Positions 1 through 64,000 of a DNA stretch of 64,000 nt are shown here, one piece after another. Under the pieces are notes generated by a model. That model worked only from the letters and a program-made list of their open reading frames with translations, made no database searches and was not told where the DNA came from. Made by a program: the position numbers and the translations under genes. This stretch comes from Promethearchaeota archaeon (GTDB lineage: Archaea; Asgardarchaeota; Lokiarchaeia; Sigyniarchaeales; SOKP01). Location: contig JAHLWS010000043.1 of the NCBI GenBank assembly GCA_019057795.1, positions 1 to 64,000 of the forward strand, written 5' to 3'. Position 1 is the stretch's first letter; every line of letters begins with the position of its first letter.

Positions 1-215
1 AGGCGAAAATATTTAATCCCCACATTGAAACCGCAAACGACCACTAATAATATACTAATAAGCAGAATTTTTAATCCTTTGCTTTTGAAAGGTCTGCCTC
101 CAAAGAATAGCAAAAGAGCTCCCACTACCAATCCAAATAAACCGATAAGTGAGCCTAAAGCTATTAGAAACTCAAAACCAGCCATCACAGCTGAAAAATA
201 CGTGTCAACATCCAT
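1..215 (-). CDS. small two-TM membrane protein (runs off window start)
   Basis: Manual translation MDVDTYFSAVMAGFEFLIALGSLIGLFGLVVGALLLFFGG...VCGFNVGIKYFR; paralog at 18113-18332; track ORF 25..234 is its antisense shadow. Confidence 0.75.
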   Translation of the reverse strand, partial: MDVDTYFSAVMAGFEFLIALGSLIGLFGLVVGALLLFFGGRPFKSKGLKILLISILLVVVCGFNVGIKYFR

Positions 216-271
216 TTTTTTTTATTACCTTTAATTAATTATTTTTTCTAATAAAATTATAAATTCGTTAT

Positions 272-315
272 ATATAAAAGGAAAAAGATGACTGTCCTCT
301 CAATAAATAAAAAAA
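272..315. repeat. 44-bp direct repeat, copy 1
   Basis: atataaaaggaaaaagatgactgtcctctcaataaataaaaaaa; 1 mismatch to 987-1030. Confidence 0.9.
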
Positions 316-330
316 AAAGTTTTTTGATAG

Positions 331-849
331 TTAATTAAGGAATTGGTAGATTTCAAAACAAGACCCGTCGTTTTTATCTATGCTAGGACTCTTTATCTTT
401 TTAAAGAATTGTTTAGAAAGCTCCTCCGGATTTTTATATTCGTTAGATCCAACATAACAGCAATAAAGAAGTTGAGATTCAATATCCATGGTAAATACGG
501 TTAAATAGGTGGTTTTATCATGAGAACATGCGGTAAAAAATGACAGGTCAATAAATATTCCCATTAATCGAAGAAAATCCTCATCGTTTTTAATATCTTT
601 TTTAATAATTTGTCCTAAACTTTCTTTGATCTCTTTCTTTAATGAATCTAACGCGTTTGATTTTAGATAATCGCTTCGGACCCTGTAATAATCTCTGCAG
701 AATTTAAATATATTTTTAAGATACCACGATGATTCAGTCCCAACCATGAACCCAAATTCGTTACAGTTGAACGCATTCTCCTTCAAACTAAAGTCAAGAG
801 GTTCAATAACCAATAGAAAGGTTTTACCTAATAGTTCCATTACATTCAC
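331..849 (-). CDS. hypothetical protein
   Basis: 172-aa ORF lying between the two 44-bp repeats. Confidence 0.65.
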   Translation of the reverse strand: MNVMELLGKTFLLVIEPLDFSLKENAFNCNEFGFMVGTESSWYLKNIFKFCRDYYRVRSDYLKSNALDSLKKEIKESLGQIIKKDIKNDEDFLRLMGIFIDLSFFTACSHDKTTYLTVFTMDIESQLLYCCYVGSNEYKNPEELSKQFFKKIKSPSIDKNDGSCFEIYQFLN

Positions 850-986
850 GTAATTTCGTTTAAATAATCTAACTATCTGTTTTTTTCTAATTATATAAAG
901 GAAAATTTTTGGGTAGCGTTAAATTATTAAATTACTTAAAATAATAGAATTACCAATTTCTCCCCTAATCTGTTAGAAATCAAGTC

Positions 987-1030
987 ATATAAAAGGAAAA
1001 AGATGACTGTTCTCTCAATAAATAAAAAAA
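987..1030. repeat. 44-bp direct repeat, copy 2
   Basis: Matches 272-315 with one c/t difference. Confidence 0.9.
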
Positions 1031-1157
1031 GAATTGAAAAAAATTTTATCGAGTCTTTCGGAAAACATTCCTATTGCGAATACAAAAAAATAATATTTAA
1101 AAGTAGGAATAGTTTAAAATTAAATAATTTAAAAGCCAAACAAAAGAGTGATCCAAA

Positions 1158-1355
1158 ATGCCTAATTGTGTAAAATGCGGCGAAGAAATCTCGGAAGAAC
1201 AATATTATAAGTTTAAAGTAATGTGTCCCAATTGCGTGAGAATGCAACTGCTTAATAAAAGTGCTAATGTCGGAAAAAGGTGTGTAATTTGCTTTATAAG
1301 TATATCAGTCGTATCTTTTTTAATTCTCTTCCTATTAATGTTTCTTTTGGGATAA
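1158..1355 (+). CDS. small zinc-finger membrane protein
   Basis: CVKC...CPNC plus C-terminal hydrophobic helix. Confidence 0.7.
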   Translation: MPNCVKCGEEISEEQYYKFKVMCPNCVRMQLLNKSANVGKRCVICFISISVVSFLILFLLMFLLG

Positions 1356-1413
1356 CTGGATTTAGTTTTTTTTTAGCTAATTTTTTTATTGAGGGAATAC
1401 CTATTTAGATACG

Positions 1414-2637
1414 ATGAATTCAAATTCTCTTGTAATGCAAGGAAGGATCTTGAGAGAAACGGAAAAGGCGTTATTTATTGCATTTAGGAACGGACGGGAA
1501 TCATGGGTGCCAAAGTCAACTATTTTTTCCTCTTACAATTCAAATTCAGAGAATACACAAGAATTTACTATTGCAAAATGGCTTTTGAAGAAAAATAATA
1601 TCCTAATAAATTCAAAAAATATTAACATTATTGGAGAATCGGGAAGCGAGACATTTTTAAAATCCCGATTGATTAAAAAAGGATTAGAAGGTTTTGAATC
1701 GTTTAGCGACATCCAACATTTCAAGAAGCATTTTAAAAGTATTTTAAAGACCAGTACGGACGAAGAACGAAAGAAATTACAATCAATTATAGAATCGCTT
1801 CGCTCCAATGAGGATGCTCTAATCAAGGATATAGAAGAAAGAAAAATGAAATTACAAACATCCCTCATTAAGGAAAAGCAGGAATTATTGGAAGGGGAGT
1901 TGACTTCCGAAGATCAAAAACGGGTAAAAAAAATTGATAGGCTGTTAGAAAAGAAGATTGATAAAATGTTTAAGAAAGAAAAGAAACAAATCAAGAGAAC
2001 CGAAAAGGAGATCGTGACTCGGGAAAAAAAAATTGAAAAGTCAGTGGAAAAATCTGTAAAAGACCTTCATACAGCCCACAACATCATCAAAAACAACAAA
2101 GCGTTCGTGGTTGGTGCAGTTGGAGAGACTGCTGCAATAAAGGAATTAAGAAAGCTCCCTGAAGAGTATTACATCTTAAACGAAGCAAAATTAAGCTTTT
2201 ACCGGGCGATACGCTGGAAAAAATACGGAGAATATGTGAAGTCGTGTAAGATAGACCATGTGGTGGTTGGTCCGCCAGGAGTCTTTTTAATCGAGACAAA
2301 GAATTGGAGTTCGCAAACTCTGGCAAACGCTAGGTTTACCCCTCATAAGCAAATTGAGCGAGCAGGATACATCTTTTTCATTCACATGATAAACAAATTT
2401 AGACGCAAATTTCCTACTTATCAAATTGTTGCTACATATAGAAAACTGCCAGAACTTTCCTATAGATTTGTGGATCAAATGACTATTAGAGAGGTAGTCA
2501 ATTACATCCTTCAAAAACGGAATGTGTTGGATGCTACTGAAATTCAGAAAATAGTAGAATGGCTCAGAAAAGGGCCTTATATCAGTAATGTTAAAGTTTT
2601 AAAAGGTTTGAAACTCCCGTTTAGATTTAAATGGTAG
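1414..2637 (+). CDS. NERD-domain (nuclease-related) protein with coiled coil
   Basis: GAVGE...IDHVVVGPPGVFLIETKNW NERD motif. Confidence 0.85.
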   Translation: MNSNSLVMQGRILRETEKALFIAFRNGRESWVPKSTIFSSYNSNSENTQEFTIAKWLLKKNNILINSKNINIIGESGSETFLKSRLIKKGLEGFESFSDIQHFKKHFKSILKTSTDEERKKLQSIIESLRSNEDALIKDIEERKMKLQTSLIKEKQELLEGELTSEDQKRVKKIDRLLEKKIDKMFKKEKKQIKRTEKEIVTREKKIEKSVEKSVKDLHTAHNIIKNNKAFVVGAVGETAAIKELRKLPEEYYILNEAKLSFYRAIRWKKYGEYVKSCKIDHVVVGPPGVFLIETKNWSSQTLANARFTPHKQIERAGYIFFIHMINKFRRKFPTYQIVATYRKLPELSYRFVDQMTIREVVNYILQKRNVLDATEIQKIVEWLRKGPYISNVKVLKGLKLPFRFKW

Positions 2638-2863
2638 TAAAATAGGAAGAATTTGAGTTTTGAAGGAAAAAAATAGAAAGATTAAAGAATAATTTATTAA
2701 ATAAAGGTCTGAAACTCCATATTAAAAATATTAATTTAATATTTTATAAATTAATCTAATTAATTCATAGCCTTTGAGTATAAAGATTAATGTTGATTAA
2801 GTATAAACAGTTTTTATGGAAGAGAAAAAAAAAATTTTAAGGCATCATTTTTTTCCAGATATT

Positions 2864-4486
2864 TTAAGTGGGACGTCGTATTACTATTCCCGGAGATTTC
2901 TTATTCTTTTTCCCGTTTTGGACGACGATCACACCATTGACAATAACATGTGGGATTCCTTCAGGAAGCTGATAGGGTTGTTCATAAGTTGCTGTATCTT
3001 TTACTTTATGAGGATCAAACATAACGATATCCGCCCAATTTCCTTCAAGAATTAGGCCTCTATCTTGAAGTCCAAGCTTATTGGCTGGAAAAGAGGTCAT
3101 CTTTCGTATTGCATCTTCAAGGGTTAAGATTTTTTCCTCTCTTACATATTTAGCAAGAATGCGAGGATAGGTTCCAAAACACCTGGGATGGAATGCTCCT
3201 GAACTGAAAGCTCCAGGAATTCCAAATCCGTCAGTACCAACCATTTGATACCGACCTGCCATAATTCGACATATATCCTCCTCGCCCATGCTTTCAATCG
3301 TGATCCCTACTGCCAATTTATTATCAATAAGTAATGTAAAAAAAGTCTCCCAATCGTCAGCCATCCCTTTAATCTTAGTGATTTTAGGAATGTTTAAAGT
3401 GGTGACATCCTTCCATTTGTCAGAACTCACTGTAGAGATGTAAATATTCTTCATTCCTTCATTTTGAATCCAATTTTCCCATCCTTCGATCCCTTCCTCT
3501 ACATCTTTTTTAATTTTCTGTTGAATTTCTGGATCTTTTATCCGTTCTAAGATGATATCGTTATTTCCTTCACGAGTCCAAGGAGGCAGTGCTGTTGCAA
3601 GATCTGACATTCCCCTGTTATATGGATATTGATCATAGGTTATGTGTATCCCTCTCTCGTTAGCTTCCTCAATTAGTTTTAAAGTTTGGATACTTCCTCC
3701 CCAAAACGCTTCACCAGCAACTTTATGGTGTGCGATTTGACCTCCAACGCATCCAGATTTTTCGACGATTTCTATAACTTCTTTAATCGCTTTAATGATA
3801 CTATTCCCTTCGCTGCGAATATGAGAGAAATATAAGCCATTATATTTAGCCACTACTTTAGTAAGTTCAATAATTTCTTCTGTCTTGGCAAATATTTGTG
3901 GGGCATAAATCAAGCCGGTACTCATTCCAAAAGCTCCTGCTTCCATAGCTTCCCGCAAATAACTTTTCATTTGTTCCATCTCTTCGTATGTTGCAGCACG
4001 GTTTTCGAAAGTTTGACCTCCTGCCCATCTTATGTTCCCATAACCTACACAAAAAGCTAAGTTTGCTGAATTTCTTTTACGTTCATTATATTCCAAATAT
4101 TCAGCAAAAGTATGATAGGGATAATCAAACTGTTGGAGTACTGGGTCCAGTTTAGCTACTATTTTCTTAAACTCTTCTTCTTTACCTTCAGGAATAGGAG
4201 CCATCCCATCTCCGCACATGCCTACCATTGTTGTAGTGACTCCTTGACATAGGGTTGATTCTTGACTTCTATTTACGGGCAAAATATAATCAGTGTGAGA
4301 ATGAATATCAATAAATCCAGGACAAATAAATAATCCTTTTGCATCAATTACTTTCTTAGCATCTTCGTTTATTTTAGGTTTAATTTTAATAATTCTTCCT
4401 TCTTTAATCCCAATTTCTCCGGGATACCAAGGATTTCCTGCTCCACTAATTATTTTTCCATTTTTAATAGTTATATCATAAACCAT
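2864..4486 (-). CDS. N-acyl-D-amino-acid deacylase (D-aminoacylase, amidohydrolase family)
   Basis: PGFIDIHSHTD, GMCG, STGLIYAP, HPRCFGTYPR, MTSFPA. Confidence 0.9.
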   Translation of the reverse strand: MVYDITIKNGKIISGAGNPWYPGEIGIKEGRIIKIKPKINEDAKKVIDAKGLFICPGFIDIHSHTDYILPVNRSQESTLCQGVTTTMVGMCGDGMAPIPEGKEEEFKKIVAKLDPVLQQFDYPYHTFAEYLEYNERKRNSANLAFCVGYGNIRWAGGQTFENRAATYEEMEQMKSYLREAMEAGAFGMSTGLIYAPQIFAKTEEIIELTKVVAKYNGLYFSHIRSEGNSIIKAIKEVIEIVEKSGCVGGQIAHHKVAGEAFWGGSIQTLKLIEEANERGIHITYDQYPYNRGMSDLATALPPWTREGNNDIILERIKDPEIQQKIKKDVEEGIEGWENWIQNEGMKNIYISTVSSDKWKDVTTLNIPKITKIKGMADDWETFFTLLIDNKLAVGITIESMGEEDICRIMAGRYQMVGTDGFGIPGAFSSGAFHPRCFGTYPRILAKYVREEKILTLEDAIRKMTSFPANKLGLQDRGLILEGNWADIVMFDPHKVKDTATYEQPYQLPEGIPHVIVNGVIVVQNGKKNKKSPGIVIRRPT

Positions 4487-4533
4487 AATGTCTTCACCTA
4501 AACAAATTATATATGATAATAGACTTAAAAATT

Positions 4534-4680
4534 TTACTTTGGTAATTCCTTTTTAACAAAGAATATCTTTGATGCACGGCACTTAGGACATTTGTAATCA
4601 TTTCTAATACTTTCAAATGTTTTTTCTTGTTCTTCATCAATATAGAGATAATTACATCTTTTACATCTATAGATTGGCAT
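4534..4680 (-). CDS. rubredoxin (48 aa, absent from ORF track)
   Basis: MPIYRCKRCNYLYIDEE...DYKCPKCRASK; directly downstream of the reductase. Confidence 0.85.
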   Translation of the reverse strand: MPIYRCKRCNYLYIDEEQEKTFESIRNDYKCPKCRASKIFFVKKELPK

Positions 4681-4695
4681 AAATTTCCCTCTTCT

Positions 4696-6039
4696 TTATT
4701 TCTTTTTAAACCCTTCTTTTGGTTTTTTACAGTTTGGACATCTCCAATCTTTTAGTAAATTTTTAAAAAGAACACCCATTTTTGATTCGTCGTATTCTGC
4801 GCCGCAGTTAGAGCACTCGTAAATATATAATTCAAGCAACTTTCGGAGTTCTTCTTTATCCACATCTTGTTCCATCTTTTTGTAAACGTAAGAAATTGCT
4901 TTATTATCGCCAAACAGAATTGCTCCTTTGAGTTTATTATCTTTCAGCACAATTTTTTGATAGCAACAGTCTTTTTTATCTGATTTTTTTAAGATCTCCC
5001 ACCCAGCCCCTTCTTCTTTTAAAGGGTCAATAGTGCCAATCGAAGTTAATTCTATCCCTACGATTTTAAGAGTGTTTTTAGGCGTAGTTCCTTCGTATTC
5101 AACTTTTTTCAATTCGAGAACTGAAGCGGCTACAATTTTCGATTGTTCCATACAAGCGGGTATTATCCCCCAGATTTGGTCTTTATATTGCACGCAATCT
5201 CCAACGGCGTAAATGTCTTTTTCGCTTGTTTCTAAAAATTCGTTAATAATTATCCCTCGATCCGTTTTAATATTAGCACTTTTTGCCAAATCTATAATAG
5301 GTCGAATCCCCGCTTGAATTAACACTACATCAGAATCAAATTTTCTTCCATCTTTTAATTTTATGCTATTCACTCTTCCATCTCCTAAAATTTCTTCAGT
5401 TGCGGCGCTTAATATTACTTTAATTCCTCTACTTTCAATCTCATCTTTTAGCATCGTACCGCATTCTTCGTCTAGTTGTCTTGGTAACAGTCGGGGGAAA
5501 AATTCTACAACGGTCGTATCTAAGTTACAATCGTTGATCTGACTTGCTAATTCTAAACCTAAAAGACCCCCTCCAATTATGATAGCTTTCTTTACAATAA
5601 ATTTTTCAATATAATCTCTGATTTTTAGTGCGTCGTCTATAGTCCGTAAAGTGAAAACTCCTTTATTACCATCCTTCATTTCTCTTGCATTTTTTATAGG
5701 TGGAATATTTGGCGTGCTTCCTAAAGCAAGGATCAGTTTATCATATAGTACTGGTTCACCATCCTTCTCAAAAAGGATAGTTCTATTCTTTGGATCGATG
5801 TTCACTGCTTTTTTGTTCAAATATAACTTCAAATCTTTGTTTTTGTACCATTCTTCGTCAAAAACGATTAAATCTTCAGCTTTAATCTTCCCGGGAATTA
5901 ATTCTGGAAGATGTACTCTCGAATAATAAGGGTAAGTTTCTTGAGTAAAAATCTCAATTTCTACTTCATTGTTGAGAAATCTAATGTTTTGAGCAGAAAA
6001 GGTTCCAGCAACATTATTTCCCAATATGACAACTTTCAT
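4696..6039 (-). CDS. NAD(P)H/FAD-dependent oxidoreductase (NADH:rubredoxin reductase-like) with C-terminal rubredoxin domain
   Basis: GGGLLGLE, TSEKDIYAVGDC; C-terminal CSNC...WRCPNC. Confidence 0.9.
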   Translation of the reverse strand: MKVVILGNNVAGTFSAQNIRFLNNEVEIEIFTQETYPYYSRVHLPELIPGKIKAEDLIVFDEEWYKNKDLKLYLNKKAVNIDPKNRTILFEKDGEPVLYDKLILALGSTPNIPPIKNAREMKDGNKGVFTLRTIDDALKIRDYIEKFIVKKAIIIGGGLLGLELASQINDCNLDTTVVEFFPRLLPRQLDEECGTMLKDEIESRGIKVILSAATEEILGDGRVNSIKLKDGRKFDSDVVLIQAGIRPIIDLAKSANIKTDRGIIINEFLETSEKDIYAVGDCVQYKDQIWGIIPACMEQSKIVAASVLELKKVEYEGTTPKNTLKIVGIELTSIGTIDPLKEEGAGWEILKKSDKKDCCYQKIVLKDNKLKGAILFGDNKAISYVYKKMEQDVDKEELRKLLELYIYECSNCGAEYDESKMGVLFKNLLKDWRCPNCKKPKEGFKKK

Positions 6040-6575
6040 AAGTTAATTAGTTTTGTTATCTTATTTTAAAGTTTTTATTATGAATATTAACAGCAGAATT
6101 ACTATTAATGAACCAGTATTTTATCTTAAAGAACGAACCCGTAGGTGGTGTACTGGAAACCATAATAAATATATGCCAATTCCTAATTTTTCGCACCACT
6201 AAAAGCCCTTAAATTTTTCAAGATAAGTTGATAGTCCAGTAATTAGGTTTTGGAAATAAATAGATTTGTTCTTATGATTCGCATTTAATTGTTCTAAAAT
6301 CTCTTCTTTTGTAGCTCCTATTTGATATATACTTTTCTTTCTACTTAATAAATGCATTAGGACTGAAATTTCATTTTTTTTTTAACCTCAAATATATAAT
6401 GTGTTTGTTTCTTTTTGATATTTAACTTTCCCTACATTTAACAAAATCACATCGAATAAAAGTACCAACACCTCCACATGATGAAAAGGAGAACTAATAT
6501 TATTCTGCTAATAATCCTTAGAAAAATTCAAGATTTTCATTTTTCTATTAAAACTCTAAATTTAAAATACCCTCA

Positions 6576-7310
6576 CTAAGGATCTATGGGTAAATTAAAA
6601 GAAATAGTTGGAAAATTTTGGTTTAGAGTTCTAATTAATAAATTTTTCATTTCTATATATTTATACTCTTTATTAATATTATAACAATTTGTATATGCTG
6701 CTTCAAAGTCTTTACATTTATTAAAAGGATTTTCTAATTCTTTATTTATCATCCAGTAATAGTAAAAATATTTATCACTAACTTGAGGTTCCATGGTTGG
6801 CAAGTTAAATTCTTCTCTTTTTATACAAAGTTTATTTTTTTCAAATATTTTTTTATAATTACTTGGTAATCCCTCAATAATAATTCTGCATTCTCCGGGA
6901 GTCATTTTTGGTTTTGTCACTTCTGAGTCTATATAAGCATTTAGATATCCATTGCCAAATAATCCCATCTTTTCGATACTCTCATGTTCTATTAAATCAG
7001 TATAACGAAATTTTCCATAGGCAATAGAAGTTGTGAGCATAATATTATTTATTAACATTTCTCTGTTTATTTGGACAACAATATTTAAGATATCTTCAAT
7101 TTTTTGATTAGCACTTCCTTTACATGCAGATAAAATTCCACAATCTGACACAAAAAAACCTTTAACTCTAGTTTGATTTTTCAATAATCGAAATCCCGCC
7201 TTATAGAAATCTTTCATTACTCTATAAGCATCAATTTCTCTTTTCATCATTACTTTAAACCCAGAAATATCCATAAATCCAACTAATGTATTTTCGTTAA
7301 AATTCTCCAT
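6576..7310 (-). CDS. class III nucleotidyl-cyclase-like protein
   Basis: FMDISGF, FVSDC, SIAYG, FGNGYLNAY resemble cyclase core motifs. Confidence 0.55.
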   Translation of the reverse strand: MENFNENTLVGFMDISGFKVMMKREIDAYRVMKDFYKAGFRLLKNQTRVKGFFVSDCGILSACKGSANQKIEDILNIVVQINREMLINNIMLTTSIAYGKFRYTDLIEHESIEKMGLFGNGYLNAYIDSEVTKPKMTPGECRIIIEGLPSNYKKIFEKNKLCIKREEFNLPTMEPQVSDKYFYYYWMINKELENPFNKCKDFEAAYTNCYNINKEYKYIEMKNLLIRTLNQNFPTISFNLPIDP

Positions 7311-7495
7311 AATTAGTCATAAATTAAATTTTTTTCCTTTTATATAAACTATCCTATTAATTTAAGTGTGGATTTTAAAACGCTTATCTAATAAAGAATT
7401 ACTATTTGTAAAAAGAAATCCATTACTATTATATAAGTGAATTTTCTTCTCCCTAGTAGAAGGATAAAAACTAAAAGTTAATCTTGTGAACGAAT

Positions 7496-8446
7496 ATGAA
7501 TGAAGAGGATATAAAAAAACTCTTTCAAGAATTAGGAGAGGAATTTTCTCTCGAAGATATTGTAAAATTAGGGCAAGACTTTCAAACAATGCCTGCTACA
7601 AAATACTTTTCAAAGGTGATGAAATGGATTGATACCAAGTCTAATAATGTTGAAAACTTGAAAAAATTATACAGATTACTAAAATTTGGCTTATTTCAGA
7701 CAGACAACCCTCAGCTTGATCCATTTCTCTATAAAATAATTGAAGAAGAATTCATTAAAGCAGTCAATAAAGATTTAAAGAAGTTTAATCAAATTTCATT
7801 GTTATATATGAAGAGATTAGATAATAAATTTCCCCTTGAGGGAATTTACCAGACACTTTTAATCTTCAATGATGCAAAAGAGGATATAGAGAAATTATCG
7901 ACAACTTTAAGTTATCAAGAATTCCAAATGAAATTCATAGAATTATTTGAACACCTTATTATGAATAATGATGAAGGAAAATTTCTTGCATATTTCTTTG
8001 ACTGGACACTGAAATTTGGATACATTATTGAAGCCTATATAAAGGAAATGCTGTGTATGAAATTAATGATTAAAAATTTATTAGAAGAGAAAATTTATGA
8101 ATATTTATTAGAAAGAACTCCCGAAATAGGTAAAATCTTAACTTATTTAGGATTGGACAAGACTATCTCGAAAATCCGCAATGCAATTTTCCATTCTGAA
8201 TTTTTTTTAGAATATCAGATTAATTGGGATAAACGAATAATTACTTTTAAGAAAGGAAAAGAAAAGTATGAGTTATCAATTAAAGATTTTGTTAGTCTCT
8301 TCTTTATAACTACCCAAATCGCAATAGTTTTTAATTTTGCTCTAATAAATGTGCATTTATTTAAAATTAACAAAGGAAACGAAGAAGTACTTGAATACAT
8401 TATAAATAACTTTAAAAAAAGTATAGCCTCTTATCTTCCTGTTTAG
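7496..8446 (+). CDS. putative HEPN-domain protein
   Basis: Helical protein with RNAIFH (RxxxxH). Confidence 0.55.
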   Translation: MNEEDIKKLFQELGEEFSLEDIVKLGQDFQTMPATKYFSKVMKWIDTKSNNVENLKKLYRLLKFGLFQTDNPQLDPFLYKIIEEEFIKAVNKDLKKFNQISLLYMKRLDNKFPLEGIYQTLLIFNDAKEDIEKLSTTLSYQEFQMKFIELFEHLIMNNDEGKFLAYFFDWTLKFGYIIEAYIKEMLCMKLMIKNLLEEKIYEYLLERTPEIGKILTYLGLDKTISKIRNAIFHSEFFLEYQINWDKRIITFKKGKEKYELSIKDFVSLFFITTQIAIVFNFALINVHLFKINKGNEEVLEYIINNFKKSIASYLPV

Positions 8447-8740
8447 ATAAACAGAATAGAAATTGCGTGAAAATCTAGCCACAGAGGGGAGGGAGATAAT
8501 ATTATAGAAGAGAATGGGGAAAAAATATATGTTTGTTGTATCTAATATAGGTTAAGACAAAAATTAATGAAAGGTCATGATCAAATCAAATGAACAATAA
8601 TTGGGAAAAGGAAGGGCTTAAATTTTTAGAAAGCATATTAGGGGAAGATATATCTTTTGAAGAACCGGAAAATAATTTGGAAGAAAATTCAAATAAAGAG
8701 TTAAGCATTTCCTTTTTTAAAAATGTAATAACTCATTAGA

Positions 8741-9556
8741 TTAAGTTTTAAATGTATTTTGTTCCTCTAATATTATTTTTTCTAATTCTTGTTGTAATTT
8801 AACTACAAGCTTACTTGGTACTGAAAATTTTTCTTTATGTAATTTTTCTTTTAAATCTTTAATATAGTTGTGTTGGTATTCTTTTCGTAACATACAATAA
8901 ATTATAGCATTATCAATTATTTTAGGAATTGTTGGATTCCATTTATCATCAATTAAATCCTCTGATTTAATTTTTTGGGCAATTTTCCAAGAATTTTCAA
9001 ATATCTTCAGAAATGGAGCAGGATTTTCCGAATTTTTAGGATTTTCATATACCGAAAAATATCTCATTGTATTCCTACTGTCTATAGGTATTATCAATTC
9101 TGGTAGAAGAAAGTGAAGGGTTTTAGAATTAGACACTATTCTTGGATTGGTTTCCATTAATTTTAACCCTTTATATAAGATTCTTAATTTTGATTTAACA
9201 ATTTCAATATTATCTTCTGTTAATTCATTTAACTTGAACTCAGATAAATTTATGATATTGTCCCTTTGACTTATTAACTCTTTTTCAAATTCTTTGTAAT
9301 TTTTAATCTTCGCATTCCGAATAGCCATATCCCAAGAGATTAAAGTACTATAAATTAATACTATAAACTCGTTATTCATATTATCCTTAAGTAATTCTTT
9401 GAGCGTAAATTCTCTTTTCTTTTGAATAATTAATCTATAGAAGTAATAATCTAATTTCTTCCTATAACCCCATTCATTGAATCCTTTAATTAATACTGAT
9501 ATATTATCAGCTATTTCATTAATAAGGAATTGATTTAGTTTTTCTTTGTCATCCAT
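8741..9556 (-). CDS. hypothetical protein, HhH/DUF6308-like motif
   Basis: SNSKTLHFLLPELIIPIDSR motif. Confidence 0.5.
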   Translation of the reverse strand: MDDKEKLNQFLINEIADNISVLIKGFNEWGYRKKLDYYFYRLIIQKKREFTLKELLKDNMNNEFIVLIYSTLISWDMAIRNAKIKNYKEFEKELISQRDNIINLSEFKLNELTEDNIEIVKSKLRILYKGLKLMETNPRIVSNSKTLHFLLPELIIPIDSRNTMRYFSVYENPKNSENPAPFLKIFENSWKIAQKIKSEDLIDDKWNPTIPKIIDNAIIYCMLRKEYQHNYIKDLKEKLHKEKFSVPSKLVVKLQQELEKIILEEQNTFKT

Positions 9557-9766
9557 TTTTATCAGGTTTAACTTTAATATCCTCTAATAATTTAAATTAG
9601 TGTTTTTGATATTTTTTGTATTACATAAGTATTACAAAATTATGTTTTTATAATGTTGTATTCTACATTTATAACTCCTTAATGTATATTAATTTTTAAA
9701 TACTCGAATTAAATTTTATTCCAAAAACAAGAAGGTTTACGAAAATCTATTAAAATTATTTACAAA

Positions 9767-9985
9767 TCAAATCAGAAAAAAAAAAAAAATTTCAACAATT
9801 TCTATATTTACAAGGTCGCCGTCTTTCAAATCGAGTGGGTCAGCATATTTCTTAATGATTATCATTTTTAATGATGTACTTGAATACTTTCTTAAACTTC
9901 TACGAATATAGATATTTTTTTCAAAATATTCATTTTTTCTCGAAATACCTAAAATTTTTATACCAATTTTCATATTTGCTTTCAA
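9767..9985 (-). CDS. AbrB/SpoVT-like small DNA-binding protein (3' end in homopolymer)
   Basis: SLKMIIIKKYADPLDLKDGDLVNIEI pattern. Confidence 0.45.
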   Translation of the reverse strand: MKANMKIGIKILGISRKNEYFEKNIYIRRSLRKYSSTSLKMIIIKKYADPLDLKDGDLVNIEIVEIFFFFLI

Positions 9986-10255
9986 TTCTTCTTTTTCTGC
10001 TACTTATTTTTCGAATTCTTTCACGATTTAGCCTCGATTAGCAAAATCGGGGTTCAGATATTAGAAGAATTCTGGGGCGACTGGAAAAGGGATTGTAATA
10101 TACAGATTTAGGTTTTTAAGCCTTTTTTATTTTTTTGAACGCCTTGAACACGATTAGAACTCAAACTGTTCAAACTATTTTGGACTTCTCACCCTTTACA
10201 ATATAGTATTATTATTATTATTTTGAACAAAAATATAAAAAAACATTCCATATAG

Positions 10256-12250
10256 CTAGAAGAATCTAGAAAGATTATATTGTTTCGTAATGTGCTTAAC
10301 AGTATCAGGTTTTCTCATTAATTGATTTCTTATTATTTCAACAATTTTACTAGACTTTTCAGTTAAATTTGACGGTTTCTCAGTATTAAAAATTAAAATT
10401 TGATAATCATTTTTTTTCGAAAGATCTCTCAAGAGTAATTTAATATCTTTGTTATCAAAATTATGTAAACTATCAAGAATTAACATATTCAAAGGTTTTA
10501 TTGAAAATTCTTTGTTTATAAAAAGAAATGCTAAAGAAAAAGCTATATCAATTTTTTTTAAAATACCTTGAGATATCTTCTTCTTAGAATCTTTATAATT
10601 AATATGTTTATCCTCAAATTCTATCTTGTCATCATTTTTAAAAATAGAATTAATATATACAAGATTTCCTTTCTCATCAAAATCAATAGCACCAATATTT
10701 TCTTCAGATAGTTCCATTAATATATTATTTGTAATTGAAAAAACTTTTTCTTTTACCTTTATATATATATCCTCTTCATATTTCAGCAGTTTTTCATTTA
10801 ATAACAATAGTGCATCTTGATTAGTTTTTAATTCAATTAATTCATTTTGCTTCTTTACTATTGTATTGCGAATTTCAATATTTTTCTGTTTGATAGTACT
10901 AATTTTGATATTATAGCTAGGAAATCTCTCTTTTGCACTAGTAATCTCCTCTTCGACATTTGCCATGAATTGAATTTCCTTCCAAATCTCTTCTCTAATG
11001 TTTTCTGGTTTAGATATCATGTCCTTTTTATCTATTAAAAACTCATTCATTTGATATTTCAGTTTATTAATTTCATCGATAATGGTATTCTTCCGGTTAA
11101 TAAGATCTGTTAGATCATTTTCAGGTAATACGCTAAATTCTAGTGAATAGTCCTTTTCTCCAATTCCGCAAACGTAACATCTATCAGTCAATACTCTTTT
11201 TTTAAAGTCTTCAAGTAGTATTATTGAATCACATTCAAAACAATAGTTATAAATTATCTGATATAGAGCATCATATTTATCATTTAATAGAGCAGGATTA
11301 AACTTTTCTAACTCTTTAAGTACCTCATTCTTCTTTGCTAATTCATTCCTTTTTGCTCTATAATTTGTTAACTCTTCTTCAGCTTGTTCTTTTATTTTCA
11401 AACTAATTTTTTCAAATTCTTGATTAGCTTGGATCAACTTTACATCGTTATCTACCAAAAATTTGTCTTTTTTGCTGTCTTTCTTTATATTTTTTAATTT
11501 ATATTTGTTTTGACTAATATCCAATTCATAAGCATTAATAAAATCATTAGTTCTTTGAATTTTATTTTCTATTTTTGACAAATTTTTCCTTACTGTTTCA
11601 AACAATTTATTGATAACTGAGATTCTGAATAGTTCTCGAAATTTTTCTTCAGTTATACAAAATTTCGAGACAAATGATTCTCCAGGAATTTCATTTACAA
11701 ACATGGTTTCATTAAGATTATAATCAATCAATAAATGTTGTTTTAAAAATCTTTCAGGATCTTGAATTTCCAATGACTGCTTTACATTACCAGTTTCGTC
11801 TAAAATTAGTTTTGAAATTTGAAATCTTTGACCGTCTAATCCAAAACGGCTATGATATTTTATGGAATATTCTTGGTTTTTATTTTTATCATTAATTAGT
11901 ATTAGTTCAATTTTAGTTACGAGTCGATTAATTGATGTCTTTTCTTTTTGATAATTACAAAAAAAATGAAATAATTTTTCAAAACTTGTTGTTTTACCTG
12001 TGTTATTAACTCCAACTATAATCGTTATGGGTTTTAATTGATCTATAATTACTTTTAAACCTGTATATGGTGTACCTTTATTTTCTTCAATCCAAATTTT
12101 TTTAATTCGGTAATTTGTTAATTCGTAATTTTTCTCGTAGTTGGTGTTAATAATTTCAATTAAATCGTTAACTAATTCTCTTTTAAGATTATCTAACGAA
12201 TTGATCATTTCAATTAATTTCTCTTTTTTAGGTAGATTTAATAATTGCAT
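10256..12250 (-). CDS. SMC/Rad50-like ABC ATPase with coiled coil and Cys hook
   Basis: Walker A GVNNTGKT; CFEC/CYVC at coil apex; ISQG signature; Walker B LILDS. Confidence 0.8.
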   Translation of the reverse strand: MQLLNLPKKEKLIEMINSLDNLKRELVNDLIEIINTNYEKNYELTNYRIKKIWIEENKGTPYTGLKVIIDQLKPITIIVGVNNTGKTTSFEKLFHFFCNYQKEKTSINRLVTKIELILINDKNKNQEYSIKYHSRFGLDGQRFQISKLILDETGNVKQSLEIQDPERFLKQHLLIDYNLNETMFVNEIPGESFVSKFCITEEKFRELFRISVINKLFETVRKNLSKIENKIQRTNDFINAYELDISQNKYKLKNIKKDSKKDKFLVDNDVKLIQANQEFEKISLKIKEQAEEELTNYRAKRNELAKKNEVLKELEKFNPALLNDKYDALYQIIYNYCFECDSIILLEDFKKRVLTDRCYVCGIGEKDYSLEFSVLPENDLTDLINRKNTIIDEINKLKYQMNEFLIDKKDMISKPENIREEIWKEIQFMANVEEEITSAKERFPSYNIKISTIKQKNIEIRNTIVKKQNELIELKTNQDALLLLNEKLLKYEEDIYIKVKEKVFSITNNILMELSEENIGAIDFDEKGNLVYINSIFKNDDKIEFEDKHINYKDSKKKISQGILKKIDIAFSLAFLFINKEFSIKPLNMLILDSLHNFDNKDIKLLLRDLSKKNDYQILIFNTEKPSNLTEKSSKIVEIIRNQLMRKPDTVKHITKQYNLSRFF

Positions 12251-12280
12251 TTGATATCCTCATTTTATTTTCTTAACTTT

Positions 12281-13081
12281 TTATAATTCTCTTCCATATT
12301 GATAAGATGTTATGCCCTTTTCTCTTTCGTATTCTTTTAATTCTGAACTTGTTAATTTTCCTAACTTAAATATAATTTCATTAATTTTCTTAAGAAACTC
12401 TTCTGAAAAATTGTTAATTATTATTCTCTCTGTAATATCTTTTTCATTTTCTAATTTTTTTCTTATTTTATAATTAAGATTCAGAGTATTATCTGAATTT
12501 CTATTTAAGAACTTATTTCCAATATAAATTTCAATTTGATGTGATATTTCTTTACTAAATATTGGACTCAATGCAACAATATAATCATTTTGACTCACCT
12601 TGCCAAACTTCAACATTTCATATTCAATAAAATATAATTCTTTAATGATATTTCCTTTTCCTCTTATTTTTTGAAAATATTCCTCATTTCTAAGTAAAGT
12701 ATATTTTAAAATTCTTTTTTCTAAATTTTTATCAATTATTCTATTCTTTTCATATTTTATTTTTGATATTGCTATTAATTTAATTTCTTTTAGTAGCTCT
12801 CTCTCTTCCAGTTTAATAATCTCTTTTTTTTCAAATTCTTCAAACCATTTGAACATATTATTATAGTCTTCTGCTTGCAAAGCACAAGATATAGCTGAGA
12901 TCCAATGAATTTTCGCGATATGAGGATGTCTTTTATCTAATTCCATTGCTATCTGCTTTTCTATAAGAGCAGCAGCTTTATAATCCTCTTTGGCTTCTTC
13001 ACTTTTACCCATAACTTTAAGAGTGTCAGCTTTAGAAATCAATTTCGATTTTTCAGCAATTAAATTTTGTATTTGATTCAT
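12281..13081 (-). CDS. hypothetical, TPR-like N-terminus plus wHTH/SocA-like C-terminus
   Basis: Helical hairpin (YKAAALIE...WISAISCA) and IIKELYFIEY; middle gene of operon. Confidence 0.6.
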   Translation of the reverse strand: MNQIQNLIAEKSKLISKADTLKVMGKSEEAKEDYKAAALIEKQIAMELDKRHPHIAKIHWISAISCALQAEDYNNMFKWFEEFEKKEIIKLEERELLKEIKLIAISKIKYEKNRIIDKNLEKRILKYTLLRNEEYFQKIRGKGNIIKELYFIEYEMLKFGKVSQNDYIVALSPIFSKEISHQIEIYIGNKFLNRNSDNTLNLNYKIRKKLENEKDITERIIINNFSEEFLKKINEIIFKLGKLTSSELKEYEREKGITSYQYGREL

Positions 13082-13087
13082 TTTCAG

Positions 13088-13657
13088 TTATTTTGATCGT
13101 TCAATTTTTAAATTCTGAATTCTTATCAAATAATGCGTATTATTATAAAAACAAGATACACCCGCAATTCCAAATCTTAAATCCAGTGCTTTAAATATTT
13201 TAAATGATTTATTAATTTGATCTGATGCTTTTCTAGCTTGAGCAGGGCAATTGTATTTACTATTAACTCCTTTTGATTCAAAAATAAAATTATTTAATTC
13301 ACCATAGCAGATATAATCTGCACCATTCACAACTTGAATAACTTCTATATCGTTATAAGCAAAAAATATTGGTATTGTACACATATTTAAGCAAATTGCA
13401 GCCTTTTCCACTATTTCTTTTTCAGAAACACCTTTACATGTTTCTTTTATGATATTTTCCAATATTATGTTAAGTTTTTTTTCTAAGTTTTTTATGGATG
13501 TTTCACATAAATCTAAGTGTGATATTTTTGATTCTTTGCCAGATATTAGACCTAGGCAATTGATCCAAAAATTTTTAGTAAAGTCGGATATATTAGCATT
13601 TCTTTCGTTGAATAATTCTTTGAGAACATCGATTTTAATTAAGTTCATTTTTATCAA
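13088..13657 (-). CDS. putative PD-(D/E)xK nuclease
   Basis: E...GADY...FESKG pattern. Confidence 0.55.
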   Translation of the reverse strand: MIKMNLIKIDVLKELFNERNANISDFTKNFWINCLGLISGKESKISHLDLCETSIKNLEKKLNIILENIIKETCKGVSEKEIVEKAAICLNMCTIPIFFAYNDIEVIQVVNGADYICYGELNNFIFESKGVNSKYNCPAQARKASDQINKSFKIFKALDLRFGIAGVSCFYNNTHYLIRIQNLKIERSK

Positions 13658-14832
13658 TGCTTTTTAGGGAATCTTGTCAAATGTAACTATTTAAAGATCC
13701 ATTTTTATAAAAATCGTTCTTATTTAAAACTATTTCTGATTTTGATATTTTTATTGAAATTTCTATAGATTCCATAATTAAAATTTGTAAAAATACTTTT
13801 TATAAAAAAATAATCTCTTTAGTAAATATGAAAACTAACATTAATCTTAAGTGGAATGATCTTATATCACCAACAATGATTCATAAAGAATACTTAACAC
13901 CCACTATTGATGGTGGTGTGATTACTCGAGCAGAGAATCCAAGTATTACTGCTGAAAAATTTCAAAAAGTTACCTACTCCAAAAAATTGTAATAGTTTCT
14001 AAAGGAATCCCTCCTTCTTAGCTAAATTGGAGATAATTGGTCCAAAACATCTACAAAAAAGCACCATTAAAAGGATTGTTAAGGGAACCGTCCATATGAA
14101 TGGCCTTAAAAGACTATAAGTTAGTGTCCTTACCCCTAATCGAAATATATGATAAAAGATTACATTTAAATCAAGTACCAAAGTACCAACATAGATAGCA
14201 ATTCCATCAATCCTCTTTGGATACTATATTAGGACTCTCTTGTATTTTTTATTTCAACTTTCTATCGAACTATTTTAGCTTAAACGAATACATTATTTCA
14301 TTTTCTAAATACAACCATTAACAGAGAAAAGTGATTATAAAGTTGGATTCGTGTGTCCACGATGTGGATTTAAAAAAGTGAAGTTAAACTAATTTTTTAT
14401 TAAAACCGGGCATTCTATTTAAACTCTTATTTAGATCAATAATAATTAAGAAAAGGGTGCATTCTAAAAGTATGAAGATATTATAATAAGAGTAAATTCA
14501 ATTGAAAAACCATTTCTTATAAGAACATCCTATATTGAAAGGAGTTGGTTAACCGATGAAGAGATTTTTGAAAATAACAAAAAAATAATAGAGAAGAAAT
14601 TTGTTGAATTAAAAAAGAAAACCATAGGATAGTGTCAATTTTGCGGTTCAGAAATGAATTATAAATCAGAAGATAAAACTTGCGGTTTTTATAAAGCTAC
14701 TTTTGAAGAGGAAGAAAATAAAAGAATCAGGAAGTTTTATGATGAATTTAAAGATGTAATTAATTATAATAATGAATTTTAGGAAATTTTAGATAAGGAA
14801 AATAAAATCGATAAAATTTCTTTTTTTTTCGA

Positions 14833-15654
14833 CTATATATCTCTAAGATTCTTTTCTATGAATAAATCTTTCTCAATTTCGAAAATATCGCATAATCCTT
14901 TACTAAATTCATACAAAATTCCAATAATTCTTTTCTCGTCTATTCCTACACCAAGTTTAACCCTACATTGAGCAATTGCCGTTCTATCATTAATCTCAAG
15001 AGGACCATCACGCATTTCAATCTTATCAAGGAGATTGTCATACATAAAGAAATTATATGCTCGAGGGGTGAAACCACTCGTCTCTCTGAATTTAGTAAGT
15101 ATATTGAAGATTTCACCTCGTAAATCTTCTTGAATAGGACCTATAGGTATATCTTTTGATAAATGAACCCGAAACTTATTCTCCCTTTCAAAATATGTCC
15201 ACGATTCTCCTATATTAAGGTCTCTATGAACTATTAGTTTATCTCTTATATTTATGATTTTAAAAAATAATCTACATTCATTTATTAAGATATATTCACG
15301 GTATTTTTGAAACAATTCATTTGCTGATGTAAAAGTTTGATTTCTTAACTGCCTCACATGACTATCAAAAGATCGGTTTGTCAATCCTTTTCCTCGATCA
15401 TCTTTGATATCTCTAAAATAAACATCTACTAAATATCTGATTAGATAATCTAAATAGTACTTAGCAAATATATATAATGATTTTATATCTAATGCGATTT
15501 TAAAGGTAATAACTAAATCAGAATCGATTAGATATTTCTTCTTTTTTTTTCTTATGCGTTTTATTATTATTAATAGAGTATGAATTAATTGATCGAAAGT
15601 ACTCCAACTCTTAAGATGCTCTGTTGGGTGAAGTGGCAATTTAATTGAATCCAT
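14833..15654 (-). CDS. putative HEPN-like protein
   Basis: IRDKLIVH motif. Confidence 0.5.
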   Translation of the reverse strand: MDSIKLPLHPTEHLKSWSTFDQLIHTLLIIIKRIRKKKKKYLIDSDLVITFKIALDIKSLYIFAKYYLDYLIRYLVDVYFRDIKDDRGKGLTNRSFDSHVRQLRNQTFTSANELFQKYREYILINECRLFFKIINIRDKLIVHRDLNIGESWTYFERENKFRVHLSKDIPIGPIQEDLRGEIFNILTKFRETSGFTPRAYNFFMYDNLLDKIEMRDGPLEINDRTAIAQCRVKLGVGIDEKRIIGILYEFSKGLCDIFEIEKDLFIEKNLRDI

Positions 15655-15667
15655 TCTTGAGTACCAT

Positions 15668-17041
15668 TCAAATTCTATTTTTCTTTGATAATAAATCTAT
15701 TGGATCTGAATAAAACATACCATCATTAGTACGATAGTAACCTCGTATTTTTAGCGGGTAATTCCAACCATGTTCAATCATCATTTCTTTAAATGCTTCT
15801 CTTGAAATATAAGCATGACAATCCTCACCATCTTGAAGTTTCCACGGTAATGGAGTGCAAATCGGTCTATGTTCGGGATGAAAAGGTGAAATAACCACTT
15901 TATATTTTTCCTTCACTAGTTCAAAACCATAAGAATTTATTATAATTGGTCTAACTGACTTATTCACAGCTTTAACTCCAATATAAATCTTGTTATTATA
16001 TTCAGGAAATAATGTTGTTCCATTGATACTAACATCTAAATTTTTTACTTGATATTGGTTTTCGACTAATTCTTTTTTGATGGATTGATTAATCTCAATT
16101 TCTTTTTTTAATTTATCGCCCAATCCTAGCTTTTTCTTTATTATAACTAATCTATTCTCATCGATTTCTAAATTTCTCCCTTTGATATTCTTGTAAAGCA
16201 ATAGAAAAGATTTTATTAAATAATTTATAACCTCCTTCCAATTTTCAGCAAAATTTCTATTCACATGACTATGGATTTCATGTACGTTCCAATTTCCAAA
16301 CTTTTGGATTTCTTTTAATTTCTCAATAGTTTTTGAATTTATAGTGTTTTTACTAAAGGAGATAAACTCATTATCTTTTAATTCGTTAAGTAATGAAATT
16401 AATTGAGAAAAATCTCGAATTCGATTTTTATTAGGATTGAAAAATAGCGTCTTATGTTTCCTTGCCAAACTATCTCTAAAAATGTACCATAAAAGGTTCT
16501 CAAAAATTGTTCTTAATAAAATTGGAAGTGTGCGAAATAAAATATCGTCATCGGCAGTTTTATTAATTACTTCCTTAAATTCATCAAATTCTAATAGATC
16601 ATAATCCTTGAACTGAATCTCGATAAATTCAACTTTCTTTATTCTTGCTTTTCTTACAGAATATTTGGATCGAAATTTATCAACAATTTCAGCTAGAGGT
16701 TCCAATTCTCTTATAATTCCCTTAATCTTATATCCATGTTCGTAATGGTAATAACCTTGAGTATTCCACCCTCTGTTGAACTCATTAAAGTTTTTTTCTT
16801 TAATATCCTCTGCTAACCTGATAATTTCGGGTAAAAAGAGGGGATCCTTCAAATTAGCATGAATTAGTCCAAAACTATCTAATATTTCTTTTTCAGGTTT
16901 TAATAGCTTTTCTTGAACTTCTTCATCAAATAGATTTGGAAGCATCTCAAAAAATTTTATAATTTCATTGTATAATTCTTCAAATGGATGTTTTATTAAT
17001 TCTGCAATGATTTTTTTAAGTTCTTCTAAAATAATTCTCAC
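15668..17041 (-). CDS. hypothetical with DUF4145/HEPN-like domain and C-terminal beta domain
   Basis: LLRTIFENLL...FGNWNVH. Confidence 0.55.
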   Translation of the reverse strand: MRIILEELKKIIAELIKHPFEELYNEIIKFFEMLPNLFDEEVQEKLLKPEKEILDSFGLIHANLKDPLFLPEIIRLAEDIKEKNFNEFNRGWNTQGYYHYEHGYKIKGIIRELEPLAEIVDKFRSKYSVRKARIKKVEFIEIQFKDYDLLEFDEFKEVINKTADDDILFRTLPILLRTIFENLLWYIFRDSLARKHKTLFFNPNKNRIRDFSQLISLLNELKDNEFISFSKNTINSKTIEKLKEIQKFGNWNVHEIHSHVNRNFAENWKEVINYLIKSFLLLYKNIKGRNLEIDENRLVIIKKKLGLGDKLKKEIEINQSIKKELVENQYQVKNLDVSINGTTLFPEYNNKIYIGVKAVNKSVRPIIINSYGFELVKEKYKVVISPFHPEHRPICTPLPWKLQDGEDCHAYISREAFKEMMIEHGWNYPLKIRGYYRTNDGMFYSDPIDLLSKKNRI

Positions 17042-17333
17042 CAGTTAAATTTTATATGATTAATTCCATTGATTTTCTTAAAAATCTATAAAAGAGTTGA
17101 TAATATAAATTTTTGGGTTGAATTTATTAAACCTTGGCTTATCTTACTAAAACCTTAAATTTAAACAAAAGATCTTTCATTGTGATAAATAAATTAAGTA
17201 TAAGCATAGAATTAATAATAATATAATCAGTTTAGAGCATTTTGAACATAAATTTATGATTCCTCTTAATCCAGTTCCAGTTTGGAAAAAATTTTTCAAC
17301 TTTATAAATATCGAGAATTAATAGGGGTGTTTT

Positions 17334-18017
17334 TTGATATCGCAAAATAAGATTTTAGATGTACAAATTGATCTTTTATTAAAAGAATTGGAAATTATCC
17401 AATTTAAAATAACCGAATATGATAAGTTATCCTTCAAGATAAAAGGATGGAGTATTACTTTATGGACAGGGATAATCTTATGGGGGATTTATGCGTTACT
17501 TCCTGGCATACTCATCTCTATTATTCAAGGAATAGCGCTATCTATTTTTTGGTTTTTAGACACACTTTTTAAAATATATCAAAGATATCATGTCGTTCGA
17601 CTTGAATGGATTCAGGATTTTGTCAACCAAAAAAATAATTTTGCAGACAGTGGTCTTTTTGATGAAATCAAGAAAGAAAAGATATCAAATCTCCTTTTTT
17701 TTGATGTTAATAGTAGAATGGGATCACAATACAATAATGTGTTTAAAGATCTTTTAAGAAGAAAAACGAATATATTACGTTGTTTGTTTGTTCGAAATAT
17801 TTTCCCTATTTATATTGGATTAATATTAGTTGGAATATATATCGGAATTTATTTAGAAAATTATAATTCTATTGTTCTTATCTCATATGGAATAATTGCT
17901 TCAACTTCTTTTATGATTCTTCTCTTTGCCTTATTGGCCGTTCATAAATACATAATCATCCCATCAGATAAAAAAACGTATGAGTCGCCCAAGAAAGAAG
18001 ATGTAGTAGATCAATAA
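17334..18017 (+). CDS. multi-pass membrane protein (defence-effector-like)
   Basis: SFKIKGWSITL...FWFLD motif; about 4 TM segments. Confidence 0.65.
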   Translation: MISQNKILDVQIDLLLKELEIIQFKITEYDKLSFKIKGWSITLWTGIILWGIYALLPGILISIIQGIALSIFWFLDTLFKIYQRYHVVRLEWIQDFVNQKNNFADSGLFDEIKKEKISNLLFFDVNSRMGSQYNNVFKDLLRRKTNILRCLFVRNIFPIYIGLILVGIYIGIYLENYNSIVLISYGIIASTSFMILLFALLAVHKYIIIPSDKKTYESPKKEDVVDQ

Positions 18018-18112
18018 TTTTAAATCAAAAGAATACGGAAATTTAGTAAGATGACAAAAATCGAATATACTAAAGGTAATTACATATGTCACCATTATAT
18101 ATCTAAATTTTT

Positions 18113-18332
18113 TTATCTAAAAATCCTGAAGTATTTAATCCCAGTGTTAAGCCCGCACACAGCCAAAAGTACGAAAGACGCGATAATAACGCCAATCATC
18201 TTATTTCGATACCGATTACCACCCCAGATTAGGAAAATCATCCCAATTACGAACCCCAATAAGCCTAAAATCGAACCAAGTGCGATTAAATACTCAATTC
18301 CTCCTAAAACCTCTCTAACGATTTATTATCAT
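18113..18332 (-). pseudogene. frameshifted paralog of the 1-215 membrane protein
   Basis: VLGGIEYLIALGSILGLLGFVIG...VCGLNTGIKYFRIFR; nearest ATG is out of frame. Confidence 0.6.
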
Positions 18333-18372
18333 TATCCTATATTTTAAATTCATTAGTAATGGTGATTAGATA

Positions 18373-19845
18373 TTATTTTCTTTTAGAGGGAGGTATATCC
18401 GAAACTTGCATTACGAATATTGCTGTAATTACACCATCTTGCTCGTTTGTCTTAAAATCATAACAATTTTTTACCATATCTGGATTTTTTTTTCTTATTA
18501 CTTCTCTACTGTCGACTACAATCATTACTGCTAATTTAACATCATTAGCATAGCTTTTTACTTGCTGATAATGATCTTTATAGATTCTATCAATAAAATC
18601 ATTAGTCTTCTCGGGATATGTTTTTGCGTTTGTATCTCTTTTCCATTTATCACATATTGGAATTTTCTTATAGTAATGATCACAATCTCCACCTCCTTTT
18701 TTTACTTCTCTCCCTGAATAAAATGAGGGTTCATTTTTTTTCGCTACAAGTGCCGTATTTATTTGTTGTTGCACCCATTTTTGCATATCATCTTCTCCCT
18801 TCCAAGTCGCAACTATATTCTTAAGATAACGTTGTTCATAGTTATAGCTCAAAATGTGATCATGAACAAAATTTAGAACTATTTTCCAATCTTCAAAATC
18901 TATTCCCTTGTATTTTAGTGTTGGATATCTTATTACTAACTTCTCTATGCTATTATTTAGAATTGTCTTATTATCTAGAAAAAAGCTATCAAGATAATCA
19001 ATATATTCCATTCCGCTTTCTTTTTTCAATAATTCTTTTTCGATAAACTCCATTTTATCAATAGAAGATAGAGAATATCCTTTAAATCCAAAAGACTTAA
19101 GTAAAGGTTCAAAAAAATTTATTTGGTAAGGTAACCCATAGATTCCTCCATAATGAGTCGTAGGCTTTGCAAAAACCTTTAAATTCTCTCTACTCTCCTT
19201 ATAATATTTCAAAGACTGTTTTGCGCTATCTAGCAAATCGTTTCTACCTCCTTTTATTAACAGTAATTGGATAATTAAATGTAGGTCTCCCATTACTTCA
19301 CACCAGATAAAGAGTTCCTCGTGGTCATTTTCTTTAACATAGTATGTAATTGTGTAATACAATCCCCTTTTTGCATATTCCAAATCATTGATTATAATGT
19401 TAATTTTTTCATTACTTGTATTTCCAAATTTCTCCAACTTAAAACCTTCTTCTTTAATTTCCTCATAATCGTATCTTATAAAATATCTGTACTTCAATCC
19501 AACATCCATAAAGAATCCATCGTTGGCTTCTATTGCATAATTCTGTTTTATGATTTGAAGACATTTTTCACGATAATAAATAAAGTTCCACAAATAATCT
19601 TTTTCTAACTGTTTATAATATTCTTCTTTTGATGTATTTGTGAAAATAGCAGATTCTTCAGCGTATCCCCAAAATAATAACTTATATTTTTCGGACAATT
19701 GCCAATAAACATTAGCTTTATCTTCCGTATTACTTGTATTAGCTAGCTTTTCTTTGAGGATACCAATCTCATTTCTATCTTCTTCATATAGTTCATTTTT
19801 AATTTTTTCTCTTGTTAATTTCCATTCCTCCACATTTATCACCAA
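18373..19845 (-). CDS. helical-repeat protein with C-terminal REase-like (PD-(D/E)xK) domain
   Basis: REVKKGGGDCD...CDK...QQVKSY. Confidence 0.55.
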   Translation of the reverse strand: MVINVEEWKLTREKIKNELYEEDRNEIGILKEKLANTSNTEDKANVYWQLSEKYKLLFWGYAEESAIFTNTSKEEYYKQLEKDYLWNFIYYREKCLQIIKQNYAIEANDGFFMDVGLKYRYFIRYDYEEIKEEGFKLEKFGNTSNEKINIIINDLEYAKRGLYYTITYYVKENDHEELFIWCEVMGDLHLIIQLLLIKGGRNDLLDSAKQSLKYYKESRENLKVFAKPTTHYGGIYGLPYQINFFEPLLKSFGFKGYSLSSIDKMEFIEKELLKKESGMEYIDYLDSFFLDNKTILNNSIEKLVIRYPTLKYKGIDFEDWKIVLNFVHDHILSYNYEQRYLKNIVATWKGEDDMQKWVQQQINTALVAKKNEPSFYSGREVKKGGGDCDHYYKKIPICDKWKRDTNAKTYPEKTNDFIDRIYKDHYQQVKSYANDVKLAVMIVVDSREVIRKKNPDMVKNCYDFKTNEQDGVITAIFVMQVSDIPPSKRK

Positions 19846-19986
19846 ACTTAATTGAATTATGTAAGTTAGACTCTTATAAAACTATCATCATTAATAAGGT
19901 AAAAATTTCTCTGATAGTCAGATTTTTATGTTTATACTCCTCCTTTATATTAAAGGAATTCATGTAAAATGTAATGTGTTATTGAA

Positions 19987-20328
19987 ATGCAACCAAATTC
20001 AGAAAAAACTAAAATTTTTTTTAAGAGATTGTTTCAATCAATTACTCAAGTTGATTGGGAAAAGTTGCAGACTGAGGTAGAAAACCCCAAAGAAGATTTG
20101 AAGAATCATAATTCTGGAGTATTATTATGGGCAAAAGAAGAATTGTTTAACGCCAACGAGGATTTAGGCTACTATCTTTTCGTTAAAAGCTTGAACGAGC
20201 TTTTAGTAGTGTCGGTGAACTCTCCAAAACCTTACAATTCTCCCAAAACGAAGGACAAAAATCCCATCGTTACCTCTCCTCAGGTTGAACTTTGGAAGTA
20301 TTACTCCCCCATAGGACCTCCACAGTAA
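19987..20328 (+). CDS. hypothetical protein
   Basis: 113-aa ORF, possibly N-terminal remnant of the downstream gene. Confidence 0.4.
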   Translation: MQPNSEKTKIFFKRLFQSITQVDWEKLQTEVENPKEDLKNHNSGVLLWAKEELFNANEDLGYYLFVKSLNELLVVSVNSPKPYNSPKTKDKNPIVTSPQVELWKYYSPIGPPQ

Positions 20329-20409
20329 ACTGAAGATTCAAGAAAAAACCAAGACTCCTACCTTGCCGTCCATCCTTTTGGTCAATTAATTTCTTCTAAA
20401 GAAGGTCGT

Positions 20410-20703
20410 TTGGCGTTAAATTTTCTTATGGGGTTTTATGATGGAGATGGAAATTATCGTGGAGGGATGTCTGCGAGAATCTTAAATTCAAAGAAAACAT
20501 TTCTGGAGGAAATTGTTGATTTATTTGATATCCCAAATAAAGTAAATATAAATTCTAAATATTCCATTGATAAAAAAACTTATAAAATTATCTGGAAAAC
20601 AGGATACCAATTGCACCTAGGTACAGATTTATTTAATCAAATGCTACTTTCATATGAAAACAGTCTACAAAGAAAAAGACCAGAGAATTATAAAAAATTT
20701 TGA
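20410..20703 (+). pseudogene. LAGLIDADG-domain fragment
   Basis: FLMGFYDGDG motif; only C-terminal half present. Confidence 0.7.
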
Positions 20704-20824
20704 AATTTCTTTATTATTTTCTTGAAAAGGATTAAAATTTATTTATAATTTAGAAATGAAAGTTTTTTTACTCAGTGTTTTTATAATAAAATTACTAACC
20801 AGTATAATTATAAGGTAGATTAAT

Positions 20825-21121
20825 ATGTCAAAAATGCAAGTTCCAATAGTAATATCAAAAACTGATTGTCATAGATGTGCAGAATTGAAAGAATGGCTTC
20901 ACAAGCATGATGTTAAATACATTGAACGAGATATAAACGACGAAGAATTCGTTCACAATCTACTACACGACGATAATTTTCTAAAAACTTTCTGTGACGC
21001 TGATGGGTGCATCGTAAATACGCCTGTTGTAATAATGAATGGAAAATATTGGTTCAAAGAACTCTGGGGCATTTCTGGTCTCAGAGAAAAAGAAGCTAAG
21101 AAATTGTTTGGAGTTAAATAA
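20825..21121 (+). CDS. glutaredoxin-like protein
   Basis: CHRC, NTPVV. Confidence 0.85.
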   Translation: MSKMQVPIVISKTDCHRCAELKEWLHKHDVKYIERDINDEEFVHNLLHDDNFLKTFCDADGCIVNTPVVIMNGKYWFKELWGISGLREKEAKKLFGVK

Positions 21122-21147
21122 TTTTTTTTTAATTTTTTTATTTAGTT

Positions 21148-21747
21148 TTATTTTTTAAGTTCAGCTAATCTTTTTATAACTTTTCTAATTGTTCTTAATC
21201 CTTCTTCATCGTTTTGAACGCCTTCCTTACCTTTATCGTTACTCCATAACGAAGCGCCTAAATTCGCTCCGAAGGCGCCACCTGATACGGAAACCATGTG
21301 ATTTTGTTGGTAGAAATCTAGAATACTTCTTATCGCAATTTCTTGCCCCCCGCTTCGATCACCGCCTACCGCAAGAGCTACACCATATTTTCCTTTAAAA
21401 ACATTCGGATTTTTGGCGACTAATCCACGACAACGATCTAATATTGTTTTTAATTGCCCTGAAAGATTTCCTTGAAATACGGGAGTGCCAAAAATTAAAT
21501 ATTTTGCTTCTTCTAATTTAGGATAAAGGTCTTGAATGTCATCTTTATGGATGCATCCTTTTTTTTCTCTAACGCAATAATTGCAATGTATACAAAATTT
21601 GATTTCTTTTCCCATTACGGTCCAAAACTCAGTGTCAAAACTAAATTTTTCTGCAGCGTACTTTAGTCCGTACTGAACGGCAAAATCTGTTCCTTGTTTT
21701 CTTGGGCTTCCACAGATTCCCAACAGTAGGTTCTTATTATCCACCAT
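21148..21747 (-). CDS. iron-sulfur flavoprotein (flavodoxin family)
   Basis: GSPRK, CIHCNYC...C, GTPVF, GGQE. Confidence 0.9.
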   Translation of the reverse strand: MVDNKNLLLGICGSPRKQGTDFAVQYGLKYAAEKFSFDTEFWTVMGKEIKFCIHCNYCVREKKGCIHKDDIQDLYPKLEEAKYLIFGTPVFQGNLSGQLKTILDRCRGLVAKNPNVFKGKYGVALAVGGDRSGGQEIAIRSILDFYQQNHMVSVSGGAFGANLGASLWSNDKGKEGVQNDEEGLRTIRKVIKRLAELKK

Positions 21748-21835
21748 AATTAATATTACAAATTTCTTCCTTTATTTATTATTAATCATTTTTATTCTAA
21801 CAAATGTTTTAAATTCTACTTAACTACTAATAACG

Positions 21836-22492
21836 ATGAATTCACACAAAAAATCGTGCTTAGCTAGAATCAAAATTAAATTTCCAGATCAGATATGGAT
21901 TTCGCACATTTTCAAGAAATTCCGCGAAATTCGAATGGAAATCGAATATTTTCTTCCTTACGATTTTGAAAATTCGATTGGAAATTCTATTATTGAAATT
22001 TTTCATTATAATATAGATTTATTAATAGATGAGGTTAAAAACCATAAATCTGTTTTTGATTTTAGCATTTTGGAGAAGGAAGATAATCGAGTTAAGTTTA
22101 ACGTAAAAACAAAGGATCCATTTTTATTAGATGCTATAATTAAATGTGGAGTGTTGGTTAATTTCCCCGTGCGAGTAAGAGACGGATACGCCTTCTGGAG
22201 GTTAATATCGACTAGAGAAAGGATAGATGAGCTGTTAACTCTTTTTGAACAGAAATCAGTAAATTTTACTCTCCTAAAAATTGGTAATTCTCCATATATT
22301 CTTGACGACAATAAGAATAAGTTAACTTTTAGTGAATCCAATGTGTTGGACAAGGCAATATCATCAGGATTTTTTGAAATTCCTAGGAAAATATCTTTAG
22401 AACAGTTAGCTAACGAACTAGGAAAATCAAAGTCAGCTTTATCTGTTATGTTAAGAAAGATAATTAAAAAGAAAGTAATATTTGAAACCTAA
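21836..22492 (+). CDS. HTH-10 (bacterio-opsin activator-type) regulator
   Basis: GFFEIPRKISLEQLANELGKSKS. Confidence 0.85.
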   Translation: MNSHKKSCLARIKIKFPDQIWISHIFKKFREIRMEIEYFLPYDFENSIGNSIIEIFHYNIDLLIDEVKNHKSVFDFSILEKEDNRVKFNVKTKDPFLLDAIIKCGVLVNFPVRVRDGYAFWRLISTRERIDELLTLFEQKSVNFTLLKIGNSPYILDDNKNKLTFSESNVLDKAISSGFFEIPRKISLEQLANELGKSKSALSVMLRKIIKKKVIFET

Positions 22493-22542
22493 ACGAGAAA
22501 CTCAATATTAGCAAAAAAAAGTTAAGAAAATAAAAAATATAT

Positions 22543-23432
22543 TTATAACCATTCTTCCTTAAAAATTTCTCCTTCAACACTTACTATTATATACTTTATC
22601 GGCACTTTTCTATTTGCTCTTTTTGCAGCCTCTTGAACTAGCCCTAATAAACCACCACAACAAGGGATTTGCATCCTCATGACTGTTAGGGTGTTTATTT
22701 TTGCTTCATCAAACCAAGCTCTAATCTTTTCGATGTATATTTCTCTTCCTTGGTCGAGTTTAGGACAAGCGATCGCTATAGAACGTCCCTTTAAATATTT
22801 GTTATGGAATTCACCAAGAGCATAAGCAACGCAGTCAGCCGTAAGTAACACATCTGCTCCTTGAAAGTATGGGGCTGCAGGATTAATTAAATGCATTTGA
22901 ACGGGCCACTGTCTTAATGCGGAGGGGACTTTTCCGGTGATAACGGTCTGTTCCTCAAGCTCGTTAAATACCATTGTTTCTGCAGAAGCACAACTGCATA
23001 CATGAGAGGTTTCTTCAACCACATGATTTTCAAGTGTTATTCCGGAATCTTCTTGAGTAGAAGCACAGCCGCATTGGTGGGAATGTTCGGCAACAATTTC
23101 CTTCACTTGATTTAATTTTTCCTCCTCTTTTTCTGACAAAGATTCTAAATGTATCTCAACTGCTTCTTCGTCGAATTCTAACGCTTCTCTTTCAATAATC
23201 TCAAGAGCCCCTTCAGGGCATTCTCCTATGCAAGCACCCAAACCATCGCAAAAAACCTCGTTTACAACTTTAGCTTTTCCGTCTATAATTGCGAGTGCGC
23301 CTTGTATGCTATATAAAACAAATTTTATATTACTGCACAGCCGACTACGCAATTACCACATCCAGTACAAAGTTCCTCGTCTATCTCTATAATTTTTCTA
23401 TTTACAATTTTATGTTGTTTTGTTTCAGTCAT
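22543..23432 (-). CDS. 4Fe-4S dicluster protein interrupted by a 29-nt insertion (286 aa if spliced)
   Basis: ATG 23432: MTETK...CTGCGNCVVGCA|EGALAII...CDGLGACIGECPEGAL...LRQWPVQ...ACPKLD...PCCGG; removing 23304-23332 gives an 861-nt open frame. Confidence 0.9.
23304..23332 (-). other. candidate bulge-helix-bulge (archaeal tRNA-type) mRNA intron
   Basis: UAAUAUAAAAUUUGUUUUAUAUAGCAUAC; 8-bp internal hairpin; GUGC/GCAU helix with AGU and ACA bulges; paired exons. Confidence 0.8.
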
Positions 23433-23495
23433 ACTTAGAACAATGGAGATGGTTATATATTTTTAATTTCGAACATGTTCTTAAGAATTATATAC

Positions 23496-24170
23496 TCAAT
23501 GAAATTTAGGACATTTTCTTTTCATGCTATTTTTAAAACTGCTTAACATTGCGTTAAATAGTTCAGTTCCTAATACTAAATAATATGATTCTCTGATACT
23601 AAAACCAGTAGGCTTTCCTTTAGATTTGGCTCTAAAAATGCAATCAAAAGTCTCTGCAATTAAGTATAAAAATTGTTCGCTACCCGAATAAAGTCTGCCG
23701 TATCTTCCAGCTTTAAGACCACCATCACCATCATAAAAACCAAGAAGCCAAGCTAATGCTTTTTTACCTGATGGAACACACCACCAATGCATTTTACTTC
23801 TCTTAGCCTCCATTTCAGCATTATCAATCAATTTAAAAATAAAATGTGGTATTGTTTTTTTTTATCTTTAGAACTGGTATAACCTTGGGACATAATATCA
23901 TTATACATTGTCCTAGAACCAAAACGAACTTCTGCTCTTTTAGATTCTATTATCTTACCTTTATACTCTCTGAAAATTGTTCTAATATTTACTTTTTTTT
24001 TATCTTATCCAACAACTTCAGCAAATCTAAAAACTCGCTCTTTATCTCGCTCTTTAAGACCGAAAAAAATTGTATACTTAGCTCTATCCATATATAAAGA
24101 TCCATCAGCATTTAAAAAACCGTACCAATAATAAACCTCGACATCACCTATTAAATCAGGATTTTTAGAT
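23496..24170 (-). pseudogene. decayed two-motif LAGLIDADG protein
   Basis: YWYGFLNADG near 24100-24130 and WLLGFYDGDG near 23720-23750, separated by stops. Confidence 0.7.
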
Positions 24171-24777
24171 TAAAAAAAATGTTATATAAAATAGGATTAC
24201 ATGATAATTTATCAATAAAAAATAAGACCTCTCAAATCGTCAATTACGCGCGCTCTACTTTCGTTAAGCGAGAAGAAGAATTCTTCACAATTTTACGGGT
24301 ATTTTTAGCAAAAACCATAAACAAAATAAAAAAACACAATATCATTAAAAGATCACGACTTCTAATTGAACATTTTGAAAAAATAAAGATGCCCTATAAT
24401 TGCTCAACCCTTCAAAGTTTGTGATTACTTAAAATTTAGTGATATTTAATTCAGTCAACAATAAAAATTTGATGACTCAACTTGAAAAATTGTAAATAAA
24501 CTCCTTTATATTTAGCAAAATACTTTCTCACTCAACTCAGATGAATGCGGAGGCTTTGCTTTAACCGTTTTAATTCTTCATCTTCAGGGAACTTGGCGAT
24601 ATTTTGATCCAATATTAGGCATTTTCTCTAATCTCTCTTATATACATTGATTTTAATGAATATTAACTAATTCTTGTCTTACGCTATATTAACCTCAACA
24701 GAAATATATCGTTTTCCCCATTTTTTCCGATAATTGGTCTCTCTCTTCCCAACTCTCCTAATGATCGCTTGTAAGTT

Positions 24778-25320
24778 TCATTTGTTCAACTTGTTCAATT
24801 TATCTAATAATCTTTTTGGAATTTTAAAAGTATATTTATCCAATAACCCTAAAAAAACCTTATAGATCTCTTGGTATTGCCTAAACCTTTCGGAAATTAA
24901 GTCAATAATTTTTTCAATTACTGCTACCTTTAGATCTTCCATATTCTCAAATCTCTTATAAGATTTCTCAGCTTTTATTTTATTGAAAAAATCAACCAAT
25001 TTATCCTCCATTTCAAGACGATCCTTAATGAAAACTAAAATTGGAATATCATAAGCTTTAGCTTCCTCATACTCATCAAGAACAAGGTCACTATACTTCA
25101 CACCTAAAATAATCAAAACGATATCACTTTCCCTTACTTTCTTCACGCTTAATAATCTTGTAGGATCATCAGAACCTGTATCCCCTATAATAGGTTTTAA
25201 GTGAATCATTGGGATATATTCTTCCTCAATTCTAAGACATTCTTCTTTTATTGTTTCATCTGTCCAAGAAGAGCTTATAAAAATTTTTAAAGGATTAAAA
25301 CTGGAAGAAATTTTAATCAT
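24778..25320 (-). CDS. DUF4062 (TIR/NDT-like fold) protein
   Basis: KIFISS...VRESDIVLIILGVKYS...DEYEEA...IPILVF; start probably ATG 25320 overlapping upstream stop. Confidence 0.8.
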   Translation of the reverse strand: MIKISSSFNPLKIFISSSWTDETIKEECLRIEEEYIPMIHLKPIIGDTGSDDPTRLLSVKKVRESDIVLIILGVKYSDLVLDEYEEAKAYDIPILVFIKDRLEMEDKLVDFFNKIKAEKSYKRFENMEDLKVAVIEKIIDLISERFRQYQEIYKVFLGLLDKYTFKIPKRLLDKLNKLNK

Positions 25321-25846
25321 CCCCTTTAAATAATAAAAATAATAAGCCCAATCCAACTCCAATCCCACCTAGAACAAGCCCTACCTTCCCTAAATCTTTT
25401 AATAATTCTTGATCCTTAACTATTTTAGTGAATTCTGAAGCAAATTTATTCATTTTTTCTTGTAAATCAAGCACATTAGAATATTTTGAATGCGTTATCA
25501 TAACAGAATAAGTACCCTTATCCTTTAACTTATGATGGAGATCCTCACTAAAAAAAATCATGACAGGTTTCTTTTTTGTTTTAAAGATAGATTGATTGTC
25601 TAAAAGAACCTCATTAATCAAATCCAAGTAATTTTCATTTATCAAAACAATTATAATAACATGGGAGTTAATGATTGTAGATATCAAATAATCCCTATTG
25701 ATTGAAGTATAGGGGTTTTTACCAATAGCTATAGCTCTAAAACCCTGATTGAAAAAAGCATTTTCAATCATTTCAACCATTTTTACATCAGATTTTCCGA
25801 TACTACATAATATTAAAGCATTGTAAGTTACACTCATAATTATCAA
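25313..25846 (-). CDS. divergent TIR/DUF4062-like protein with C-terminal TM helix
   Basis: Alpha/beta pattern parallel to neighbour; GLVLGGIGVGLGLLFLLF tail. Confidence 0.55.
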   Translation of the reverse strand: MIIMSVTYNALILCSIGKSDVKMVEMIENAFFNQGFRAIAIGKNPYTSINRDYLISTIINSHVIIIVLINENYLDLINEVLLDNQSIFKTKKKPVMIFFSEDLHHKLKDKGTYSVMITHSKYSNVLDLQEKMNKFASEFTKIVKDQELLKDLGKVGLVLGGIGVGLGLLFLLFKGDD

Positions 25847-26350
25847 GATATTTTTTTATTTTAGATTTGAATCTTTTTTGAAAATACATTTTTATAATTA
25901 AAAATATGTGTATAATTTGAATTAATCCAATGATTTTTTATTCTACTTTAATCAATAATAAATACAGCAAAAATATATGTTTTTACTTATTTCACAAAAA
26001 TCTTCTCTAATCATTAAACTACCATATTTTGGACAATAAGAGGAGGTGGATTAGTTAATTTCGTTCTTACATTAAAAAATCTTAGCATTATGTTAATTTC
26101 TATTTCATAATCTTATTGGGGACACATTTCAATCGTAGATATAACAATTAAAATACCTATTATATTATGACATTAATGAATTATTAAAATTGTATCTCTA
26201 ATAAAAGGTGATTAACACTCGATAATTTTCCAACATTATCTTTAGAAGTTCGGTTAGGAATTATTTTAAATTCATTGTTTTCTGAATAAATACTATTATA
26301 TAATTTCCTTTATTGTTATATTTTAGCTTAAATTAAATTAAGTAAAATTT

Positions 26351-26982
26351 ATGACAGAAAATTTGGATTTTTGGTTATCGGTTTCAATAGCTATGGTATC
26401 ATTGTTAATAGCTATGATAACAATTTCTATTACTGTTTATGAACGCATTAAGGATGATCGCCAATTATATAAACAAGTAAATGATTATTATGAAGCTATT
26501 GAATACTTAGTTTTTTCTTATTATGCAGATTTTTGGTTAAAAAAAGAAGAGGAAAAATCCACTAATAACGAAATTAAATTGAAATTAAAAACAGAAAGGG
26601 TAAAAATCAGGATTAAGCGTGCTTATTTCATACAATTTGTGAAGTATCATTCAGATTCATTCTTTAAATATTTAGGAATGGTATATTCAGGTGATAATAA
26701 AAATAGTATTATCAATATGAATTCTGAATTTATCTTGGATACTGGTGGGCAATTAATATATAAAGATTTGGAAGGAGATCCAAATAATCTTAAAGAAATA
26801 ATGTAGTGGTTGAAGTATCACGAATAAAAGAAGAAGAATATGGAAAAATAAACGCTTTTCTTGAGACATTAAGAATGTTTTGGAAAATAAGATACTATAA
26901 ATGGCTTTTTAGACCAAAATTAAAAGAAAACATAGATTTCCCCAATAGATTTAAGGAGATGGAGAAATTCGTTAATATATAA
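26351..26982 (+). pseudogene. N-terminally membrane-anchored protein, frameshift near 26800
   Basis: 151-aa ORF; a second frame continues open to TAA near 26980. Confidence 0.5.
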
Positions 26983-27061
26983 AAGATTTTAATGGATATA
27001 AAATTAGTTTGCGAATCAATTCAAATCAGAAATATATCTTTTTCACCATTTTCCCTAATAA

Positions 27062-27172
27062 TTGGGGGTCTCCTTCCGTGGTGCCCTCCTTAGTGCGGCG
27101 GAGCAAAGTCTTTATATGGAATCCCGTAAAGGGCAGTGGAGCCAGACCACTTGTGGCAGTTGTGCAAATGCA
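27062..27172. ncRNA. GC-rich intergenic element, candidate structured RNA
   Basis: About 55% GC over 110 nt (hand count) in very AT-rich context; short hairpins; no credible ORF. Confidence 0.35.
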
Positions 27173-27371
27173 TATACAATAGGTATTTTCATTTTACTCA
27201 TAATATTTATAAAATACGCACCCTCAATAAAAAAAGTTCACCTTCTAATCTATAAATTAAACAAGGAGAAATATGATAACAAATCGGATTTCCACGAAGA
27301 TTTTTTATAAATTATATTGCATTATCCAAATGTAAAATAAAATCAAATAAAATGTATTTGGATGTGATTAT

Positions 27372-27818
27372 ATGTTAAGATTGAAAAAATCAAATGTAAT
27401 AAAAAGAGTGAAGAGCGCGCATTTTATCGGTAGACAATTATCTCGATTAAAATTAGGTCAATCTTATTACGCGATTATTGTATCCAGCGTGAGTGCGATT
27501 TCATTGATCTCTTTAGCTTTTGAGATAACAATTTGGATGCTAATATTAGCGTTTCCAATTCTATTGCTTAGCACATTCATAATTGGTTATTTTATGGATA
27601 TATATAACATTAACACTATGGATAGTCTAAAAGCTAATGAAATAGGTCAGCGATATCTTACTACGAGCGATATGAAGGGTCAAGAATTTCAACTTTTACA
27701 AACGGAGATCGTTCTTGAAGCTTTAAAGGCTATCCAAGAAGAGCGCGAATTGGATCCCAAAGATTTATTAAAAAAATATGACCTTTATTTTAGAAAGTGG
27801 AAATCTCCCTACAAATGA
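27372..27818 (+). CDS. two-TM hypothetical protein
   Basis: 148-aa ORF, two hydrophobic helices. Confidence 0.7.
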   Translation: MLRLKKSNVIKRVKSAHFIGRQLSRLKLGQSYYAIIVSSVSAISLISLAFEITIWMLILAFPILLLSTFIIGYFMDIYNINTMDSLKANEIGQRYLTTSDMKGQEFQLLQTEIVLEALKAIQEERELDPKDLLKKYDLYFRKWKSPYK

Positions 27819-27859
27819 GAAAAACTAAGTGTTAGATTGGTAATTTTACGAGTGAATAT

Positions 27860-28900
27860 CTAAATTATTTTTTTCAGCAACCAGCGAATTGCTTCGATAA
27901 TTTTTTCATTCTCGCTAAGAACATTTATAGAGAAATACTGCATAAGAAGTCCGCACTCCGCCAATTCATCCATATCAAAATTCTTATAAATCAAATCGGG
28001 AGTTATTTCTTCTTTATCTTGAAATTTGTTGCCAATAATGAGTATAGGCATAAATTCTCCCTTATCCAAGCATCTGTTTAAGACTAATCGAAACATTTCA
28101 ATAGTTTCTTTGATCGAGTCTTTATTGGACGCGTTAAAGATTAAAATAAAGCCTTGAGCATTATCCAAACAATCTTCATATAGCTTTACTCTTTTTCCAT
28201 TTGTATCATCTTCAATACATTCGTACGTTAAGATTTCGATGTTATCAATTAAAAAGTCATAAATTTTATTGGCTAAATCTCTTTTCATTGATTTGTTCTT
28301 ATATTGAAGGAATTGCATAACCTCTAAATTCTTTACGAAAGTGGTCTTTCCTGCGTTTTCTGGACCAAAAACATAAACTTTCTTTAAGTCTTTAGCTAAT
28401 AAATGAGAAGTTATACTTATTTGTGGAGTCATCTTTTCAAAATATCTGTTAAAAATGTTTAAGAAATCTTTTTTAAATTTTTTCGAAGCTAAGCCTAGTA
28501 TATTTTTTTGATTTGTTCGATTTTTGTGACTATGAAGAAATTCTGTAAGACCATTAAAATCTTTAAGCTCAGAAGCATATTTTTCGAGATCTGGAGTTTT
28601 AGATAACAAATAATTGTAAACATCAGTAATTTCATCCTTAAAGTAGGCGGCTCTAATCATATAAGTTATCATTATGAGTTCTTTTCCCCCTCGCGCGAAT
28701 TCTGAGTTAATATAGAAAATGTGGTTAATGGTTTGGTATTTTCTAAACGTGAAGACAAAGTTTCCTTCTTCGTCAGTAAATTCCAGAATTCTTCCTAAAT
28801 CCGGGTGTTCTTTAGTATTTAATGTGGAATTACAATATAGCGTATTTGGTCCGAGAATAGTATCGAAATACGATACGCAGAGGATAGAATCTTTAGACAT
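27860..28900 (-). CDS. longin/uDENN-like domain fused to divergent Arf/Rab-like GTPase
   Basis: SYFDTILGP...ARGG N-domain; GPENAGKT; GNKFQ. Confidence 0.75.
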   Translation of the reverse strand: MSKDSILCVSYFDTILGPNTLYCNSTLNTKEHPDLGRILEFTDEEGNFVFTFRKYQTINHIFYINSEFARGGKELIMITYMIRAAYFKDEITDVYNYLLSKTPDLEKYASELKDFNGLTEFLHSHKNRTNQKNILGLASKKFKKDFLNIFNRYFEKMTPQISITSHLLAKDLKKVYVFGPENAGKTTFVKNLEVMQFLQYKNKSMKRDLANKIYDFLIDNIEILTYECIEDDTNGKRVKLYEDCLDNAQGFILIFNASNKDSIKETIEMFRLVLNRCLDKGEFMPILIIGNKFQDKEEITPDLIYKNFDMDELAECGLLMQYFSINVLSENEKIIEAIRWLLKKII

Positions 28901-29043
28901 GGCAATAAAAAAGTAAATAATTCTTATTTCAAATATAGTAAAGACACGATTAGTTTTATATCAAATGATTTTAATCTAAAAATTCAAATAAAATAGCTAT
29001 TTTTCTGTAAATTTAATAATTTATAAAAATCAAATTTTAATGT

Positions 29044-29529
29044 GTGTACTATCTTTCTTACTTAATGAATTCTAATACTTCTAAGGATAGAGATAATGAG
29101 TACGATCTCGCTATGAAAAATTTATTTCATGGAGAGATAATGGAACGCGCTTCTGCTGCTAGAGTGATAGGGCGCTTCAAAGATGGAAGAGCCACAAATT
29201 TATTAACGAGAGCTTTAAGGTTAGAAAAAGACCCTATTGTCATAAACAGGATAATAGAAGCAATGGGTGAAATTAAAAATGCTAAAGCTACTTTACGAAT
29301 TGTAGAGCTGCTAAAAAAAGAACTCGAAAAACCAGAAGACGAGCAGGATAAAACGCGTTTATTTTTAATTATTGAAAGTTTAATGAAGATTGGAGATAGA
29401 AGGGCTTTAGAACATTTAGGTATTCTTTTATCTTCGTGTGATAGCGACATTAGAAAGCTCACAGAAAGTGCTTACGAGTGTATAGACCCAAATTGGAAAG
29501 TAAACTTAGCAAAAAGTAATAAAATCTAA
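29044..29529 (+). CDS. HEAT/PBS-lyase repeat protein
   Basis: Repeated IIEAMGEIKNAKA / IESLMKIGDRRA. Confidence 0.85.
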   Translation: MYYLSYLMNSNTSKDRDNEYDLAMKNLFHGEIMERASAARVIGRFKDGRATNLLTRALRLEKDPIVINRIIEAMGEIKNAKATLRIVELLKKELEKPEDEQDKTRLFLIIESLMKIGDRRALEHLGILLSSCDSDIRKLTESAYECIDPNWKVNLAKSNKI

Positions 29530-29576
29530 TTAAAATAATTCATAATAATTAATCAAAAAGATAAAAGGCGAAAAAA

Positions 29577-29894
29577 ATGTTCCCAGAATTTATAGAAAAA
29601 CTTACTCAAGAGGTTGATGGGGCAGACAATGCTCACGATGTAATGATCTTTACGCTCTCTACTTGCATGTGGTGCAAGAAATGCAAAAAATATTTAAAAG
29701 ACAAGAATGTGAAGTATAGATATGTCGATCTTGATCAAATCGATTCAGGCGAAAAAATAAAGTTATTAAAATACGTAAGAGAGAATTACAAACCAGACAG
29801 AATCTCCTATCCTTTTCTCGTTTGCGATGACAAATTTGTTATCGGATATGATCCAAATAAATACGAAGAATTATTGAAACCCGGAGGAAATTAA
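29577..29894 (+). CDS. glutaredoxin-like protein
   Basis: LSTCMWC, SYPFLV. Confidence 0.9.
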   Translation: MFPEFIEKLTQEVDGADNAHDVMIFTLSTCMWCKKCKKYLKDKNVKYRYVDLDQIDSGEKIKLLKYVRENYKPDRISYPFLVCDDKFVIGYDPNKYEELLKPGGN

Positions 29895-29895
29895 G

Positions 29896-30261
29896 ATGGA
29901 CATGGAAACTAAAGAAGGAATGAAAGAGTATGTAAAGATTGTCATTCAAAAAAATGATTGGATTTTAAATAAAGATCAAGTGACATTTGATAATTTAATT
30001 GATGGTTTAGTAGAAAATAAGAAAAAACACGGCTATCAATCTTGTCCCTGTCGTCTTGCTTCAGGTAATAGAGATTTGGATAGAGATCTAATTTGCCCAT
30101 GTGATTACGCTCCTGATGATGTGAAGGAATTTGGTGCTTGTTATTGCAACTTGTATCTACGTTCAGATTTTTACGAAACAATAAATACAGAGTTTGTGGT
30201 CGTTCCGGAAAGGAGACCTCTTGAAAAAGAGAACGCAGTTTTGGAATACTTTAATAAATAA
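29896..30261 (+). CDS. ferredoxin:thioredoxin reductase catalytic subunit
   Basis: CPCR, CPCDY, CYC motifs. Confidence 0.92.
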   Translation: MDMETKEGMKEYVKIVIQKNDWILNKDQVTFDNLIDGLVENKKKHGYQSCPCRLASGNRDLDRDLICPCDYAPDDVKEFGACYCNLYLRSDFYETINTEFVVVPERRPLEKENAVLEYFNK

Positions 30262-30378
30262 ATTATACTAGTTTAAACTTTTTTTCTTTCTTTTTGTGTT
30301 AATCCTAGCGAAGTATATTTAACAAATCAATTTTTTATAAATAAAATCCTTAAATAATTCGGGTTCTCTTTATATTAT

Positions 30379-30534
30379 ATGCCAGATAAAGAAATGACAG
30401 ATGAAGAATTAGAAGACGAATTAGATAAAGCCTTTAAAGAAGGAGAACCTAAAAAAGACAACTGCGGAACGGTGATGCCGAGAAATAAAGAAGTAGGAAT
30501 CCAAAGAACTGACGTCAAAATTAAAAAAGAGTAG
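30379..30534 (+). CDS. small acidic protein (51 aa, absent from track)
   Basis: MPDKEMTDEELEDELDKAFKEG... Confidence 0.55.
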   Translation: MPDKEMTDEELEDELDKAFKEGEPKKDNCGTVMPRNKEVGIQRTDVKIKKE

Positions 30535-30604
30535 TTCAACAGCAAACAAAGCTTATAAAATCTAAACCACATTTTAAATAAAGATTCTCAATTTCAATTT
30601 TTAG

Positions 30605-31597
30605 GTGAATACATTAAAAGAAAGAATTAAAGGGAGAAAGAATTTTCCTACCGAGGAAGTTGACCCCGATAATTATTTGAGCGATGATGAGGTTAGAAAT
30701 TTAACCAAAAGCAAAGAAACCTTAAAATTTGTACAAGAAGATTACTACAAACTTTATAACTGCGTTCATTGTGGTGAATGCGACACAGAAGAAGAGCGCC
30801 TGCTTTTAAAACAAAGATTTCTCGAAGATGGTAATAGCGTCGAAGGTCTTGATGATATGATAGAATGCTTTCGCAATTATCGCACGCCATATCCTTCGAA
30901 TAAAATGCGTATTAGGGCGCCAGAAGGAATCCCTAAAGAGTCTGACACTCTTTTTTATATGGGATGTCTTTCGACAATACGGATTCCAAGATATACAGAG
31001 CATTCACTCAAATATTTGCTAAAACAAAAAGTCGATTTTACAATCTTAGATAAGGAAATATGTTGTGGGTGGCCTTGGTTCGCATCTGGATGTTTTCAAG
31101 AGTTTGAAATTTGTAAAGAAGAAAATATAGAAATTTTTGAAAAATTCAAAACAGTTATTTGTTTATGTCCTGCTTGTTACTTTCTTTTTAATAAATATTA
31201 CAAGCCTTCAATGAAATTAGAAGTGGAATTTAAATATATCTCAGAGTACTTAAAACCTTCTGAAACCAAAAAGTCAGGAAAAGTAGGGGTGCAACATCTT
31301 TGTCAACTAATGAATCGCGGCACGAAGGGCATTGATAAATTTGTAAATAATATGTTAGAAAAAAGCGGGTACGAAGTCGTAGACATACCTCACTGGTGTT
31401 GCGGTGGTGGTCTTGGTTATATGCATCGTAGTGATGTCATTGACAAAATAGCACGTAAAAGATTGGGCGATTTTGAGGAAACAGGTGGCGATTATTGCAC
31501 GACATATTGTCCGAGCTGCTGGTGGATCTTAGCAAGATATAGTAAATTATGCAAAATAAAACCTAAAGCAAAAGATGTATTCGAACTACTACTATAA
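30605..31597 (+). CDS. CCG-domain Fe-S oxidoreductase (HdrD/GlpC-like)
   Basis: CVHCGEC, YMGC, EICCG, CPAC, CCGGG. Confidence 0.88.
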   Translation: MNTLKERIKGRKNFPTEEVDPDNYLSDDEVRNLTKSKETLKFVQEDYYKLYNCVHCGECDTEEERLLLKQRFLEDGNSVEGLDDMIECFRNYRTPYPSNKMRIRAPEGIPKESDTLFYMGCLSTIRIPRYTEHSLKYLLKQKVDFTILDKEICCGWPWFASGCFQEFEICKEENIEIFEKFKTVICLCPACYFLFNKYYKPSMKLEVEFKYISEYLKPSETKKSGKVGVQHLCQLMNRGTKGIDKFVNNMLEKSGYEVVDIPHWCCGGGLGYMHRSDVIDKIARKRLGDFEETGGDYCTTYCPSCWWILARYSKLCKIKPKAKDVFELLL

Positions 31598-31606
31598 AAC
31601 ACTAAA

Positions 31607-32601
31607 ATGAATGAAGATTATAGTTGCCCCTGCAGAGATGTCGACCCAGATAATTTTATTACGAATGAAGAAGTAATAGAGTTATTAAAAACTAAGGATA
31701 ATTACAAATTCAAGCAAGAAGATTATTTTAGGGTGTATAATTGCGTTCATTGTGGCGCTTGCGGCACGCATTATGAGCGGTTTCTTTTAAAGCAGAAATT
31801 TTTAGAGGATGGAAATAAGATTGAAGGCTTGAGCGAACAAATTGAGACTCTAGAAAAATTTGGAACTCCATTCAAGTATAATAAAAGCAGAATTAAACCT
31901 TTAAAGGGCATAAAAAAAACAGTAAGACATTATTATACTTTGGTTGCTTTACGACCGTGAAGACTCCAAAATATGGCGAAAACACAGCAAGATATCTTCT
32001 AAGTAAAAATGTAGATTTTTGTATCTTAGACCAAGAAATGTGCTGTGGTTATCCTATCTTGTGTACGGGGGAATTTAATACGTATAACTTAATGGTTGAC
32101 AGAAATAAGAAGCTGTTTAAAGAAAAAGGTTTTGAAAAAATTATAACCGTATGCCCAAGTTGTTATATGGTATTTAAAAAACATTATAGCGATTTAGGTA
32201 TTAAAATAGAATACTTTACAGAATATTTAACACTTTCAGAAGAAAAAAAATCGGGAGATATAATATTTCAACACGCTTGTCCATTAAAATATATAGAATT
32301 TCCTGGTATCGAAGAAAAACTCAAAAAAATATATGAGGATAGCGGTTATAAAGTTGTAAATGTGCCCCATTATTGTTGTGGCGGTGGTGTTGGACATCAA
32401 TTAAGAGTAGACATCGCTGAGATGATTGCGCGTAAAAGAATGGAAGATTTCAAAGAACTCGGGGATCAAATTTCAAAAATAAGAGAAAATTCAAGTTTTA
32501 TTACAACCTATTGTCCCGATGCTTTTTGGATTTTAAAATTCTATGGGAAAAAACAAAAAATAAAATACCAACTTAAAGATCCTTGCGACCTATTAATGTA
32601 A
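31607..32601 (+). CDS. tandem paralog of the CCG-domain oxidoreductase, split by a -1 frameshift at an A8 run
   Basis: One extra A at 31912-31919 gives KGIKKNSKTLLYFGC, collinear with paralog EGIPKESDTLFYMGC. Confidence 0.8.
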
Positions 32602-32749
32602 AAATTATACTTCCTTAATTAAAATAACAAATTTGAACTTTTATAAAGGATATTTTTAAAAGTTATTATCGTAAAATCGATAATTATTAAGAATCTTTAT
32701 AATTTAAATGAAAAAGAATTTTAAGAGTAATTTCAAATATTCACAATAG

Positions 32750-33058
32750 ATTGAAAATATAAATCCAATAGAGCGTAATATAGTTAGGATAGACCAAGTT
32801 TTTGCCGTTGGAGGGACTTTTGAAGATCCTTCAGAATTCACTCGTAAGGTAAATAGAAATCTAATGATTTTGCATCAGAGTGATAAAAACTGTAAAGTAA
32901 AAGATATTAAATTTAGTGCTTTTTCTGATCCCCGATATTCTGGAGCGGGTCCTATTTTGCTTGCATTCATTATAGCGGAAGTTGATGTAGACATTACTCC
33001 AGAACCTGAAGAAAAAAGCAAAAAACGAAAGAAAAAAAAAAAGAAAAAGAGCAATTAA
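32750..33058 (+). CDS. hypothetical protein with poly-Lys tail
   Basis: Frame open 38 codons upstream of track ATG 32864; start uncertain. Confidence 0.5.
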   Translation: MENINPIERNIVRIDQVFAVGGTFEDPSEFTRKVNRNLMILHQSDKNCKVKDIKFSAFSDPRYSGAGPILLAFIIAEVDVDITPEPEEKSKKRKKKKKKKSN

Positions 33059-33088
33059 ACATCTCTATCCATTAAGATTTATCCTTAC

Positions 33089-33757
33089 TTAAAAGTCTGC
33101 TAATGGGATATTTCCATTGTAAAATATCGTTTTCCCATCAAAACTGAGTTGTACTACAAAGATTTTTATGTTTTTCTTTCTCGCTTCAGATAATTTATTG
33201 AAAAATTTTGGATCAGTTTCAAAATTCGGTTTGAATTTAGAAGCTTTACGAAACACTAAAAAAAGAAGCATCCCATTATTGTCGATAATTTCTTGTAAAT
33301 GTCTAGTTCCACGTTCGGTAGGAGCGTCTGGAAACAAGGCTAGATCTTCTTTTACGAGGGTAACTCCCTTTACTTCTAACGGTACTCCATCTAAAACGAA
33401 ATCTATCCTGCTTTTACCAATCTGAACTTCTTTCCTTATTTCTTTAACTTTTGAAATTTCTGGTAAGTGTGGAAAAACTCTAAGTGCGATTTTAGAATGA
33501 AGTGCAGTATCAATTAAGATCCATTCATTTTGATGCTTTACAGCTTTTACATAGTAATCTAATTTACCACGAGAATCAGTGAACAAAACTTCTTTCCCCT
33601 TAATTAGCAACTCTTTTAGACGCCCAGGATCGTGGATATGACCTAATTTTATTTCATTTTTGTATTTGATTTCACTTACAAAGCGATTAGGTCGAGTTAA
33701 AAAGATTCCTTTACTGAGATTGGGGATTTCAAAAAGTGGTATTTTTATGTTATTCAT
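33089..33757 (-). CDS. sfsA: DNA/RNA nuclease SfsA
   Basis: RPNRF, PGRLKEL, SRIDF, EVKGVTL, FPDAPTERGTRHL. Confidence 0.95.
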   Translation of the reverse strand: MNNIKIPLFEIPNLSKGIFLTRPNRFVSEIKYKNEIKLGHIHDPGRLKELLIKGKEVLFTDSRGKLDYYVKAVKHQNEWILIDTALHSKIALRVFPHLPEISKVKEIRKEVQIGKSRIDFVLDGVPLEVKGVTLVKEDLALFPDAPTERGTRHLQEIIDNNGMLLFLVFRKASKFKPNFETDPKFFNKLSEARKKNIKIFVVQLSFDGKTIFYNGNIPLADF

Positions 33758-33872
33758 ACTAAAACCACACGTTATTGCGTTAATCTAATTAGGTTTATTT
33801 TAATTTAACTTAAAATAATTCCATTATATAATATAAACTATAGAGATAAAAGGAGTTTTATTTTAAATTATC

Positions 33873-34115
33873 ATGATGAACGACGCACAAGATCATAGTA
33901 AAATTGTTAGTTATAAGTTCCATCATATTGATATTAACAAATGTAAGATTTGTAAAGAATTTTCTTGTGAGGAGGCATGTTTTAGAGGAATTTATGAAGT
34001 TGTGAACAAAACCTCTGAGCCTCAATGTATCGTTATTGAAGATCGAGAAGATAACTGCATTAAATGTCATATTTGCACAACTGCATGTAAATTAAGGGCG
34101 ATAACGATTGATTAA
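33873..34115 (+). CDS. 4Fe-4S ferredoxin
   Basis: CKIC...CEEAC and CIKCHICTTAC. Confidence 0.85.
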   Translation: MMNDAQDHSKIVSYKFHHIDINKCKICKEFSCEEACFRGIYEVVNKTSEPQCIVIEDREDNCIKCHICTTACKLRAITID

Positions 34116-34279
34116 CTGATCATAAATTTAGTTACCATTATTTTTTGGAATTTTGTTTTTTTAAATTGGCATTTCAAGTTATAGCTTCTGAATTTTTCGC
34201 ACAATTTATAAAATATAAGTATTAATTTGAAAAATTATTATAAAAATATAAGAATAAAAAATGTTTTTAGTGAAAAAAC

Positions 34280-34831
34280 ATGATATCAGAAAAATTAAAG
34301 CTTGATGACATCGATCGTCAAATCATAACATTAGTACAGGACGATCCAAACCTTACACACACTCAAATTGCTGAAAAAATAAATCGGTCTCAACCTACTG
34401 TTGGGATGAGAATAAAAAAGCTCGAGAGAGAAGGAATTCTGCAATTCCAGCCAGGAATTAATTTTAAGAAGGTAGATTTGTTCCTAGCTACCGTAGAAAT
34501 TAATACAAAGCGCCCAAATGTAATACTTGAAATGGCGAAATTTTGTCCTTTCATGCTGAACGCCTTTAGATTAAGCGGGGATCACAACATTATGATTTTA
34601 CTTGCGAGTTCTAAATTGGATAAATTAGATAACATCGTAAATTACCATTTTAGACGTAATCCCGATGTCAATTCAGTCTCGATGGAATTAGTTACTGAGA
34701 TTGCTAAAGATTTTATATTACCGATCGATTTCGACAGCGAAGAGCATTCTCCAACGCTGGAAGAAGGGTGCGGTGACAAATGCAAATATAAGATAGCACA
34801 ATTAAACGGATTAGCAGATAAAATAGAGTAA
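34280..34831 (+). CDS. Lrp/AsnC family regulator
   Basis: LDDIDRQII...SQPTVGMRIKKLE. Confidence 0.9.
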   Translation: MISEKLKLDDIDRQIITLVQDDPNLTHTQIAEKINRSQPTVGMRIKKLEREGILQFQPGINFKKVDLFLATVEINTKRPNVILEMAKFCPFMLNAFRLSGDHNIMILLASSKLDKLDNIVNYHFRRNPDVNSVSMELVTEIAKDFILPIDFDSEEHSPTLEEGCGDKCKYKIAQLNGLADKIE

Positions 34832-34852
34832 AAATTCGTTTTGAATTACTAA

Positions 34853-35422
34853 TTAGTCTTCTTCTTCTACTTTTGTAAATTTATATTTAGGAAGATTTAC
34901 ATTTAAATTACAATCAGGACCACAAATATTTGAATAGTAATCAAACTTTTCTATTTGAAAATCAATTGGAACTACAAAATCATGTACAGAATCTATTAAA
35001 ATATTGGTTTTTACATTAATAACATTTGGATCTTTTCTAAAACATAGATCAACTAACTTTTCGATGGTTTGGAGATCGGAGGCAGCAACAAAGCATAATA
35101 AATTAAATTCACCCGAGATTTTGAAGGCATGATTGACAAAAGGGCAGTTTTCAATTTTAGTTACAATAGATTCCACATCTTTAGTTGAGACAAAAACAAG
35201 AGCAACCTTAATATCTACTTTCTTAATGTTGAAGCCTACAATTCTTGTGAGCAACCCTTTGCGCTCTAACTTAATAATTCGAGCCCCTACTGCAGGTTGG
35301 GATTTTTCTATTTCTTGAGCAATTTTAGAATGGGTTATATCTGGTTGCTTCTCAATTAGTTCAATGATTTTATAATCGTCGTCGTCAATACCTAAAATTT
35401 CTTTAAAAGTTTTTTTTATCAT
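34853..35422 (-). CDS. Lrp/AsnC family regulator (paralog)
   Basis: SQPAVGARIIKLE. Confidence 0.9.
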   Translation of the reverse strand: MIKKTFKEILGIDDDDYKIIELIEKQPDITHSKIAQEIEKSQPAVGARIIKLERKGLLTRIVGFNIKKVDIKVALVFVSTKDVESIVTKIENCPFVNHAFKISGEFNLLCFVAASDLQTIEKLVDLCFRKDPNVINVKTNILIDSVHDFVVPIDFQIEKFDYYSNICGPDCNLNVNLPKYKFTKVEEED

Positions 35423-35506
35423 AGTCTTATTCCTAGAGAAGCTATTGAAATTTAAATTTTGTTTCTATGAAATTAAAATTTATTTACATTTTAGCTTAAA
35501 TTTTTT

Positions 35507-36469
35507 TTATAATAAACTTGTGAAAAGATTTATAATAAAAATAACCACAGTGAAGCCAACAAATCCAATTAAAAAGTATAAAGGCTTTCCTTTTTCTTTT
35601 TCAGGAATAACTTCTCGTACAATAGTATATAGTATCACTCCCGAAATAAACGAATATAAGATATAGAACATCTCTGTATATTCAAAAAGTATTAAATCTA
35701 AACCTATTCCGATTATAATGCCTATTAAATTAGCAAAAGCTAGGATGTATTTTCTTTTAATATTATCTTCAAAATTAAAAGTTTCATAAATTTCCAAATC
35801 AGTAAATATGAGATGACTTTCCGATCTGTTTGTAATAATTGCTCTAAACCAAGCAAATAAGAAAAATAATATACCCGTAATTAAATTAATAGCTAATAGA
35901 CCAACTACAATAATCCCTACGAGAAAATGATAAGTGAAGTTGGTAAAAAATCGAAGTTTGGCTAATTCTTCGTTAATATGCTTCTGAATCTTTGATTTAT
36001 AACGATTGATCTCGGTTTTAAATTCTTGTTCCTGTTCATTTAGGGCAGATATAGTTTGAGCGATGTCTTTCAGAGCTATAGTATCTAGATCTTCCTGTTC
36101 TAATTCTCTTGTTAATATTTTTTCGATATTTCTTTCCACTTCTTCTAAGGTCTTTTCCTTTGCGATTAATTTTCGCATCCTTTTTTGCGATTTAGATTCC
36201 ACTTTTTGTAAAATTAATTTTTCAGAAACATGAACGAATACAAAACCAATTACGACAAAGAGATATTCAAAAAGTTTGAGATCTAAAGGAAATTGAGGAA
36301 TATTTTCTGCGATTTCTGGAAGAAGGACTAAGAAGAAGTAAGCAATAGAGATTCCGGCAATTAAGGATATATCAAGTTTAGGATGTTTTCGTTGGTAAAA
36401 ATCTGCAATGAAAAAAAGAACGCCAAAAATTATCGAAATAACTGCTAAAATTGCAAAACTAATTGTCAT
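35507..36469 (-). CDS. ZIP-like membrane transporter with coiled-coil insert
   Basis: AGISIAYFFLVLLPE and SGVILYTIVREVIPE. Confidence 0.7.
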   Translation of the reverse strand: MTISFAILAVISIIFGVLFFIADFYQRKHPKLDISLIAGISIAYFFLVLLPEIAENIPQFPLDLKLFEYLFVVIGFVFVHVSEKLILQKVESKSQKRMRKLIAKEKTLEEVERNIEKILTRELEQEDLDTIALKDIAQTISALNEQEQEFKTEINRYKSKIQKHINEELAKLRFFTNFTYHFLVGIIVVGLLAINLITGILFFLFAWFRAIITNRSESHLIFTDLEIYETFNFEDNIKRKYILAFANLIGIIIGIGLDLILFEYTEMFYILYSFISGVILYTIVREVIPEKEKGKPLYFLIGFVGFTVVIFIINLFTSLL

Positions 36470-36592
36470 TACATATTTTAATATAGTTACAATTTTTAAA
36501 GTTTTTAGAATTAAATTATAAAATTATTTATTTCTTGCGAATTTTGTTTATTAAATTAATTAAAGAAATTTATATTTCCATGGTGATTATCA

Positions 36593-37504
36593 ATTCAATT
36601 CTTTATTATTACTTCGAAAGAAGACAAAGCTTCCATGAATATGCGAGAAAAATTGTTAAATTCTAAAATATTCTATTTTAAAGAAACCACTACTATATGG
36701 AACGAGAATCCGGTATTTATTTTAGAAGATGTTGCTTTTGAAAACGAAAAGGATGAATTCCTTAATAATAACCAAATCTATTTAGGTTTGACAGATAAAC
36801 CATTGATTTTCTTAGAAAATTTGAATTTTATTGATACTAAACTTAAACCAGATATATTAATTTTTGCAAGCAGACATACCTCAAAAACCGCGCGTCCAGC
36901 ATTTTTAATCCATAGTACAGGTAATTGGGGTAGTAATTCGGATTTTGGGGGCAAACCTCGCGATTTATCCAAAACAAGTGCTTTATTTCATAAGGCTGGT
37001 TTTGTTTCTTTAAAGGACCAGATCACCCTTATAGATAATCCAAGTTTTTCTTTGGATATTGAGGTAACTCACCACGGTCCTACCACTTTAGACATACCAT
37101 TAATTTTTATAGAACTGGGAAGTAGCAAAAAGGAATGGATAATTGATGAAGTTGGTGAGCTGGTAGCGAACGCTATAGTTAATTCTATATTTAAATATCT
37201 TATTCTTAAAGAAGATAAAAAACAACAAGTAGGTCTTGGGTTTGGTGGGACTCACTACGCTCCAAATTTTAATAGGTTAATTACTAACAACGATGTAGCA
37301 ATGTCATTTATTTGTCCAAAATATTACGTTCAAGACTTAGACGAAAAATTAGTCGAATTGATGATTAATAACACATTAGAAAAAGTTGATTATTTCATAA
37401 TAGACTGGAAGGGCACGAATTCAGACGATAAAAAACACTTAATTCCTTTATTGGAGAAGTTCGAAATTCCAATTAAAAAATCTAAAAATTTCTCAACATT
37501 TTAA
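36593..37504 (+). CDS. dtdA: archaeal D-aminoacyl-tRNA deacylase
   Basis: FASRH, HSTGN, EVTHHGPT, FIELGS, GFGGTHYAP; N-terminal ITSKEDKASMN lies upstream of first ATG. Confidence 0.9.
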   Translation: MQFFIITSKEDKASMNMREKLLNSKIFYFKETTTIWNENPVFILEDVAFENEKDEFLNNNQIYLGLTDKPLIFLENLNFIDTKLKPDILIFASRHTSKTARPAFLIHSTGNWGSNSDFGGKPRDLSKTSALFHKAGFVSLKDQITLIDNPSFSLDIEVTHHGPTTLDIPLIFIELGSSKKEWIIDEVGELVANAIVNSIFKYLILKEDKKQQVGLGFGGTHYAPNFNRLITNNDVAMSFICPKYYVQDLDEKLVELMINNTLEKVDYFIIDWKGTNSDDKKHLIPLLEKFEIPIKKSKNFSTF

Positions 37505-37533
37505 AAAAATTGGAATAAAATCAGAGCTTATTA

Positions 37534-38397
37534 CTATTCTTCCTTTAATTTTTCGTAATATCTTACTAAATTATTAAAAATATAGTGACATGCTAAATAA
37601 CCTTGTGTAGCCGCTTTTAATAAAACTTTATTCAAGTAATCTGAATACTTAAAATCGCCATCCACTGTAACATTTAATTCTCTTACGTTATAATAGCTAC
37701 GATAAAATAACGTTGGCCAATCTACTAAAGGTCGTATAGTTCGATTAAAAGTTATTTTACCTTCTTCAGATAAGTCCAATTCTTGTTGTATGTGATAATA
37801 AAGATATCTACCTTTCTTAGTTTTATTAATAAACCCATCTGATATTATTTCTTCCATAATCTTTTTCAATTTAGGAAGTTTTAGTTGTATATTAATTTTT
37901 TTGAGACTCTCGAGAATTTCTGTGTCTCTTTGACCTTTCAATTTTATTAATAAATAAGATCTAGCTAAGATGTTATATTTTAATGGTACAGTTTTATGAT
38001 CTAACTGGTTATATTGAATTAAATTACCTAAAATTTCTTTTGCAACTAAATATTTGAGAGTAATTTGATCCTGCTCAGTAAAACTACTTGTGAAGATATC
38101 AGAGTCGTTAAAATAAGAACGATATAACGCGTTTAGCAACGATTTTATCGAGTTAACCCCGTCTTCAAAGGATAGTTTTACAGTATTTAAAGTCTTAATC
38201 CTATAATCAATATCAGTCAAAAATCTTTCTTTTTTCCGTGGAATCTGGCGAATTAAATGAGGTTTTTCTTTAATGGATTCAAGATTTTCGTCCCATTCTT
38301 TTTTAAATCGATAAGATTGGGTTTTCGCGATAGTTGAGAGTTTATATACAACATCGTACAACTTATTTAAGAATACTTCTTCGTTTACATTAGTCAT
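37534..38397 (-). CDS. hypothetical protein, possible wHTH
   Basis: 287-aa ORF. Confidence 0.75.
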   Translation of the reverse strand: MTNVNEEVFLNKLYDVVYKLSTIAKTQSYRFKKEWDENLESIKEKPHLIRQIPRKKERFLTDIDYRIKTLNTVKLSFEDGVNSIKSLLNALYRSYFNDSDIFTSSFTEQDQITLKYLVAKEILGNLIQYNQLDHKTVPLKYNILARSYLLIKLKGQRDTEILESLKKINIQLKLPKLKKIMEEIISDGFINKTKKGRYLYYHIQQELDLSEEGKITFNRTIRPLVDWPTLFYRSYYNVRELNVTVDGDFKYSDYLNKVLLKAATQGYLACHYIFNNLVRYYEKLKEE

Positions 38398-38645
38398 CCA
38401 AGAATCCCTTAACTTTAGAGCTTCAAATTTTTTTAAAATTAATAATTATTAAACTCTAAAAATTATTAAAGTTTCATTTAAAAAAAGTAATATGTTAATA
38501 ATTGGGTGTTAAAGAATATTTTCTCTAGTTAGTAGGAATTGATTGTTATTTGAAAAAAATCTAATTTTTTTTAATTAAATTTATCTTATTTATTATATAT
38601 TGAAGATAATTCAGAAAAATTAAAAGAGTAAAGGCGATTTATAGG

Positions 38646-39026
38646 TTGAAAATTGAACATTTGGCTGTTTCTTCAAATTCCGAAGAAGATAGCGATAATT
38701 TTTTTATCAAATTATTGGGATTGAAAAAGTTGAGATCCTTCGTAGTCTCAAGCGACCTAATGGAACAATTTTTCAAAGTTAAAAAAGAACACACGGTAAT
38801 CAGGTACGGCAACGAGGAAGTAAGTATTGAAGTATTTATTACTGACGATAAAAGTAAAGTTTTAGATAAGTTCACCCATGTGTGTTTAGTAATAGAGGAT
38901 AGAACTAAACTAATAGATGCGGCAAGGCAAATGAATTACGAAGTAATTAAAGTGCCGAGAAAAAACAGCGATGTTTTTTACTTATTTTTAAAAGATAAAT
39001 TTGGCAATTTATATGAAATTAAATAG
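38646..39026 (+). CDS. VOC/glyoxalase family protein
   Basis: IEHLAV, THVCL, KDKFGNLYEI. Confidence 0.88.
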   Translation: MKIEHLAVSSNSEEDSDNFFIKLLGLKKLRSFVVSSDLMEQFFKVKKEHTVIRYGNEEVSIEVFITDDKSKVLDKFTHVCLVIEDRTKLIDAARQMNYEVIKVPRKNSDVFYLFLKDKFGNLYEIK

Positions 39027-39048
39027 TAACAACTTTTTTTAGAGTGGA

Positions 39049-39861
39049 TTGCTATTTAAAACAAGGAGTGTTTCAATGCCAAAATTGTATAAATTAAAAT
39101 TAATTTTAGGAGGGGCTCAAAATTCAGGCAAGAGTTCGTTCATAAATTGGCATCAAAAAGAAGATACTCCGATTGGTGTTTCATTTGAGTCTGTAAATTG
39201 TTACGCCAACGATGGCGATTTATATAAATTTCTTGTCTGGAATTTAAAAGATCGAGAAAGATTCAGATTTCTTTTCCCAGTTTTTTGTCGAGGTGCGTGT
39301 GCGGGATTAATATGTTTTGATTTATCTGATAAAAAATCTTTTTTAGATTTAAATAGGTGGATCACCCTTTTTCGAGAGAGTGCGGGAGATATTCCCATAA
39401 TTTTAATTGGAACCAAAGCAGACTTAGAAAAAAGAGAAGTTTCAAATGAAGAAATTAATGATCTGATTGCGAGAGAAAGTCTTGAGTGCGCTTTTTTTAC
39501 ATCTATTTCTAATAATTACGAAAATAAAGAAGAAATTTTCAGAGAAATAGTTCAAAAAATAGATTTAAATTCTCCTCTTAATAATTTTTATATTCCCGAA
39601 GAGTTCGATGATAAGAGTTTTAAATTGATAGAAAAATTGTTTGAACGATGTCCTATTTGTAAGAAGTTAAATCATAGTAGCACAGGTTTGAAAAACGTCT
39701 ATTATAACAAACATAACCCCGATACAATGAGATTAAGAGAGAACTTACTAAGGCTAATTGATAATTTAGAATATATTAATATTGAACATTCTAATAAAAT
39801 TTCGATTGGAATTCCTTGTTGTGCCTGTTTTAAAAATTTTTTTGAAGAACAAGAGGCATAA
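39049..39861 (+). CDS. divergent Rab-like GTPase with C-terminal Cys domain
   Basis: GAQNSGKS, ERFRFL, GTKAD; CPIC...CCAC. Confidence 0.8.
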   Translation: MLFKTRSVSMPKLYKLKLILGGAQNSGKSSFINWHQKEDTPIGVSFESVNCYANDGDLYKFLVWNLKDRERFRFLFPVFCRGACAGLICFDLSDKKSFLDLNRWITLFRESAGDIPIILIGTKADLEKREVSNEEINDLIARESLECAFFTSISNNYENKEEIFREIVQKIDLNSPLNNFYIPEEFDDKSFKLIEKLFERCPICKKLNHSSTGLKNVYYNKHNPDTMRLRENLLRLIDNLEYINIEHSNKISIGIPCCACFKNFFEEQEA

Positions 39862-39865
39862 TTCT

Positions 39866-40285
39866 CTACTTTTTTAAAATTCCAGATGATTTTATTATGT
39901 CTAAGTGATCAAACGCTATTTTTAAGGACGCCAATTTTGATATCGGAACAATTTCTAAAGCTTGAGCATCGTCTTTTGCCAAGGGTATTTCAGTTTTGGA
40001 TAAAGGTTCACATAAAAAAGCTATTGAAACCGTGTGGCCTCTCGGATCGCGCTTAGGATCTGAAAAAACACCTATAAGTTTAATTAATTTTACATTAATG
40101 TTTGTTTCTTCATAAGCTTCTCTAATGCACGCATTTTCTATAGTCTCGCCTATGTCAACAAACCCTCCTGGCAAAGCTAATTCACCTTTAAAAGGTGGAT
40201 TTTTTCTACGAATTAGAACAATAGAATTTTGCTGAAATAATATAACAGCGTCAACTGTTAGTAATGGAGTTAAGGGTTTTGGCAT
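39866..40285 (-). CDS. NUDIX hydrolase (ADP-ribose pyrophosphatase-like)
   Basis: PGGFVDIGETIENACIREAYEET; RDPRGH. Confidence 0.93.
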   Translation of the reverse strand: MPKPLTPLLTVDAVILFQQNSIVLIRRKNPPFKGELALPGGFVDIGETIENACIREAYEETNINVKLIKLIGVFSDPKRDPRGHTVSIAFLCEPLSKTEIPLAKDDAQALEIVPISKLASLKIAFDHLDIIKSSGILKK

Positions 40286-40287
40286 AA

Positions 40288-41094
40288 TTAATCATCCCAC
40301 ACGGAAGAGCCTAATAAATGTTCGATACGCGTTCGACGCGGTCTGACAAATTTTGTCCGACTTGCTTTTCGCTCTAGAAGTAGAGCTCTTTCGAGATTTG
40401 TAGAATTTACCATATGAACTTCTATATCGCCTTTATCCAATATAATATGGTTAAAGCTAGGACTATCATCAGCTCGGATTTTTTTAGAAGTGGAAGTACC
40501 ACAATAAAGAAAAGTCGTTGGACCAATTACATAAGCGTGCGGAACGTGTCTATGTCCCATTAATACTAAATCAAGCTCAAATAGTTGAGTAAATTCGAGT
40601 AATTCCCCTGCATCTCTCACAGTTGTGAATTTTTGCCCAGATAAAGGAACAGGAATTAAATGATGATGAAGCGCTAATACTCTATTCTCTAAATTTTTAT
40701 CGAATTGTCTGCCACACCAATCTAACTGCTCATCTCCACATAATCCATGAGCGACATCGTCTCTGGCAGTGCAGATTCCAACGATTAAAGTGTCTTTATC
40801 GTCAATGATTAATCTTGATCTTCTAGGACCAATAAGTTTTTCAAAAAAGATTATTCCGCTATTCTTTACATCGTGGTTTCCGGGTACTGCTAGGAATCTT
40901 GTGCATTCTCGGATTCTTTTTAGATAAGGTAATACTCCTTTAAATTGAGAAATTCTTCCTTTATGAATAAAATCCCCAGTACAAATAACAGCATCAGGCG
41001 ATGCATCTTCAATGTATTTAATTACATTTTCCATATATTCGGGCACAAACTCAGAACCATAGTGCAAATCGCTTATGTGTATGAGATTCACCAT
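40288..41094 (-). CDS. metallophosphoesterase (Icc/CpdA-like)
   Basis: DLH, GD, GNHD, HHH, GHRH. Confidence 0.92.
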   Translation of the reverse strand: MVNLIHISDLHYGSEFVPEYMENVIKYIEDASPDAVICTGDFIHKGRISQFKGVLPYLKRIRECTRFLAVPGNHDVKNSGIIFFEKLIGPRRSRLIIDDKDTLIVGICTARDDVAHGLCGDEQLDWCGRQFDKNLENRVLALHHHLIPVPLSGQKFTTVRDAGELLEFTQLFELDLVLMGHRHVPHAYVIGPTTFLYCGTSTSKKIRADDSPSFNHIILDKGDIEVHMVNSTNLERALLLERKASRTKFVRPRRTRIEHLLGSSVWDD

Positions 41095-41223
41095 GTTAAC
41101 ATAACAACTCTTACTTTAGATTATTTTTATATAATCTTAATGCACATTAAATTTTAAATTATATTAAAGAAATTTTTGTACAAAATTTAGAATAAAATAA
41201 AAGTTCATACTAATGTACTTTTT

Positions 41224-41385
41224 TTACACATATACTTCTCTATTAAAAATATTATTGACTTTTCGAATTTGAGATATTTCGTTAAGAATTTGTTTATCTC
41301 TACAGTCGACACAAATATTTTTAATCTTAAGCCATCTTATTTGCCCACATTCGGGGCATTTAAACTTTTTAAAAACTATTTTCAT
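41224..41385 (-). CDS. small zinc-ribbon protein (53 aa, absent from track)
   Basis: CPECG...CVDC; GGTGA SD-like site upstream. Confidence 0.65.
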   Translation of the reverse strand: MKIVFKKFKCPECGQIRWLKIKNICVDCRDKQILNEISQIRKVNNIFNREVYV

Positions 41386-41399
41386 ATTAAATTTCACCT

Positions 41400-41582
41400 T
41401 TAAATTCTATTATATTTTAAGATTTTAACTACATCTAGATTAATCAGGTCAAGAATGTAATCAATAGATTTCTCAAGCGGTGTTTGTGATAAACCGCTTT
41501 TACGTCTTAAATTATCGTCTTTTTCTTCTTTAAAATCTATTAAAATCTCTTCTAACATTTTATTATTCATTATTTTCTTCAA
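41400..41582 (-). CDS. small hypothetical protein
   Basis: 60-aa ORF co-oriented with neighbours. Confidence 0.5.
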   Translation of the reverse strand: MKKIMNNKMLEEILIDFKEEKDDNLRRKSGLSQTPLEKSIDYILDLINLDVVKILKYNRI

Positions 41583-41751
41583 CTTAAATAAAATAAGGAT
41601 ATAATCAATTATAAGAGATTTCGACGTAGTATATAGATTCTATATAGATAAAAGATATAAGTTTAAATTAGAAAAAAGCGGATTTTGTAAAATTTTATGT
41701 TTGCCTATATATTCAATCGTTAAAAAAATACAGTTTTATTCTGTATCCAAT

Positions 41752-44706
41752 TTAGTTTATATCTAATTTCTCTTTTATGCGTTTAATCAGATCTTCTACG
41801 CTTAAATCTTTTTTTTCGATAAATCCTTGACCATAATCTTTTTTGCCACCACCCTTACCACCATAGTTAGAAACGATTTCCTGAACAAATTTTCCCATCT
41901 CGAAATCAATCTCTTCTAAAAGATTTTTCCCTATCATTCCCATTAGATTAATTCCTTTTTCGGTCTTATTGATGAAAAGAGTAACTAATTTCTCGGATTT
42001 CTGTAGAATTTTCACGCTTAAATTTTTAAGATCGGTTTGGGAAAGATTTTCAAAGGATTTAAGAATCATTTTAGAATTTTCAAATGAGAACGCTGAATTT
42101 ATAAGTTCTTCCACGTAACTTTCTTTTAATAAGTTTTCTACAGCTTGCAATTTGGTCTTAGCTTCATTCCATTCGTTAAATAACTTATTTACTTTTAACG
42201 GAATATCTTCTTTTTTTGTGTTAAGGATTTGAGCTAATTCCGTCAAGATGTCTCCTTCAAAGGTGTTGTTTGAATCTAAAGACATATCAATTTTTTTAAC
42301 CTTTCCCGTTTGTAAGGCTTTATTCATGTTTTTCCATTTGTTTAATAATTCATCTACTCTCCCAACGATCTTAGCTCGTGAAATTTTAAATAGCGATTCT
42401 AACTGGTTTAAAATTAGAGTTTCTTCTTGCTCAAGTTCTATTGTCGCATTTCCTGCTGTAAAGGTCAATCTCACTATGCCATCTTGAATCTTTTGGGATT
42501 TAGTTATTTTAATTCTTCCAGTTTCTGACGTATTATTTAAATGTGTTCCACCACAAGCTTCCACATCTACTCCTGGAATCTCTACGAGTCTAATATCCTT
42601 ACCGGGCACTGCACCCCCTTGGTATATCGTCATTCCATATTTTTGTTCCGCATCTGAGCGAGGCATAAAAGAAAGTTTAAGATCGATTGCTTGGTTTACT
42701 ATTTCATTTGCTTCTTTCTCTATTTCCTTTAACTTGTCATAGGGAAGTTTAGCAAAGTGAGTTATATCTAAATGAGATCTTTTAAGCGTTTTTTTCGCCC
42801 CTGCTTGATTAATATGTTCCCCTAATATATGACGGGCCGCAGCATTAACGATATGAGTTGCCGTATGGTGTTGCGAGAGTTGAGTCCTCCATTCTTTATC
42901 TATTTCGATCTTAACGGTATCTCCTTCTTTAAAACTAGGTTTTTCAGATAAAACATGAACGATATAGCTACCTTGCTTAAACACATTATCAAATTTTTGA
43001 CCATTAATGGTTCCAACATCATGTAACTGGCCTCCTGAAGTAGGATAAGCAACAGATTGATCAAGAATTACCATGTTATCAATAATTTTTAGGACTTTTG
43101 CGTTGTTTGAAGTATTAGTATAATCGTAATAGTAAAGAGACTCGGTCTCTGGAACACCGTTTAAATCTAACTCAATTCCTTTCTCTGTTGCGTGAATTTG
43201 TTCCACTTTTTCGTGCCTTTCTACTACTAAACTATAAAAATTATCGGGGATTTTTATGGTTCTACCGAACTTTTTCGCGGTTTCTTTAACCATTTCAGGG
43301 TTAATGCCTCTGGAATCGTATATCTCAATTAAAGTCGCTGTTGAAATATCTCCTTCAGAAAGTAATTTTTCTAAAATTTTGCTAGCTTTTCTTTTTGTTT
43401 TATAATATTTGTCTTTTTCTACGTTTAAAATTTCTCTAATTTCATCCAAACGCTCAGAAACTTCCGGAAATAACTCCTTTAATTCTTCCGCGTGCCATCT
43501 ACAAACATCAGCAATATTTATATCCCAATTATATTTTTCGATAAAAATTATAGCCCGTCTAAAAATTACTCTAAGATTATACCCGCCTCCTACGTTAGAA
43601 GGGAGTTTTCCGTCGTTTATAGCAAATAATAAACTTCTCGCATGGTCGGCAATTGAATAGATTGCAGTCATGGGCATGATCTTCTCTCTCAATTCCTTTA
43701 CTGAGATGTCTAAATCCTTAGCTATTCTCTCCCATGCTGCATCCATATCGTCTACTTCGTCGATATTTAAGTATGCGGAGTATTTTGAAAATTTATCGTA
43801 TAAATCAAAATCCAAATTTATTTTAGTTAGCTCCCTTAACTTTGATAAAACATATGGAAATATAGCTTCATACATGTTTGGAGTACCTTGTGAAAACCAC
43901 GCCACGCGCTCTTGACCAAGCCCCATATCTAAAACTTTTAGACTTAATTCTCGAGGTCCATCTGGAGATTGTTCGAACATTGTATAGACTTGATTGAATA
44001 ATTCTACGCCCCTACTAAAAAACTCAAGGCTACAACCAAAAGAACCTCCACCAGCCCAAGAATCTTCGTGAATCGTTATTTCTTCTTTTGAGAGTCCCAC
44101 ACCTATGGTTATAAAGTCGTGTATATCCATAAAAAGCTGTCCTTGATTCCATTCTTGAGGTGTGCCGAAAAAATGCTGTCCTATCATCACGAAACCCGTG
44201 TTGTGCGAACCAGTGATTCCTACATTCTCAATATCGTTAAATCGCAAGCAGAATTGAGGTATAATTAGTTTTTTCGCTGGAGGCTCAACTTCACCTGAGA
44301 TTACGTAAGGTTGGAACGCTGAGATTGATGCTATTGTAAATTCAGAAGTAGGGTTCCATCTCGCAACGCAAGGGTATCGCTTAATTGGTTTGTATCCTCT
44401 TGGCTCTAAAATTTCTACAATTTTATTCCATACGCCAATATAGGATAATTTATGCGTTAGTGGCTTTCCAGCAACTTGAAACCCACCAGAACAAGCAGGG
44501 TCGCCGCATACTTTTCGATCCTTAATGGTTGTCCAGAAATAAGCGCTACAACATTCGCAATGTTTTCTAATGTAACCTAAGTTCCTAAGTTCTTGCGTTG
44601 GAAAAAATTCATCGGGCTTCTTAGATGCAATCGTTTTAAATATCTTCTTTAGTTCTTTATCAGTACGAGCACTTTTTAGCTGTTTCTTCTCTTTATCGGA
44701 TAACAA
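41752..44706 (-). CDS. alaS: alanine--tRNA ligase (archaeal type)
   Basis: CLRFNDIENVG, DMGLGQER, DHARSL, HHTATH and EACGGTH editing motifs, GGKGGG. Confidence 0.97.
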   Translation of the reverse strand: MLSDKEKKQLKSARTDKELKKIFKTIASKKPDEFFPTQELRNLGYIRKHCECCSAYFWTTIKDRKVCGDPACSGGFQVAGKPLTHKLSYIGVWNKIVEILEPRGYKPIKRYPCVARWNPTSEFTIASISAFQPYVISGEVEPPAKKLIIPQFCLRFNDIENVGITGSHNTGFVMIGQHFFGTPQEWNQGQLFMDIHDFITIGVGLSKEEITIHEDSWAGGGSFGCSLEFFSRGVELFNQVYTMFEQSPDGPRELSLKVLDMGLGQERVAWFSQGTPNMYEAIFPYVLSKLRELTKINLDFDLYDKFSKYSAYLNIDEVDDMDAAWERIAKDLDISVKELREKIMPMTAIYSIADHARSLLFAINDGKLPSNVGGGYNLRVIFRRAIIFIEKYNWDINIADVCRWHAEELKELFPEVSERLDEIREILNVEKDKYYKTKRKASKILEKLLSEGDISTATLIEIYDSRGINPEMVKETAKKFGRTIKIPDNFYSLVVERHEKVEQIHATEKGIELDLNGVPETESLYYYDYTNTSNNAKVLKIIDNMVILDQSVAYPTSGGQLHDVGTINGQKFDNVFKQGSYIVHVLSEKPSFKEGDTVKIEIDKEWRTQLSQHHTATHIVNAAARHILGEHINQAGAKKTLKRSHLDITHFAKLPYDKLKEIEKEANEIVNQAIDLKLSFMPRSDAEQKYGMTIYQGGAVPGKDIRLVEIPGVDVEACGGTHLNNTSETGRIKITKSQKIQDGIVRLTFTAGNATIELEQEETLILNQLESLFKISRAKIVGRVDELLNKWKNMNKALQTGKVKKIDMSLDSNNTFEGDILTELAQILNTKKEDIPLKVNKLFNEWNEAKTKLQAVENLLKESYVEELINSAFSFENSKMILKSFENLSQTDLKNLSVKILQKSEKLVTLFINKTEKGINLMGMIGKNLLEEIDFEMGKFVQEIVSNYGGKGGGKKDYGQGFIEKKDLSVEDLIKRIKEKLDIN

Positions 44707-44967
44707 TTTTAATCAAAGGTTAGTTGTTGATGAAGATCTGATATCATTAAATAATACAATTAATGTTTTCCTAAAATCTTTTGCTCTAATTAAATAACAT
44801 CAAATTTGAAGAGTGTGATTTTAACATTTATGAAGCTAAAGTAAAACGATTTTGGAAATATTACTTTAGTTTATACAAAATTGTTAACCCTTTTATATTA
44901 TTAAATTATAATTAAACATACAAAACTTTTCCAATGTTTTGATAAATTAAAGAGGTGTAAATTCAAT

Positions 44968-45267
44968 ATGGTACATGTAATGGTTAAAGTTAAATATCCT
45001 TATCATAAAACTGAGGAATTTTTAAAATTTTATCTTTCAGGTAAAGCACCGAAATATCCCGATTACGTGAAGCGGGTACACCAATGGCTAGGACCAGGTT
45101 ATAACGTTAAAATCTATAATATTTATGAACTTCCTGAAGATAAACTATATGAAGGTATGAAAGGAATTGCTAAACGATTTTCTGCGTATGCTGCGTTTGA
45201 AGACTACAAATTCAAAATTGAACCGTTGGTAGAAGGATCAGAGGCAATAGAGTTGTATAAAAAATAA
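44968..45267 (+). CDS. hypothetical protein
   Basis: 99-aa ORF with GAGGTG SD. Confidence 0.75.
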   Translation: MVHVMVKVKYPYHKTEEFLKFYLSGKAPKYPDYVKRVHQWLGPGYNVKIYNIYELPEDKLYEGMKGIAKRFSAYAAFEDYKFKIEPLVEGSEAIELYKK

Positions 45268-45320
45268 TTTTTTTTATTATTTTATTAAATTTTAAAAATT
45301 AAAAACTTTTTTTTAATTAT

Positions 45321-45761
45321 TCATTTTAGTTCTAAATACTGAAGACGTGAGTACCCCTTTTTTATGAAGTCATAATCAAGGAGCTCGATTTTTTCTGGAA
45401 TTATTTTTAAGAGTAAATTTCTTTTTCCTCTGACCATTTTTTGAGCTTTTTCAAAATCATCATCCCCTTCTCTCAAAAAAATCAATCTCTCTTTCCCGGA
45501 AGCGGTAATTTGCATCCCTTGGATTTTGCCGGTATCCATAGGCGTATAGATTCCAATGCTCACAATTGGGTTTTCCTCGATATTTTTTACCTTCCTTCCC
45601 GGAGCAGGTCCCACATAAATATTAAAATCGTCAGATTTCTTATCCATATAAAAGTCCATTGGAGTCGCGCGAGGTACATTATCCGAACAAGTGCATAAAA
45701 CAATTATTTTTCTTTTTTCTAAAAAAGCCCGTATTTCCTTTTTTAGCTCTTCTTCAGGCAT
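45321..45761 (-). CDS. pyridoxamine 5'-phosphate oxidase-like FMN-binding protein
   Basis: LCTC...PRATPM...RKVKNIEENPIVS. Confidence 0.85.
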   Translation of the reverse strand: MPEEELKKEIRAFLEKRKIIVLCTCSDNVPRATPMDFYMDKKSDDFNIYVGPAPGRKVKNIEENPIVSIGIYTPMDTGKIQGMQITASGKERLIFLREGDDDFEKAQKMVRGKRNLLLKIIPEKIELLDYDFIKKGYSRLQYLELK

Positions 45762-45879
45762 TATTTTTCCAATAATAGATTCACCTTTTTCAATTGTTAT
45801 TTATTAGAAGTAAATCATAAAGAAAAGCTTAATGAGGAATAAAATTAGAATTTTATAACCTAATTTATAGAAAATAAAT

Positions 45880-47028
45880 TTAGAATTGGCTGAAGTTAGA
45901 GTGTGGAAATTCTGTACCATCGATTGCCGCTTGAACGTAAGGAGAGATTGGTCCTCGTCCTAAAGCCATAATCCTAATTTTTGAGCCTAACATTGGATTT
46001 ATGGAAGTCCCAAATTTGAGAGAAGCGTCTTCAGGAATTTCGCTTGAGACTGTCGAGATAATCTTATCTATTTGGGATAAAGATAGCTGGTGATCTCCCG
46101 AAACTGAAACTATACAATTATCGACTTTTTTAATATCTGGTTCTAAAAGGGGGTTGTGAAGCGCTAATCTTGCTTTTTTTATTAAATCGGCTTCGTCTCC
46201 TAAGGATTCTGTGATACCTATTAAACCAGAAGGGTATTGTCCTTTTTTTTGAATTACTTTTCTCACATCAGCGTAATCAATGTTGATCAAACCACAATTG
46301 TTTATTAAATTAATAATTTCGTTAATGCTTCTAATTAAAACCTCATCCATAATCTTAAAGCCGGTTAAAATGGGGAGCTTTTGATTGAAGCGTAGAAGAT
46401 TATCATTTGGGACAGGGATTAATGTATCAGAATATTTTAGAAGTTCTTCTAAACCTTTTTTTGCTCTTAGGCTTCGTTCTGCTCCTTCAGATGTAAAAGG
46501 CACCGAGCAAAACGATACAACCGTAGCGTTGTTCTTTTTTGCTTCCCTCGCAACTATAGGTGCTGCACCTGTACCCGTACCGCCTCCCAATCCAAACGTT
46601 AAAAAAATTACATCTGCGTTTAAAGCTTGCGAAAGTCGATGGACATCTTCTTCTGCAGCAATAGTTCCAATACTAGGGTCGTTGCCTGAACCCAATCCGT
46701 TACAAGTTTCCTTTCCGATTAGTAGTTTCTGATTAGAATTTGAATAATATAAATCGTGAGCATCTGTGTTAATATTTAAAGTTTCAATAAATTCAGAACC
46801 CATATCTTGCATTCTTGAAACTGTATTATTTCCTGCGCCACCAATTCCAACTACTATAGATTTTATCTTTAAAACTTTAAGTAAATCCAAAAGATATTTA
46901 TCGCTATCTAATCTGTTAGAATTTACATTTTGACGGGCAATTTCGTTAAATCTAGACCTTACTGATGTTCTTGATCTCGCTAAATCGCTTAAATCTAATT
47001 CATCATTATTCATAATTATCAACCACAA
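45880..47028 (-). CDS. ftsZ: cell division protein FtsZ
   Basis: GIGGAGNN, NTDA, GLGGGTGTGAAP, GLINIDYADV. Confidence 0.95.
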   Translation of the reverse strand: MWLIIMNNDELDLSDLARSRTSVRSRFNEIARQNVNSNRLDSDKYLLDLLKVLKIKSIVVGIGGAGNNTVSRMQDMGSEFIETLNINTDAHDLYYSNSNQKLLIGKETCNGLGSGNDPSIGTIAAEEDVHRLSQALNADVIFLTFGLGGGTGTGAAPIVAREAKKNNATVVSFCSVPFTSEGAERSLRAKKGLEELLKYSDTLIPVPNDNLLRFNQKLPILTGFKIMDEVLIRSINEIINLINNCGLINIDYADVRKVIQKKGQYPSGLIGITESLGDEADLIKKARLALHNPLLEPDIKKVDNCIVSVSGDHQLSLSQIDKIISTVSSEIPEDASLKFGTSINPMLGSKIRIMALGRGPISPYVQAAIDGTEFPHSNFSQF

Positions 47029-47497
47029 TTAGGAGCAATTTATAATATTGAGTATTATATCCAAATAATATAAGAAAGTAATATGCAAGTAATATTTAAA
47101 ATCGATTCGAATCTATTCTGTTTTGATATCACATCTATATTATTACTCTTCAAATATTACTGATATAACATTTGAGTAGTACAAAGAGAATATAATAAAA
47201 TTAAAGAAATGCTTGATGTTTATATTAATATTCCTCCCTTTTTTTTTCTCACAATTTTAATAATTTACGACAAATTTACAGGTTTATATATTACACCAAT
47301 TTCCATAACAGATTCTTAATTGTAAAATAAGAAAGAAGAAGAATTGTTTAAAAAATGATTAAAATTAAAAATTTGTATAATGCATCCTACAATTCAATCG
47401 AATTTCTACTTGTTCGTGTGAATAAAAGAACACATTTAAAAGTAAATAAATTTATAAGACTGAATTTTCATTCAATATATGTTCGGGGTTAAATAGT

Positions 47498-47737
47498 ATG
47501 GAAATTGAATTAAATAATAAAACAACTGATGGGACTTTCAATGATTCTGATAATGAGAATCTAATCAAGGTGAGAGCTATAATTAGTTGTCCATCTGGAG
47601 ATTATATAAAAAAGTTCAGAAATCAATTTCCTAGAAAAGATTTGGAGCTTATGGTGGTGGCTTTTAAGATATTCGATTTCATGACATGTACTAAATGTGG
47701 TGAGTTACTATCGCTGCGTTTAGAGTTTGAAATTTAG
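47498..47737 (+). CDS. small hypothetical, possible Zn ribbon
   Basis: CPSGD...CTKCG. Confidence 0.6.
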   Translation: MEIELNNKTTDGTFNDSDNENLIKVRAIISCPSGDYIKKFRNQFPRKDLELMVVAFKIFDFMTCTKCGELLSLRLEFEI

Positions 47738-47809
47738 CTAATATAATAAAACTTCTTGTATAACTCGTTCTAAAAATTAGCAGAAACTTAATTTTAGGTT
47801 TTAAAAAAA

Positions 47810-49150
47810 TTAGATATTAAGTTGAATTTGTCCGTAAGTCCCGCCACCCCCTGGTGTGTATTCAATTTTGTTCGCTCTTATTGCTTCAATGACAGACGCA
47901 ACCCCCTCATCAATTTTTATGATTTTTTCCAAAGGGATTTCTATTAACACCTCAAATTCGGTTCCAAGTTCATTTATTATTTTATTGTAAGTATTTAAAA
48001 CTGTCTTGCTATTCGTGCTTTTAATATGTTTAACAGATCTTATTATGTCAAATAAGGGTACGGCATTAATGTATGGCGGTCTATGGTTAGGGTATATTGG
48101 TTCTGGTGACGTAGAAATAACTTCAATCCTTTCACTTACACCTAATTTAATTTTGATGTTTTTATTGAACTTTTCCTTACAAGCGGGGCAAGTAACTTTT
48201 CCTTTAGCTATGCTGTTGATATATTCCTTTCTTGCTTTTATTGGGTCGTTTGCGAGAACTTTTACAAAATCTTCCGTTATTGAATATTGATTAAATAAAG
48301 AACTACCTTGCTTTTTTGTTTTTTTGAATATAATTCTTCTTCTACATTTATGGCAAAACATATTAAAGTATTTCCCTAATTTGGGATGAAGTCCTACATT
48401 TAATTCAATTTTACGTTGATTTTTTCTTTCAATTGCTAAAACTAATTCTTCAAAAGAGGGATTATCCATTTTGAATTTATTAAATTCTCTTCCTAAAGCG
48501 CGAGGTCCTTCAGAATGGGCATCACTATTGCTAAGAAAAGTTACATTTTTAAGGCAATCTAATCTATCAGCTAAATCTGTGTTGGCAGATAACCCTAATT
48601 CTACAAATTTGACTTTTTTTTCGGCATCTTGATAACAATCTTTAAGAGTCTTAAATTTGTTTTGACGAAAAATTGCTTTGAAGGGGGTAAAAGCGTGTGC
48701 GGGTCCGATAATTGCCCCCAAATCAGTGATTTTATCAACTAATTCAGCAGGAGTTAAGTTCACTCGCGGACGTCCCCCCCACTCATCTAAGAGATTTTTC
48801 GAATAGGGTTTGATTTTTTTTTGAACTTCCCTTACAGTTGAAAAGTCAGGGAAAAATACTACTTCGTGAACACTTTCAATATCTTCAATTTCAGTTTGTA
48901 AAATAAAGAATGTATCTTTATATGAGAATGATCCGTCATTATTCTTCTTTAAATTCTTTTCTAAATACTTCAACCAATCAGGTTGCAGCACATCTCCAGT
49001 TCCAAGGATATCGAGTCCTTTTTTTTTGCAAGTCTCAACCATGGTATCTAAATTTAGGTTTTTAGATACTGCTATTGAATGTGGAGAGTGGATATGTAAA
49101 TCTGCATTAAAATCATTAAAATCCATTAGATCCATATAAATTTTAATCAA
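47810..49150 (-). CDS. PHP-domain endonuclease Q family protein
   Basis: DLHIHS, GTGD, PAHAFTP, ELGLSA, SNSDAHS, LGREFN, PGGGGTYG. Confidence 0.88.
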   Translation of the reverse strand: MIKIYMDLMDFNDFNADLHIHSPHSIAVSKNLNLDTMVETCKKKGLDILGTGDVLQPDWLKYLEKNLKKNNDGSFSYKDTFFILQTEIEDIESVHEVVFFPDFSTVREVQKKIKPYSKNLLDEWGGRPRVNLTPAELVDKITDLGAIIGPAHAFTPFKAIFRQNKFKTLKDCYQDAEKKVKFVELGLSANTDLADRLDCLKNVTFLSNSDAHSEGPRALGREFNKFKMDNPSFEELVLAIERKNQRKIELNVGLHPKLGKYFNMFCHKCRRRIIFKKTKKQGSSLFNQYSITEDFVKVLANDPIKARKEYINSIAKGKVTCPACKEKFNKNIKIKLGVSERIEVISTSPEPIYPNHRPPYINAVPLFDIIRSVKHIKSTNSKTVLNTYNKIINELGTEFEVLIEIPLEKIIKIDEGVASVIEAIRANKIEYTPGGGGTYGQIQLNI

Positions 49151-49181
49151 ATAAAAAGTTTAATTCAAAAAGAATAAGCAA

Positions 49182-50330
49182 TTATTTATTTTCTAATTGC
49201 CATTTAAAACGCCTTTCATTCCATTCTTTAGCTTTATCGGGTTGCCCTAACTTCTGATAACAAAGAACCATAGATTCCCCAAAATCTAAATCAGAGGGAT
49301 CGAGCGAGATACTTTTTTTAAAATGTATTAAAGCCTTTTTATAATCATTCTTTACATCGCAATAAATTTGACCTAATTTCTTATGAGCATTAGCATTATC
49401 TGGATCGGATCTAAGAGTGTTTTGAAAATATATTATGGCATTATTAAAATCTTTTAAAGCGCTATAACTAATTGCTAAATTTTCATATAATATCGCATCT
49501 TCTGACTGTAGGTTCAAAGCTTGTTCATAACATTCTACCGATTCCTTGAAGTTATCATTAAAAGTGTGTGATAATCCTAAGTTATTCCAAGCTTCTACGA
49601 AATGAGGGTCGAGTTCTGTTGCCTTTTTGTAGCATTCGATTGCTAAATCGTAATCATTTTGTTCATAAACAACATCTCCTAAATCAAACCATAATTCGGC
49701 GTTAAACGGATCGAGATCAAGCGCTTTTTTATAGTACCTAATCGCCTCCTCATAATTTTGAATGCTATAATAAATAATAGCAAGATTATTGTACAATAAT
49801 GGTTCGTCGGGGTTAATGTTTAGAGCCTTTTCATAGCACTGTATCGCCTTATCGTATTGCTCGTTTTCTTTATAAATTAAAGCGATATTATTCCAAACAT
49901 CAGTGTATCCCGGATCATATTCTAAGGCTATTTTATAAAATTTTAACGCTTCGTCGTATTCTTCTAAGTCTTCGTGCGCAAATCCTAAGTTATAGTAAGC
50001 TATTGCATCATCGGGTTCTATTTCAATTGCTTTTTGGTAGCACTTTATTGCTTCTTTATACTGGCGCACCATACTAAATGAGAGCCCAAGATTATTCCAA
50101 ACTTCAGAAAAATAAGGATTAATTTCAATAGCTTTTTGGTATGACTCTATTGCATAATCGTACTTGTTTTCGTCGTAATAAGCATCTGCTAAATTAATCC
50201 ACGCATCAGCGTCGTTAGGATCTAATTCTGCTGACTTCTTATATCGCTCAATCATTTTATAAATCAGATATTTCTTAGAAAAAAAAAACGTTTCATTCCT
50301 ATTATTTTTTTGGAAAATTAAAAAGTTCAT
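49182..50330 (-). CDS. TPR-repeat protein
   Basis: Multiple 34-aa WNNLG...AIECY.KA repeats; true start probably MIERYKK. Confidence 0.92.
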   Translation of the reverse strand: MNFLIFQKNNRNETFFFSKKYLIYKMIERYKKSAELDPNDADAWINLADAYYDENKYDYAIESYQKAIEINPYFSEVWNNLGLSFSMVRQYKEAIKCYQKAIEIEPDDAIAYYNLGFAHEDLEEYDEALKFYKIALEYDPGYTDVWNNIALIYKENEQYDKAIQCYEKALNINPDEPLLYNNLAIIYYSIQNYEEAIRYYKKALDLDPFNAELWFDLGDVVYEQNDYDLAIECYKKATELDPHFVEAWNNLGLSHTFNDNFKESVECYEQALNLQSEDAILYENLAISYSALKDFNNAIIYFQNTLRSDPDNANAHKKLGQIYCDVKNDYKKALIHFKKSISLDPSDLDFGESMVLCYQKLGQPDKAKEWNERRFKWQLENK

Positions 50331-50336
50331 TAATTA

Positions 50337-51377
50337 CTATTTATTAATTATCATTTTATCTTGAATTTGATTGGTTAATAAAATTCTTAGGTAACTTTTA
50401 TCGTTTCTGAACTTTACTTCTTCTAATTTACCCGTAACTAACACATTTTCACCTTTGATTGCTTGCTCGCAAAATCTTCCTCTAAACGAATTAATTTCAT
50501 TAAGATTCTTTAAATTTATATTCTTTGGAATAATTTTGCTCTCTAAAACTTTTAAATGCTCTATTTTATAAGAACAAGGAGTAAAAATCGAATTGGTTGA
50601 ATCAGTAATTTTTGCTTTAATTTTTATTCTCCCTAAATTCTTGAATTTATAATCGTAATAAGTTCCATTCCAATCTTTAGGACTTTTAATATACCTTATA
50701 AAAAAATCAATTCCATGAAATTTTCCTTGGTGTAACTTCTTTTTTTCACTTTTCAGAAAATCCTTGAAGCTAATATCAGACCCTCCGACTCTCCATTTAT
50801 AGTGAGTTTTATATTCCTCTAAATTATACATTCTACAATTGTTTGAAGCCTGAAAAATATTTTTTAATTTATCTTGAAATTTTAAACTAACTTGAGTACC
50901 ATATATAACTATGTCAATATCTGAGCTTTTTTTATTTAATCCAATCATAGGGGACCCAGATATCCCAATAGAATTTTCCGGAATATCACCCTTATGTAAT
51001 AAAAGTTCACATAGATTTTTAGACTGAATTTCTGTTTCTGTTAATTCATTTTTATCTTTAAGCTTTTTAAAATAGGCTCTAGGAGTGTAAATTTGTTTTA
51101 TATCTTCTAATTTGACTCCTTGAAGTTCTAAACCAATATTTTTAGAAAAGAATAGATATTGAGGATATTGCTCTCTTAATTTTGAGTACCTCTCATCGAG
51201 CGAATATATTTTTTTAAATTTAATGTCATCCTTTATTCTATCTCCATTTTGATCAGGATAAAATCTTAAAAAACAAATCTTACGATCAGGGGGGTGATGA
51301 ATACCTTTTATATCAAAAAATAGATGGTCTTGTTTTGTTTCAAGGTAGTCTCCTTCAATTCCTTTTGGAATTTTCAT
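50337..51377 (-). CDS. predicted nucleotidyltransferase (archaeal)
   Basis: GISGS...SDIDIVIYG. Confidence 0.8.
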   Translation of the reverse strand: MKIPKGIEGDYLETKQDHLFFDIKGIHHPPDRKICFLRFYPDQNGDRIKDDIKFKKIYSLDERYSKLREQYPQYLFFSKNIGLELQGVKLEDIKQIYTPRAYFKKLKDKNELTETEIQSKNLCELLLHKGDIPENSIGISGSPMIGLNKKSSDIDIVIYGTQVSLKFQDKLKNIFQASNNCRMYNLEEYKTHYKWRVGGSDISFKDFLKSEKKKLHQGKFHGIDFFIRYIKSPKDWNGTYYDYKFKNLGRIKIKAKITDSTNSIFTPCSYKIEHLKVLESKIIPKNINLKNLNEINSFRGRFCEQAIKGENVLVTGKLEEVKFRNDKSYLRILLTNQIQDKMIINK

Positions 51378-51390
51378 AGGTATCCCAAAC

Positions 51391-52494
51391 TTAATATTTT
51401 GAAGGGGTTTTTGATTTGATTTTATATTTTGGAATCTCTTTTATTTTTCTTAACTCTTTTTCAAAATCTCGCTTTTCTCTAAGAAATCTCTCTTTATCAC
51501 TTTTTAATTTTTCTCTTTCTCTTCTAATTGCCTGTTTTTCATTCTGTATCATCGATTTTTCTTTTTCCAATTGTTTAGACTCATTTTTTAATTTTTTAAG
51601 CTTATTCTCTAAATTACGAATTTTATGTTCTAAAGAATAATAAGTATCTTCTGCTTTCGGAACTTTTCTATCTAATTCCTTTAATCTTGCTTCTTGCCCT
51701 TTTTTCTTTCTTCCTAATTCTCTTACATCACGATCTACTTTCTCTTTATACTTGTTCAATCCTTCTTTTTTTTTATCAACTTCACGAGATTGAAGATTTA
51801 ACTCTTTTTTTTTATATCGAACTTTTTCTTTTTCATCTTTTAATTTTCTTTTCTCATCCTCGATTCGATTTTTTTCATCTATTTTTTCTCTTCTCAAACT
51901 ATTGATTTCTTTGGTTAGATTATCTCTTTCTCTCGTTAAATTCTTAATTTCATTTCTCAAATCCATTAATGCGTTTTCCAACTTTTCATTAGTTCTTTCT
52001 AACGCAATTTCTCTCCGTTCCATACCTGGTATTTTAGTTTTAATTTCTTTAATTCTATCTTTTGCTCTTTCTTTTTCTTTTTCTAAATATTTATTCTCAC
52101 TCTTTATCTCATCTTTTAATCCTTGTAGTTTCTCTTGATATCGTTCTAAGTTAGCATTTTTTTGATCTAATTCCCTTTCTCTTAAAGCTATATTATCTCT
52201 ACTTTGCTTTATTTCATTTCTCATAGCGTCTAATTCATTTTTTAATTTTTCACGTTTATTTTGTAGGTTTCTCACTTGAAGTTCTTTTTCTTTTCTTTTC
52301 TTTTCTAAATCTTCAATATTTTCGTGGTATCCTTCAACTTTTTTAATAACCTGTTCCCATTCGTTTTTCTCTTTGTTCAATTTAGCTGTTTCTTCCTTAA
52401 TTTTTTTGAGTAATTTCGCATCTGGAATAACATCTAATTGCTCTTCAGGTGTTTTTTCTCGAATTTGGTATTTAGGAATGGGTTTATCATTCAT
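51391..52494 (-). CDS. long coiled-coil protein
   Basis: About 330 aa E/K/R heptads with matching IPKY-KTP motifs at both ends. Confidence 0.85.
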   Translation of the reverse strand: MNDKPIPKYQIREKTPEEQLDVIPDAKLLKKIKEETAKLNKEKNEWEQVIKKVEGYHENIEDLEKKRKEKELQVRNLQNKREKLKNELDAMRNEIKQSRDNIALRERELDQKNANLERYQEKLQGLKDEIKSENKYLEKEKERAKDRIKEIKTKIPGMERREIALERTNEKLENALMDLRNEIKNLTRERDNLTKEINSLRREKIDEKNRIEDEKRKLKDEKEKVRYKKKELNLQSREVDKKKEGLNKYKEKVDRDVRELGRKKKGQEARLKELDRKVPKAEDTYYSLEHKIRNLENKLKKLKNESKQLEKEKSMIQNEKQAIRREREKLKSDKERFLREKRDFEKELRKIKEIPKYKIKSKTPSKY

Positions 52495-52666
52495 GGTATT
52501 TGTAAAAACTCATATAATTTTTAAGTATAATATAGTATTTTTCACTCTAAAGTGTTTGCAATTTACTTTAATTACTTTAAAGCCAATTTTTGTTGTCGAT
52601 TTATATATTATCATTTCCATTATTTCTTAAAAAGAAATTTAAAATTTATAATTCTAAACTAATGGT

Positions 52667-53077
52667 GTGTATCTAATGGGTTTTGAGGAAGATAATAACG
52701 AGGAATTTGATGAAGAATTTGACGAAGATCTAGATGAAAACCTTGAGGAAGAATTAGATGAGCCTTCTACAAAGTCCCCCACGGAAGATTTTACAGTTAA
52801 AACTCCAGATGATAAAATCTCACATGAAGGAAAAAAGATTTCAGTGTATTTTCTATCAACCATAGGACCTGGTGAGAAAAAACAAAAATTACTTGTCTAT
52901 ACTGGAAATTTAGTAAGAGATATAAAAGAGACTGTAGCAAATTTGTTTGCTTTAGATCCTGCTGACTTTCATCTCTCATCCGGGGGAGTTACCATGGATG
53001 AGGGTAATCAATTAAGTGATTATAATTTGTCTGATGGAGACGATATATTACTAATTCCAGCTAGCGTTGCTGGTTGA
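52667..53077 (+). CDS. ubiquitin-like (beta-grasp) protein with acidic N-terminal extension
   Basis: VRDIKE...LSSGG...LSDYNLSDGDDILLIPASVAG*. Confidence 0.85.
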   Translation: MYLMGFEEDNNEEFDEEFDEDLDENLEEELDEPSTKSPTEDFTVKTPDDKISHEGKKISVYFLSTIGPGEKKQKLLVYTGNLVRDIKETVANLFALDPADFHLSSGGVTMDEGNQLSDYNLSDGDDILLIPASVAG

Positions 53078-53092
53078 ATAAGTTGGAAGGAT
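52931..53092 (+). repeat. direct repeat copy 1 (Ubl 3' end)
   Basis: 128 of 147 coding nt identical to 60351-60497. Confidence 0.95.
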
Positions 53093-53304
53093 CCAAAAGT
53101 TAATATTATTTTCTCCTTCTCTTTTCTCTTGAAGGAATCAAATCGGTGAGAGTTATTATGGTTTTTAGCATAGCAATTGTATGTTTTTTATTTGAATTAA
53201 AAAGTAAAAATCTTTGTTTTAATTTAGAAATCGGTCAGCATCAAAACATTTAAATACTTGACGAATCTTGTTCTTCTTAGCTCGTTTACTAGAAGAATAC
53301 TTTC

Positions 53305-54141
53305 ATGATTGAATTTAAAGTTAACGATTACGTCTCGCTTCGATTGGAAGATGAGAAGACCGTTATTTATGTAGCTGGCAAAAGGTTTAGGCAGTGTATA
53401 AATTTATTGCTATATATCCCCGTTGATGAAATACGCGAATTTGACCAAATAGAGTCTATTGACGAAGCCGCGGAAAGACTCGATAAATCGACGGAAGACG
53501 AGGTTTCACCAATAATAATTCCGGCTAAAGTTGAATTCTGGGGGCACTGCAGCAATTTACAGGTTTGGTTCGAAAAAAACTACGATACAAGAATTCTTCG
53601 TTCCAACATAGCTTTTCCGTTATTAAGAAAATTAAGCGAATCGGGCGATATGGTTGCTCTAAGAGTATTCAAAGAAGAAATCGCAAAGAGATTTTCTCAA
53701 GGGCACGATACCGTTTGCAATTTTCTAATTGAAGAAGGATACATGGACTTACTTAACAGAGAAGAGGTTCTTAGCTTAAATATCGAACAAATAGAAGTTA
53801 TACACGAATTAGAAGACTTGTTAGGAACAAGAATTAAGTTTAAGACGGGAAAACATTTATTCGAACAAGGGTTCGTGCTTGATAAAGGAATTATCAAAGG
53901 GTTAGTGTTAGACAGCTGCGATCTTGAAGAACTTCCCAAACCAGTAAGAAAACTAAAATCGTTAGAAGTACTTAAACTGCACGGTAATCGTTTAGAAACG
54001 CTTCCAGAATGGATCGGCGAACTTCGGAAATTAAAGTCTTTATATGTGCAAAACAATCGGTTGATTAGACTTCCAAACTCGCTCGGGAAGTTGAGTTCTC
54101 TTGAAAGTATAAAACTTTTTTTTTTTTTTTTATTGGCATGA
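53305..54141 (+). CDS. leucine-rich repeat protein (Loki-type N-domain), ends in a T16 run
   Basis: EFWGHCSNLQ.W...AFPLL N-domain; LxxLxLxxNxL repeats. Confidence 0.85.
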   Translation: MIEFKVNDYVSLRLEDEKTVIYVAGKRFRQCINLLLYIPVDEIREFDQIESIDEAAERLDKSTEDEVSPIIIPAKVEFWGHCSNLQVWFEKNYDTRILRSNIAFPLLRKLSESGDMVALRVFKEEIAKRFSQGHDTVCNFLIEEGYMDLLNREEVLSLNIEQIEVIHELEDLLGTRIKFKTGKHLFEQGFVLDKGIIKGLVLDSCDLEELPKPVRKLKSLEVLKLHGNRLETLPEWIGELRKLKSLYVQNNRLIRLPNSLGKLSSLESIKLFFFFLLA

Positions 54142-54258
54142 ATAATAAACCTGAAATTAATTTTACAACGCCTTCTCAAGGTAATATATCAATTTATAAA
54201 CAACTACATTATTTTTGAGATGAGGTTTATGATAATCCTACAGATTTATAGAGAAAAT

Positions 54259-54987
54259 TTAAGGAAATTGAAGGGTATTTAAAAACGATTTTGGAACTGT
54301 TCTGGCAATAGTTACTAGTTTAAATTTTATGAAATTAGATTTTGAAAGTAGTTCGATAATTCGACCTAAAGTATAACCTTGATGGAAGACATCATCAAAT
54401 ATTAACAAAGAACTGCCTTTTTCTATTTGCTCTAATAAGTCTACTGATTCCTCAAGTAAAAAGTACTTGTTATTCACATAATCTTTTCTATCTTTGTAAA
54501 AAGTTGTACTTGTTTTTTTTTCGAATAACTGATTATAAGGGATCCAAGTTAGGTTTATATTCTGAGATATTTCAGAAAATAAATTTATCATTTGTAAATT
54601 AGTTGTGGGAACCATTGTTGCATAAATTATATCCTCAATTTGCCAGTCCGAATTTGAAATTTTTTCGTTAAGAATTAGCTTTAGAATTTCATGGGAGTGT
54701 TTAAAGGGTTGCAAGCTGATTTTCCTTAATATATCTCCAAACCAATTTAAAGGATTTCCCTCATAATCTGTCTCATAAAAATGACCAGTTATGAAAGAAA
54801 TTTTGCTTTCAAGTGACTCTATACCTGAATGACATTCTTTTGGTTTATCTGAAACATTAGGGTAAAAACAAACTGGACATATTGATTTGTATTTATTTTT
54901 TAGAGCAAACTCTTCATTTGTGTCAGTATTTTTAATTATGATATCCCATGGGTCAAATCCTTTTAAATAACGAAAAGGCATATTCAT
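54259..54987 (-). CDS. ComF-like phosphoribosyltransferase-fold protein
   Basis: LLIFDDVFHQGYT PRPP-loop-like motif; CPVC...CH. Confidence 0.7.
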   Translation of the reverse strand: MNMPFRYLKGFDPWDIIIKNTDTNEEFALKNKYKSICPVCFYPNVSDKPKECHSGIESLESKISFITGHFYETDYEGNPLNWFGDILRKISLQPFKHSHEILKLILNEKISNSDWQIEDIIYATMVPTTNLQMINLFSEISQNINLTWIPYNQLFEKKTSTTFYKDRKDYVNNKYFLLEESVDLLEQIEKGSSLLIFDDVFHQGYTLGRIIELLSKSNFIKFKLVTIARTVPKSFLNTLQFP

Positions 54988-55706
54988 TATAAGATAGCTT
55001 GTGATAATAATTGTAGAAATTTAAGAATTATATTAGGTTTATGTTTTCCATATATTAAAATCGAACCGTTTTTATCAATTCTAATTGTAATCCATTTATT
55101 TTCTTGATATAACCCCTTAATTTTAATAGTTATCGCTTTTACTTGTTCTGATTGTTTAATAAGTTCAGTAATAATACCAAGTTCGTTAACATCATTTGCA
55201 TGTATATTTAATTCGTTTATTTTATCCGCTTCTATATAAGTCCTTTTAAGAATGAGTCTATGGATTTTTAAGGTAAGACCACTATTTTTTATTGATAGTA
55301 ATTTTTTCCAAACTTGCCATAACTGTTTTTCGTTAAAGATAATTGATTTAGAATCAGCTATATCACGTAAATAGACCTGTAATAAATGTTCAATCTTTTT
55401 CTCGGCTTTTCCAACTAGCAATAATTGATTATATTTTAAAATCAATTTTTCATGATTAATCCACAGAGTCTGTTTATCTTGGAACTTTTTATACTCTTCT
55501 ACTTTCATTTTAATCACAGATTTTTGCTGTATTGGTTCGAAAGAAAGATTCCTATAAGATTTTTTAGCACTTTCTACAAATAACTTTAGGGTTTGAGGAT
55601 CATCTTTATTCACTTTTACCTTACTCAAGACATCTTCATCTTCAAGATTATTTAGAGCATATTTTTCATTAATTTCTAATAATTGAAATGATGGTATTTT
55701 AATCAC
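54987..55706 (-). CDS. hypothetical protein
   Basis: 239 aa, stop overlaps next start. Confidence 0.75.
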   Translation of the reverse strand: MIKIPSFQLLEINEKYALNNLEDEDVLSKVKVNKDDPQTLKLFVESAKKSYRNLSFEPIQQKSVIKMKVEEYKKFQDKQTLWINHEKLILKYNQLLLVGKAEKKIEHLLQVYLRDIADSKSIIFNEKQLWQVWKKLLSIKNSGLTLKIHRLILKRTYIEADKINELNIHANDVNELGIITELIKQSEQVKAITIKIKGLYQENKWITIRIDKNGSILIYGKHKPNIILKFLQLLSQAIL

Positions 55707-55718
55707 ACTCTTAAATTT

Positions 55719-57401
55719 TTATATTATTATATTATTTATATCAGTTAAAAATGCATTATCTAACCTAATACGAGCAACCGGATTTGTTGTATATGGGGGA
55801 TAACCTTGACCTCCATGATTGTATTGAAAATTGAAAATTGTATTGCGAACATTTTGAATTGAACGGTCTGGATGGTTCATTGCATCTTGGTTTCCTATAA
55901 TAATTAATTTTTTCTTTGCTCTGGATAAGCCCACATACATCAGATTGAATTGTGTAAAAAAATCAGATTTAGTTCGTGGTCGAGCAAAGGTTAATGAATA
56001 TATAACTGCTTCTGCTTCTTGTCCTTGATATTGGTGTACTGTCCCAGTTCTGACATTATGATTCATAAAAATCTCAACTTGAGGTCTATAAGGGGCCGTT
56101 AATATTATATCCTCATTTGATAATACTTGATAAGCATGTCTCAATGCATAATAAACCCCGAGCGCAATCTCAGCTTCACGCTCATTTATCCTTGATCTCC
56201 CGACTGTTCGATCTAATGCTTGAGGAATATCAGAAGTATCTAAAATCACAAGAGGATGGTCAGGCTTCAATATTTCATCTAAAACATTCAATGTTTGTTG
56301 ATTAAGATTCGGAATATTATTTAAATCATAATTAGTTCTTGGTAGTACGTAATCATTTGAGGTTGTTGGAGCATCAGGAATGACGGTTCGAGGTATGGGG
56401 AGAATTCTTTCAGTTATCTGTGCTATTGCGGGATGCATTCGATATTGTCGATGTAATTCAATTCTTCTATCTATTGGAATAGGAATATTTTGATAAGTAT
56501 TCATTCCCTGTAAATATGATAGCGCGCTGACACCTAATGGAGCTAATGTAGATACAGGAGGTAATTGCTTATCATCACCGATCATACAGATGGATTGAAT
56601 TGTATGCGTGGGTATAACTTGGTAAAATTGAGGAACAGTCAATTGACTAGCTTCATCGTATATAACACCTCGTACTCTGACATTCGATCTGGGATCATTT
56701 GTTAATATTGAAAGTGAGTCAGTAGTACCAACAAAAATTAGGACCTCTCCCAATATTGCATTCCAATCTCTTTGTTGTATAAAGGTGTTACTTGGCATTC
56801 TATTATTAATAATAAAGTCATCAGGATTTAAATTTAGTCTTTGGTGTAAAACCTGAAAAGAATAAGAATCTTGAGCATACTGGGATTGTACTAATTTTAT
56901 CCTCTCAAAATAATCTGGTGTATTTGCAAGTGATGCTATTTCATGGAATTTTTCATAAATTCTGTACGCTCCAGCATTCGAAAAAGTAGCAATGAAGACT
57001 CGTTCTGGTTGACCCCTATCTCTCCTAGCTCTTAAGAGATTTCCTGGTGTAAATACTCGAAGTGCACTTCCGGAACATATAACATGTGTCTTTCCCGTAC
57101 CAGGTGGGCCTATTACTAATGTTGAAGCAACCACCTTTCGACTAATATGAAAATTATTTCCAGGATCAGTAAATGTATGGATTTGTTCTGGAGGAACGTT
57201 ACTTATACGGGCGGGTAATTGAGTTGATCTTTTATTTTGTGGAACATTTTCAATGGGATCTCTTATAGCTCGTACTGCTCTTCTCTGTTCAGAATTGAAC
57301 GGAATAGTAGGTCTTATAAACTGGACTAGCCCTGTTTGAGCATTAAGACTCTGCTCTAAAAAGTTATACAAAACCTCTTCCCAATTATTTATTTGAGCCA
57401 T
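55719..57401 (-). CDS. SF1B (Upf1/Dna2-like) helicase
   Basis: NSEQ, GPPGTGKT, SNAG, DEASQ, GDDKQLPP, QYRMHP, PYRPQ, TVHQYQGQE, VGLSRAK. Confidence 0.92.
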   Translation of the reverse strand: MAQINNWEEVLYNFLEQSLNAQTGLVQFIRPTIPFNSEQRRAVRAIRDPIENVPQNKRSTQLPARISNVPPEQIHTFTDPGNNFHISRKVVASTLVIGPPGTGKTHVICSGSALRVFTPGNLLRARRDRGQPERVFIATFSNAGAYRIYEKFHEIASLANTPDYFERIKLVQSQYAQDSYSFQVLHQRLNLNPDDFIINNRMPSNTFIQQRDWNAILGEVLIFVGTTDSLSILTNDPRSNVRVRGVIYDEASQLTVPQFYQVIPTHTIQSICMIGDDKQLPPVSTLAPLGVSALSYLQGMNTYQNIPIPIDRRIELHRQYRMHPAIAQITERILPIPRTVIPDAPTTSNDYVLPRTNYDLNNIPNLNQQTLNVLDEILKPDHPLVILDTSDIPQALDRTVGRSRINEREAEIALGVYYALRHAYQVLSNEDIILTAPYRPQVEIFMNHNVRTGTVHQYQGQEAEAVIYSLTFARPRTKSDFFTQFNLMYVGLSRAKKKLIIIGNQDAMNHPDRSIQNVRNTIFNFQYNHGGQGYPPYTTNPVARIRLDNAFLTDINNIII

Positions 57402-57421
57402 AATTTTTCTGACCTAATATA

Positions 57422-59170
57422 TTATACATATCTTGCAAATCTACCAAATGTGGCAACTCCAACTCTTTTATATCGCTCATCTAATCTACGTTCTAGGATA
57501 TCGTCTGGGCTTAATGGATTTCCAGACCGCTCAGAAAATTGGATCGCTCTAATTAATTGCTTCTTTTGTCTCTTTATGTTAAAAATATCTTCGGTAATTG
57601 ATAGTTTTCCGATGATACAATTAATATTATTCCCTCCGCCTACACTTGCCAAGTTATAAGGATTGTTTTGAATCCATGGGTTCATAGGAACTATAGGATT
57701 TATAATATAATCATTATTAACTAACCTTCTCTCGAATGATATCTTACAGTCACTTTCATAACATAAAGGGGACATCAAACAGACATCATATTTTCTATCT
57801 GAAACTTCAGGTAAAGTCCAGTGATTTGGCATTGAAGGGTGAAATATCCATTGCTGTGTATTATCTTGATATATCTCTCCAATCCAAAAACTTGAGAATT
57901 GATTTAGATCAAATAGTTGTAATGGAAAAAGTCTTGTAATTTTAAACAGTGTTTCGTGTTTAAATACAGCTTCATCTCTTAGATACCTTAAGAATTTGTA
58001 AACATTTGATTCCACTCGGTCTCTGGGAAATTGTTGATTGCTAATTCGTCTATCTTTCATCCCACACCCTTGTGTCCCACCTATTGGACAAAAGTAATCT
58101 CCTGGTATGTTTTGACCAATTTGGAAAGGACAAGGATTGAAACCTTGAAATGAATTCACTATCCCTGGATAATTTGAATATAAAAAATTTAAAATGATTG
58201 CAGCTTGTCCAGTTTCATTTTTAAAATTCTGTGTGGGATTCATTCTAATTGAATGATCAATAGTGTCTACGATAATATCAAACTCTCTAAAATTAAAATT
58301 ATTAAGATCATAATATGAACTGAAAATAACATTATCCATTGCATCATAGAGTTCGAGAGGAAGTTTTTGATTCTCCACTAATTGTGCTAAACTTTCTCTC
58401 AATATCCACATTTTATGAAATTCTTTAATGATAAAAAATAATCTAATTCCCTCTGGTGTGTTTATATTATCTCTTAGATCTATGGGAGGATCGAAAAAAT
58501 TATCTGCAATTGGAACTGGTACACGAATCTCACGATTTTTCAAGTGAATTATGGGAATAATTCCCTTGATAGCTATAAGTCCCCTCCAGTAAAAACTATT
58601 TGCGGGTCGTTGCGAGCCAATTCCGATATTTGCTCGTCTTAATTGGGTGAGTGTAACCCTTGTATTGTCTGACCTGTAGATATTAAAATCTTCATTTAAT
58701 ACATTCAAATTGAATAAGACATCACGTGACGAATGATATCTATCTAAAATATTCTCATTATTTAAGCGTTCTAAATACTGGCTAATATAATTCATAGTTC
58801 TTATATCAGAGTCTTCAGGATCTGAGTTTCCTCTAATGGAATCGAGAAGTTGTCCTGGGTCTCTGATATTCCTCATTATCGAGTCGGGATAGGTGCTTCG
58901 TGCTAATGCCCGCATCAAAACTACCGCAAACTCCCGAAATCTAGACTCAAAATTGAAATATTGCGGAAATTCTTCGTTTGGGTCATTTGGGTTTACCAAT
59001 AATCCACCCCACCTCGGAAAACTACCTCTTATCAATTCAAGAAATCGCCATCGATAACAAGGATTGCAAAATTCATCAACATCCGCAAAAGGGAAATATT
59101 TAAGATTAAAAGGTGTCCAAACTCCATCTAATATCGTTCTCTTTGATGCTCTCTTGAAACTTCTACTCAA
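57422..59170 (-). CDS. hypothetical, possible Cas4/Dna2-like Fe-S nuclease-fold protein
   Basis: N-terminal DVDEFCNPCYR and distal CPF...CP...C cluster. Confidence 0.5.
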   Translation of the reverse strand: MSRSFKRASKRTILDGVWTPFNLKYFPFADVDEFCNPCYRWRFLELIRGSFPRWGGLLVNPNDPNEEFPQYFNFESRFREFAVVLMRALARSTYPDSIMRNIRDPGQLLDSIRGNSDPEDSDIRTMNYISQYLERLNNENILDRYHSSRDVLFNLNVLNEDFNIYRSDNTRVTLTQLRRANIGIGSQRPANSFYWRGLIAIKGIIPIIHLKNREIRVPVPIADNFFDPPIDLRDNINTPEGIRLFFIIKEFHKMWILRESLAQLVENQKLPLELYDAMDNVIFSSYYDLNNFNFREFDIIVDTIDHSIRMNPTQNFKNETGQAAIILNFLYSNYPGIVNSFQGFNPCPFQIGQNIPGDYFCPIGGTQGCGMKDRRISNQQFPRDRVESNVYKFLRYLRDEAVFKHETLFKITRLFPLQLFDLNQFSSFWIGEIYQDNTQQWIFHPSMPNHWTLPEVSDRKYDVCLMSPLCYESDCKISFERRLVNNDYIINPIVPMNPWIQNNPYNLASVGGGNNINCIIGKLSITEDIFNIKRQKKQLIRAIQFSERSGNPLSPDDILERRLDERYKRVGVATFGRFARYV

Positions 59171-60015
59171 TCTAAATCACCCCATGGTATTATTTTAATA
59201 TTCAAATCTACCATCCTTACATATACTAATTCGTTTATAATGTCTGCAATTTCATCTAATTCCTCATCCATAGTTTTATCACACTTATTGTCTGACTTTA
59301 GTTTCAGATATTGTGCTAAAATAACTCTTTTAAATATTGGTAAATCGTCATACTTGTAAATTATTTTTTCTTTTCTTATTTCAAGTAAAGATATAATCCA
59401 CTTGAATAATAAATGTAGAGAAAGGACAATATCAATCTCTTCATCACTCAATTTGGAAAAAAAAGACTTAAAATCTTCTTCATACATATCCAATTGATAT
59501 CTAGCATAATTAATTAGTGTTGCATCATCGGTATCGTCATTCTCTTCATCAAATAGATTATCATAAAGCAATTTTTCTAAACTTGAAGGAATGCAGATAT
59601 CATTTGATGCAATAAAAGATATAAACCCATGGTATTTCCGATCTTTTCTCCATTTTTCCATTAATGTCTTATCTGTGGATATGAGTTCATATAAATGTTT
59701 ACAAATGGTATTAGGGCTAAAGGGAATGATTCTAAATACTTTTTTTGATGTTTTGCTGATATTTTCAGTCTCATTTGGTTTATCTTTTTTTTCAGATAGA
59801 ATTTTTATACAGACGGGAAAATCCTCATCGGGGTATGTTTCTTTCAAGTTCATTAAAATAGCCCATAATTTAGATGCTAAGAGCTCTTGTTTTATTTTTG
59901 AATAATTAATATTGAGATTGAAATGAGGACAATTGCTATTAAATGACCCTATAAGTTTTTCAAGTTCTTTTTTAGGTGTATTTAAAAGAACTTTCCTTAA
60001 TTCCATTTTGTCCAT
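59167..60015 (-). CDS. hypothetical helical protein, first gene of operon
   Basis: 282 aa; 4-nt overlap with next gene. Confidence 0.75.
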   Translation of the reverse strand: MDKMELRKVLLNTPKKELEKLIGSFNSNCPHFNLNINYSKIKQELLASKLWAILMNLKETYPDEDFPVCIKILSEKKDKPNETENISKTSKKVFRIIPFSPNTICKHLYELISTDKTLMEKWRKDRKYHGFISFIASNDICIPSSLEKLLYDNLFDEENDDTDDATLINYARYQLDMYEEDFKSFFSKLSDEEIDIVLSLHLLFKWIISLLEIRKEKIIYKYDDLPIFKRVILAQYLKLKSDNKCDKTMDEELDEIADIINELVYVRMVDLNIKIIPWGDLD

Positions 60016-60350
60016 ATTTCCCTAGAAGAGATAGAATACTTTTATATAAAAACATTATTAATACATATTTAATATTTTAAAAAAATCAGAGATGAGACTG
60101 ATTTTCTAATTTTATTTATAAACGTAAGAAGAAATAAGAAACTTATTCTACTTTATTTTTATTTTTTATTTTATTGTATTATAGCATCGTTTTTGCTCGT
60201 TTTTAGATTATAAAAGATTTTTTATAAAAGTATCTACTAGTAAATTAAAATTTTTTCCAAAGCATTTTATGTACTATTGCTTTTGATTTTCACACATCTC
60301 TTGCATTTTCTTCTCTCTAAAAAACTCTAAGGATTAAAAATGGAGATTTT

Positions 60351-60512
60351 ACTGTAGCAAATTTGTTTGCTTTAGATCCTGCAGATTTTCATTTATCTTC
60401 GGGGGGAGTCACTATGGATGAAACTTCGATGTTAAGTGATTATAATTTGTCTGATGGAGATGATATCTTACTAATTCCAGCTAGCGTTGCTGGTTGAATA
60501 GGTTGGAAAGAT
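60351..60512 (+). pseudogene. 5'-truncated Ubl copy / direct repeat copy 2
   Basis: TVANLFALDPADFHLSSGGVTMDETSMLSDYNLSDGDDILLIPASVAG*; no in-frame start. Confidence 0.9.
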
Positions 60513-60621
60513 ATAGACAATTTAATAATATTATTATCTTTTTTCACTTCTATTTTTTTTTTTTCTTGATGGAATTAGCGCACTAGTAATTACGCGTCTT
60601 AATTTAAAATAGAAATGTATT

Positions 60622-61002
60622 CTAATTGAGTTTTTTAAGAGCTTCAATCTCCTTCATATAGGATTTCTCAAGAATCTCGTAACATTCAAGACAGTACCAC
60701 ACTTTGTCTCTCAGGCTGAAAATATGATCTCCTTCGATATCTCGGCAAGTTGCGCAAACGACTATTGAAGCAGAAAAGTTCTTTCGAAGATTGCTTGCTT
60801 GATCGATAACTGGCCTAACTGCAAGCAAATAATTGTCATAACTTAAAACAAGAGCTGCCCTTTTGGCTTGTAGCCTTGCTCGCTCCTCGTGAAATTCATT
60901 TAATCTTTTTTGGTAATCTTTTAAAAGAACGCGCCGAAATTCTAAGCGTATCTTCCGCAACTTTGGATTTTTTAATTTTATTAGTCTTTCTCTTTCTCTC
61001 AA
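60622..61002 (-). CDS. hypothetical Zn-finger protein
   Basis: CATC...WYCLECY. Confidence 0.7.
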   Translation of the reverse strand: MRERERLIKLKNPKLRKIRLEFRRVLLKDYQKRLNEFHEERARLQAKRAALVLSYDNYLLAVRPVIDQASNLRKNFSASIVVCATCRDIEGDHIFSLRDKVWYCLECYEILEKSYMKEIEALKKLN

Positions 61003-61095
61003 ACCGGGCGCCTGCTTTTTATTGCTTATTTAACAAAACATGTTACACAAAAAACAATAATAATATTTAAACTAATAGTCTCTGGAATTTATAGC

Positions 61096-61578
61096 TTAAA
61101 TGTATCTGATTATCTTTACGAAACTTCTGGGCAACACTCCAGGTAACATCGAATCAAAGACCTTGAAGTCTTCCGTGCTTCCTAATACGCCTATCACTTT
61201 TGATAGCTGAATCTTTTTTACCAAGTTAAGCTGTTTGGTAAAAACCGAGTTGAAATCTGTATTTAAAAACCCTGAATATCCATTGTCTTGAATTTCTACC
61301 CCCCGATCGTTCCATACTTTAAGAGAGGCCTCTAAATCGTTATCATTTAATTCTAATATTTTCTCATAGACTCCTCGCCATTCGGCACCAAAATTATGTT
61401 TCAGAGCGGTGATTAAATCTTGCTCGGTTATTTGTCTAATCTTACCACTCGCGTCTCGCAATCTATCTAGCTCCACTATAGTTCCTAAAAGTGCTTCTAT
61501 GTAAGCTTCGGCTACACGAGGGCCCAATTCCTTAAAAAGAGGTTCAAAATCTTTCTTATGATAGCTTTTCGAGGTCAT
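61096..61578 (-). CDS. hypothetical protein
   Basis: Probable start MTSKSY at 61578 within track ORF 61096..61776. Confidence 0.6.
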   Translation of the reverse strand: MTSKSYHKKDFEPLFKELGPRVAEAYIEALLGTIVELDRLRDASGKIRQITEQDLITALKHNFGAEWRGVYEKILELNDNDLEASLKVWNDRGVEIQDNGYSGFLNTDFNSVFTKQLNLVKKIQLSKVIGVLGSTEDFKVFDSMLPGVLPRSFVKIIRYI

Positions 61579-61593
61579 AGCAAAATCGCCAAA

Positions 61594-61743
61594 GTGGAGA
61601 TTTACAACGGTAAAAAAGAAAAAATAAGAGAAAACGAATCTTGTTTCTATTGTGGAAGCACAAATACAGAAACTTTCAAACATTGCAACGGTTTGATGTT
61701 TGAGATTCATTGCAACAGTTGTGGAGAAAATTCCATTTATTAA
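61594..61743 (+). CDS. possible small Zn-ribbon protein
   Basis: CFYCG...CNSCG. Confidence 0.35.
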   Translation: MEIYNGKKEKIRENESCFYCGSTNTETFKHCNGLMFEIHCNSCGENSIY

Positions 61744-61937
61744 ACACGGAGATAATTTACTATCGTAATGCTTCAAGAATTCTGGTATTAGTTTTGCTTT
61801 ATATACTTGTTTGCGTTCTTAATTCCTACCAAAATCAAAAAATTTACATGATGGAAAATGATAGAATTCAATTTAATTCATTATTGAATTGCTTAACTAA
61901 GTATTATTAATACCTACAAGTACTGCGAGCTAATAAT

Positions 61938-62723
61938 TTACTTTCTCGATGGAATCAGGGCTATTTCGTCGTCATCGTCAATAGGAAAGCCCCTTATCGG
62001 CTTAGATTCGTCTAATAAAATCCCCCCAGATGACAATAGAAAATCTTCTAGATTATAATCAAATAATATTCCAACTTTTTCTTTAATGACACTTACTAAT
62101 TCAGACGTATCAATAATGAGAATCTTAGTTTTCTCACCTGATTCGACTAATGACCTTACATAAACACGTATTTTCTCATCCATTCCAATGGTATGCAATG
62201 GTGGGTTGTATATCACCTGTTCCTCAGTTAGGCTCTTGGTTTCTAACATATCTTCAATTAACTGTTTTCTCTCGTAAGCGTTAAAATACAACATTTCCCT
62301 AATAAAAAATATTTTATCCATTTTTGATAATCCTAAGAGATTAATTTTAGCTATTTGCTCTTTACTAAAAATAGTAAAAATATAATCATCCATCGATTCT
62401 ATTTCTTCAAACGATTCCAACGCATTCGCATATTTATCTACTAAAGGCATTGCATCAAAGTAATCCTCAAGTAGAGCACTACTTTTTTTCTTAAGTGGTT
62501 TTTGTTTAGGAAAAGATTTAATGCCTTTCATCTTCACAATAGGGATACTTTTAGATTGAAAAACCGTGTAGATAGTGCCTGTGGATAGCACAGCAACACT
62601 CCCAATTGTTAAAAAGAGATATACTGGAACATTTTCTACTTGTAAAAATATAAGAATCAAATAGATAAATGCAATCCCTACATAAAGAGTAATGAGACTT
62701 AATATTCTATAATTCTTTCTCAT
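61938..62723 (-). CDS. membrane-anchored protein with C-terminal ubiquitin-like domain
   Basis: Two N-terminal TM helices; C-terminus aligns with 52667 Ubl (GEK...LSSGG...DDDEIALIP) but ends SRK. Confidence 0.82.
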   Translation of the reverse strand: MRKNYRILSLITLYVGIAFIYLILIFLQVENVPVYLFLTIGSVAVLSTGTIYTVFQSKSIPIVKMKGIKSFPKQKPLKKKSSALLEDYFDAMPLVDKYANALESFEEIESMDDYIFTIFSKEQIAKINLLGLSKMDKIFFIREMLYFNAYERKQLIEDMLETKSLTEEQVIYNPPLHTIGMDEKIRVYVRSLVESGEKTKILIIDTSELVSVIKEKVGILFDYNLEDFLLSSGGILLDESKPIRGFPIDDDDEIALIPSRK

Positions 62724-62808
62724 GATTTTTACGATAAATTTTTATTCAAATTAATTAAAATATAATCAAAATATAAATCCCATTGGTATAAGTTTGAAAT
62801 TTTAATGT

Positions 62809-63480
62809 TCACCCACCTAAAATTGATGCTCTTATCTTATAGTACTTCTCTGTATTGATTTTAAAAGAAACCTTTTTATTTTCTTTTTCGATTGTTACTA
62901 AATCCAGATTTTTTAATATTTCAAGATACTTTTTTATAGTATTATAATTCTTTTTTAATCCAGTTGCGATTTCAGTACTCTTTAATGTTTTATTTTCTGA
63001 AATCATAAAATCAATTATTTTTTGAACGATATCTTGTTTTAAATAAAAAAATAACAAATCATATTCTGGATTTGAATCATATTCAAAGATTATTTTTTGA
63101 TTAGCAATTTTTTTTGATCTAGTAAATCTAAATTTTTCTAAACAGGATAAATGCCATAGTGCTTGATTGCTTCCAATGTTAATGGCTCTCATTATTTCAT
63201 TAATATTTGATGGATTCTTCTTTATAAAATTATAAATTTCATTTCTTATGGGATGTTCAATAATATTGTTTTTCATTAATTTTGTTCCAGGAATTAAAAT
63301 TCTTTTTTTAATGAGATTTTTAATTATAAGCTCAATACTATTTTTATTTAGATAAGGGTTAGATTTTACTCTATTATTGATAAATACAACAATATCTTCT
63401 ATTGAAAAGAAAGGTTTCTTTTTTAAATATTCCCTTATTATATCACAAACAATAGATTGAAGGTTATCCGGAGAGCTCAT
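62809..63480 (-). CDS. multi-wHTH (ArsR-like) regulator
   Basis: RNEIYNFIKKNP...WHLSCLE; second HTH. Confidence 0.8.
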   Translation of the reverse strand: MSSPDNLQSIVCDIIREYLKKKPFFSIEDIVVFINNRVKSNPYLNKNSIELIIKNLIKKRILIPGTKLMKNNIIEHPIRNEIYNFIKKNPSNINEIMRAINIGSNQALWHLSCLEKFRFTRSKKIANQKIIFEYDSNPEYDLLFFYLKQDIVQKIIDFMISENKTLKSTEIATGLKKNYNTIKKYLEILKNLDLVTIEKENKKVSFKINTEKYYKIRASILGG

Positions 63481-63751
63481 AAGCTAAAATTTTTATTATG
63501 TTAAATGGTCTGAATTTATTAATCAAATCTTCTTTCTAAACAGTATTCTCACCAATATATATTAATAAATCGTCATTCAATTTATAAATATATGTTCTTA
63601 GGAACTCTACTTAATATATTATTTCGTTTACTTTTTAAAATTAATAAAACTTCAAAATCATTCCAATGGGTTTTTTAATATCATTTTAATATCATTTTAT
63701 TAAATTCTTAAAAAAAAAATAAAATAAAAAAAAAAAGATAAAGTGATTTGA

Positions 63752-64000
63752 ATGAGTTTTGACAACGATTTTGATGAGGAATTAGAACCAGTTAAATCTA
63801 AAACCCCATCAAGTAAAACACCCTCAACAGGCAGAAAGTTGACTTTATATTTCATGTCAACTATTGGTCCTGGTGAAAAGAAGGAAAAATTAACTGTGAA
63901 TGACGCTAATAATGTAAGTGACATTAAACGAACATTAGGAAATTTATATGGACTTGATCCTGAAGAATTTCACCTCTCATCCGGAGGAGTTACCATGGAT
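63752..64000 (+). CDS. ubiquitin-like paralog (runs off window end)
   Basis: MSFDNDFDEELEPVKSKTPSSKTPSTGRKLTLYFMSTIGPGEKKEKL...FHLSSGGVTMD. Confidence 0.88.
   Translation, partial: MSFDNDFDEELEPVKSKTPSSKTPSTGRKLTLYFMSTIGPGEKKEKLTVNDANNVSDIKRTLGNLYGLDPEEFHLSSGGVTMD

What the first reader, a model, noticed from the sequence alone, without database searches (positions are those of the whole stretch)
23284..23356. Candidate bulge-helix-bulge intron inside a protein-coding gene (4Fe-4S protein)
Seen: the mRNA reads UGU GCA G[UAAUAUAAAAUUUGUUUUAUAUAGCAUAC]AA GGC GCA. The 29-nt insert (23304-23332) adds a stop and a frameshift right after CxxCxxCxxxC. Removing it gives CTGCGNCVVGCAEGAL, matching the protein's second motif (CPEGAL), and a 286-aa ORF. 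The insert folds as AUAUAAAA/UUUUAUAU. The junction forms a 4-bp helix GUGC/GCAU with 3-nt bulges AGU (5' strand) and ACA (3' strand). The exons pair further out (CU/AG, CG/CG, AGU/ACU, GUAAUUGCG/CGCAAUUAU). Established: archaeal EndA cuts after the 2nd nt of each BHB bulge. Here AG|U and AC|A are exactly the frame-restoring boundaries. mRNA BHB introns are known from few archaeal genes, chiefly crenarchaeal cbf5. Inference: EndA/RtcB-dependent mRNA splicing in an Asgard archaeon, possibly regulating an Fe-S/redox gene, loosely reminiscent of IRE1-XBP1/HAC1 non-spliceosomal splicing. Caveat: an A-A mismatch closes the 5' bulge, so this is a relaxed BHB/BHL.
Basis: partly seen in the sequence, partly recalled or inferred. 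Interest (0 to 1): 0.96.

Follow-up and report, generated by a model that had tools for sequence, protein, structure and literature searches.

The report
tRNA-type intron inside Asgard protein gene
A 29-base insert that breaks an iron-sulfur protein gene of an Asgard (Promethearchaeota) archaeon has the shape cut by the tRNA-splicing enzyme, is kept at the same spot in many relatives, and is missing exactly from an RNA copy of the gene; this makes it a real mRNA intron of a kind documented so far for essentially one other archaeal gene.

Summary
On the minus strand, 29 nt (23304-23332) interrupt a 286-codon gene for a 2x[4Fe-4S] + AF_0155-domain protein. Removing them gives ...CVVGCAEGALAIIDG..., the sequence that uninterrupted homologues have.

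The insert and its flanks form an hBHBh' motif. The homology-defined junctions fall after the 2nd nt of each 3-nt bulge (chance of the core motif at fixed ends 7e-4).

The same 29-nt insert sits at the same site in 16 distinct alleles from two genera. Both exons stay under purifying selection (dN/dS 0.08-0.28, dS saturated). The central helix is invariant, and two intron-stem pairs show compensatory changes.

A metatranscriptome contig lacks exactly these 29 nt. It carries the same 20 SNPs as contigs of a large companion run, of unrecorded type, that keep the insert. No DNA assembly searched holds the joined form. The genome has two EndA-family genes and RtcB.

The intron is patchy: 1 of 42 species in its genus. 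It travels with about 25 nt of each exon as a recombined cassette.

Regulation and the IRE1 analogy were not tested.

This scan had noted the same stretch in another window reading, and other candidate BHB mRNA introns elsewhere in this genome. I checked Elf1 myself, and it fits.

Verdict: a real BHB mRNA intron, new for Asgard archaea.

The parts
23333..23432 (-). Exon 1: ATG plus 33 codons and 1 nt. It encodes the N-terminus and the first CxxCxxCxxxC motif.
   Evidence: Fer4 family hits; intact in all 13 complete intron-bearing alleles.
23304..23332 (-). The 29-nt BHB intron.
   Evidence: The same length and site occur in 16 distinct alleles. It is left out exactly in RNA contig X2.
22543..23303 (-). 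Exon 2: the rest of the gene, with the second 4Fe-4S motif, the AF_0155 domain and the stop codon.
   Evidence: dN/dS 0.08-0.28 among intron-bearing alleles.
23335..23338 (-). Central helix H, 5' strand (GUGC, in exon 1).
   Evidence: Pairs with 23306-23309; invariant in 16 alleles; also predicted by RNAalifold.
23306..23309 (-). Central helix H, 3' strand (GCAU, in the intron).
23332..23334 (-). 5' bulge AGU, cut as AG|U.
   Evidence: The cut position equals the homology junction and the RNA junction. The third nt varies U/A.
23303..23305 (-). 3' bulge ACA, cut as AC|A.
   Evidence: the middle nt varies C/A/U.
23311..23330 (-). Intron hairpin h' (7-8 bp with a 4-6 nt loop).
   Evidence: L057 and L069 show compensatory U-A to C-G and A-U to G-C changes.
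23339..23346 (-). Proximal exon-exon helix h, 5' strand.
   Evidence: Pairs with 23294-23302. Every change seen is wobble-compatible, apart from one broken cell in one lineage (L005).
23294..23302 (-). Proximal exon-exon helix h, 3' strand.
23285..23356 (-). The whole hairpin cassette: distal 9-bp exon helix, proximal helix, BHB and intron. This is the segment that differs as a block between intron-bearing and intron-less sister alleles.

Best explanation
The 29 nt at 23304-23332 are a bulge-helix-bulge (tRNA-type) intron in the coding region of an mRNA.

The transcript folds so that exon 1 and exon 2 pair with each other (helix h). Four nt of exon 1 pair with four nt near the 3' end of the intron (helix H). 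The rest of the intron forms a hairpin (h'). This leaves two 3-nt bulges on opposite strands.

The archaeal splicing endonuclease, here probably an alpha/beta heteromer of the two EndA-family genes, cuts after the 2nd nt of each bulge. RtcB then joins the exons. This restores the frame and the second half of the first 4Fe-4S motif (CAEGAL), giving a 286-aa protein. Unspliced RNA would give only a 35-aa peptide, perhaps also an N-terminally truncated product.

What is shown: the structure; its conservation; the intact exons; the exact removal in one RNA contig; and the presence of the enzyme genes.

What is inferred: that EndA and RtcB are the enzymes.

At the DNA level, the intron plus about 25 nt of each flanking exon behaves as a cassette. 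Homologous recombination has moved it between related lineages.
For: 1. Junction. Uninterrupted homologues (P0003, P0005, P0019, P0020, P0057) read ...C[AS]EGAL... exactly as the predicted spliced product does. At the nucleotide level the deletion that gives GCA GAA GGC is unique.

2. Geometry. The fold is hBHBh' with the cuts after nt 2 of each bulge. The same geometry, in register 0 only, fits a canonical 37/38 tRNA-Thr intron of this genome. It also fits the Elf1 gene's 32-nt insert. The chance of the core motif at fixed ends is 6.9e-4.

3. Conservation.
- The insert is 29 nt at the same site in 16 distinct alleles.
- Helix H is invariant.
- Two intron-stem pairs and one distal exon pair change on both sides and stay paired.
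- Eleven transitions in the exon-exon helix, at ten pairs, all keep or create a pair. The non-standard cells there are two transversions in L005, the broken distal helix of L056/L057/L069, and the 30-71 position.
- In 15 of 16 alleles the proximal exon-exon helix is fully paired. The distal 9-bp helix is also fully paired in 11 of the 12 less divergent alleles (16/16 exon-exon pairs; 14/16 in L005), against 7-12/16 in 18 intron-less alleles.

4. The gene is alive. All 13 complete intron-bearing CDSs are intact after removal of the insert. In exon 2, dN/dS is 0.08-0.28 with dS up to about 2. In exon 1, pN is well below pS.

5. RNA. Metatranscriptome contig X2 (575 nt, depth 16.4) covers 22771-23364 with exactly 29 nt left out at 23304. 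All 20 of its SNPs in the overlap are shared with X6 contigs 7 and 10. X6 contig 10 keeps the 29 nt (depth 100; none of it in the joined form).

6. The joined form is absent from 185,579 species genomes and 241 M metagenome records. The 29-nt form occurs 11 times there.

7. Enzymes. The genome has two EndA-family genes of about 200 aa and one RtcB. Asgard EndA is reported as the (alpha-beta)2 type with the L1 loop that confers broad specificity (PMC5829648).
Against: - Only one unambiguous RNA record supports removal. It is an assembled contig, not raw reads.
- The companion run X6 has no recorded library type, so 'DNA keeps it, RNA lacks it' is probable but not certain.
- Contigs drop rare variants, so a minor intron-less DNA allele in that sample cannot be excluded.
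- The central helix never varies, so it gives no covariation evidence.
- The minimum-energy fold differs slightly from the BHB fold (-25.0 against -22.6 kcal/mol). The stability z-score is unremarkable.
- A purine.purine mismatch closes the 5' bulge, so the motif is slightly relaxed.
- Genome-wide, BHB-like folds that join two open frames are as common as in slid controls. The motif alone proves nothing.
- Enzyme identity is untested.
Confidence: 0.86

Rival explanations
1. DNA-level polymorphism. The RNA contig comes from a co-occurring strain whose gene lacks the 29 nt, so nothing is spliced.
For: Contigs hide rare variants. X6's library type is not on record. Intron-less alleles of this gene are common in relatives.
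Against: The RNA contig is identical to the intron-type allele on both flanks. It has no difference from the window in 23252-23364, and it shares all 20 SNPs with the intron-keeping X6 contigs. Every intron-less DNA allele seen has different flanks. The exact joined sequence was found in none of the DNA collections scanned. This rival also would not explain how 16 interrupted alleles stay under purifying selection.
Confidence: 0.06
2. Translational recoding. The ribosome shifts -1 or hops over the insert, and the RNA is not cut.
For: The downstream frame is open through the insert, so a -1 shift before the TAA would give a continuous protein.
Against: An RNA lacking the 29 nt exists. There is no slippery heptamer before the stop. 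Variation in the insert follows the stem-loop pattern, with compensatory pairs and free loop and bulge positions, not codons. A read-through product would put about 10 extra residues inside the CxxxCP-x-x-A motif that all intact homologues keep contiguous.
Confidence: 0.03
3. Dead gene. The insert is a disabling insertion and the gene is a pseudogene, or only the downstream 269-aa ORF is used.
For: Gene callers annotate only the downstream ORF, which has TTG/ATG starts.
Against: Exon 1 keeps its ATG, frame and cysteines in every allele, with pN well below pS. Exon 2 has dN/dS 0.08-0.28 across saturated synonymous divergence. The insert is far more conserved than synonymous sites: it shows 3 differences in 29 nt where dS is about 2.
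Confidence: 0.02
4. RNA-level removal by another route: a different nuclease and ligase, or self-cleavage, rather than EndA and RtcB.
For: The enzymes were not tested. Archaea also have other RNA ligases.
Against: The cut sites are those of the BHB rule, as in a tRNA intron of the same genome. A 29-nt RNA is too small for any known self-splicing intron. There is no Rfam match.
Confidence: 0.03

Closest known systems
BHB intron in the cbf5 (pseudouridine synthase) pre-mRNA of Crenarchaeota (Watanabe 2002; Yoshinari 2006; Yokobori 2009, PMC2738675)
   Same: Both are short introns inside a coding region. Both have a BHB-like fold made of exon and intron. Both occur in hosts with a hetero-oligomeric EndA, and both show gain and loss among related lineages.
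   Different: This one is in another phylum (Asgard/Promethearchaeota) and another gene (a 2x[4Fe-4S] + AF_0155 protein). It is much more sporadic: 1 of 42 species in its genus and 5 of 54 in a sister genus. It moves together with flanking exon sequence as a cassette. EndA cleavage has been shown for cbf5 but not here.
BHB intron in the 5' UTR of Haloferax volcanii HVO_1309 mRNA (PMC7714728)
   Same: It is an mRNA substrate of the tRNA splicing endonuclease.
   Different: That intron is in the untranslated leader and does not restore a reading frame.
Archaeal pre-tRNA and rRNA BHB introns
   Same: They share the motif (3-nt bulges, 4-bp helix, flanking helices), the cut positions and the presumed enzymes. 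Asgard genomes are unusually rich in tRNA introns (PMC11291895; bioRxiv 10.64898/2026.10.13.758758).
   Different: Here the host RNA is a translated message. The exon half of the motif therefore has to be built from codons, which explains the frozen synonymous sites.
IRE1-dependent splicing of HAC1/XBP1 mRNA
   Same: Both are spliceosome-independent mRNA splicing that changes the reading frame, with RtcB-type ligation in metazoa.
   Different: In IRE1 splicing the nuclease is IRE1, which recognises twin 7-nt loops. Here the structure is a BHB. No stress regulation is shown here.

Membership tests
Archaeal BHB (hBHBh') intron | [quoted passage not shown] | tested here: met
   The bulges are AGU and ACA, and helix H is GUGC/GCAU. 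H is invariant in 16 alleles and was recovered independently by RNAalifold.
Archaeal BHB (hBHBh') intron | Flanking helices h (exon-exon) and h' (intron) | tested here: met
   Helix h: the proximal part is fully paired in 15 of 16 alleles. Helix h': 7-8 bp with two compensatory pairs. One purine.purine mismatch lies next to the 5' bulge, so the motif is slightly relaxed.
Archaeal BHB (hBHBh') intron | Splice junctions lie inside the bulges, after nt 2 | tested here: met
   The junction defined by intact homologues and by the RNA contig is AG|U ... AC|A. The same register fits a canonical tRNA-Thr intron of this genome. The 'after nt 2' rule itself comes from my knowledge of the literature.
Archaeal BHB (hBHBh') intron | The intron is absent from mature RNA | tested here: met
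   One metatranscriptome contig lacks exactly 23304-23332. This is a single contig, not raw reads.
Archaeal BHB (hBHBh') intron | The host encodes the splicing endonuclease and the RtcB ligase | tested here: met
   Two PF01974 genes (C69, C74) and one PF01139 gene (C70) are present.
Archaeal BHB (hBHBh') intron | Cleavage by EndA, giving 2',3'-cyclic phosphate and 5'-OH ends; a circular or linear free intron | not testable with these tools
   This needs an enzyme assay or circRNA-seq.
Mobile intron with a homing endonuclease | The intron encodes an endonuclease or maturase | tested here: not met
   The intron is only 29 nt. A broken LAGLIDADG-like ORF lies upstream of the gene in this window only. 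It is not at this place in the other intron-bearing loci whose upstream genes were listed.
Mobile intron with a homing endonuclease | Patchy distribution, with co-converted flanking exon sequence | tested here: met
   The gene tree needs at least 7 (at least 4 well supported) gains or losses. L002, L005 and L003 are mosaics around the intron.
IRE1-type unconventional mRNA splicing | Twin stem-loops with 7-nt loops, cut by IRE1 | tested here: not met
   The structure is a BHB, not twin 7-nt loops. I did not search for IRE1.

The most novel reading that the evidence does not exclude
This intron may be one member of a population of mini BHB introns that colonise protein-coding genes in Loki-type Asgard archaea. 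I confirmed a second one in Elf1 of the same genome, and notes of this scan list more. On this reading they spread at the DNA level as short hairpin cassettes that bring their own exon pairing partners. The closest archaeal relatives of eukaryotes would then routinely depend on the tRNA-splicing machinery to make translatable mRNAs.
Probability: 0.4. Interest if true: 0.92.

Novelty: new member of a known kind. Interest (0 to 1): 0.8.

Why it matters
The papers I could search describe protein-coding BHB introns for only two cases: cbf5 of Crenarchaeota, and one 5' UTR in Haloferax (PMC7714728, PMC2738675). I found nothing on Asgard mRNAs.

A coding-region intron with RNA evidence, in the archaeal lineage nearest to eukaryotes, shows three things:
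- Enzyme-mediated mRNA splicing operates there.
- It works on a translated message despite coupled transcription and translation.
- Such introns can be gained by recombination.

It also has a practical side. Gene callers report this gene, and probably others, as truncated. Asgard proteomes and metabolic reconstructions are therefore affected.

Tried and rejected
1. Genome-wide census. I scanned G000 for BHB geometry that joins two open frames across an interrupting stop. This gave about 2,100 hits, the same as with slid partners. Adding a test for a paralogue alignment across the junction gave no excess either: 47 against 36-47, and 6 against 7-15 when gapless. The window's intron was recovered, but the method cannot count true introns. 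One candidate in the window (54957-54988) is an ordinary stop/start overlap.

2. RNA contig X4 (depth 922). It lacks the 29 nt, and its alignment stops exactly at 23303. The 66 letters beyond did not align. Its upstream sequence fits both the intron-bearing L003 and the intron-less L021. It is ambiguous and I did not count it.

3. X3 covers only parts away from the junction.

4. Other copies of the intron or cassette in the genome: none. In 400 genomes of the phylum the pattern occurs only in this gene.

5. Rfam gives no match.

6. NCBIfam gives only sub-threshold ferredoxin hits. The local Pfam copy lacks PF27217.

7. The one H+-PPase match in G000 is an unbroken 738-aa frame, so I did not reproduce the claim.

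8. ARAGORN intron boundaries were too unreliable for a broad calibration. Only two tRNAs fitted cleanly in register 0.

9. Marck and Grosjean 2003 could not be read.

Full report
**What is there.** The gene lies on the minus strand. From ATG 23432 it reads 33 codons that end ...CTGCGNCVVGCA. It then runs into GTA ATA TAA. A second frame is open from 23352 to the stop at 22543. Exon 1 matches the first 20 positions of 4Fe-4S binding-domain profiles and stops there. Removing 23304-23332 (29 nt) joins GCA G to AA GGC. This gives a 286-aa ORF.

**Homologues fix the junction.** A search with exon 2 found thousands of relatives, the nearest named Promethearchaeota, Lokiarchaeota and other Asgard groups. 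Full-length relatives read ...C(V/I)(I/V)(G/D)CAEGAL(A/E/Q)(I/V)IDGKA... without interruption. This is the predicted spliced product. At the nucleotide level only one 29-nt deletion yields GCA-GAA-GGC.

**The insert is conserved, not an accident of one assembly.** Eleven of the 120 best protein clusters lack the ferredoxin domain and begin with the translated insert (RSRLCS(N/D)IK...). Their DNA has a 29-nt insert at the same site. So does the DNA from pattern scans of genomes and metagenomes. The records come from JGI, NCBI, ENA and Logan. There are 16 distinct sequences of the 101-nt region. After removal of the insert, all 13 complete genes are intact. Exon 2 has dN/dS 0.08-0.28 with synonymous divergence up to saturation. 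Exon 1 has pN well below pS. The gene is therefore functional in spite of the insert.

**Structure.**
- The fold has an exon-exon helix h, a 4-bp helix H (exon 1 GUGC with intron GCAU) and an intron hairpin h'. Two 3-nt bulges lie on opposite strands, each 3' of its H strand. This is the arrangement in pre-tRNA.
- The homology-defined ends fall after the second nt of each bulge (AG|U and AC|A).
- The same geometry, in that register only, fits a canonical 37/38 tRNA-Thr intron of this genome.
- At fixed ends 29 nt apart, the core motif occurs at 6.9e-4 of positions in this genome. With the proximal exon helix it occurs at 7.6e-6.
- Across the 16 alleles H never varies. The bulge positions 39 and 67, the mismatch position 40 and the loop vary freely.
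- Two h' pairs change on both sides and stay paired, U-A to C-G and A-U to G-C in L057 and L069. One distal exon pair does the same in L056.
- G30 to C30 creates a new pair with G71. Eleven transitions in the exon-exon helix, at ten pairs, all keep or create a pair. Apart from the broken distal helix of L056, L057 and L069, and the 30-71 position, the only unpaired cells there are two transversions in L005.
- RNAalifold independently predicts H and h'.
- The distal 9-bp exon helix is broken in L056, L057 and L069, so it is not essential.
- Intron-less alleles of the same genus vary freely at synonymous sites. They pair at only 7-12 of the 16 exon-exon positions. Eleven of the twelve less divergent intron-bearing alleles pair at 16 of 16, and one lineage at 14 of 16.

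**RNA evidence.** I laid four public runs on the gene.
- Metatranscriptome X2 gave one contig (575 nt, depth 16.4) that covers 22771-23364. It has 23 single-letter differences and exactly 29 letters left out at 23304. It does not differ from the window between 23252 and 23364.
- X6 is a large run of the same study with no recorded library type. It gave contigs 7 and 10, which carry the same 16 and 4 differences in the overlaps.
- X6 contig 10 (23182-23440, depth 100) keeps the 29 nt.
- So the same strain exists with the insert in one library, and without it, cut precisely at the predicted sites, in an RNA library.
- A pattern that matches both forms found the 29-nt form 11 times in the genome and metagenome collections. 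It never found the joined form.
- A second RNA contig (X4) also lacks the insert but could not be assigned.

**Enzymes.** The genome has two EndA-family genes of about 200 aa and one RtcB. This fits the (alpha-beta)2 endonuclease with the L1 loop and broad specificity reported for Asgard archaea (PMC5829648). That these enzymes act here is an inference.

**Evolution.**
- The intron occurs in 6 of 400 species genomes of the phylum. These are this genome alone among 42 of its genus, and 5 of 54 in a second genus of the family.
- I built a tree of the protein with the flank columns removed. On it the intron-bearing alleles are scattered: at least 7 changes, of which at least 4 are forced by well-supported branches. 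Intron-bearing and intron-less alleles appear as immediate sisters.
- Sliding comparisons show mosaics. L002 matches an intron-less relative (L075) upstream and over most of the gene. But it matches the window at 56/59 to 60/60 per window, from about 40 nt before the ATG to just past the intron.
- L005 shows the same pattern against L076.
- L003 and the intron-less L021 share the upstream and N-terminal sequence but for two substitutions. They differ as a block from about 25 nt before to about 25 nt after the intron.
- The intron has therefore moved, or been removed, by recombination of a short cassette that includes its exon pairing partners.
- It encodes nothing, and no nuclease is implicated.

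**Context in the genome.** Notes from this scan list further candidate BHB mRNA introns in the same genome. I treated them as leads only.
- Elf1. I checked this gene myself. A 32-nt insert follows ...TGC CCA AAC, with helix CCAA/UUGG, bulges ACA and AUU, and outer stem CUUGC/GUGGG. Cutting after nt 2 of each bulge gives FTCPN|CGEKA, the zinc-ribbon motif.
- rpl11. Its N-terminal domain profile is matched only from position 26 in the gene's frame.
- hppA. The earlier claim was not reproduced.
- My own structural census could not separate true introns from chance.

**Comparison with what is known.** The papers I could search describe BHB introns in mRNAs only for cbf5 of Crenarchaeota and a 5' UTR in Haloferax (PMC2738675, PMC7714728). 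Recent work on Asgard introns concerns tRNA genes (PMC11291895; bioRxiv 10.64898/2026.10.13.758758). I found no report of an Asgard mRNA intron. The library does not hold most subscription journals.

**Verdict.** This is a real feature and a real intron of the BHB kind. It is new for its gene and phylum, with one direct RNA observation and strong comparative support. Regulation of the gene by splicing, and any link to IRE1-type splicing, remain untested.

Noticed in passing
window 23496-24169 (minus strand): A two-motif LAGLIDADG-like ORF (YWYGFLNADGSL ... LLGFYDGDGG) is split over three frames. The breaks fall at A/T homopolymers. It ends 64 nt upstream of the Fe-S gene's ATG. It is not at this place in the other intron-bearing loci whose upstream genes were listed. 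It may be a decayed free-standing homing endonuclease, or the breaks may be homopolymer errors.
   Followed up: partly
L074:1400-1560 (G000:C70, about 101318-101478): The Elf1 gene of the same genome carries a 32-nt insert with a clean BHB: helix CCAA/UUGG, bulges ACA and AUU, outer stem CUUGC/GUGGG. Cutting after nt 2 of each bulge restores FTCPN|CGEKA. This is a second mRNA BHB intron in this genome.
   Followed up: partly
L078 (G000:C73:108504-108824, minus strand): The rpl11 N-terminal domain profile is matched only from position 26 to 58 in the 141-aa frame, below the family cut-off.
   Followed up: partly
G000, whole genome: ARAGORN finds only 29 tRNA genes, 16 of them with introns, in a genome scored 100% complete (7.5% contamination). 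Many tRNA genes are probably interrupted beyond recognition, as reported for Asgard archaea.
   Followed up: no
L002:1300-2310, L075, L003, L021: Intron-bearing and intron-less sister alleles differ as a block around the intron. The block is as short as about 80 nt (L003 against L021) or about 200 nt including the 5' end of the gene (L002 against L075). These are recombination mosaics.
   Followed up: yes
window 21148-22492 and related loci: The neighbourhood is conserved. An HTH_10 regulator lies on the opposite strand. The flanking genes recur in many relatives: an FMN reductase, a glutaredoxin-like gene and a Pyr_redox_2/rubredoxin-type oxidoreductase. This suggests a redox or oxidative-stress role for the AF_0155-domain protein.
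   Followed up: no

Follow-up and report, generated by a model that had tools for sequence, protein, structure and literature searches.

Hotspots of variable cargo between core genes, such as 'additive' flexible genomic islands and defence-island hotspots, are sites that are either empty or filled with varied cargo in close strains. The locus described here resembles them in that its cargo includes defence-like cassettes and in that recombination in the flanking sequence has moved cassettes between species, but it lies at a ubiquitin locus of a Lokiarchaeon and its occupancy is low (~5–8%). A second resemblance is to displacement arrays, including the Rhs, CDI, and T6SS effector–immunity loci, for which homology-facilitated illegitimate recombination (HFIR) has been proposed (Kirchberger et al. 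2017, PMC5361080). In both cases, DNA is anchored in the conserved part of a gene, a new 3′ end arrives with cargo, the old end is orphaned downstream, successive events pile up, and the process works without a recombinase. In the arrays (PMC5361080), however, the gene ends are polymorphic toxin tips, whereas at the present locus they are equivalent in function, and the targets in this Asgard archaeon are genes of an ordinary kind, such as Ubl, UDP-glucose dehydrogenase, and GNAT; for these, the mechanism is one that we infer. In E. coli, prophage e14 and phage 21 are integrated in icd, with icdC as the 3′ pseudogene (PMC13626634). They are similar in that duplicated 3′ parts of the target flank the insert, the proximal copy completes the gene, and most differences in the displaced copy are synonymous. 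Whereas e14 carries its own integrase and is excised site-specifically (PMC13626634), the island described below lacks an integrase, and most differences between its flanking copies derive from gene conversion by a paralog, not from an element-borne allele. The integrated elements described for Asgard chromosomes, among them the Atabeyarchaeia iMGEs and aloposons (PMC11529989), likewise vary between strains, measure from a few to tens of kb, and in some cases carry defence genes; the tyrosine-integrase elements described there use short att motifs, e.g., of 11 bp, and the present island lacks both an integrase and a motif of this kind. Seen beside these systems, the feature is a genuine recombination scar of a fairly ordinary sort, in which ~8.9 kb of borrowed genes lies between two tail-to-tail ubiquitin-like genes in one Lokiarchaeon strain and the former gene ends persist as repeats. 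With its empty sites and alternative cargo, it offers a worked example of an Asgard archaeon gaining accessory or defence-like genes without a dedicated integrase.

In the window (the whole 64,000-nt stretch of contig that was analysed), Ubl1 (52667–53077, plus strand) is a functional ubiquitin-like gene, an ORF of 136 aa with a weak Pfam ubiquitin match, whose orthologs across the Promethearchaeota show 60–94% identity. Its working 3′ end, consisting of 48 codons, the stop, and 15 nt (copy 1, 52931–53092, plus strand), is repeated at 60351–60512 (copy 2), and the repeat search resolved the match into two in-register blocks (52931–53001/60351–60421 and 53012–53092/60432–60512). The preliminary description of this repeat was accurate in its spacing of 7420, in the identity of the copies over the first 32 nt, in the 19 mismatches within the 147-nt coding part (21 in all 162 nt), in the change of GNQ to TSM as the sole amino-acid difference, and in the absence of a start from the second copy, where no start is in frame and the ATG at 60340 is out of frame. 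Searching the genome itself with the repeat returned the two copies and the paralog Ub3, and nothing else. The 32-nt 'identical core', which had been proposed as the site of recombination, is invariant in every close relative and so does not constitute evidence of an att core.

The differences between the copies had been ascribed to two alleles, both shaped by purifying selection. That interpretation fails because copy 1 shows the Ub3 state at 16 of the 19 coding differences and these Ub3-derived states are not found in the Ubl1 genes of congeners. Ub3 (63752–64000, continuing to 64084 past the window, plus strand) is an operonic ubiquitin gene 11 kb downstream and the donor of a conversion patch at 52973–53011 (plus strand), which changes TSM into GNQ. 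Fifteen of the differences between the copies fall within this patch, every one of them equal to Ub3, and just four sites differ between the coding copies outside it. The identity of Ubl1 to Ub3 is 42/46 over 52972–53017, compared with 46/72 upstream and 40/57 downstream, and the patch is absent from the Ubl1 genes of congeners and present in their Ub3 genes. A paralog-like tract that extends to synonymous sites, lies between diverged flanks, and is missing from the orthologs is the pattern of interparalog gene conversion. Judged from these alignments, nearly all of the apparent divergence of 'two alleles' comes from a single Ub3 gene-conversion patch, not from a second allele under purifying selection. 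Ubiquitin paralogs in these genomes thus undergo gene conversion, and this can mimic allele swapping.

Copy 2 resembles the empty site beyond 60512 as well, the homology extending to 60582 through the spacer and into seven codons of the convergent gene. This stranded ancestral empty site (60351–60582, plus strand) begins with the displaced 3′ end of Ubl1 (to 60497), continues across the entire spacer, and finishes with the final seven Par codons (60560–60582, minus strand). It agrees throughout with the conspecific empty-site alleles and is continuous with the resident flank, as is characteristic of displacement. Copy 2 is identical to a conspecific contig (L047) at 19 of the 21 variable sites, and the spacer that follows it is 96.5% identical to that of Loki_b31 (L150) and 92% identical to that of L043. 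Resident alleles are matched by copy 2, by the spacer, and by the Par tail alike. The suggestion that the resident end was displaced and survives as the distal copy is upheld, and copy 2 is the resident Ubl1 allele. The stranded piece is followed by a second insert, island B (60583–61937, minus strand), with a 126-aa Zn-ribbon/coiled-coil gene and a 226-aa gene. Its junction is backed by a Logan contig (L042); it is not present at the sites of congeners, and its gene pair occurs together in another genus. Behind copy 1 lies a spacer (53093–53221) that gave no significant BLAST match and in which alignments revealed three short blocks weakly resembling the junction spacer and the Par tail. The homology of 53093–53140 to the spacer and Par tail seemed convincing in MAFFT but gave no BLAST match to any of ~190 loci, and it counts as weak. 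A candidate third, degenerate Ubl1 tail left of the Par stop (~61901–61933, VLLIPTSTAS and a stop) was dropped (p = 0.13 versus shuffles). The junctions were also searched for a tRNA, an Rfam family, and a terminator-like site, and none was found.

The preliminary description treated the interval as one inserted island. The insertion itself is real, but it is a mosaic of several pieces accompanied by a second insert, not a single element. Island A is a patchwork of a truncated LRR gene, a five-gene cassette, and a cdhC tail. The LRR gene unit (53222–54114, plus strand; ORF 53305–54141), which ends at a poly-T run (54117–54134), has 82–85% nucleotide identity to G015:C37 and G004:C75, where the matches sit in other contexts and are 343 aa at full length; the insertion in G015 has no flanking duplication. 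The five-gene cassette (54242–60115, minus strand) encodes a PRTase-like protein of 242 aa, a protein of 239 aa, an SF1 helicase of 560 aa, a nuclease-like protein of 582 aa, and a protein of 282 aa, as annotated with Pfam, PADLOC, and fold comparison. Copies that are 98% identical are found in L037 and an X4 contig, where their flanks differ, and the identical five-gene order adjoins R-M, Mrr, RT, and transposase genes in L033–L036. Apart from T-rich low complexity, the cassette ends carry no terminal inverted or direct repeats. PADLOC gave only partial matches to the cargo (an MkoA-like helicase C-terminus and a PsyrT-like PRTase), the fold of the 582-aa protein gave only weak Dna2/Cas4/AddB-like matches, and a protein atlas search with the 582-aa and 282-aa proteins returned nothing. 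The scans yielded no assignment for the 282-aa and 239-aa proteins. Exact-protein look-ups with Ubl1, the LRR protein, and the 282-aa protein gave no independent contigs. The right end of island A is a stray fragment of cdhC (acetyl-CoA synthase beta; 60119–60255, plus strand), consisting of its last codons and downstream spacer; it is 96.6% identical to the genome's own C11:17245–17301, 96% to G139, and 85% to G005, and has no similarity to the Ubl locus. As the preliminary description had stated, no integrase is encoded inside the island, and neither an integrase nor another recombinase was detected in any of the eight ORFs with Pfam, PADLOC, or PHROGs. The search for a donor carrying island A at the Ubl1/Par site found none.

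Par (61938–62723, minus strand) is convergent with Ubl1 and encodes a protein of 261 aa with a Ubl domain at its C-terminus. Of 21 congeners, 18 had an empty tail-to-tail junction of Ubl1 and Par (35–73 nt), as did 68 of the 71 species genomes and 57 of the 62 metagenome contigs, near-conspecific contigs included. The arrangement is not common to all relatives, and the proposed insertion at the Ubl 3′ end is borne out by both the empty sites and the other cargo. In conspecific contigs (left flank 97–100% identical), the junction is either empty or contains a LysRS cassette. The observed states of the site are nothing, a divergent LysRS paralog, 2-oxoacid dehydrogenase E1 alpha/beta, and islands A and B together, with an occupancy of ~5–8% among the surveyed loci at which both genes were found. 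Such different or absent cargo between Ubl1 and Par in close relatives is typical of a variable-cargo hotspot. In this Lokiarchaeon lineage, the junction serves as a hotspot of gene gain, and the repeat brackets a true strain-specific insertion. The LysRS cassette has passed cleanly between species at this locus: it is 96–98% identical, whereas its flanks are 74–84% identical, showing that cassettes are exchanged between species with the conserved gene tails as homology arms. In runs from other studies (X3, X4, and X7), the flanks were deeply covered, the LRR region and island B had almost zero cover, and the cassette was covered 5–13× or less, a pattern that fits strain specificity, although contig depth and missing cover were given no evidential weight; no empty-site joint was among those listed for these runs. 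In bin132 (G154), Ubl1 and Par lie far apart, and this genome was uninformative.

A Ubl gene as an integration hotspot had also been called unusual. That the Ubl gene is a special target was not supported, as a genome-wide scan for displaced 3′ ends identified eight further candidate islets, laid out in the same way and devoid of recombinases, at eight unrelated genes. Their cargo is unrelated (ABC transporter, esterase, HEPN-MNT, PIN, MFS, and others), no recombinase was found in the 13 islet cargo ORFs scanned, and the cores showed no shared motif on inspection. One of the eight was compared with relatives, and its empty site was confirmed in three congeners. Among these candidates, the insertion layout recurs at unrelated genes and is not bound to one target sequence, which is consistent with HFIR and displacement. 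An exact core of at least 22 nt at the 5′ edge of the repeat occurs in six of the nine islets, and this also fits an att-like crossover core.

The junction was probably filled stepwise by host recombination, not by a self-encoded integrase, and a homology-anchored illegitimate insertion fits best, ahead of a site-specific element. The DNA that brought island A would have shared homology with the Ubl1 3′ region at its left end but not at its right end, the cdhC-tail fragment. A crossover in Ubl1 and an illegitimate join at codon −48 would have placed the cargo behind an incoming, near-conspecific Ubl1 end and displaced the resident end 7.4 kb downstream, by HFIR or, equivalently, by the single-crossover pop-in of a fragment that had been circularised. 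Island B may represent the mirror-image event at the last seven Par codons, which would have stranded the 232-nt ancestral junction piece between the two cargos. Ub3 conversion could then have overwritten ~40 nt of the working Ubl1 end, or could have done so within the same repair event. It is rather unlikely that island A is or was a site-specific integrative element of the e14/icd type, with an attP containing the last 48 Ubl1 codons, the 32-nt stretch as crossover core, and an integrase acting in trans or lost to later cargo. The topology is indeed classical (gene 5′ part, replacement end, cargo, and displaced end, with the proximal copy completing the gene), e14 in icd with its icdC fragment is a precedent (PMC13626634), an exact core stands at the 5′ edge of the repeat here and in several other islets, and the genome encodes four tyrosine recombinases at other loci. 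However, no recombinase is encoded within or beside the island, the 32 nt of the core are invariant among all close relatives regardless, neither a Ubl1 fragment nor a relative of the cassette was found in viral contigs, and ~140 surveyed loci showed no second use of the junction and no second displaced Ubl1 fragment. The nine different target genes, with no common motif on inspection, argue against a single site-specific enzyme, as does the mosaic cargo with its pieces of other loci against such an element.

The empty site in conspecific strains and the recent arrival of the five-gene cassette, 98% identical to copies elsewhere, also make it improbable that the junction segment was duplicated or rearranged locally long ago and that cargo was inserted later between the copies, with no incoming replacement end. 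Just four coding differences between the copies outside the Ub3 patch would suit such a history, and the weak spacer-like and Par-tail-like blocks behind copy 1 could be a decayed first copy; yet those four sites are standing polymorphisms common to different conspecific contigs, and BLAST could not align the sequence beyond stop +15, against ~96% identity in the coding part. Mis-pairing during assembly across the 32-nt exact repeat, such that the chromosome has Ubl1 with the copy-2 end and island A is a 7420-bp circle, or such that both forms coexist, is very improbable given that the repeat is far below the read length, that X2 depth is even over the flanks and island (9–11), that the eight other candidate islets have the same integrated topology in the assembly, and that a circle lacking any gene for replication or integration would be strange. 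In favour of mis-pairing, the Logan k=31 contigs of a second sample all break in the core (52960 and 60380), no independent contig bridges it, and the alternative pairing would make the chromosome identical to the conspecific alleles. The pairing of the arms across the 32-nt core is that of the original assembly.

The recombination-based reading can be extended, tentatively, to a general integrase-independent route by which Lokiarchaeia would place foreign cassettes behind genes, in which a broken end within the 3′ region of a gene copies a homologous donor with template switches and leaves an exact 5′ core, a donor-type end, cargo, and a displaced end; the Ub3 patch would be a by-product of the same multi-template repair. 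If so, the nine islets would be footprints of one host pathway shaping gene gain in the Asgard archaea. At the Par side of the junction, the last ~8 codons of Par are a non-clade allele (G014-like), and sliding identity along the gene showed it to be generally variable with no single clean breakpoint. Two breakpoints in Par-tail-like sequence, one of which relies on weak homology, lie ~4 nt apart, and their near coincidence hints at a site preference.

A repeat search placed the 3′ end of Ubl1 (52931–53001 and 53012–53092; copy 1), a 136-aa ubiquitin-like gene, a second time in register at an offset of 7,420 nt (copy 2, 60351–60512). The two copies differ at 21 of 162 nt, with 19 of the mismatches within the 147-nt coding part; their initial 32 nt are identical, the sole residue change is GNQ to TSM, and copy 2 has no in-frame start. 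Apart from the count over 162 nt, these features had been reported in the preliminary description; the repeat itself is confirmed, and the interpretation attached to it is partly supported. Ubl1 matches in the whole assembly were limited to copies 1 and 2 and the paralog Ub3, an operonic ubiquitin gene (63785–64078). At 19 of the 21 variable sites, copy 2 has the base found in L047, a conspecific contig, and its homology to the empty site of relatives extends across the complete spacer into the last seven codons (ALIPSRK, minus strand) of Par, a gene convergent to Ubl1 with a Ubl-like C-terminus (61938–62723, minus strand), before ending sharply at 60582. The spacer in this segment is 96.5% identical to that of Loki_b31, and 60351–60582 is therefore a portion of the ancestral junction that has stayed intact. 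Between this stranded piece and the working end of Par lies a two-gene insert (island B, 60583–61937); the final ~20 nt of that end are a non-clade allele identical to that of G014. Thus, both convergent genes have had their resident end displaced and now finish in a replacement.

Among named records, the closest are the Promethearchaeota (Lokiarchaeia) MAGs Loki_b31 and ABR02 (~92% nucleotide identity). Relatives have 35–73 nt between the Ubl1 stop and the stop of Par, and this empty junction was present in 18 of 21 congeners, at 57 of the 62 loci from JGI metagenomes, and in 68 of 71 species-representative genomes. Contigs with a left flank 97–100% identical to the window, which are effectively conspecific with its strain, were either empty (L043, L046, and L047) or contained a 2-kb insert (L044 and L045). 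The proposed comparison with relatives thus recovered both empty sites and other cargo, and an arrangement shared by all relatives is contradicted by the mostly empty junctions, indicating that the insertion is genuinely strain-specific. Par itself was only 82–88% identical in amino acids between near-conspecific contigs, versus 95–100% for its neighbours, and its mosaic identity patterns among strains suggest frequent recombination or diversifying selection.

The assembly was partly supported by the sister sample (run X2), in which depth across the insert, a check advised earlier, was even over the flanks and islands (9–11). Contigs from this run back the junctions of copy 1 with the LRR gene and of island A, the cargo between the two copies, with the 32-nt core; the island B junction is backed via L042. 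All k = 31 contigs were broken inside this core, so the pairing of the arms (integrated versus circular form) is taken from the original assembly. Contigs of three other studies covered the flanks and the five-gene cassette of island A, and none was placed on island B or the LRR region, a pattern no more than compatible with strain-specificity.

The differences between the copies had been attributed to two alleles, both shaped by purifying selection, that recombined in the identical core. When copy 1, copy 2, and Ub3 were aligned together, 15 of the 19 coding differences fell in 52973–53011, and copy 1 matched Ub3 at all 15, as it did at a 16th (53041). Identity between copy 1 and Ub3 was 42/46 over 52972–53017, against 46/72 upstream and 40/57 downstream. 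Within the clade, every Ub3 had the GNQ state and every Ubl1 had I/T-S-M, the patch occurring only in this strain's working Ubl1, and the coding differences left over (52963, 52966, and 53047) were for the most part polymorphic among conspecific contigs as well. On this sequence evidence, the patch arose by a short gene conversion from Ub3 into Ubl1 and does not represent an allele diverged under purifying selection; 16 of the 19 differences carry the Ub3 state, and the apparent allele swapping is explained by conversion from the paralog. All close relatives share the 32-nt core without variation, so its identity is uninformative on the crossover site. The Ubl1 of G015 also looks converted, which suggests that such conversion may be recurrent in the genus. 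Ub3-like states were also seen in the same Ubl1 loop (DENDQ and DEDNQ) in other species (G015, G005, L048, and G002); between the Ubl1 contig (C88, L148) and Ub3 contig (C37, L147) of G015, the Ub3-like match spans ~36 nt.

Island A is a patchwork of pieces. An LRR gene unit (53222–54114), cut off at a poly-T run, has counterparts in G015 and G004 (82–85% identity), and the G015 unit sits between Ub3 and E1 with no duplication; there, the LRR ortholog (343 aa) and an ORF of 181 aa split the Ub–E1 operon spacer (L147, 430–3527). A five-gene cassette (54242–60115, also delimited as 54259–60015) encodes a PRTase-like protein, an unknown protein, an SF1 helicase, a 582-aa protein, and another unknown protein. 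The same order was found in metagenome contigs (L033–L037), adjoining R-M, Mrr, RT, and transposase genes, and copies 98% identical with other flanks on both sides occurred in L037 and a contig of run X4. The 582-aa protein had no relative in the 153 other genomes of the order and, when folded with 21 homologs (pLDDT 70), gave weak matches to Dna2/Cas4/AddB/Exo5-type nucleases. The cassette is a candidate defence system without a PADLOC assignment. A stray copy of the last cdhC codons and downstream spacer follows (60119–60255); it shares 96.6% identity with the cdhC tail of this genome and 96% with that of G139. The island B genes also occur together in another genus. The 126-aa coiled-coil/Zn-ribbon protein at 60622–61002 (minus strand) is a member of a large multi-copy family. 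It had matches in 65 of the 135 family genomes, with several copies in each, which frequently lie in tandem or where contigs end. As described previously, no integrase is encoded inside; Pfam, PADLOC, and PHROGs scans identified no integrase or recombinase in the islands, and other loci of the genome encode four tyrosine recombinases.

Genome self-comparison followed by an ORF filter revealed eight further candidate islets with the layout of the Ubl1 locus: a gene with its working 3′ end, 0.7–3.4 kb of cargo, and a fragment of that 3′ end lacking the 5′ part of the gene (C11:44880–48606, C58:39273–40167, C60:6599–8452, C62:14108–15727, C79:13601–15374, C79:87565–88982, C80:32260–34389, and C82:80979–83195). 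The repeated ends were 53–201 nt long and 85–98% identical. The seven target genes scanned were unrelated (SCP2-like, CCG-domain, UDP-glucose dehydrogenase, S33 hydrolase, GNAT, and others), as was the cargo (an ABC transporter operon, an esterase, a HEPN–MNT pair, PIN, PEMT-like genes, and an MFS transporter), and none of the 13 cargo ORFs scanned was a recombinase, the C58 islet having no scannable ORF. The HEPN–MNT site was empty in three congeners and held other cargo in a fourth. In six of the nine islets, counting the Ubl1 locus, the repeat opens with an exact core of 22–85 nt followed by mismatches; inspection by eye found no motif common to the cores.

The Ubl1/Par junction is a hotspot that contains other genes in relatives, namely 2-oxoacid dehydrogenase E1 alpha/beta (G002 and L052) and, in three species, a divergent class-I LysRS paralog (L045:2679–4679, and also L044; L026 of G008, 5422–7230; and L064) only 29% identical to the housekeeping LysRS. 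The LysRS cassettes are 96–98% identical between species, whereas their flanks are 74–84% identical, and identity switches at Ubl1 stop +14 and within the final ~30 nt of Par, with no duplication. These sequence patterns indicate a recent inter-species transfer into one site, in which the conserved gene tails provide short arms of homology that let species exchange cassettes cleanly.

The many targets, variable repeat lengths, lack of recombinases, mosaic cargo with other genes' tails, and non-homologous right end of island A favour a homology-anchored insertion. Such an event would take a single crossover in the conserved tail of a gene plus an illegitimate join, and could proceed by homology-facilitated illegitimate recombination (HFIR), by one-ended copy-and-switch repair, or by a circularised fragment popping in; two homologous arms would give the clean LysRS outcome, and one arm only would displace the resident end, as in island A. 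An e14/icd-type site-specific element (PMC13626634) seems unlikely, given that island A has no integrase, no att core reused among the ~140 loci surveyed, and no free form among viral contigs; short att motifs are described for Asgard tyrosine-integrase elements in PMC11529989. Homology-anchored insertion parallels the HFIR proposed for Rhs/T6SS displacement arrays (PMC5361080), and the Ubl1 locus is a recombination scar of an already known kind, here archaeal.

Two congeners, G139 and G131, have duplicated cdhC tails too, and from these sequences a further hotspot for insertions may lie at the cdhC tail-to-tail junction. In both, the 3′ end of cdhC is repeated downstream of the gene together with its terminator region (L241, G139:C202, 172–232 and 499–657; L240, G131:C16, 2456–7240).

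Follow-up and report, generated by a model that had tools for sequence, protein, structure and literature searches.

The window, a 64,000-nt stretch of a Promethearchaeota archaeon genome, carries on its minus strand a five-gene cassette (genes A to E, Table 1) that is most likely an undescribed antiviral defence system. We put at roughly 55% the probability that it is a self-contained mobile Asgard module for defence against viruses or mobile elements, in which a Dna2-like sensor (B and C) is coupled to a phosphoribosyltransferase (PRTase) effector (E). The analysis establishes the genes, their folds and motifs, the conserved gene order, and the rarity, mobility and neighbourhood of the cassette; that the proteins form a complex, what signal they respond to, how the effector works chemically and the defence role itself are what we infer. 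The initial annotation did not recognise this gene combination as a named system; likewise, no PADLOC or NCBIfam system model fits the cassette, and no published description was found in the literature on Asgard PRTase/helicase or Cas4-like plus Upf1-like defence. A, B and D are without a match among these models, which leaves context and effector type as the basis for the defence role.

The five ORFs that the initial annotation described as tightly coupled at 54259-60015 are present there, with gaps or overlaps of 20 nt at most: A and B overlap by 4 nt, 20 nt separate B from C and 12 nt C from D, and D and E overlap by 1 nt. They form a single operon. The TATA-box-like element upstream of gene A falls within the stretch conserved with metagenome locus L005 and is probably the operon promoter, in which case the mRNA would have a short leader or none. 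A scan for bacterial-type promoters and terminators, poorly suited to archaea, gave sites not above those of shuffled sequences, and tRNA and Rfam scans of the window were both without matches.

Table 1. Genes and other features of the cassette (coordinates of the window).
Feature	Coordinates	Strand	Description
Gene A, 282 aa	59167-60015	-	ORF; mostly helical, acidic, Lys-rich; no family recognised
Gene B, 582 aa	57422-59170	-	predicted Cas4/RecB/Dna2-class PD-(D/E)xK fold, then beta-barrel (from model)
Gene C, 560 aa	55719-57401	-	Upf1-like SF1B helicase core, domains 1A and 2A
Gene D, 239 aa	54987-55706	-	predicted tandem TBP/KA1-like alpha/beta domains, two copies (from model)
Gene E, 242 aa	54259-54987	-	zinc knuckle and type I phosphoribosyltransferase domain
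TATA-box-like element, archaeal type, TTTATATA	60043..60050	-	31 nt upstream of the gene A ATG
Transferable cassette	54226..60116	-	limits of 98-99% nucleotide identity to two metagenome contigs

The AlphaFold (AF2) model of B is of middling confidence (pLDDT 63.7, pTM 0.68) and contains, at about residues 23-340, the Cas4/PD-(D/E)xK fold that had been expected of this protein. VIA places it near RecE, MGME1, AddB, AdnA, Cas4, Exo5 and RecB (Z 11.5 to 7), and the top Foldseek match is Dna2, whose structure 5ean aligns in VIA with Z 9.8 over 361 residues (model 9-528 to Dna2 20-570). Also modelled is a beta-barrel (about residues 417-525) resembling the 1B barrel of Upf1-like helicases, with VIA Z 5-6 against the barrels of ZNFX1, Sen1, SETX and nsp13; the beta-rich segment (428-521) and following helices (527-564) are as first described. 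Four cysteines in a 1+3 arrangement (C38, C347, C361 and C369) lie on either side of the fold that aligns with Cas4, Exo5 and Dna2, and do not vary among 19 sequences with identities as low as 18%. The last three form the distal cluster reported in the initial annotation, while the N-terminal Cys pair reported with it does exist but is invariant at C38 only. The Cys-cluster segment (344-404) is poorly modelled by AF2. Segment 373-405 is highly conserved, with an invariant E400, as is the C-terminal tail (R569, F575, G576).

As far as the model tells, the likeness of B to Cas4/RecB-family nucleases is one of fold only. With an E limit of 1, Pfam finds no match to the sequence, the Cas4/RecB profiles PF01930 and PF12705 included; PDB sequences give none to a single-sequence or a profile query, and NCBIfam, PADLOC and PHROGs give nothing usable. 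An hhalign comparison of the B family with an alignment of six Cas4 proteins reached a probability of 8% and aligned the first-Cys helix alone, so that the catalytic positions cannot be mapped by profile. Mapped by strand order and alignment, without superposition, motif II falls on G203-I-I-P206, the E-x-K position varies across the family (E/Q/H/K/N/S-x-R/K/I/V), and the core strands contain no acidic residue that stays constant across the 19 sequences. The nuclease part of B is apparently inactive, the unconserved catalytic Asp and Glu-x-Lys supporting the earlier suggestion that it might be nuclease-dead. Compared with Cas4, AddB, AdnAB and RecB, B shares the fold (Z 7-11.5), the four Cys flanking the core and, with Cas4, the C-x-R motif of the first-Cys helix, but it has lost the active-site residues, lacks a CRISPR or AddA/RecBCD context, and adds the conserved segment 373-405 and the beta-barrel.

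Gene C encodes the full Upf1-like motif set claimed for it (motifs I, Ia, II, III, IV, V and VI; GPPGTGKT, DEASQ, GDDKQLPP, QYRMHP, QGQEAE and VGLSRAK in the translation), with Pfam scores above the cut-off of 27 bits for both AAA_12 (1.6e-22, 80.4 bits) and AAA_11 (3.9e-9, 37.1 bits). Walker A lies at residue 98, and Pfam detects the core helicase domains only and no N-terminal accessory domain. Matches among PDB sequences are a SETX-like helicase (2.4e-13), Dna2 (7e-11, over Dna2 760-1022) and Upf1 (5e-8), along with Sen1 and IGHMBP2, and NCBIfam model TIGR00376 scores 2e-24. The best PADLOC match, MkoA (2.4e-31), covers the helicase core alone, pairing residues 270-520 with positions 817-1089 of a 1112-position model. 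C does not stand nearer to Dna2 than to other Upf1-like helicases.

Together, B and C follow the domain order of the eukaryotic nuclease-helicase Dna2 (PDB 5ean/5eaw/5eax): a PD-(D/E)xK fold with 1+3 Cys, a barrel and helices, and an Upf1-like SF1B helicase. In contrast to Dna2, a universal enzyme made as one polypeptide, B-C is encoded as two, is accessory and mobile, and is always linked to A, D and E. Also, the catalytic Asp and Glu-x-Lys of Dna2 are not conserved in B, the Cys spacing is C-x13-C-x7-C in B versus C-x2-C-x5-C in Dna2, and the nuclease part of Dna2 has no detectable sequence similarity to B. In a set of 1.84 billion proteins the B family accounts for just 24 representative clusters, and none of its matches among these representatives exceeds 600 aa; P0008, at 751 aa the single long homologue, is a fusion of B to E by deletion, without C and D. 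No fused B-C form was found, the helicase being a separate gene in every locus. The 'split Dna2-like enzyme' of the initial annotation stands as a two-gene architecture but not as an evolutionary fission, as C is no closer to Dna2 than to its other relatives and no B-C fusion was found.

Gene E carries an N-terminal C2-CH zinc knuckle (C37, C40, C52, H53) and an intact PRPP loop, LLIFDDVFHQGYT, already picked out as a motif, in which D198, D199, G204 and T206 are invariant. All 13 family members match the PADLOC models of ShosT (best 1.2e-8) and PsyrT (best 1.6e-7), which outscore metabolic PRTases and ComF/GntX. PF00156 matches 10 of the 13 below its gathering score (best E 0.001), and a profile of the family picks up HPRT among PDB entries (1.6e-3), the match covering the loop. 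ComF (TIGR00201; one of 13, E 0.063) and GntX (six of 13, E 0.027 or weaker) remain far below cut-off. A relative is named 'predicted amidophosphoribosyltransferase' in one source. Judged by sequence, E would be a PRTase of the defence-toxin kind, related to the ShosT/PsyrT effector domain and standing outside those systems, which agrees with the PRTase effector proposed at the outset and makes E a candidate for that role. ShosTA, PsyrTA and retrons all use PRTase domains as effectors (PMC12961424), and mutation of the DD pair of ShosT that matches D198/D199 abolishes toxicity (PMC11961720).

The closest PRTases to E are those of PsyrTA (RqlHI) and ShosTA. In PsyrT the matched PRTase sits at the C-terminal end of a bigger protein that also bears a helicase, and in ShosTA the PRTase toxin is partnered with a DNA-binding protein (PMC11961720; PMC12961424). 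Unlike these two-gene systems, the cassette has five genes, a zinc knuckle in E and an SF1B helicase with a separate Dna2-like N-terminal half, and lacks a RecQ-type helicase, a DprA-like antitoxin and the ShosT hydrolase domain; the partner genes ShosA (DprA-like) and PsyrA are absent from it.

The model of D is confident (pLDDT 92.6, pTM 0.87). Foldseek relates it to CENP-L (4.6e-6), E. coli RdgC (3.4e-5) and RexA (4.7e-3), VIA to Iml3 (Z 8.8) and, across 202 residues, to RdgC (Z 8.5), and there are matches to RdgC-like proteins of phages at 5e-6 to 1e-4; as fold matches, RdgC and CENP-L/Iml3 score equally. ESM Atlas had given sub-threshold leads to CENP-L (0.85) and RdgC (0.79), with which the later fold search agreed. 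The family has 17 members. D is without a Pfam match, including the RdgC family PF04381, finds nothing usable in NCBIfam, PADLOC or PHROGs, and differs from RdgC and the other proteins of this fold in length (239 versus about 300 aa) and in the absence of detected sequence similarity. The model suggests that D is an RdgC/CENP-L-type double TBP-like domain, as also occurs in lambda RexA, the DNA-binding component of a phage-exclusion system (PMC11077077), and that it is probably a nucleic-acid-binding or scaffold subunit.

Gene A has no match in Pfam, PADLOC, NCBIfam, PHROG or ESM Atlas. It is the first cassette gene in every locus and, because it is the fastest-evolving member (25-51% identity in loci that are not near-identical, 95% in L005), it may be a regulator, antitoxin or specificity subunit.

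In order to place the cassette in context, homologous loci were drawn from metagenomes and genome searches. The order A-B-C-D-E is retained in L004, L006, L007, L008, L009 and L010, and also in the distant L015, L016 and L017 at about 20-33% identity, so that the five genes occur together in identical order in at least nine other loci. Their distribution is patchy and rare: of 400 phylum genomes searched, 4 yielded the B family, and the cassette was absent from all 36 genomes sampled within the genus of this archaeon. Comparison of L009 and L005 with the window by blastn showed 98-99% nucleotide identity over the cassette alone, with unrelated flanks, and the remaining 4.8 kb of L009 has no substantial match in this genome. 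The cassette moves horizontally between Asgard archaeal genomes, and has done so recently. In this genome it is flanked by direct repeats; genes for an integrase, a replication initiator, a capsid or conjugation are absent from both the cassette and its island. Type IIG restriction-modification genes adjoin it in L008 and L017, L017 also has a kinase/Dsr1-like protein nearby, and L016 a retron-type RT. Defence neighbours were found in just three of the loci with enough flank, and the neighbours in the window are an LRR protein and ubiquitin-like genes, which are not defence genes.

In the proposed mechanism, B and C would rebuild the Dna2 domain series (iron-staple nuclease fold, beta-barrel plus stalk, SF1B domains 1A/2A) as an ATP-driven 5'-3' pair; with the nuclease active site lost, it would act as a translocase. 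It could serve as the sensor, which threads or recognises single strands or free ends of nucleic acid and leaves them uncut. The RdgC-like D probably sits on DNA beside the motor, or anchors the complex there, and E, the probable effector, would once activated draw on PRPP either to upset nucleotide metabolism or to modify some target, and in this way block the replication of the virus or halt the infected cell. Upf1-like helicases frequently act on RNA, so the substrate of B-C may not be DNA.

This latter point leads to a different and unlikely reading, in which the helicase and an inactive PD-(D/E)xK protein reading RNA 5' ends, as DXO/Rai1 and eIF3d do, survey viral transcripts or RNA genomes in a Mokosh-type system. 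MkoA is the top PADLOC match of C, the PDB sequence that matches it best belongs to a SETX-like 5'-3' RNA helicase, and the fold neighbours of B include cap-binding eIF3d, Rai1, DXO and Dom3Z (Z 5.2-5.8). However, these RNA-end binders fall far below the DNA nucleases (Z 9.8-11.5), Dna2 alone also spans the barrel of B, and D resembles DNA binders. The resemblance to Mokosh (MkoA/MkoB, MkoC) is limited to the helicase core, the cassette having neither the PLD nuclease (no PLD domain occurs in the five proteins) nor another Mokosh partner, nor the N-terminal region of MkoA.

We regard as similarly doubtful a role in DNA processing on behalf of a mobile element, or for recombination or uptake, in place of immunity, with the helicase, the PRTase-like and the RdgC-like protein handling single-stranded DNA, incoming or replicating, in the manner of ComFA/ComFC with RecA modulators. 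The zinc finger before a PRTase in E is a ComF-like layout, ComFC binds ssDNA and partners the ComFA helicase (PMC9005727), the fold of D is that of RdgC, a recombination-associated DNA binder, and the cassette is mobile, with direct repeats around it. Yet the likeness to ComF/ComFC is one of layout only, with a C2-CH knuckle versus four Cys, and E scores 0.027-0.063 against ComF/GntX as opposed to 1e-7 to 1e-8 against toxin PRTases. Also, the cassette was transferred alone, without element genes, none of the integrase, replication, capsid or conjugation functions is at hand in cassette or island, and restriction enzymes adjoin it in two loci. A housekeeping Dna2 for Okazaki-fragment processing or end resection, encoded by two genes, would account for the domain series and the intact helicase motifs, but its occurrence in 4 of 400 phylum genomes and none of the same-genus sample, together with the unconserved catalytic residues, led us to reject it as highly improbable; the constant linkage to a toxin-type PRTase and the recent transfer between unrelated flanks speak against it too.

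Asgard archaea are the closest prokaryotic relatives of eukaryotes, and experimental knowledge of their resistance to viruses is scant. As a defence module, the cassette would add an Asgard system with eukaryotic echoes (Dna2 architecture, Upf1-like helicase, CENP-L/RdgC fold), and would widen the range of defence modules with PRTase effectors, whose chemistry is unsettled even for ShosT. A natural Dna2-type machine that is divided where barrel and helicase meet, and that has lost its nuclease, may also offer insight into how motors are repurposed as sensors.

The two large proteins had been noted as Lys-poor relative to their neighbours, and the effect is stronger than described: K/(K+R) is 0.29 in B and 0.20 in C, versus 0.81-0.88 in A, D and E, the two lowest values among 1825 genome ORFs of at least 300 aa. 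This is a testable hint of conflict over protein tagging. It enters a more specific and tentative version of the defence reading, a new type of Asgard-specific immunity in which a nuclease-dead, two-piece Dna2-like motor would sense the nucleic-acid ends of invaders and, together with an RdgC-like clamp, license a PRTase toxin, the motor subunits having been purged of lysines to evade lysine-directed tagging, for example ubiquitin-like conjugation or a viral counter-defence. Lys depletion of the motor subunits recurs in distant relatives.

The five consecutive, tightly coupled minus-strand ORFs reported in the initial annotation are present at 54259-60015 and are designated A to E (table below). 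Coding regions overlap between A and B (4 nt) and between D and E (1 nt), with gaps of 20 nt between B and C and of 12 nt between C and D. A TATA-like element (TTTATATA, coding strand) lies 31 nt upstream of the gene A ATG, which would fit a single archaeal promoter giving rise to a single transcript for A-E. Some 35 nt upstream of this element, a perfect 8-bp inverted repeat (AAAATCAG ... CTGATTTT, 60080-60105, minus strand) is followed by a T run; it could terminate transcription of the unit upstream or act as an operator.

Genes of the cassette in the window
Gene	Coordinates	Strand	Product and start
A	59167-60015	minus	282 aa, ATG start
B	57422-59170	minus	582 aa, TTG start
C	55719-57401	minus	560 aa
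D	54987-55706	minus	239 aa, GTG start
E	54259-54987	minus	242 aa

A search for this gene order in other genomes, as had been proposed, recovered it in at least nine other loci. The same five genes occur in the same order in the metagenome loci L004, L006, L007, L008, L009 and L010, and also in three genomes of another genus of the same taxonomic family (L015, L016 and L017), where B is only ~20% and C ~32% identical. Since the order persists at such divergence, its conservation is far beyond chance and shows that A-B-C-D-E constitute a functional unit. Relatives of the cassette proteins carry the source labels Odinarchaeota or Helarchaeota, which places the host among the Asgard archaea.

Sequence searches of Pfam, NCBIfam, PADLOC and PDB gave no match for B. 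Its family comprises 24 proteins among 5.8 billion, and when 1.84 billion representatives were searched with its profile, 24 clusters were recovered, with all full-length members between 550 and 600 aa and no fused B-C protein. The AlphaFold model of B, based on 17 sequences (pLDDT 63.7, pTM 0.68), is good over residues 60-330 and poor over 344-404. In an all-against-all structural search, residues ~23-340 matched RecE (Z 11.5), MGME1 (Z 11.4), the nuclease domain aligned in AddAB (3u44_A, Z 11.2), AdnA (Z 10.7), Cas4 (Z 9.8 and 9.4), ACE1 (Z 8.8), Exo5 (Z 8.0), the SSO0001 Cas4 (Z 7.9) and RecB (Z 7.5), and residues ~417-525 form a beta-barrel resembling the 1B barrels of ZNFX1, Sen1, SETX and nsp13 (Z 5-6). 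Dna2 (5ean) is the only structure spanning both parts (361 residues, model 9-528 on Dna2 20-570, Z 9.8) and also the top Foldseek match (E 1.1e-3, probability 0.96), so the modelled B appears as the counterpart of the N-terminal half of Dna2, with C beginning where helicase domain 1A of Dna2 begins. The initial suggestion of a Dna2-like architecture split over two proteins is in agreement with these alignments of nuclease fold and barrel, C being the helicase.

Conservation in B was assessed on an alignment of 19 members of the family, the most distant at 18% identity, in which P20, C38, G49, W255, R258, C347, C361, C369, E400, G431, R569, F575 and G576 are the only invariant residues. The 1+3 arrangement of an N-terminal cysteine and a distal three-cysteine cluster (C38, C347, C361 and C369) is thus the most conserved feature of the protein, as all four are among these few positions. 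The cysteines flank the nuclease fold as they do in Cas4, AddB and Dna2, although their spacing in B differs (C-x13-C-x7-C). In profile comparison the helix of the first cysteine (C-Y-R-W-R-F) is the sole stretch aligning with the Cas4 Y-C-x-R motif. The strand expected to bear G-x-x-D reads G203-I-I-P206, where P206 is near-invariant among the closer members, with Q, H or D in its place in the distant ones; both positions of the following E214-I-R216 strand are variable, and none of the 19 sequences' invariant residues is an acidic residue of the core. For these reasons the nuclease is probably inactive, with catalytic positions mapped by strand order rather than by superposition, which lends support to the earlier surmise of a nuclease-dead enzyme. 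Segment 373-405 (F-P-R-D-R ... L-R-D-E) is strongly conserved yet poorly modelled, suggesting a surface at which B may contact a partner or nucleic acid.

Protein C carries the complete Upf1-like SF1B motif set that had been noted (GPPGTGKT, DEASQ, GDDKQLPP, QYRMHP, QGQEAE and VGLSRAK). It matches AAA_12 (1.6e-22) and AAA_11 (3.9e-9) in Pfam and TIGR00376, the IGHMBP2 family, in NCBIfam (2e-24), and in PDB a SETX-like RNA helicase (2.4e-13), Dna2 (7e-11) and Upf1 (5e-8). Judged by these matches, C is a generic Upf1-like helicase and not the Dna2 helicase in particular.

The model of D, whose family has 17 members, is of high quality (pLDDT 92.6, pTM 0.87) and displays two tandem alpha/beta domains. 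Foldseek on PDB retrieved CENP-L (4.6e-6), E. coli RdgC (3.4e-5), Iml3 (1e-3), lambda RexA (4.7e-3) and then TBP, the structure comparison search VIA gave Iml3 (Z 8.8) and RdgC (Z 8.5 over 202 residues), and a viral structure library yielded a series of phage RdgC-like proteins (5e-6 to 1e-4). RdgC and RexA bind DNA, RexA being part of a phage-exclusion system (PMC11077077), and D is therefore best read as a putative nucleic-acid-binding or scaffold subunit, RdgC-like by fold.

Invariant features of E are a zinc knuckle (C37-x2-C40 ... C52-H53) and a loop for PRPP (D198-D199 ... G204-x-T206), the latter bearing out the motif first seen in this gene. The Pfam phosphoribosyltransferase (PRTase) model matches 10 of 13 members below threshold, and the family profile finds HPRT in PDB (1.6e-3). 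Matches to the defence toxins ShosT (best 1.2e-8) and PsyrT (best 1.6e-7) in PADLOC extend to all 13 members and compare with 7e-4 at best for metabolic PRTases and 0.03-0.06 for ComF/GntX. The toxicity of ShosT depends on the DD pair of its PRTase (PMC11961720), and PsyrTA and retrons also use PRTase domains as effectors (PMC12961424); by this analogy E is likely the effector of the cassette.

Protein A, helical, acidic and lysine-rich, has no match in any source searched, including Pfam, PADLOC and NCBIfam, and is the least conserved member of the cassette (25-51% identity between loci where B shows 35-57%). The lysine-poor, arginine-rich character ascribed to B and C, unlike their neighbours, proved to be the most extreme among the long ORFs of this 4.95 Mb genome (G+C ~30%). 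Lysine amounts to 3.4% in B and 2.0% in C, compared with 9-15% in A, D and E, and arginine to 8.6% and 7.7%; their K/(K+R) ratios (0.29 and 0.20) rank below those of all other ORFs among the 1825 of at least 300 aa (median 0.70, 0.5th percentile 0.43). As third-position G+C of both genes is similar to that of the neighbours, the depletion does not stem from foreign base composition. It recurs in L006 (0.22 and 0.11) and the distant L017 (0.22 and 0.16), is partial in L010 and was absent from L008 and L016 in the composition check; some of the relatives sharing it are only 20-33% identical. One idea is that it may reflect avoidance of lysine-directed tagging.

Beyond the parts list and its linkage, which are observed, we infer with a probability of about 0.55 that B and C would assemble into a Dna2-like motor of two pieces that would bind or thread a single strand or free end and translocate 5'-3' without cutting, and beside which D would bind nucleic acid. 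E, once released or activated, would consume PRPP or modify a base or target, so halting replication, and A would act as a regulator. A mobile-element module for DNA processing, on the pattern of ComFA/ComFC, is an unlikely alternative reading, and an RNA-directed variant of Mokosh appears similarly improbable; C matches MkoA in PADLOC (2.4e-31) over the helicase core only. A housekeeping Dna2 is scarcely credible. The cassette shares the architecture of Dna2 but departs from it in the catalytic residues and in not being a single polypeptide.

As to known systems, the PRTase domain of E is related to those of ShosT and PsyrT, but every other gene of those systems differs from the cassette. Neither PADLOC 2.0 nor NCBIfam 20 has a model that names the cassette, and the literature search found no description, in line with the initial reading, in which the combination was not recognised as a named system. 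The assembly is read as a candidate helicase-plus-effector defence cassette.

In two metagenome contigs (L009:1-3936 and L005:104-2100) the cassette occurs with a nucleotide identity of 98-99%, which ends at 54226 and 60116, that is, 33 nt downstream and ~100 nt upstream of the five genes. The remaining 4.8 kb of L009 match nothing substantial in this genome, and the flanks of L009 and L005 differ from it. As identity stops at the cassette edges, these data suggest that precisely the five genes with short flanks were recently transferred horizontally. Also, direct repeats of 162 nt (52931-53092 and 60351-60512, 89-95% identical, spacing 7420) enclose the cassette and an LRR-protein gene. The repeated segment comprises the 3' half of the ubiquitin-like gene at 52667-53077 and a further 15 nt; its second copy has no start codon. 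The island resembles an insertion carrying a replacement 3' end, yet no integrase occurs between the repeats. Scans found no tRNA or Rfam family within the 64-kb window.

Type IIG restriction-modification enzymes adjoin the cassette in L008 (3.3e-54), together with a group II intron and a transposase, and in L017 (1e-265), where the directly upstream region (9629-16914) holds the type IIG restriction-methyltransferase and a protein of 1352 aa whose N-terminal part is a protein kinase and whose remainder is Dsr1-like (PADLOC 3.8e-37). A retron-type reverse transcriptase (7e-83) neighbours it in L016. In these three loci the surroundings look like those typical of defence islands.

Of the sampled genomes, 4 of 400 in the phylum and 0 of 36 in the same genus contained a hit to the B profile, many of the genomes being incomplete. 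Altered forms also occur. In the Odin-like locus L010 (5350-7224) the fifth gene keeps the zinc-knuckle N-terminus (~110 aa), while the PRTase part gives way to the C-terminal portion of an Eco57I-like methyltransferase from motif IV (NPPF) onwards, without the SAM-binding N-terminal half; this decayed form could have arisen by an effector swap or by a deletion that fused the gene to a neighbouring restriction-modification gene. P0008, a 751-aa homologue, joins B residues 1-543 in frame to E from residue 36 onwards, without C and D, and is either a decayed or rearranged copy or an assembly artefact.

Beside the island, three co-directional genes (49182-52494) encode a coiled-coil protein of 367 aa, a 346-aa protein with weak matches to the nucleotidyltransferase fold (E 0.002-0.004) and a TPR protein of 382 aa.
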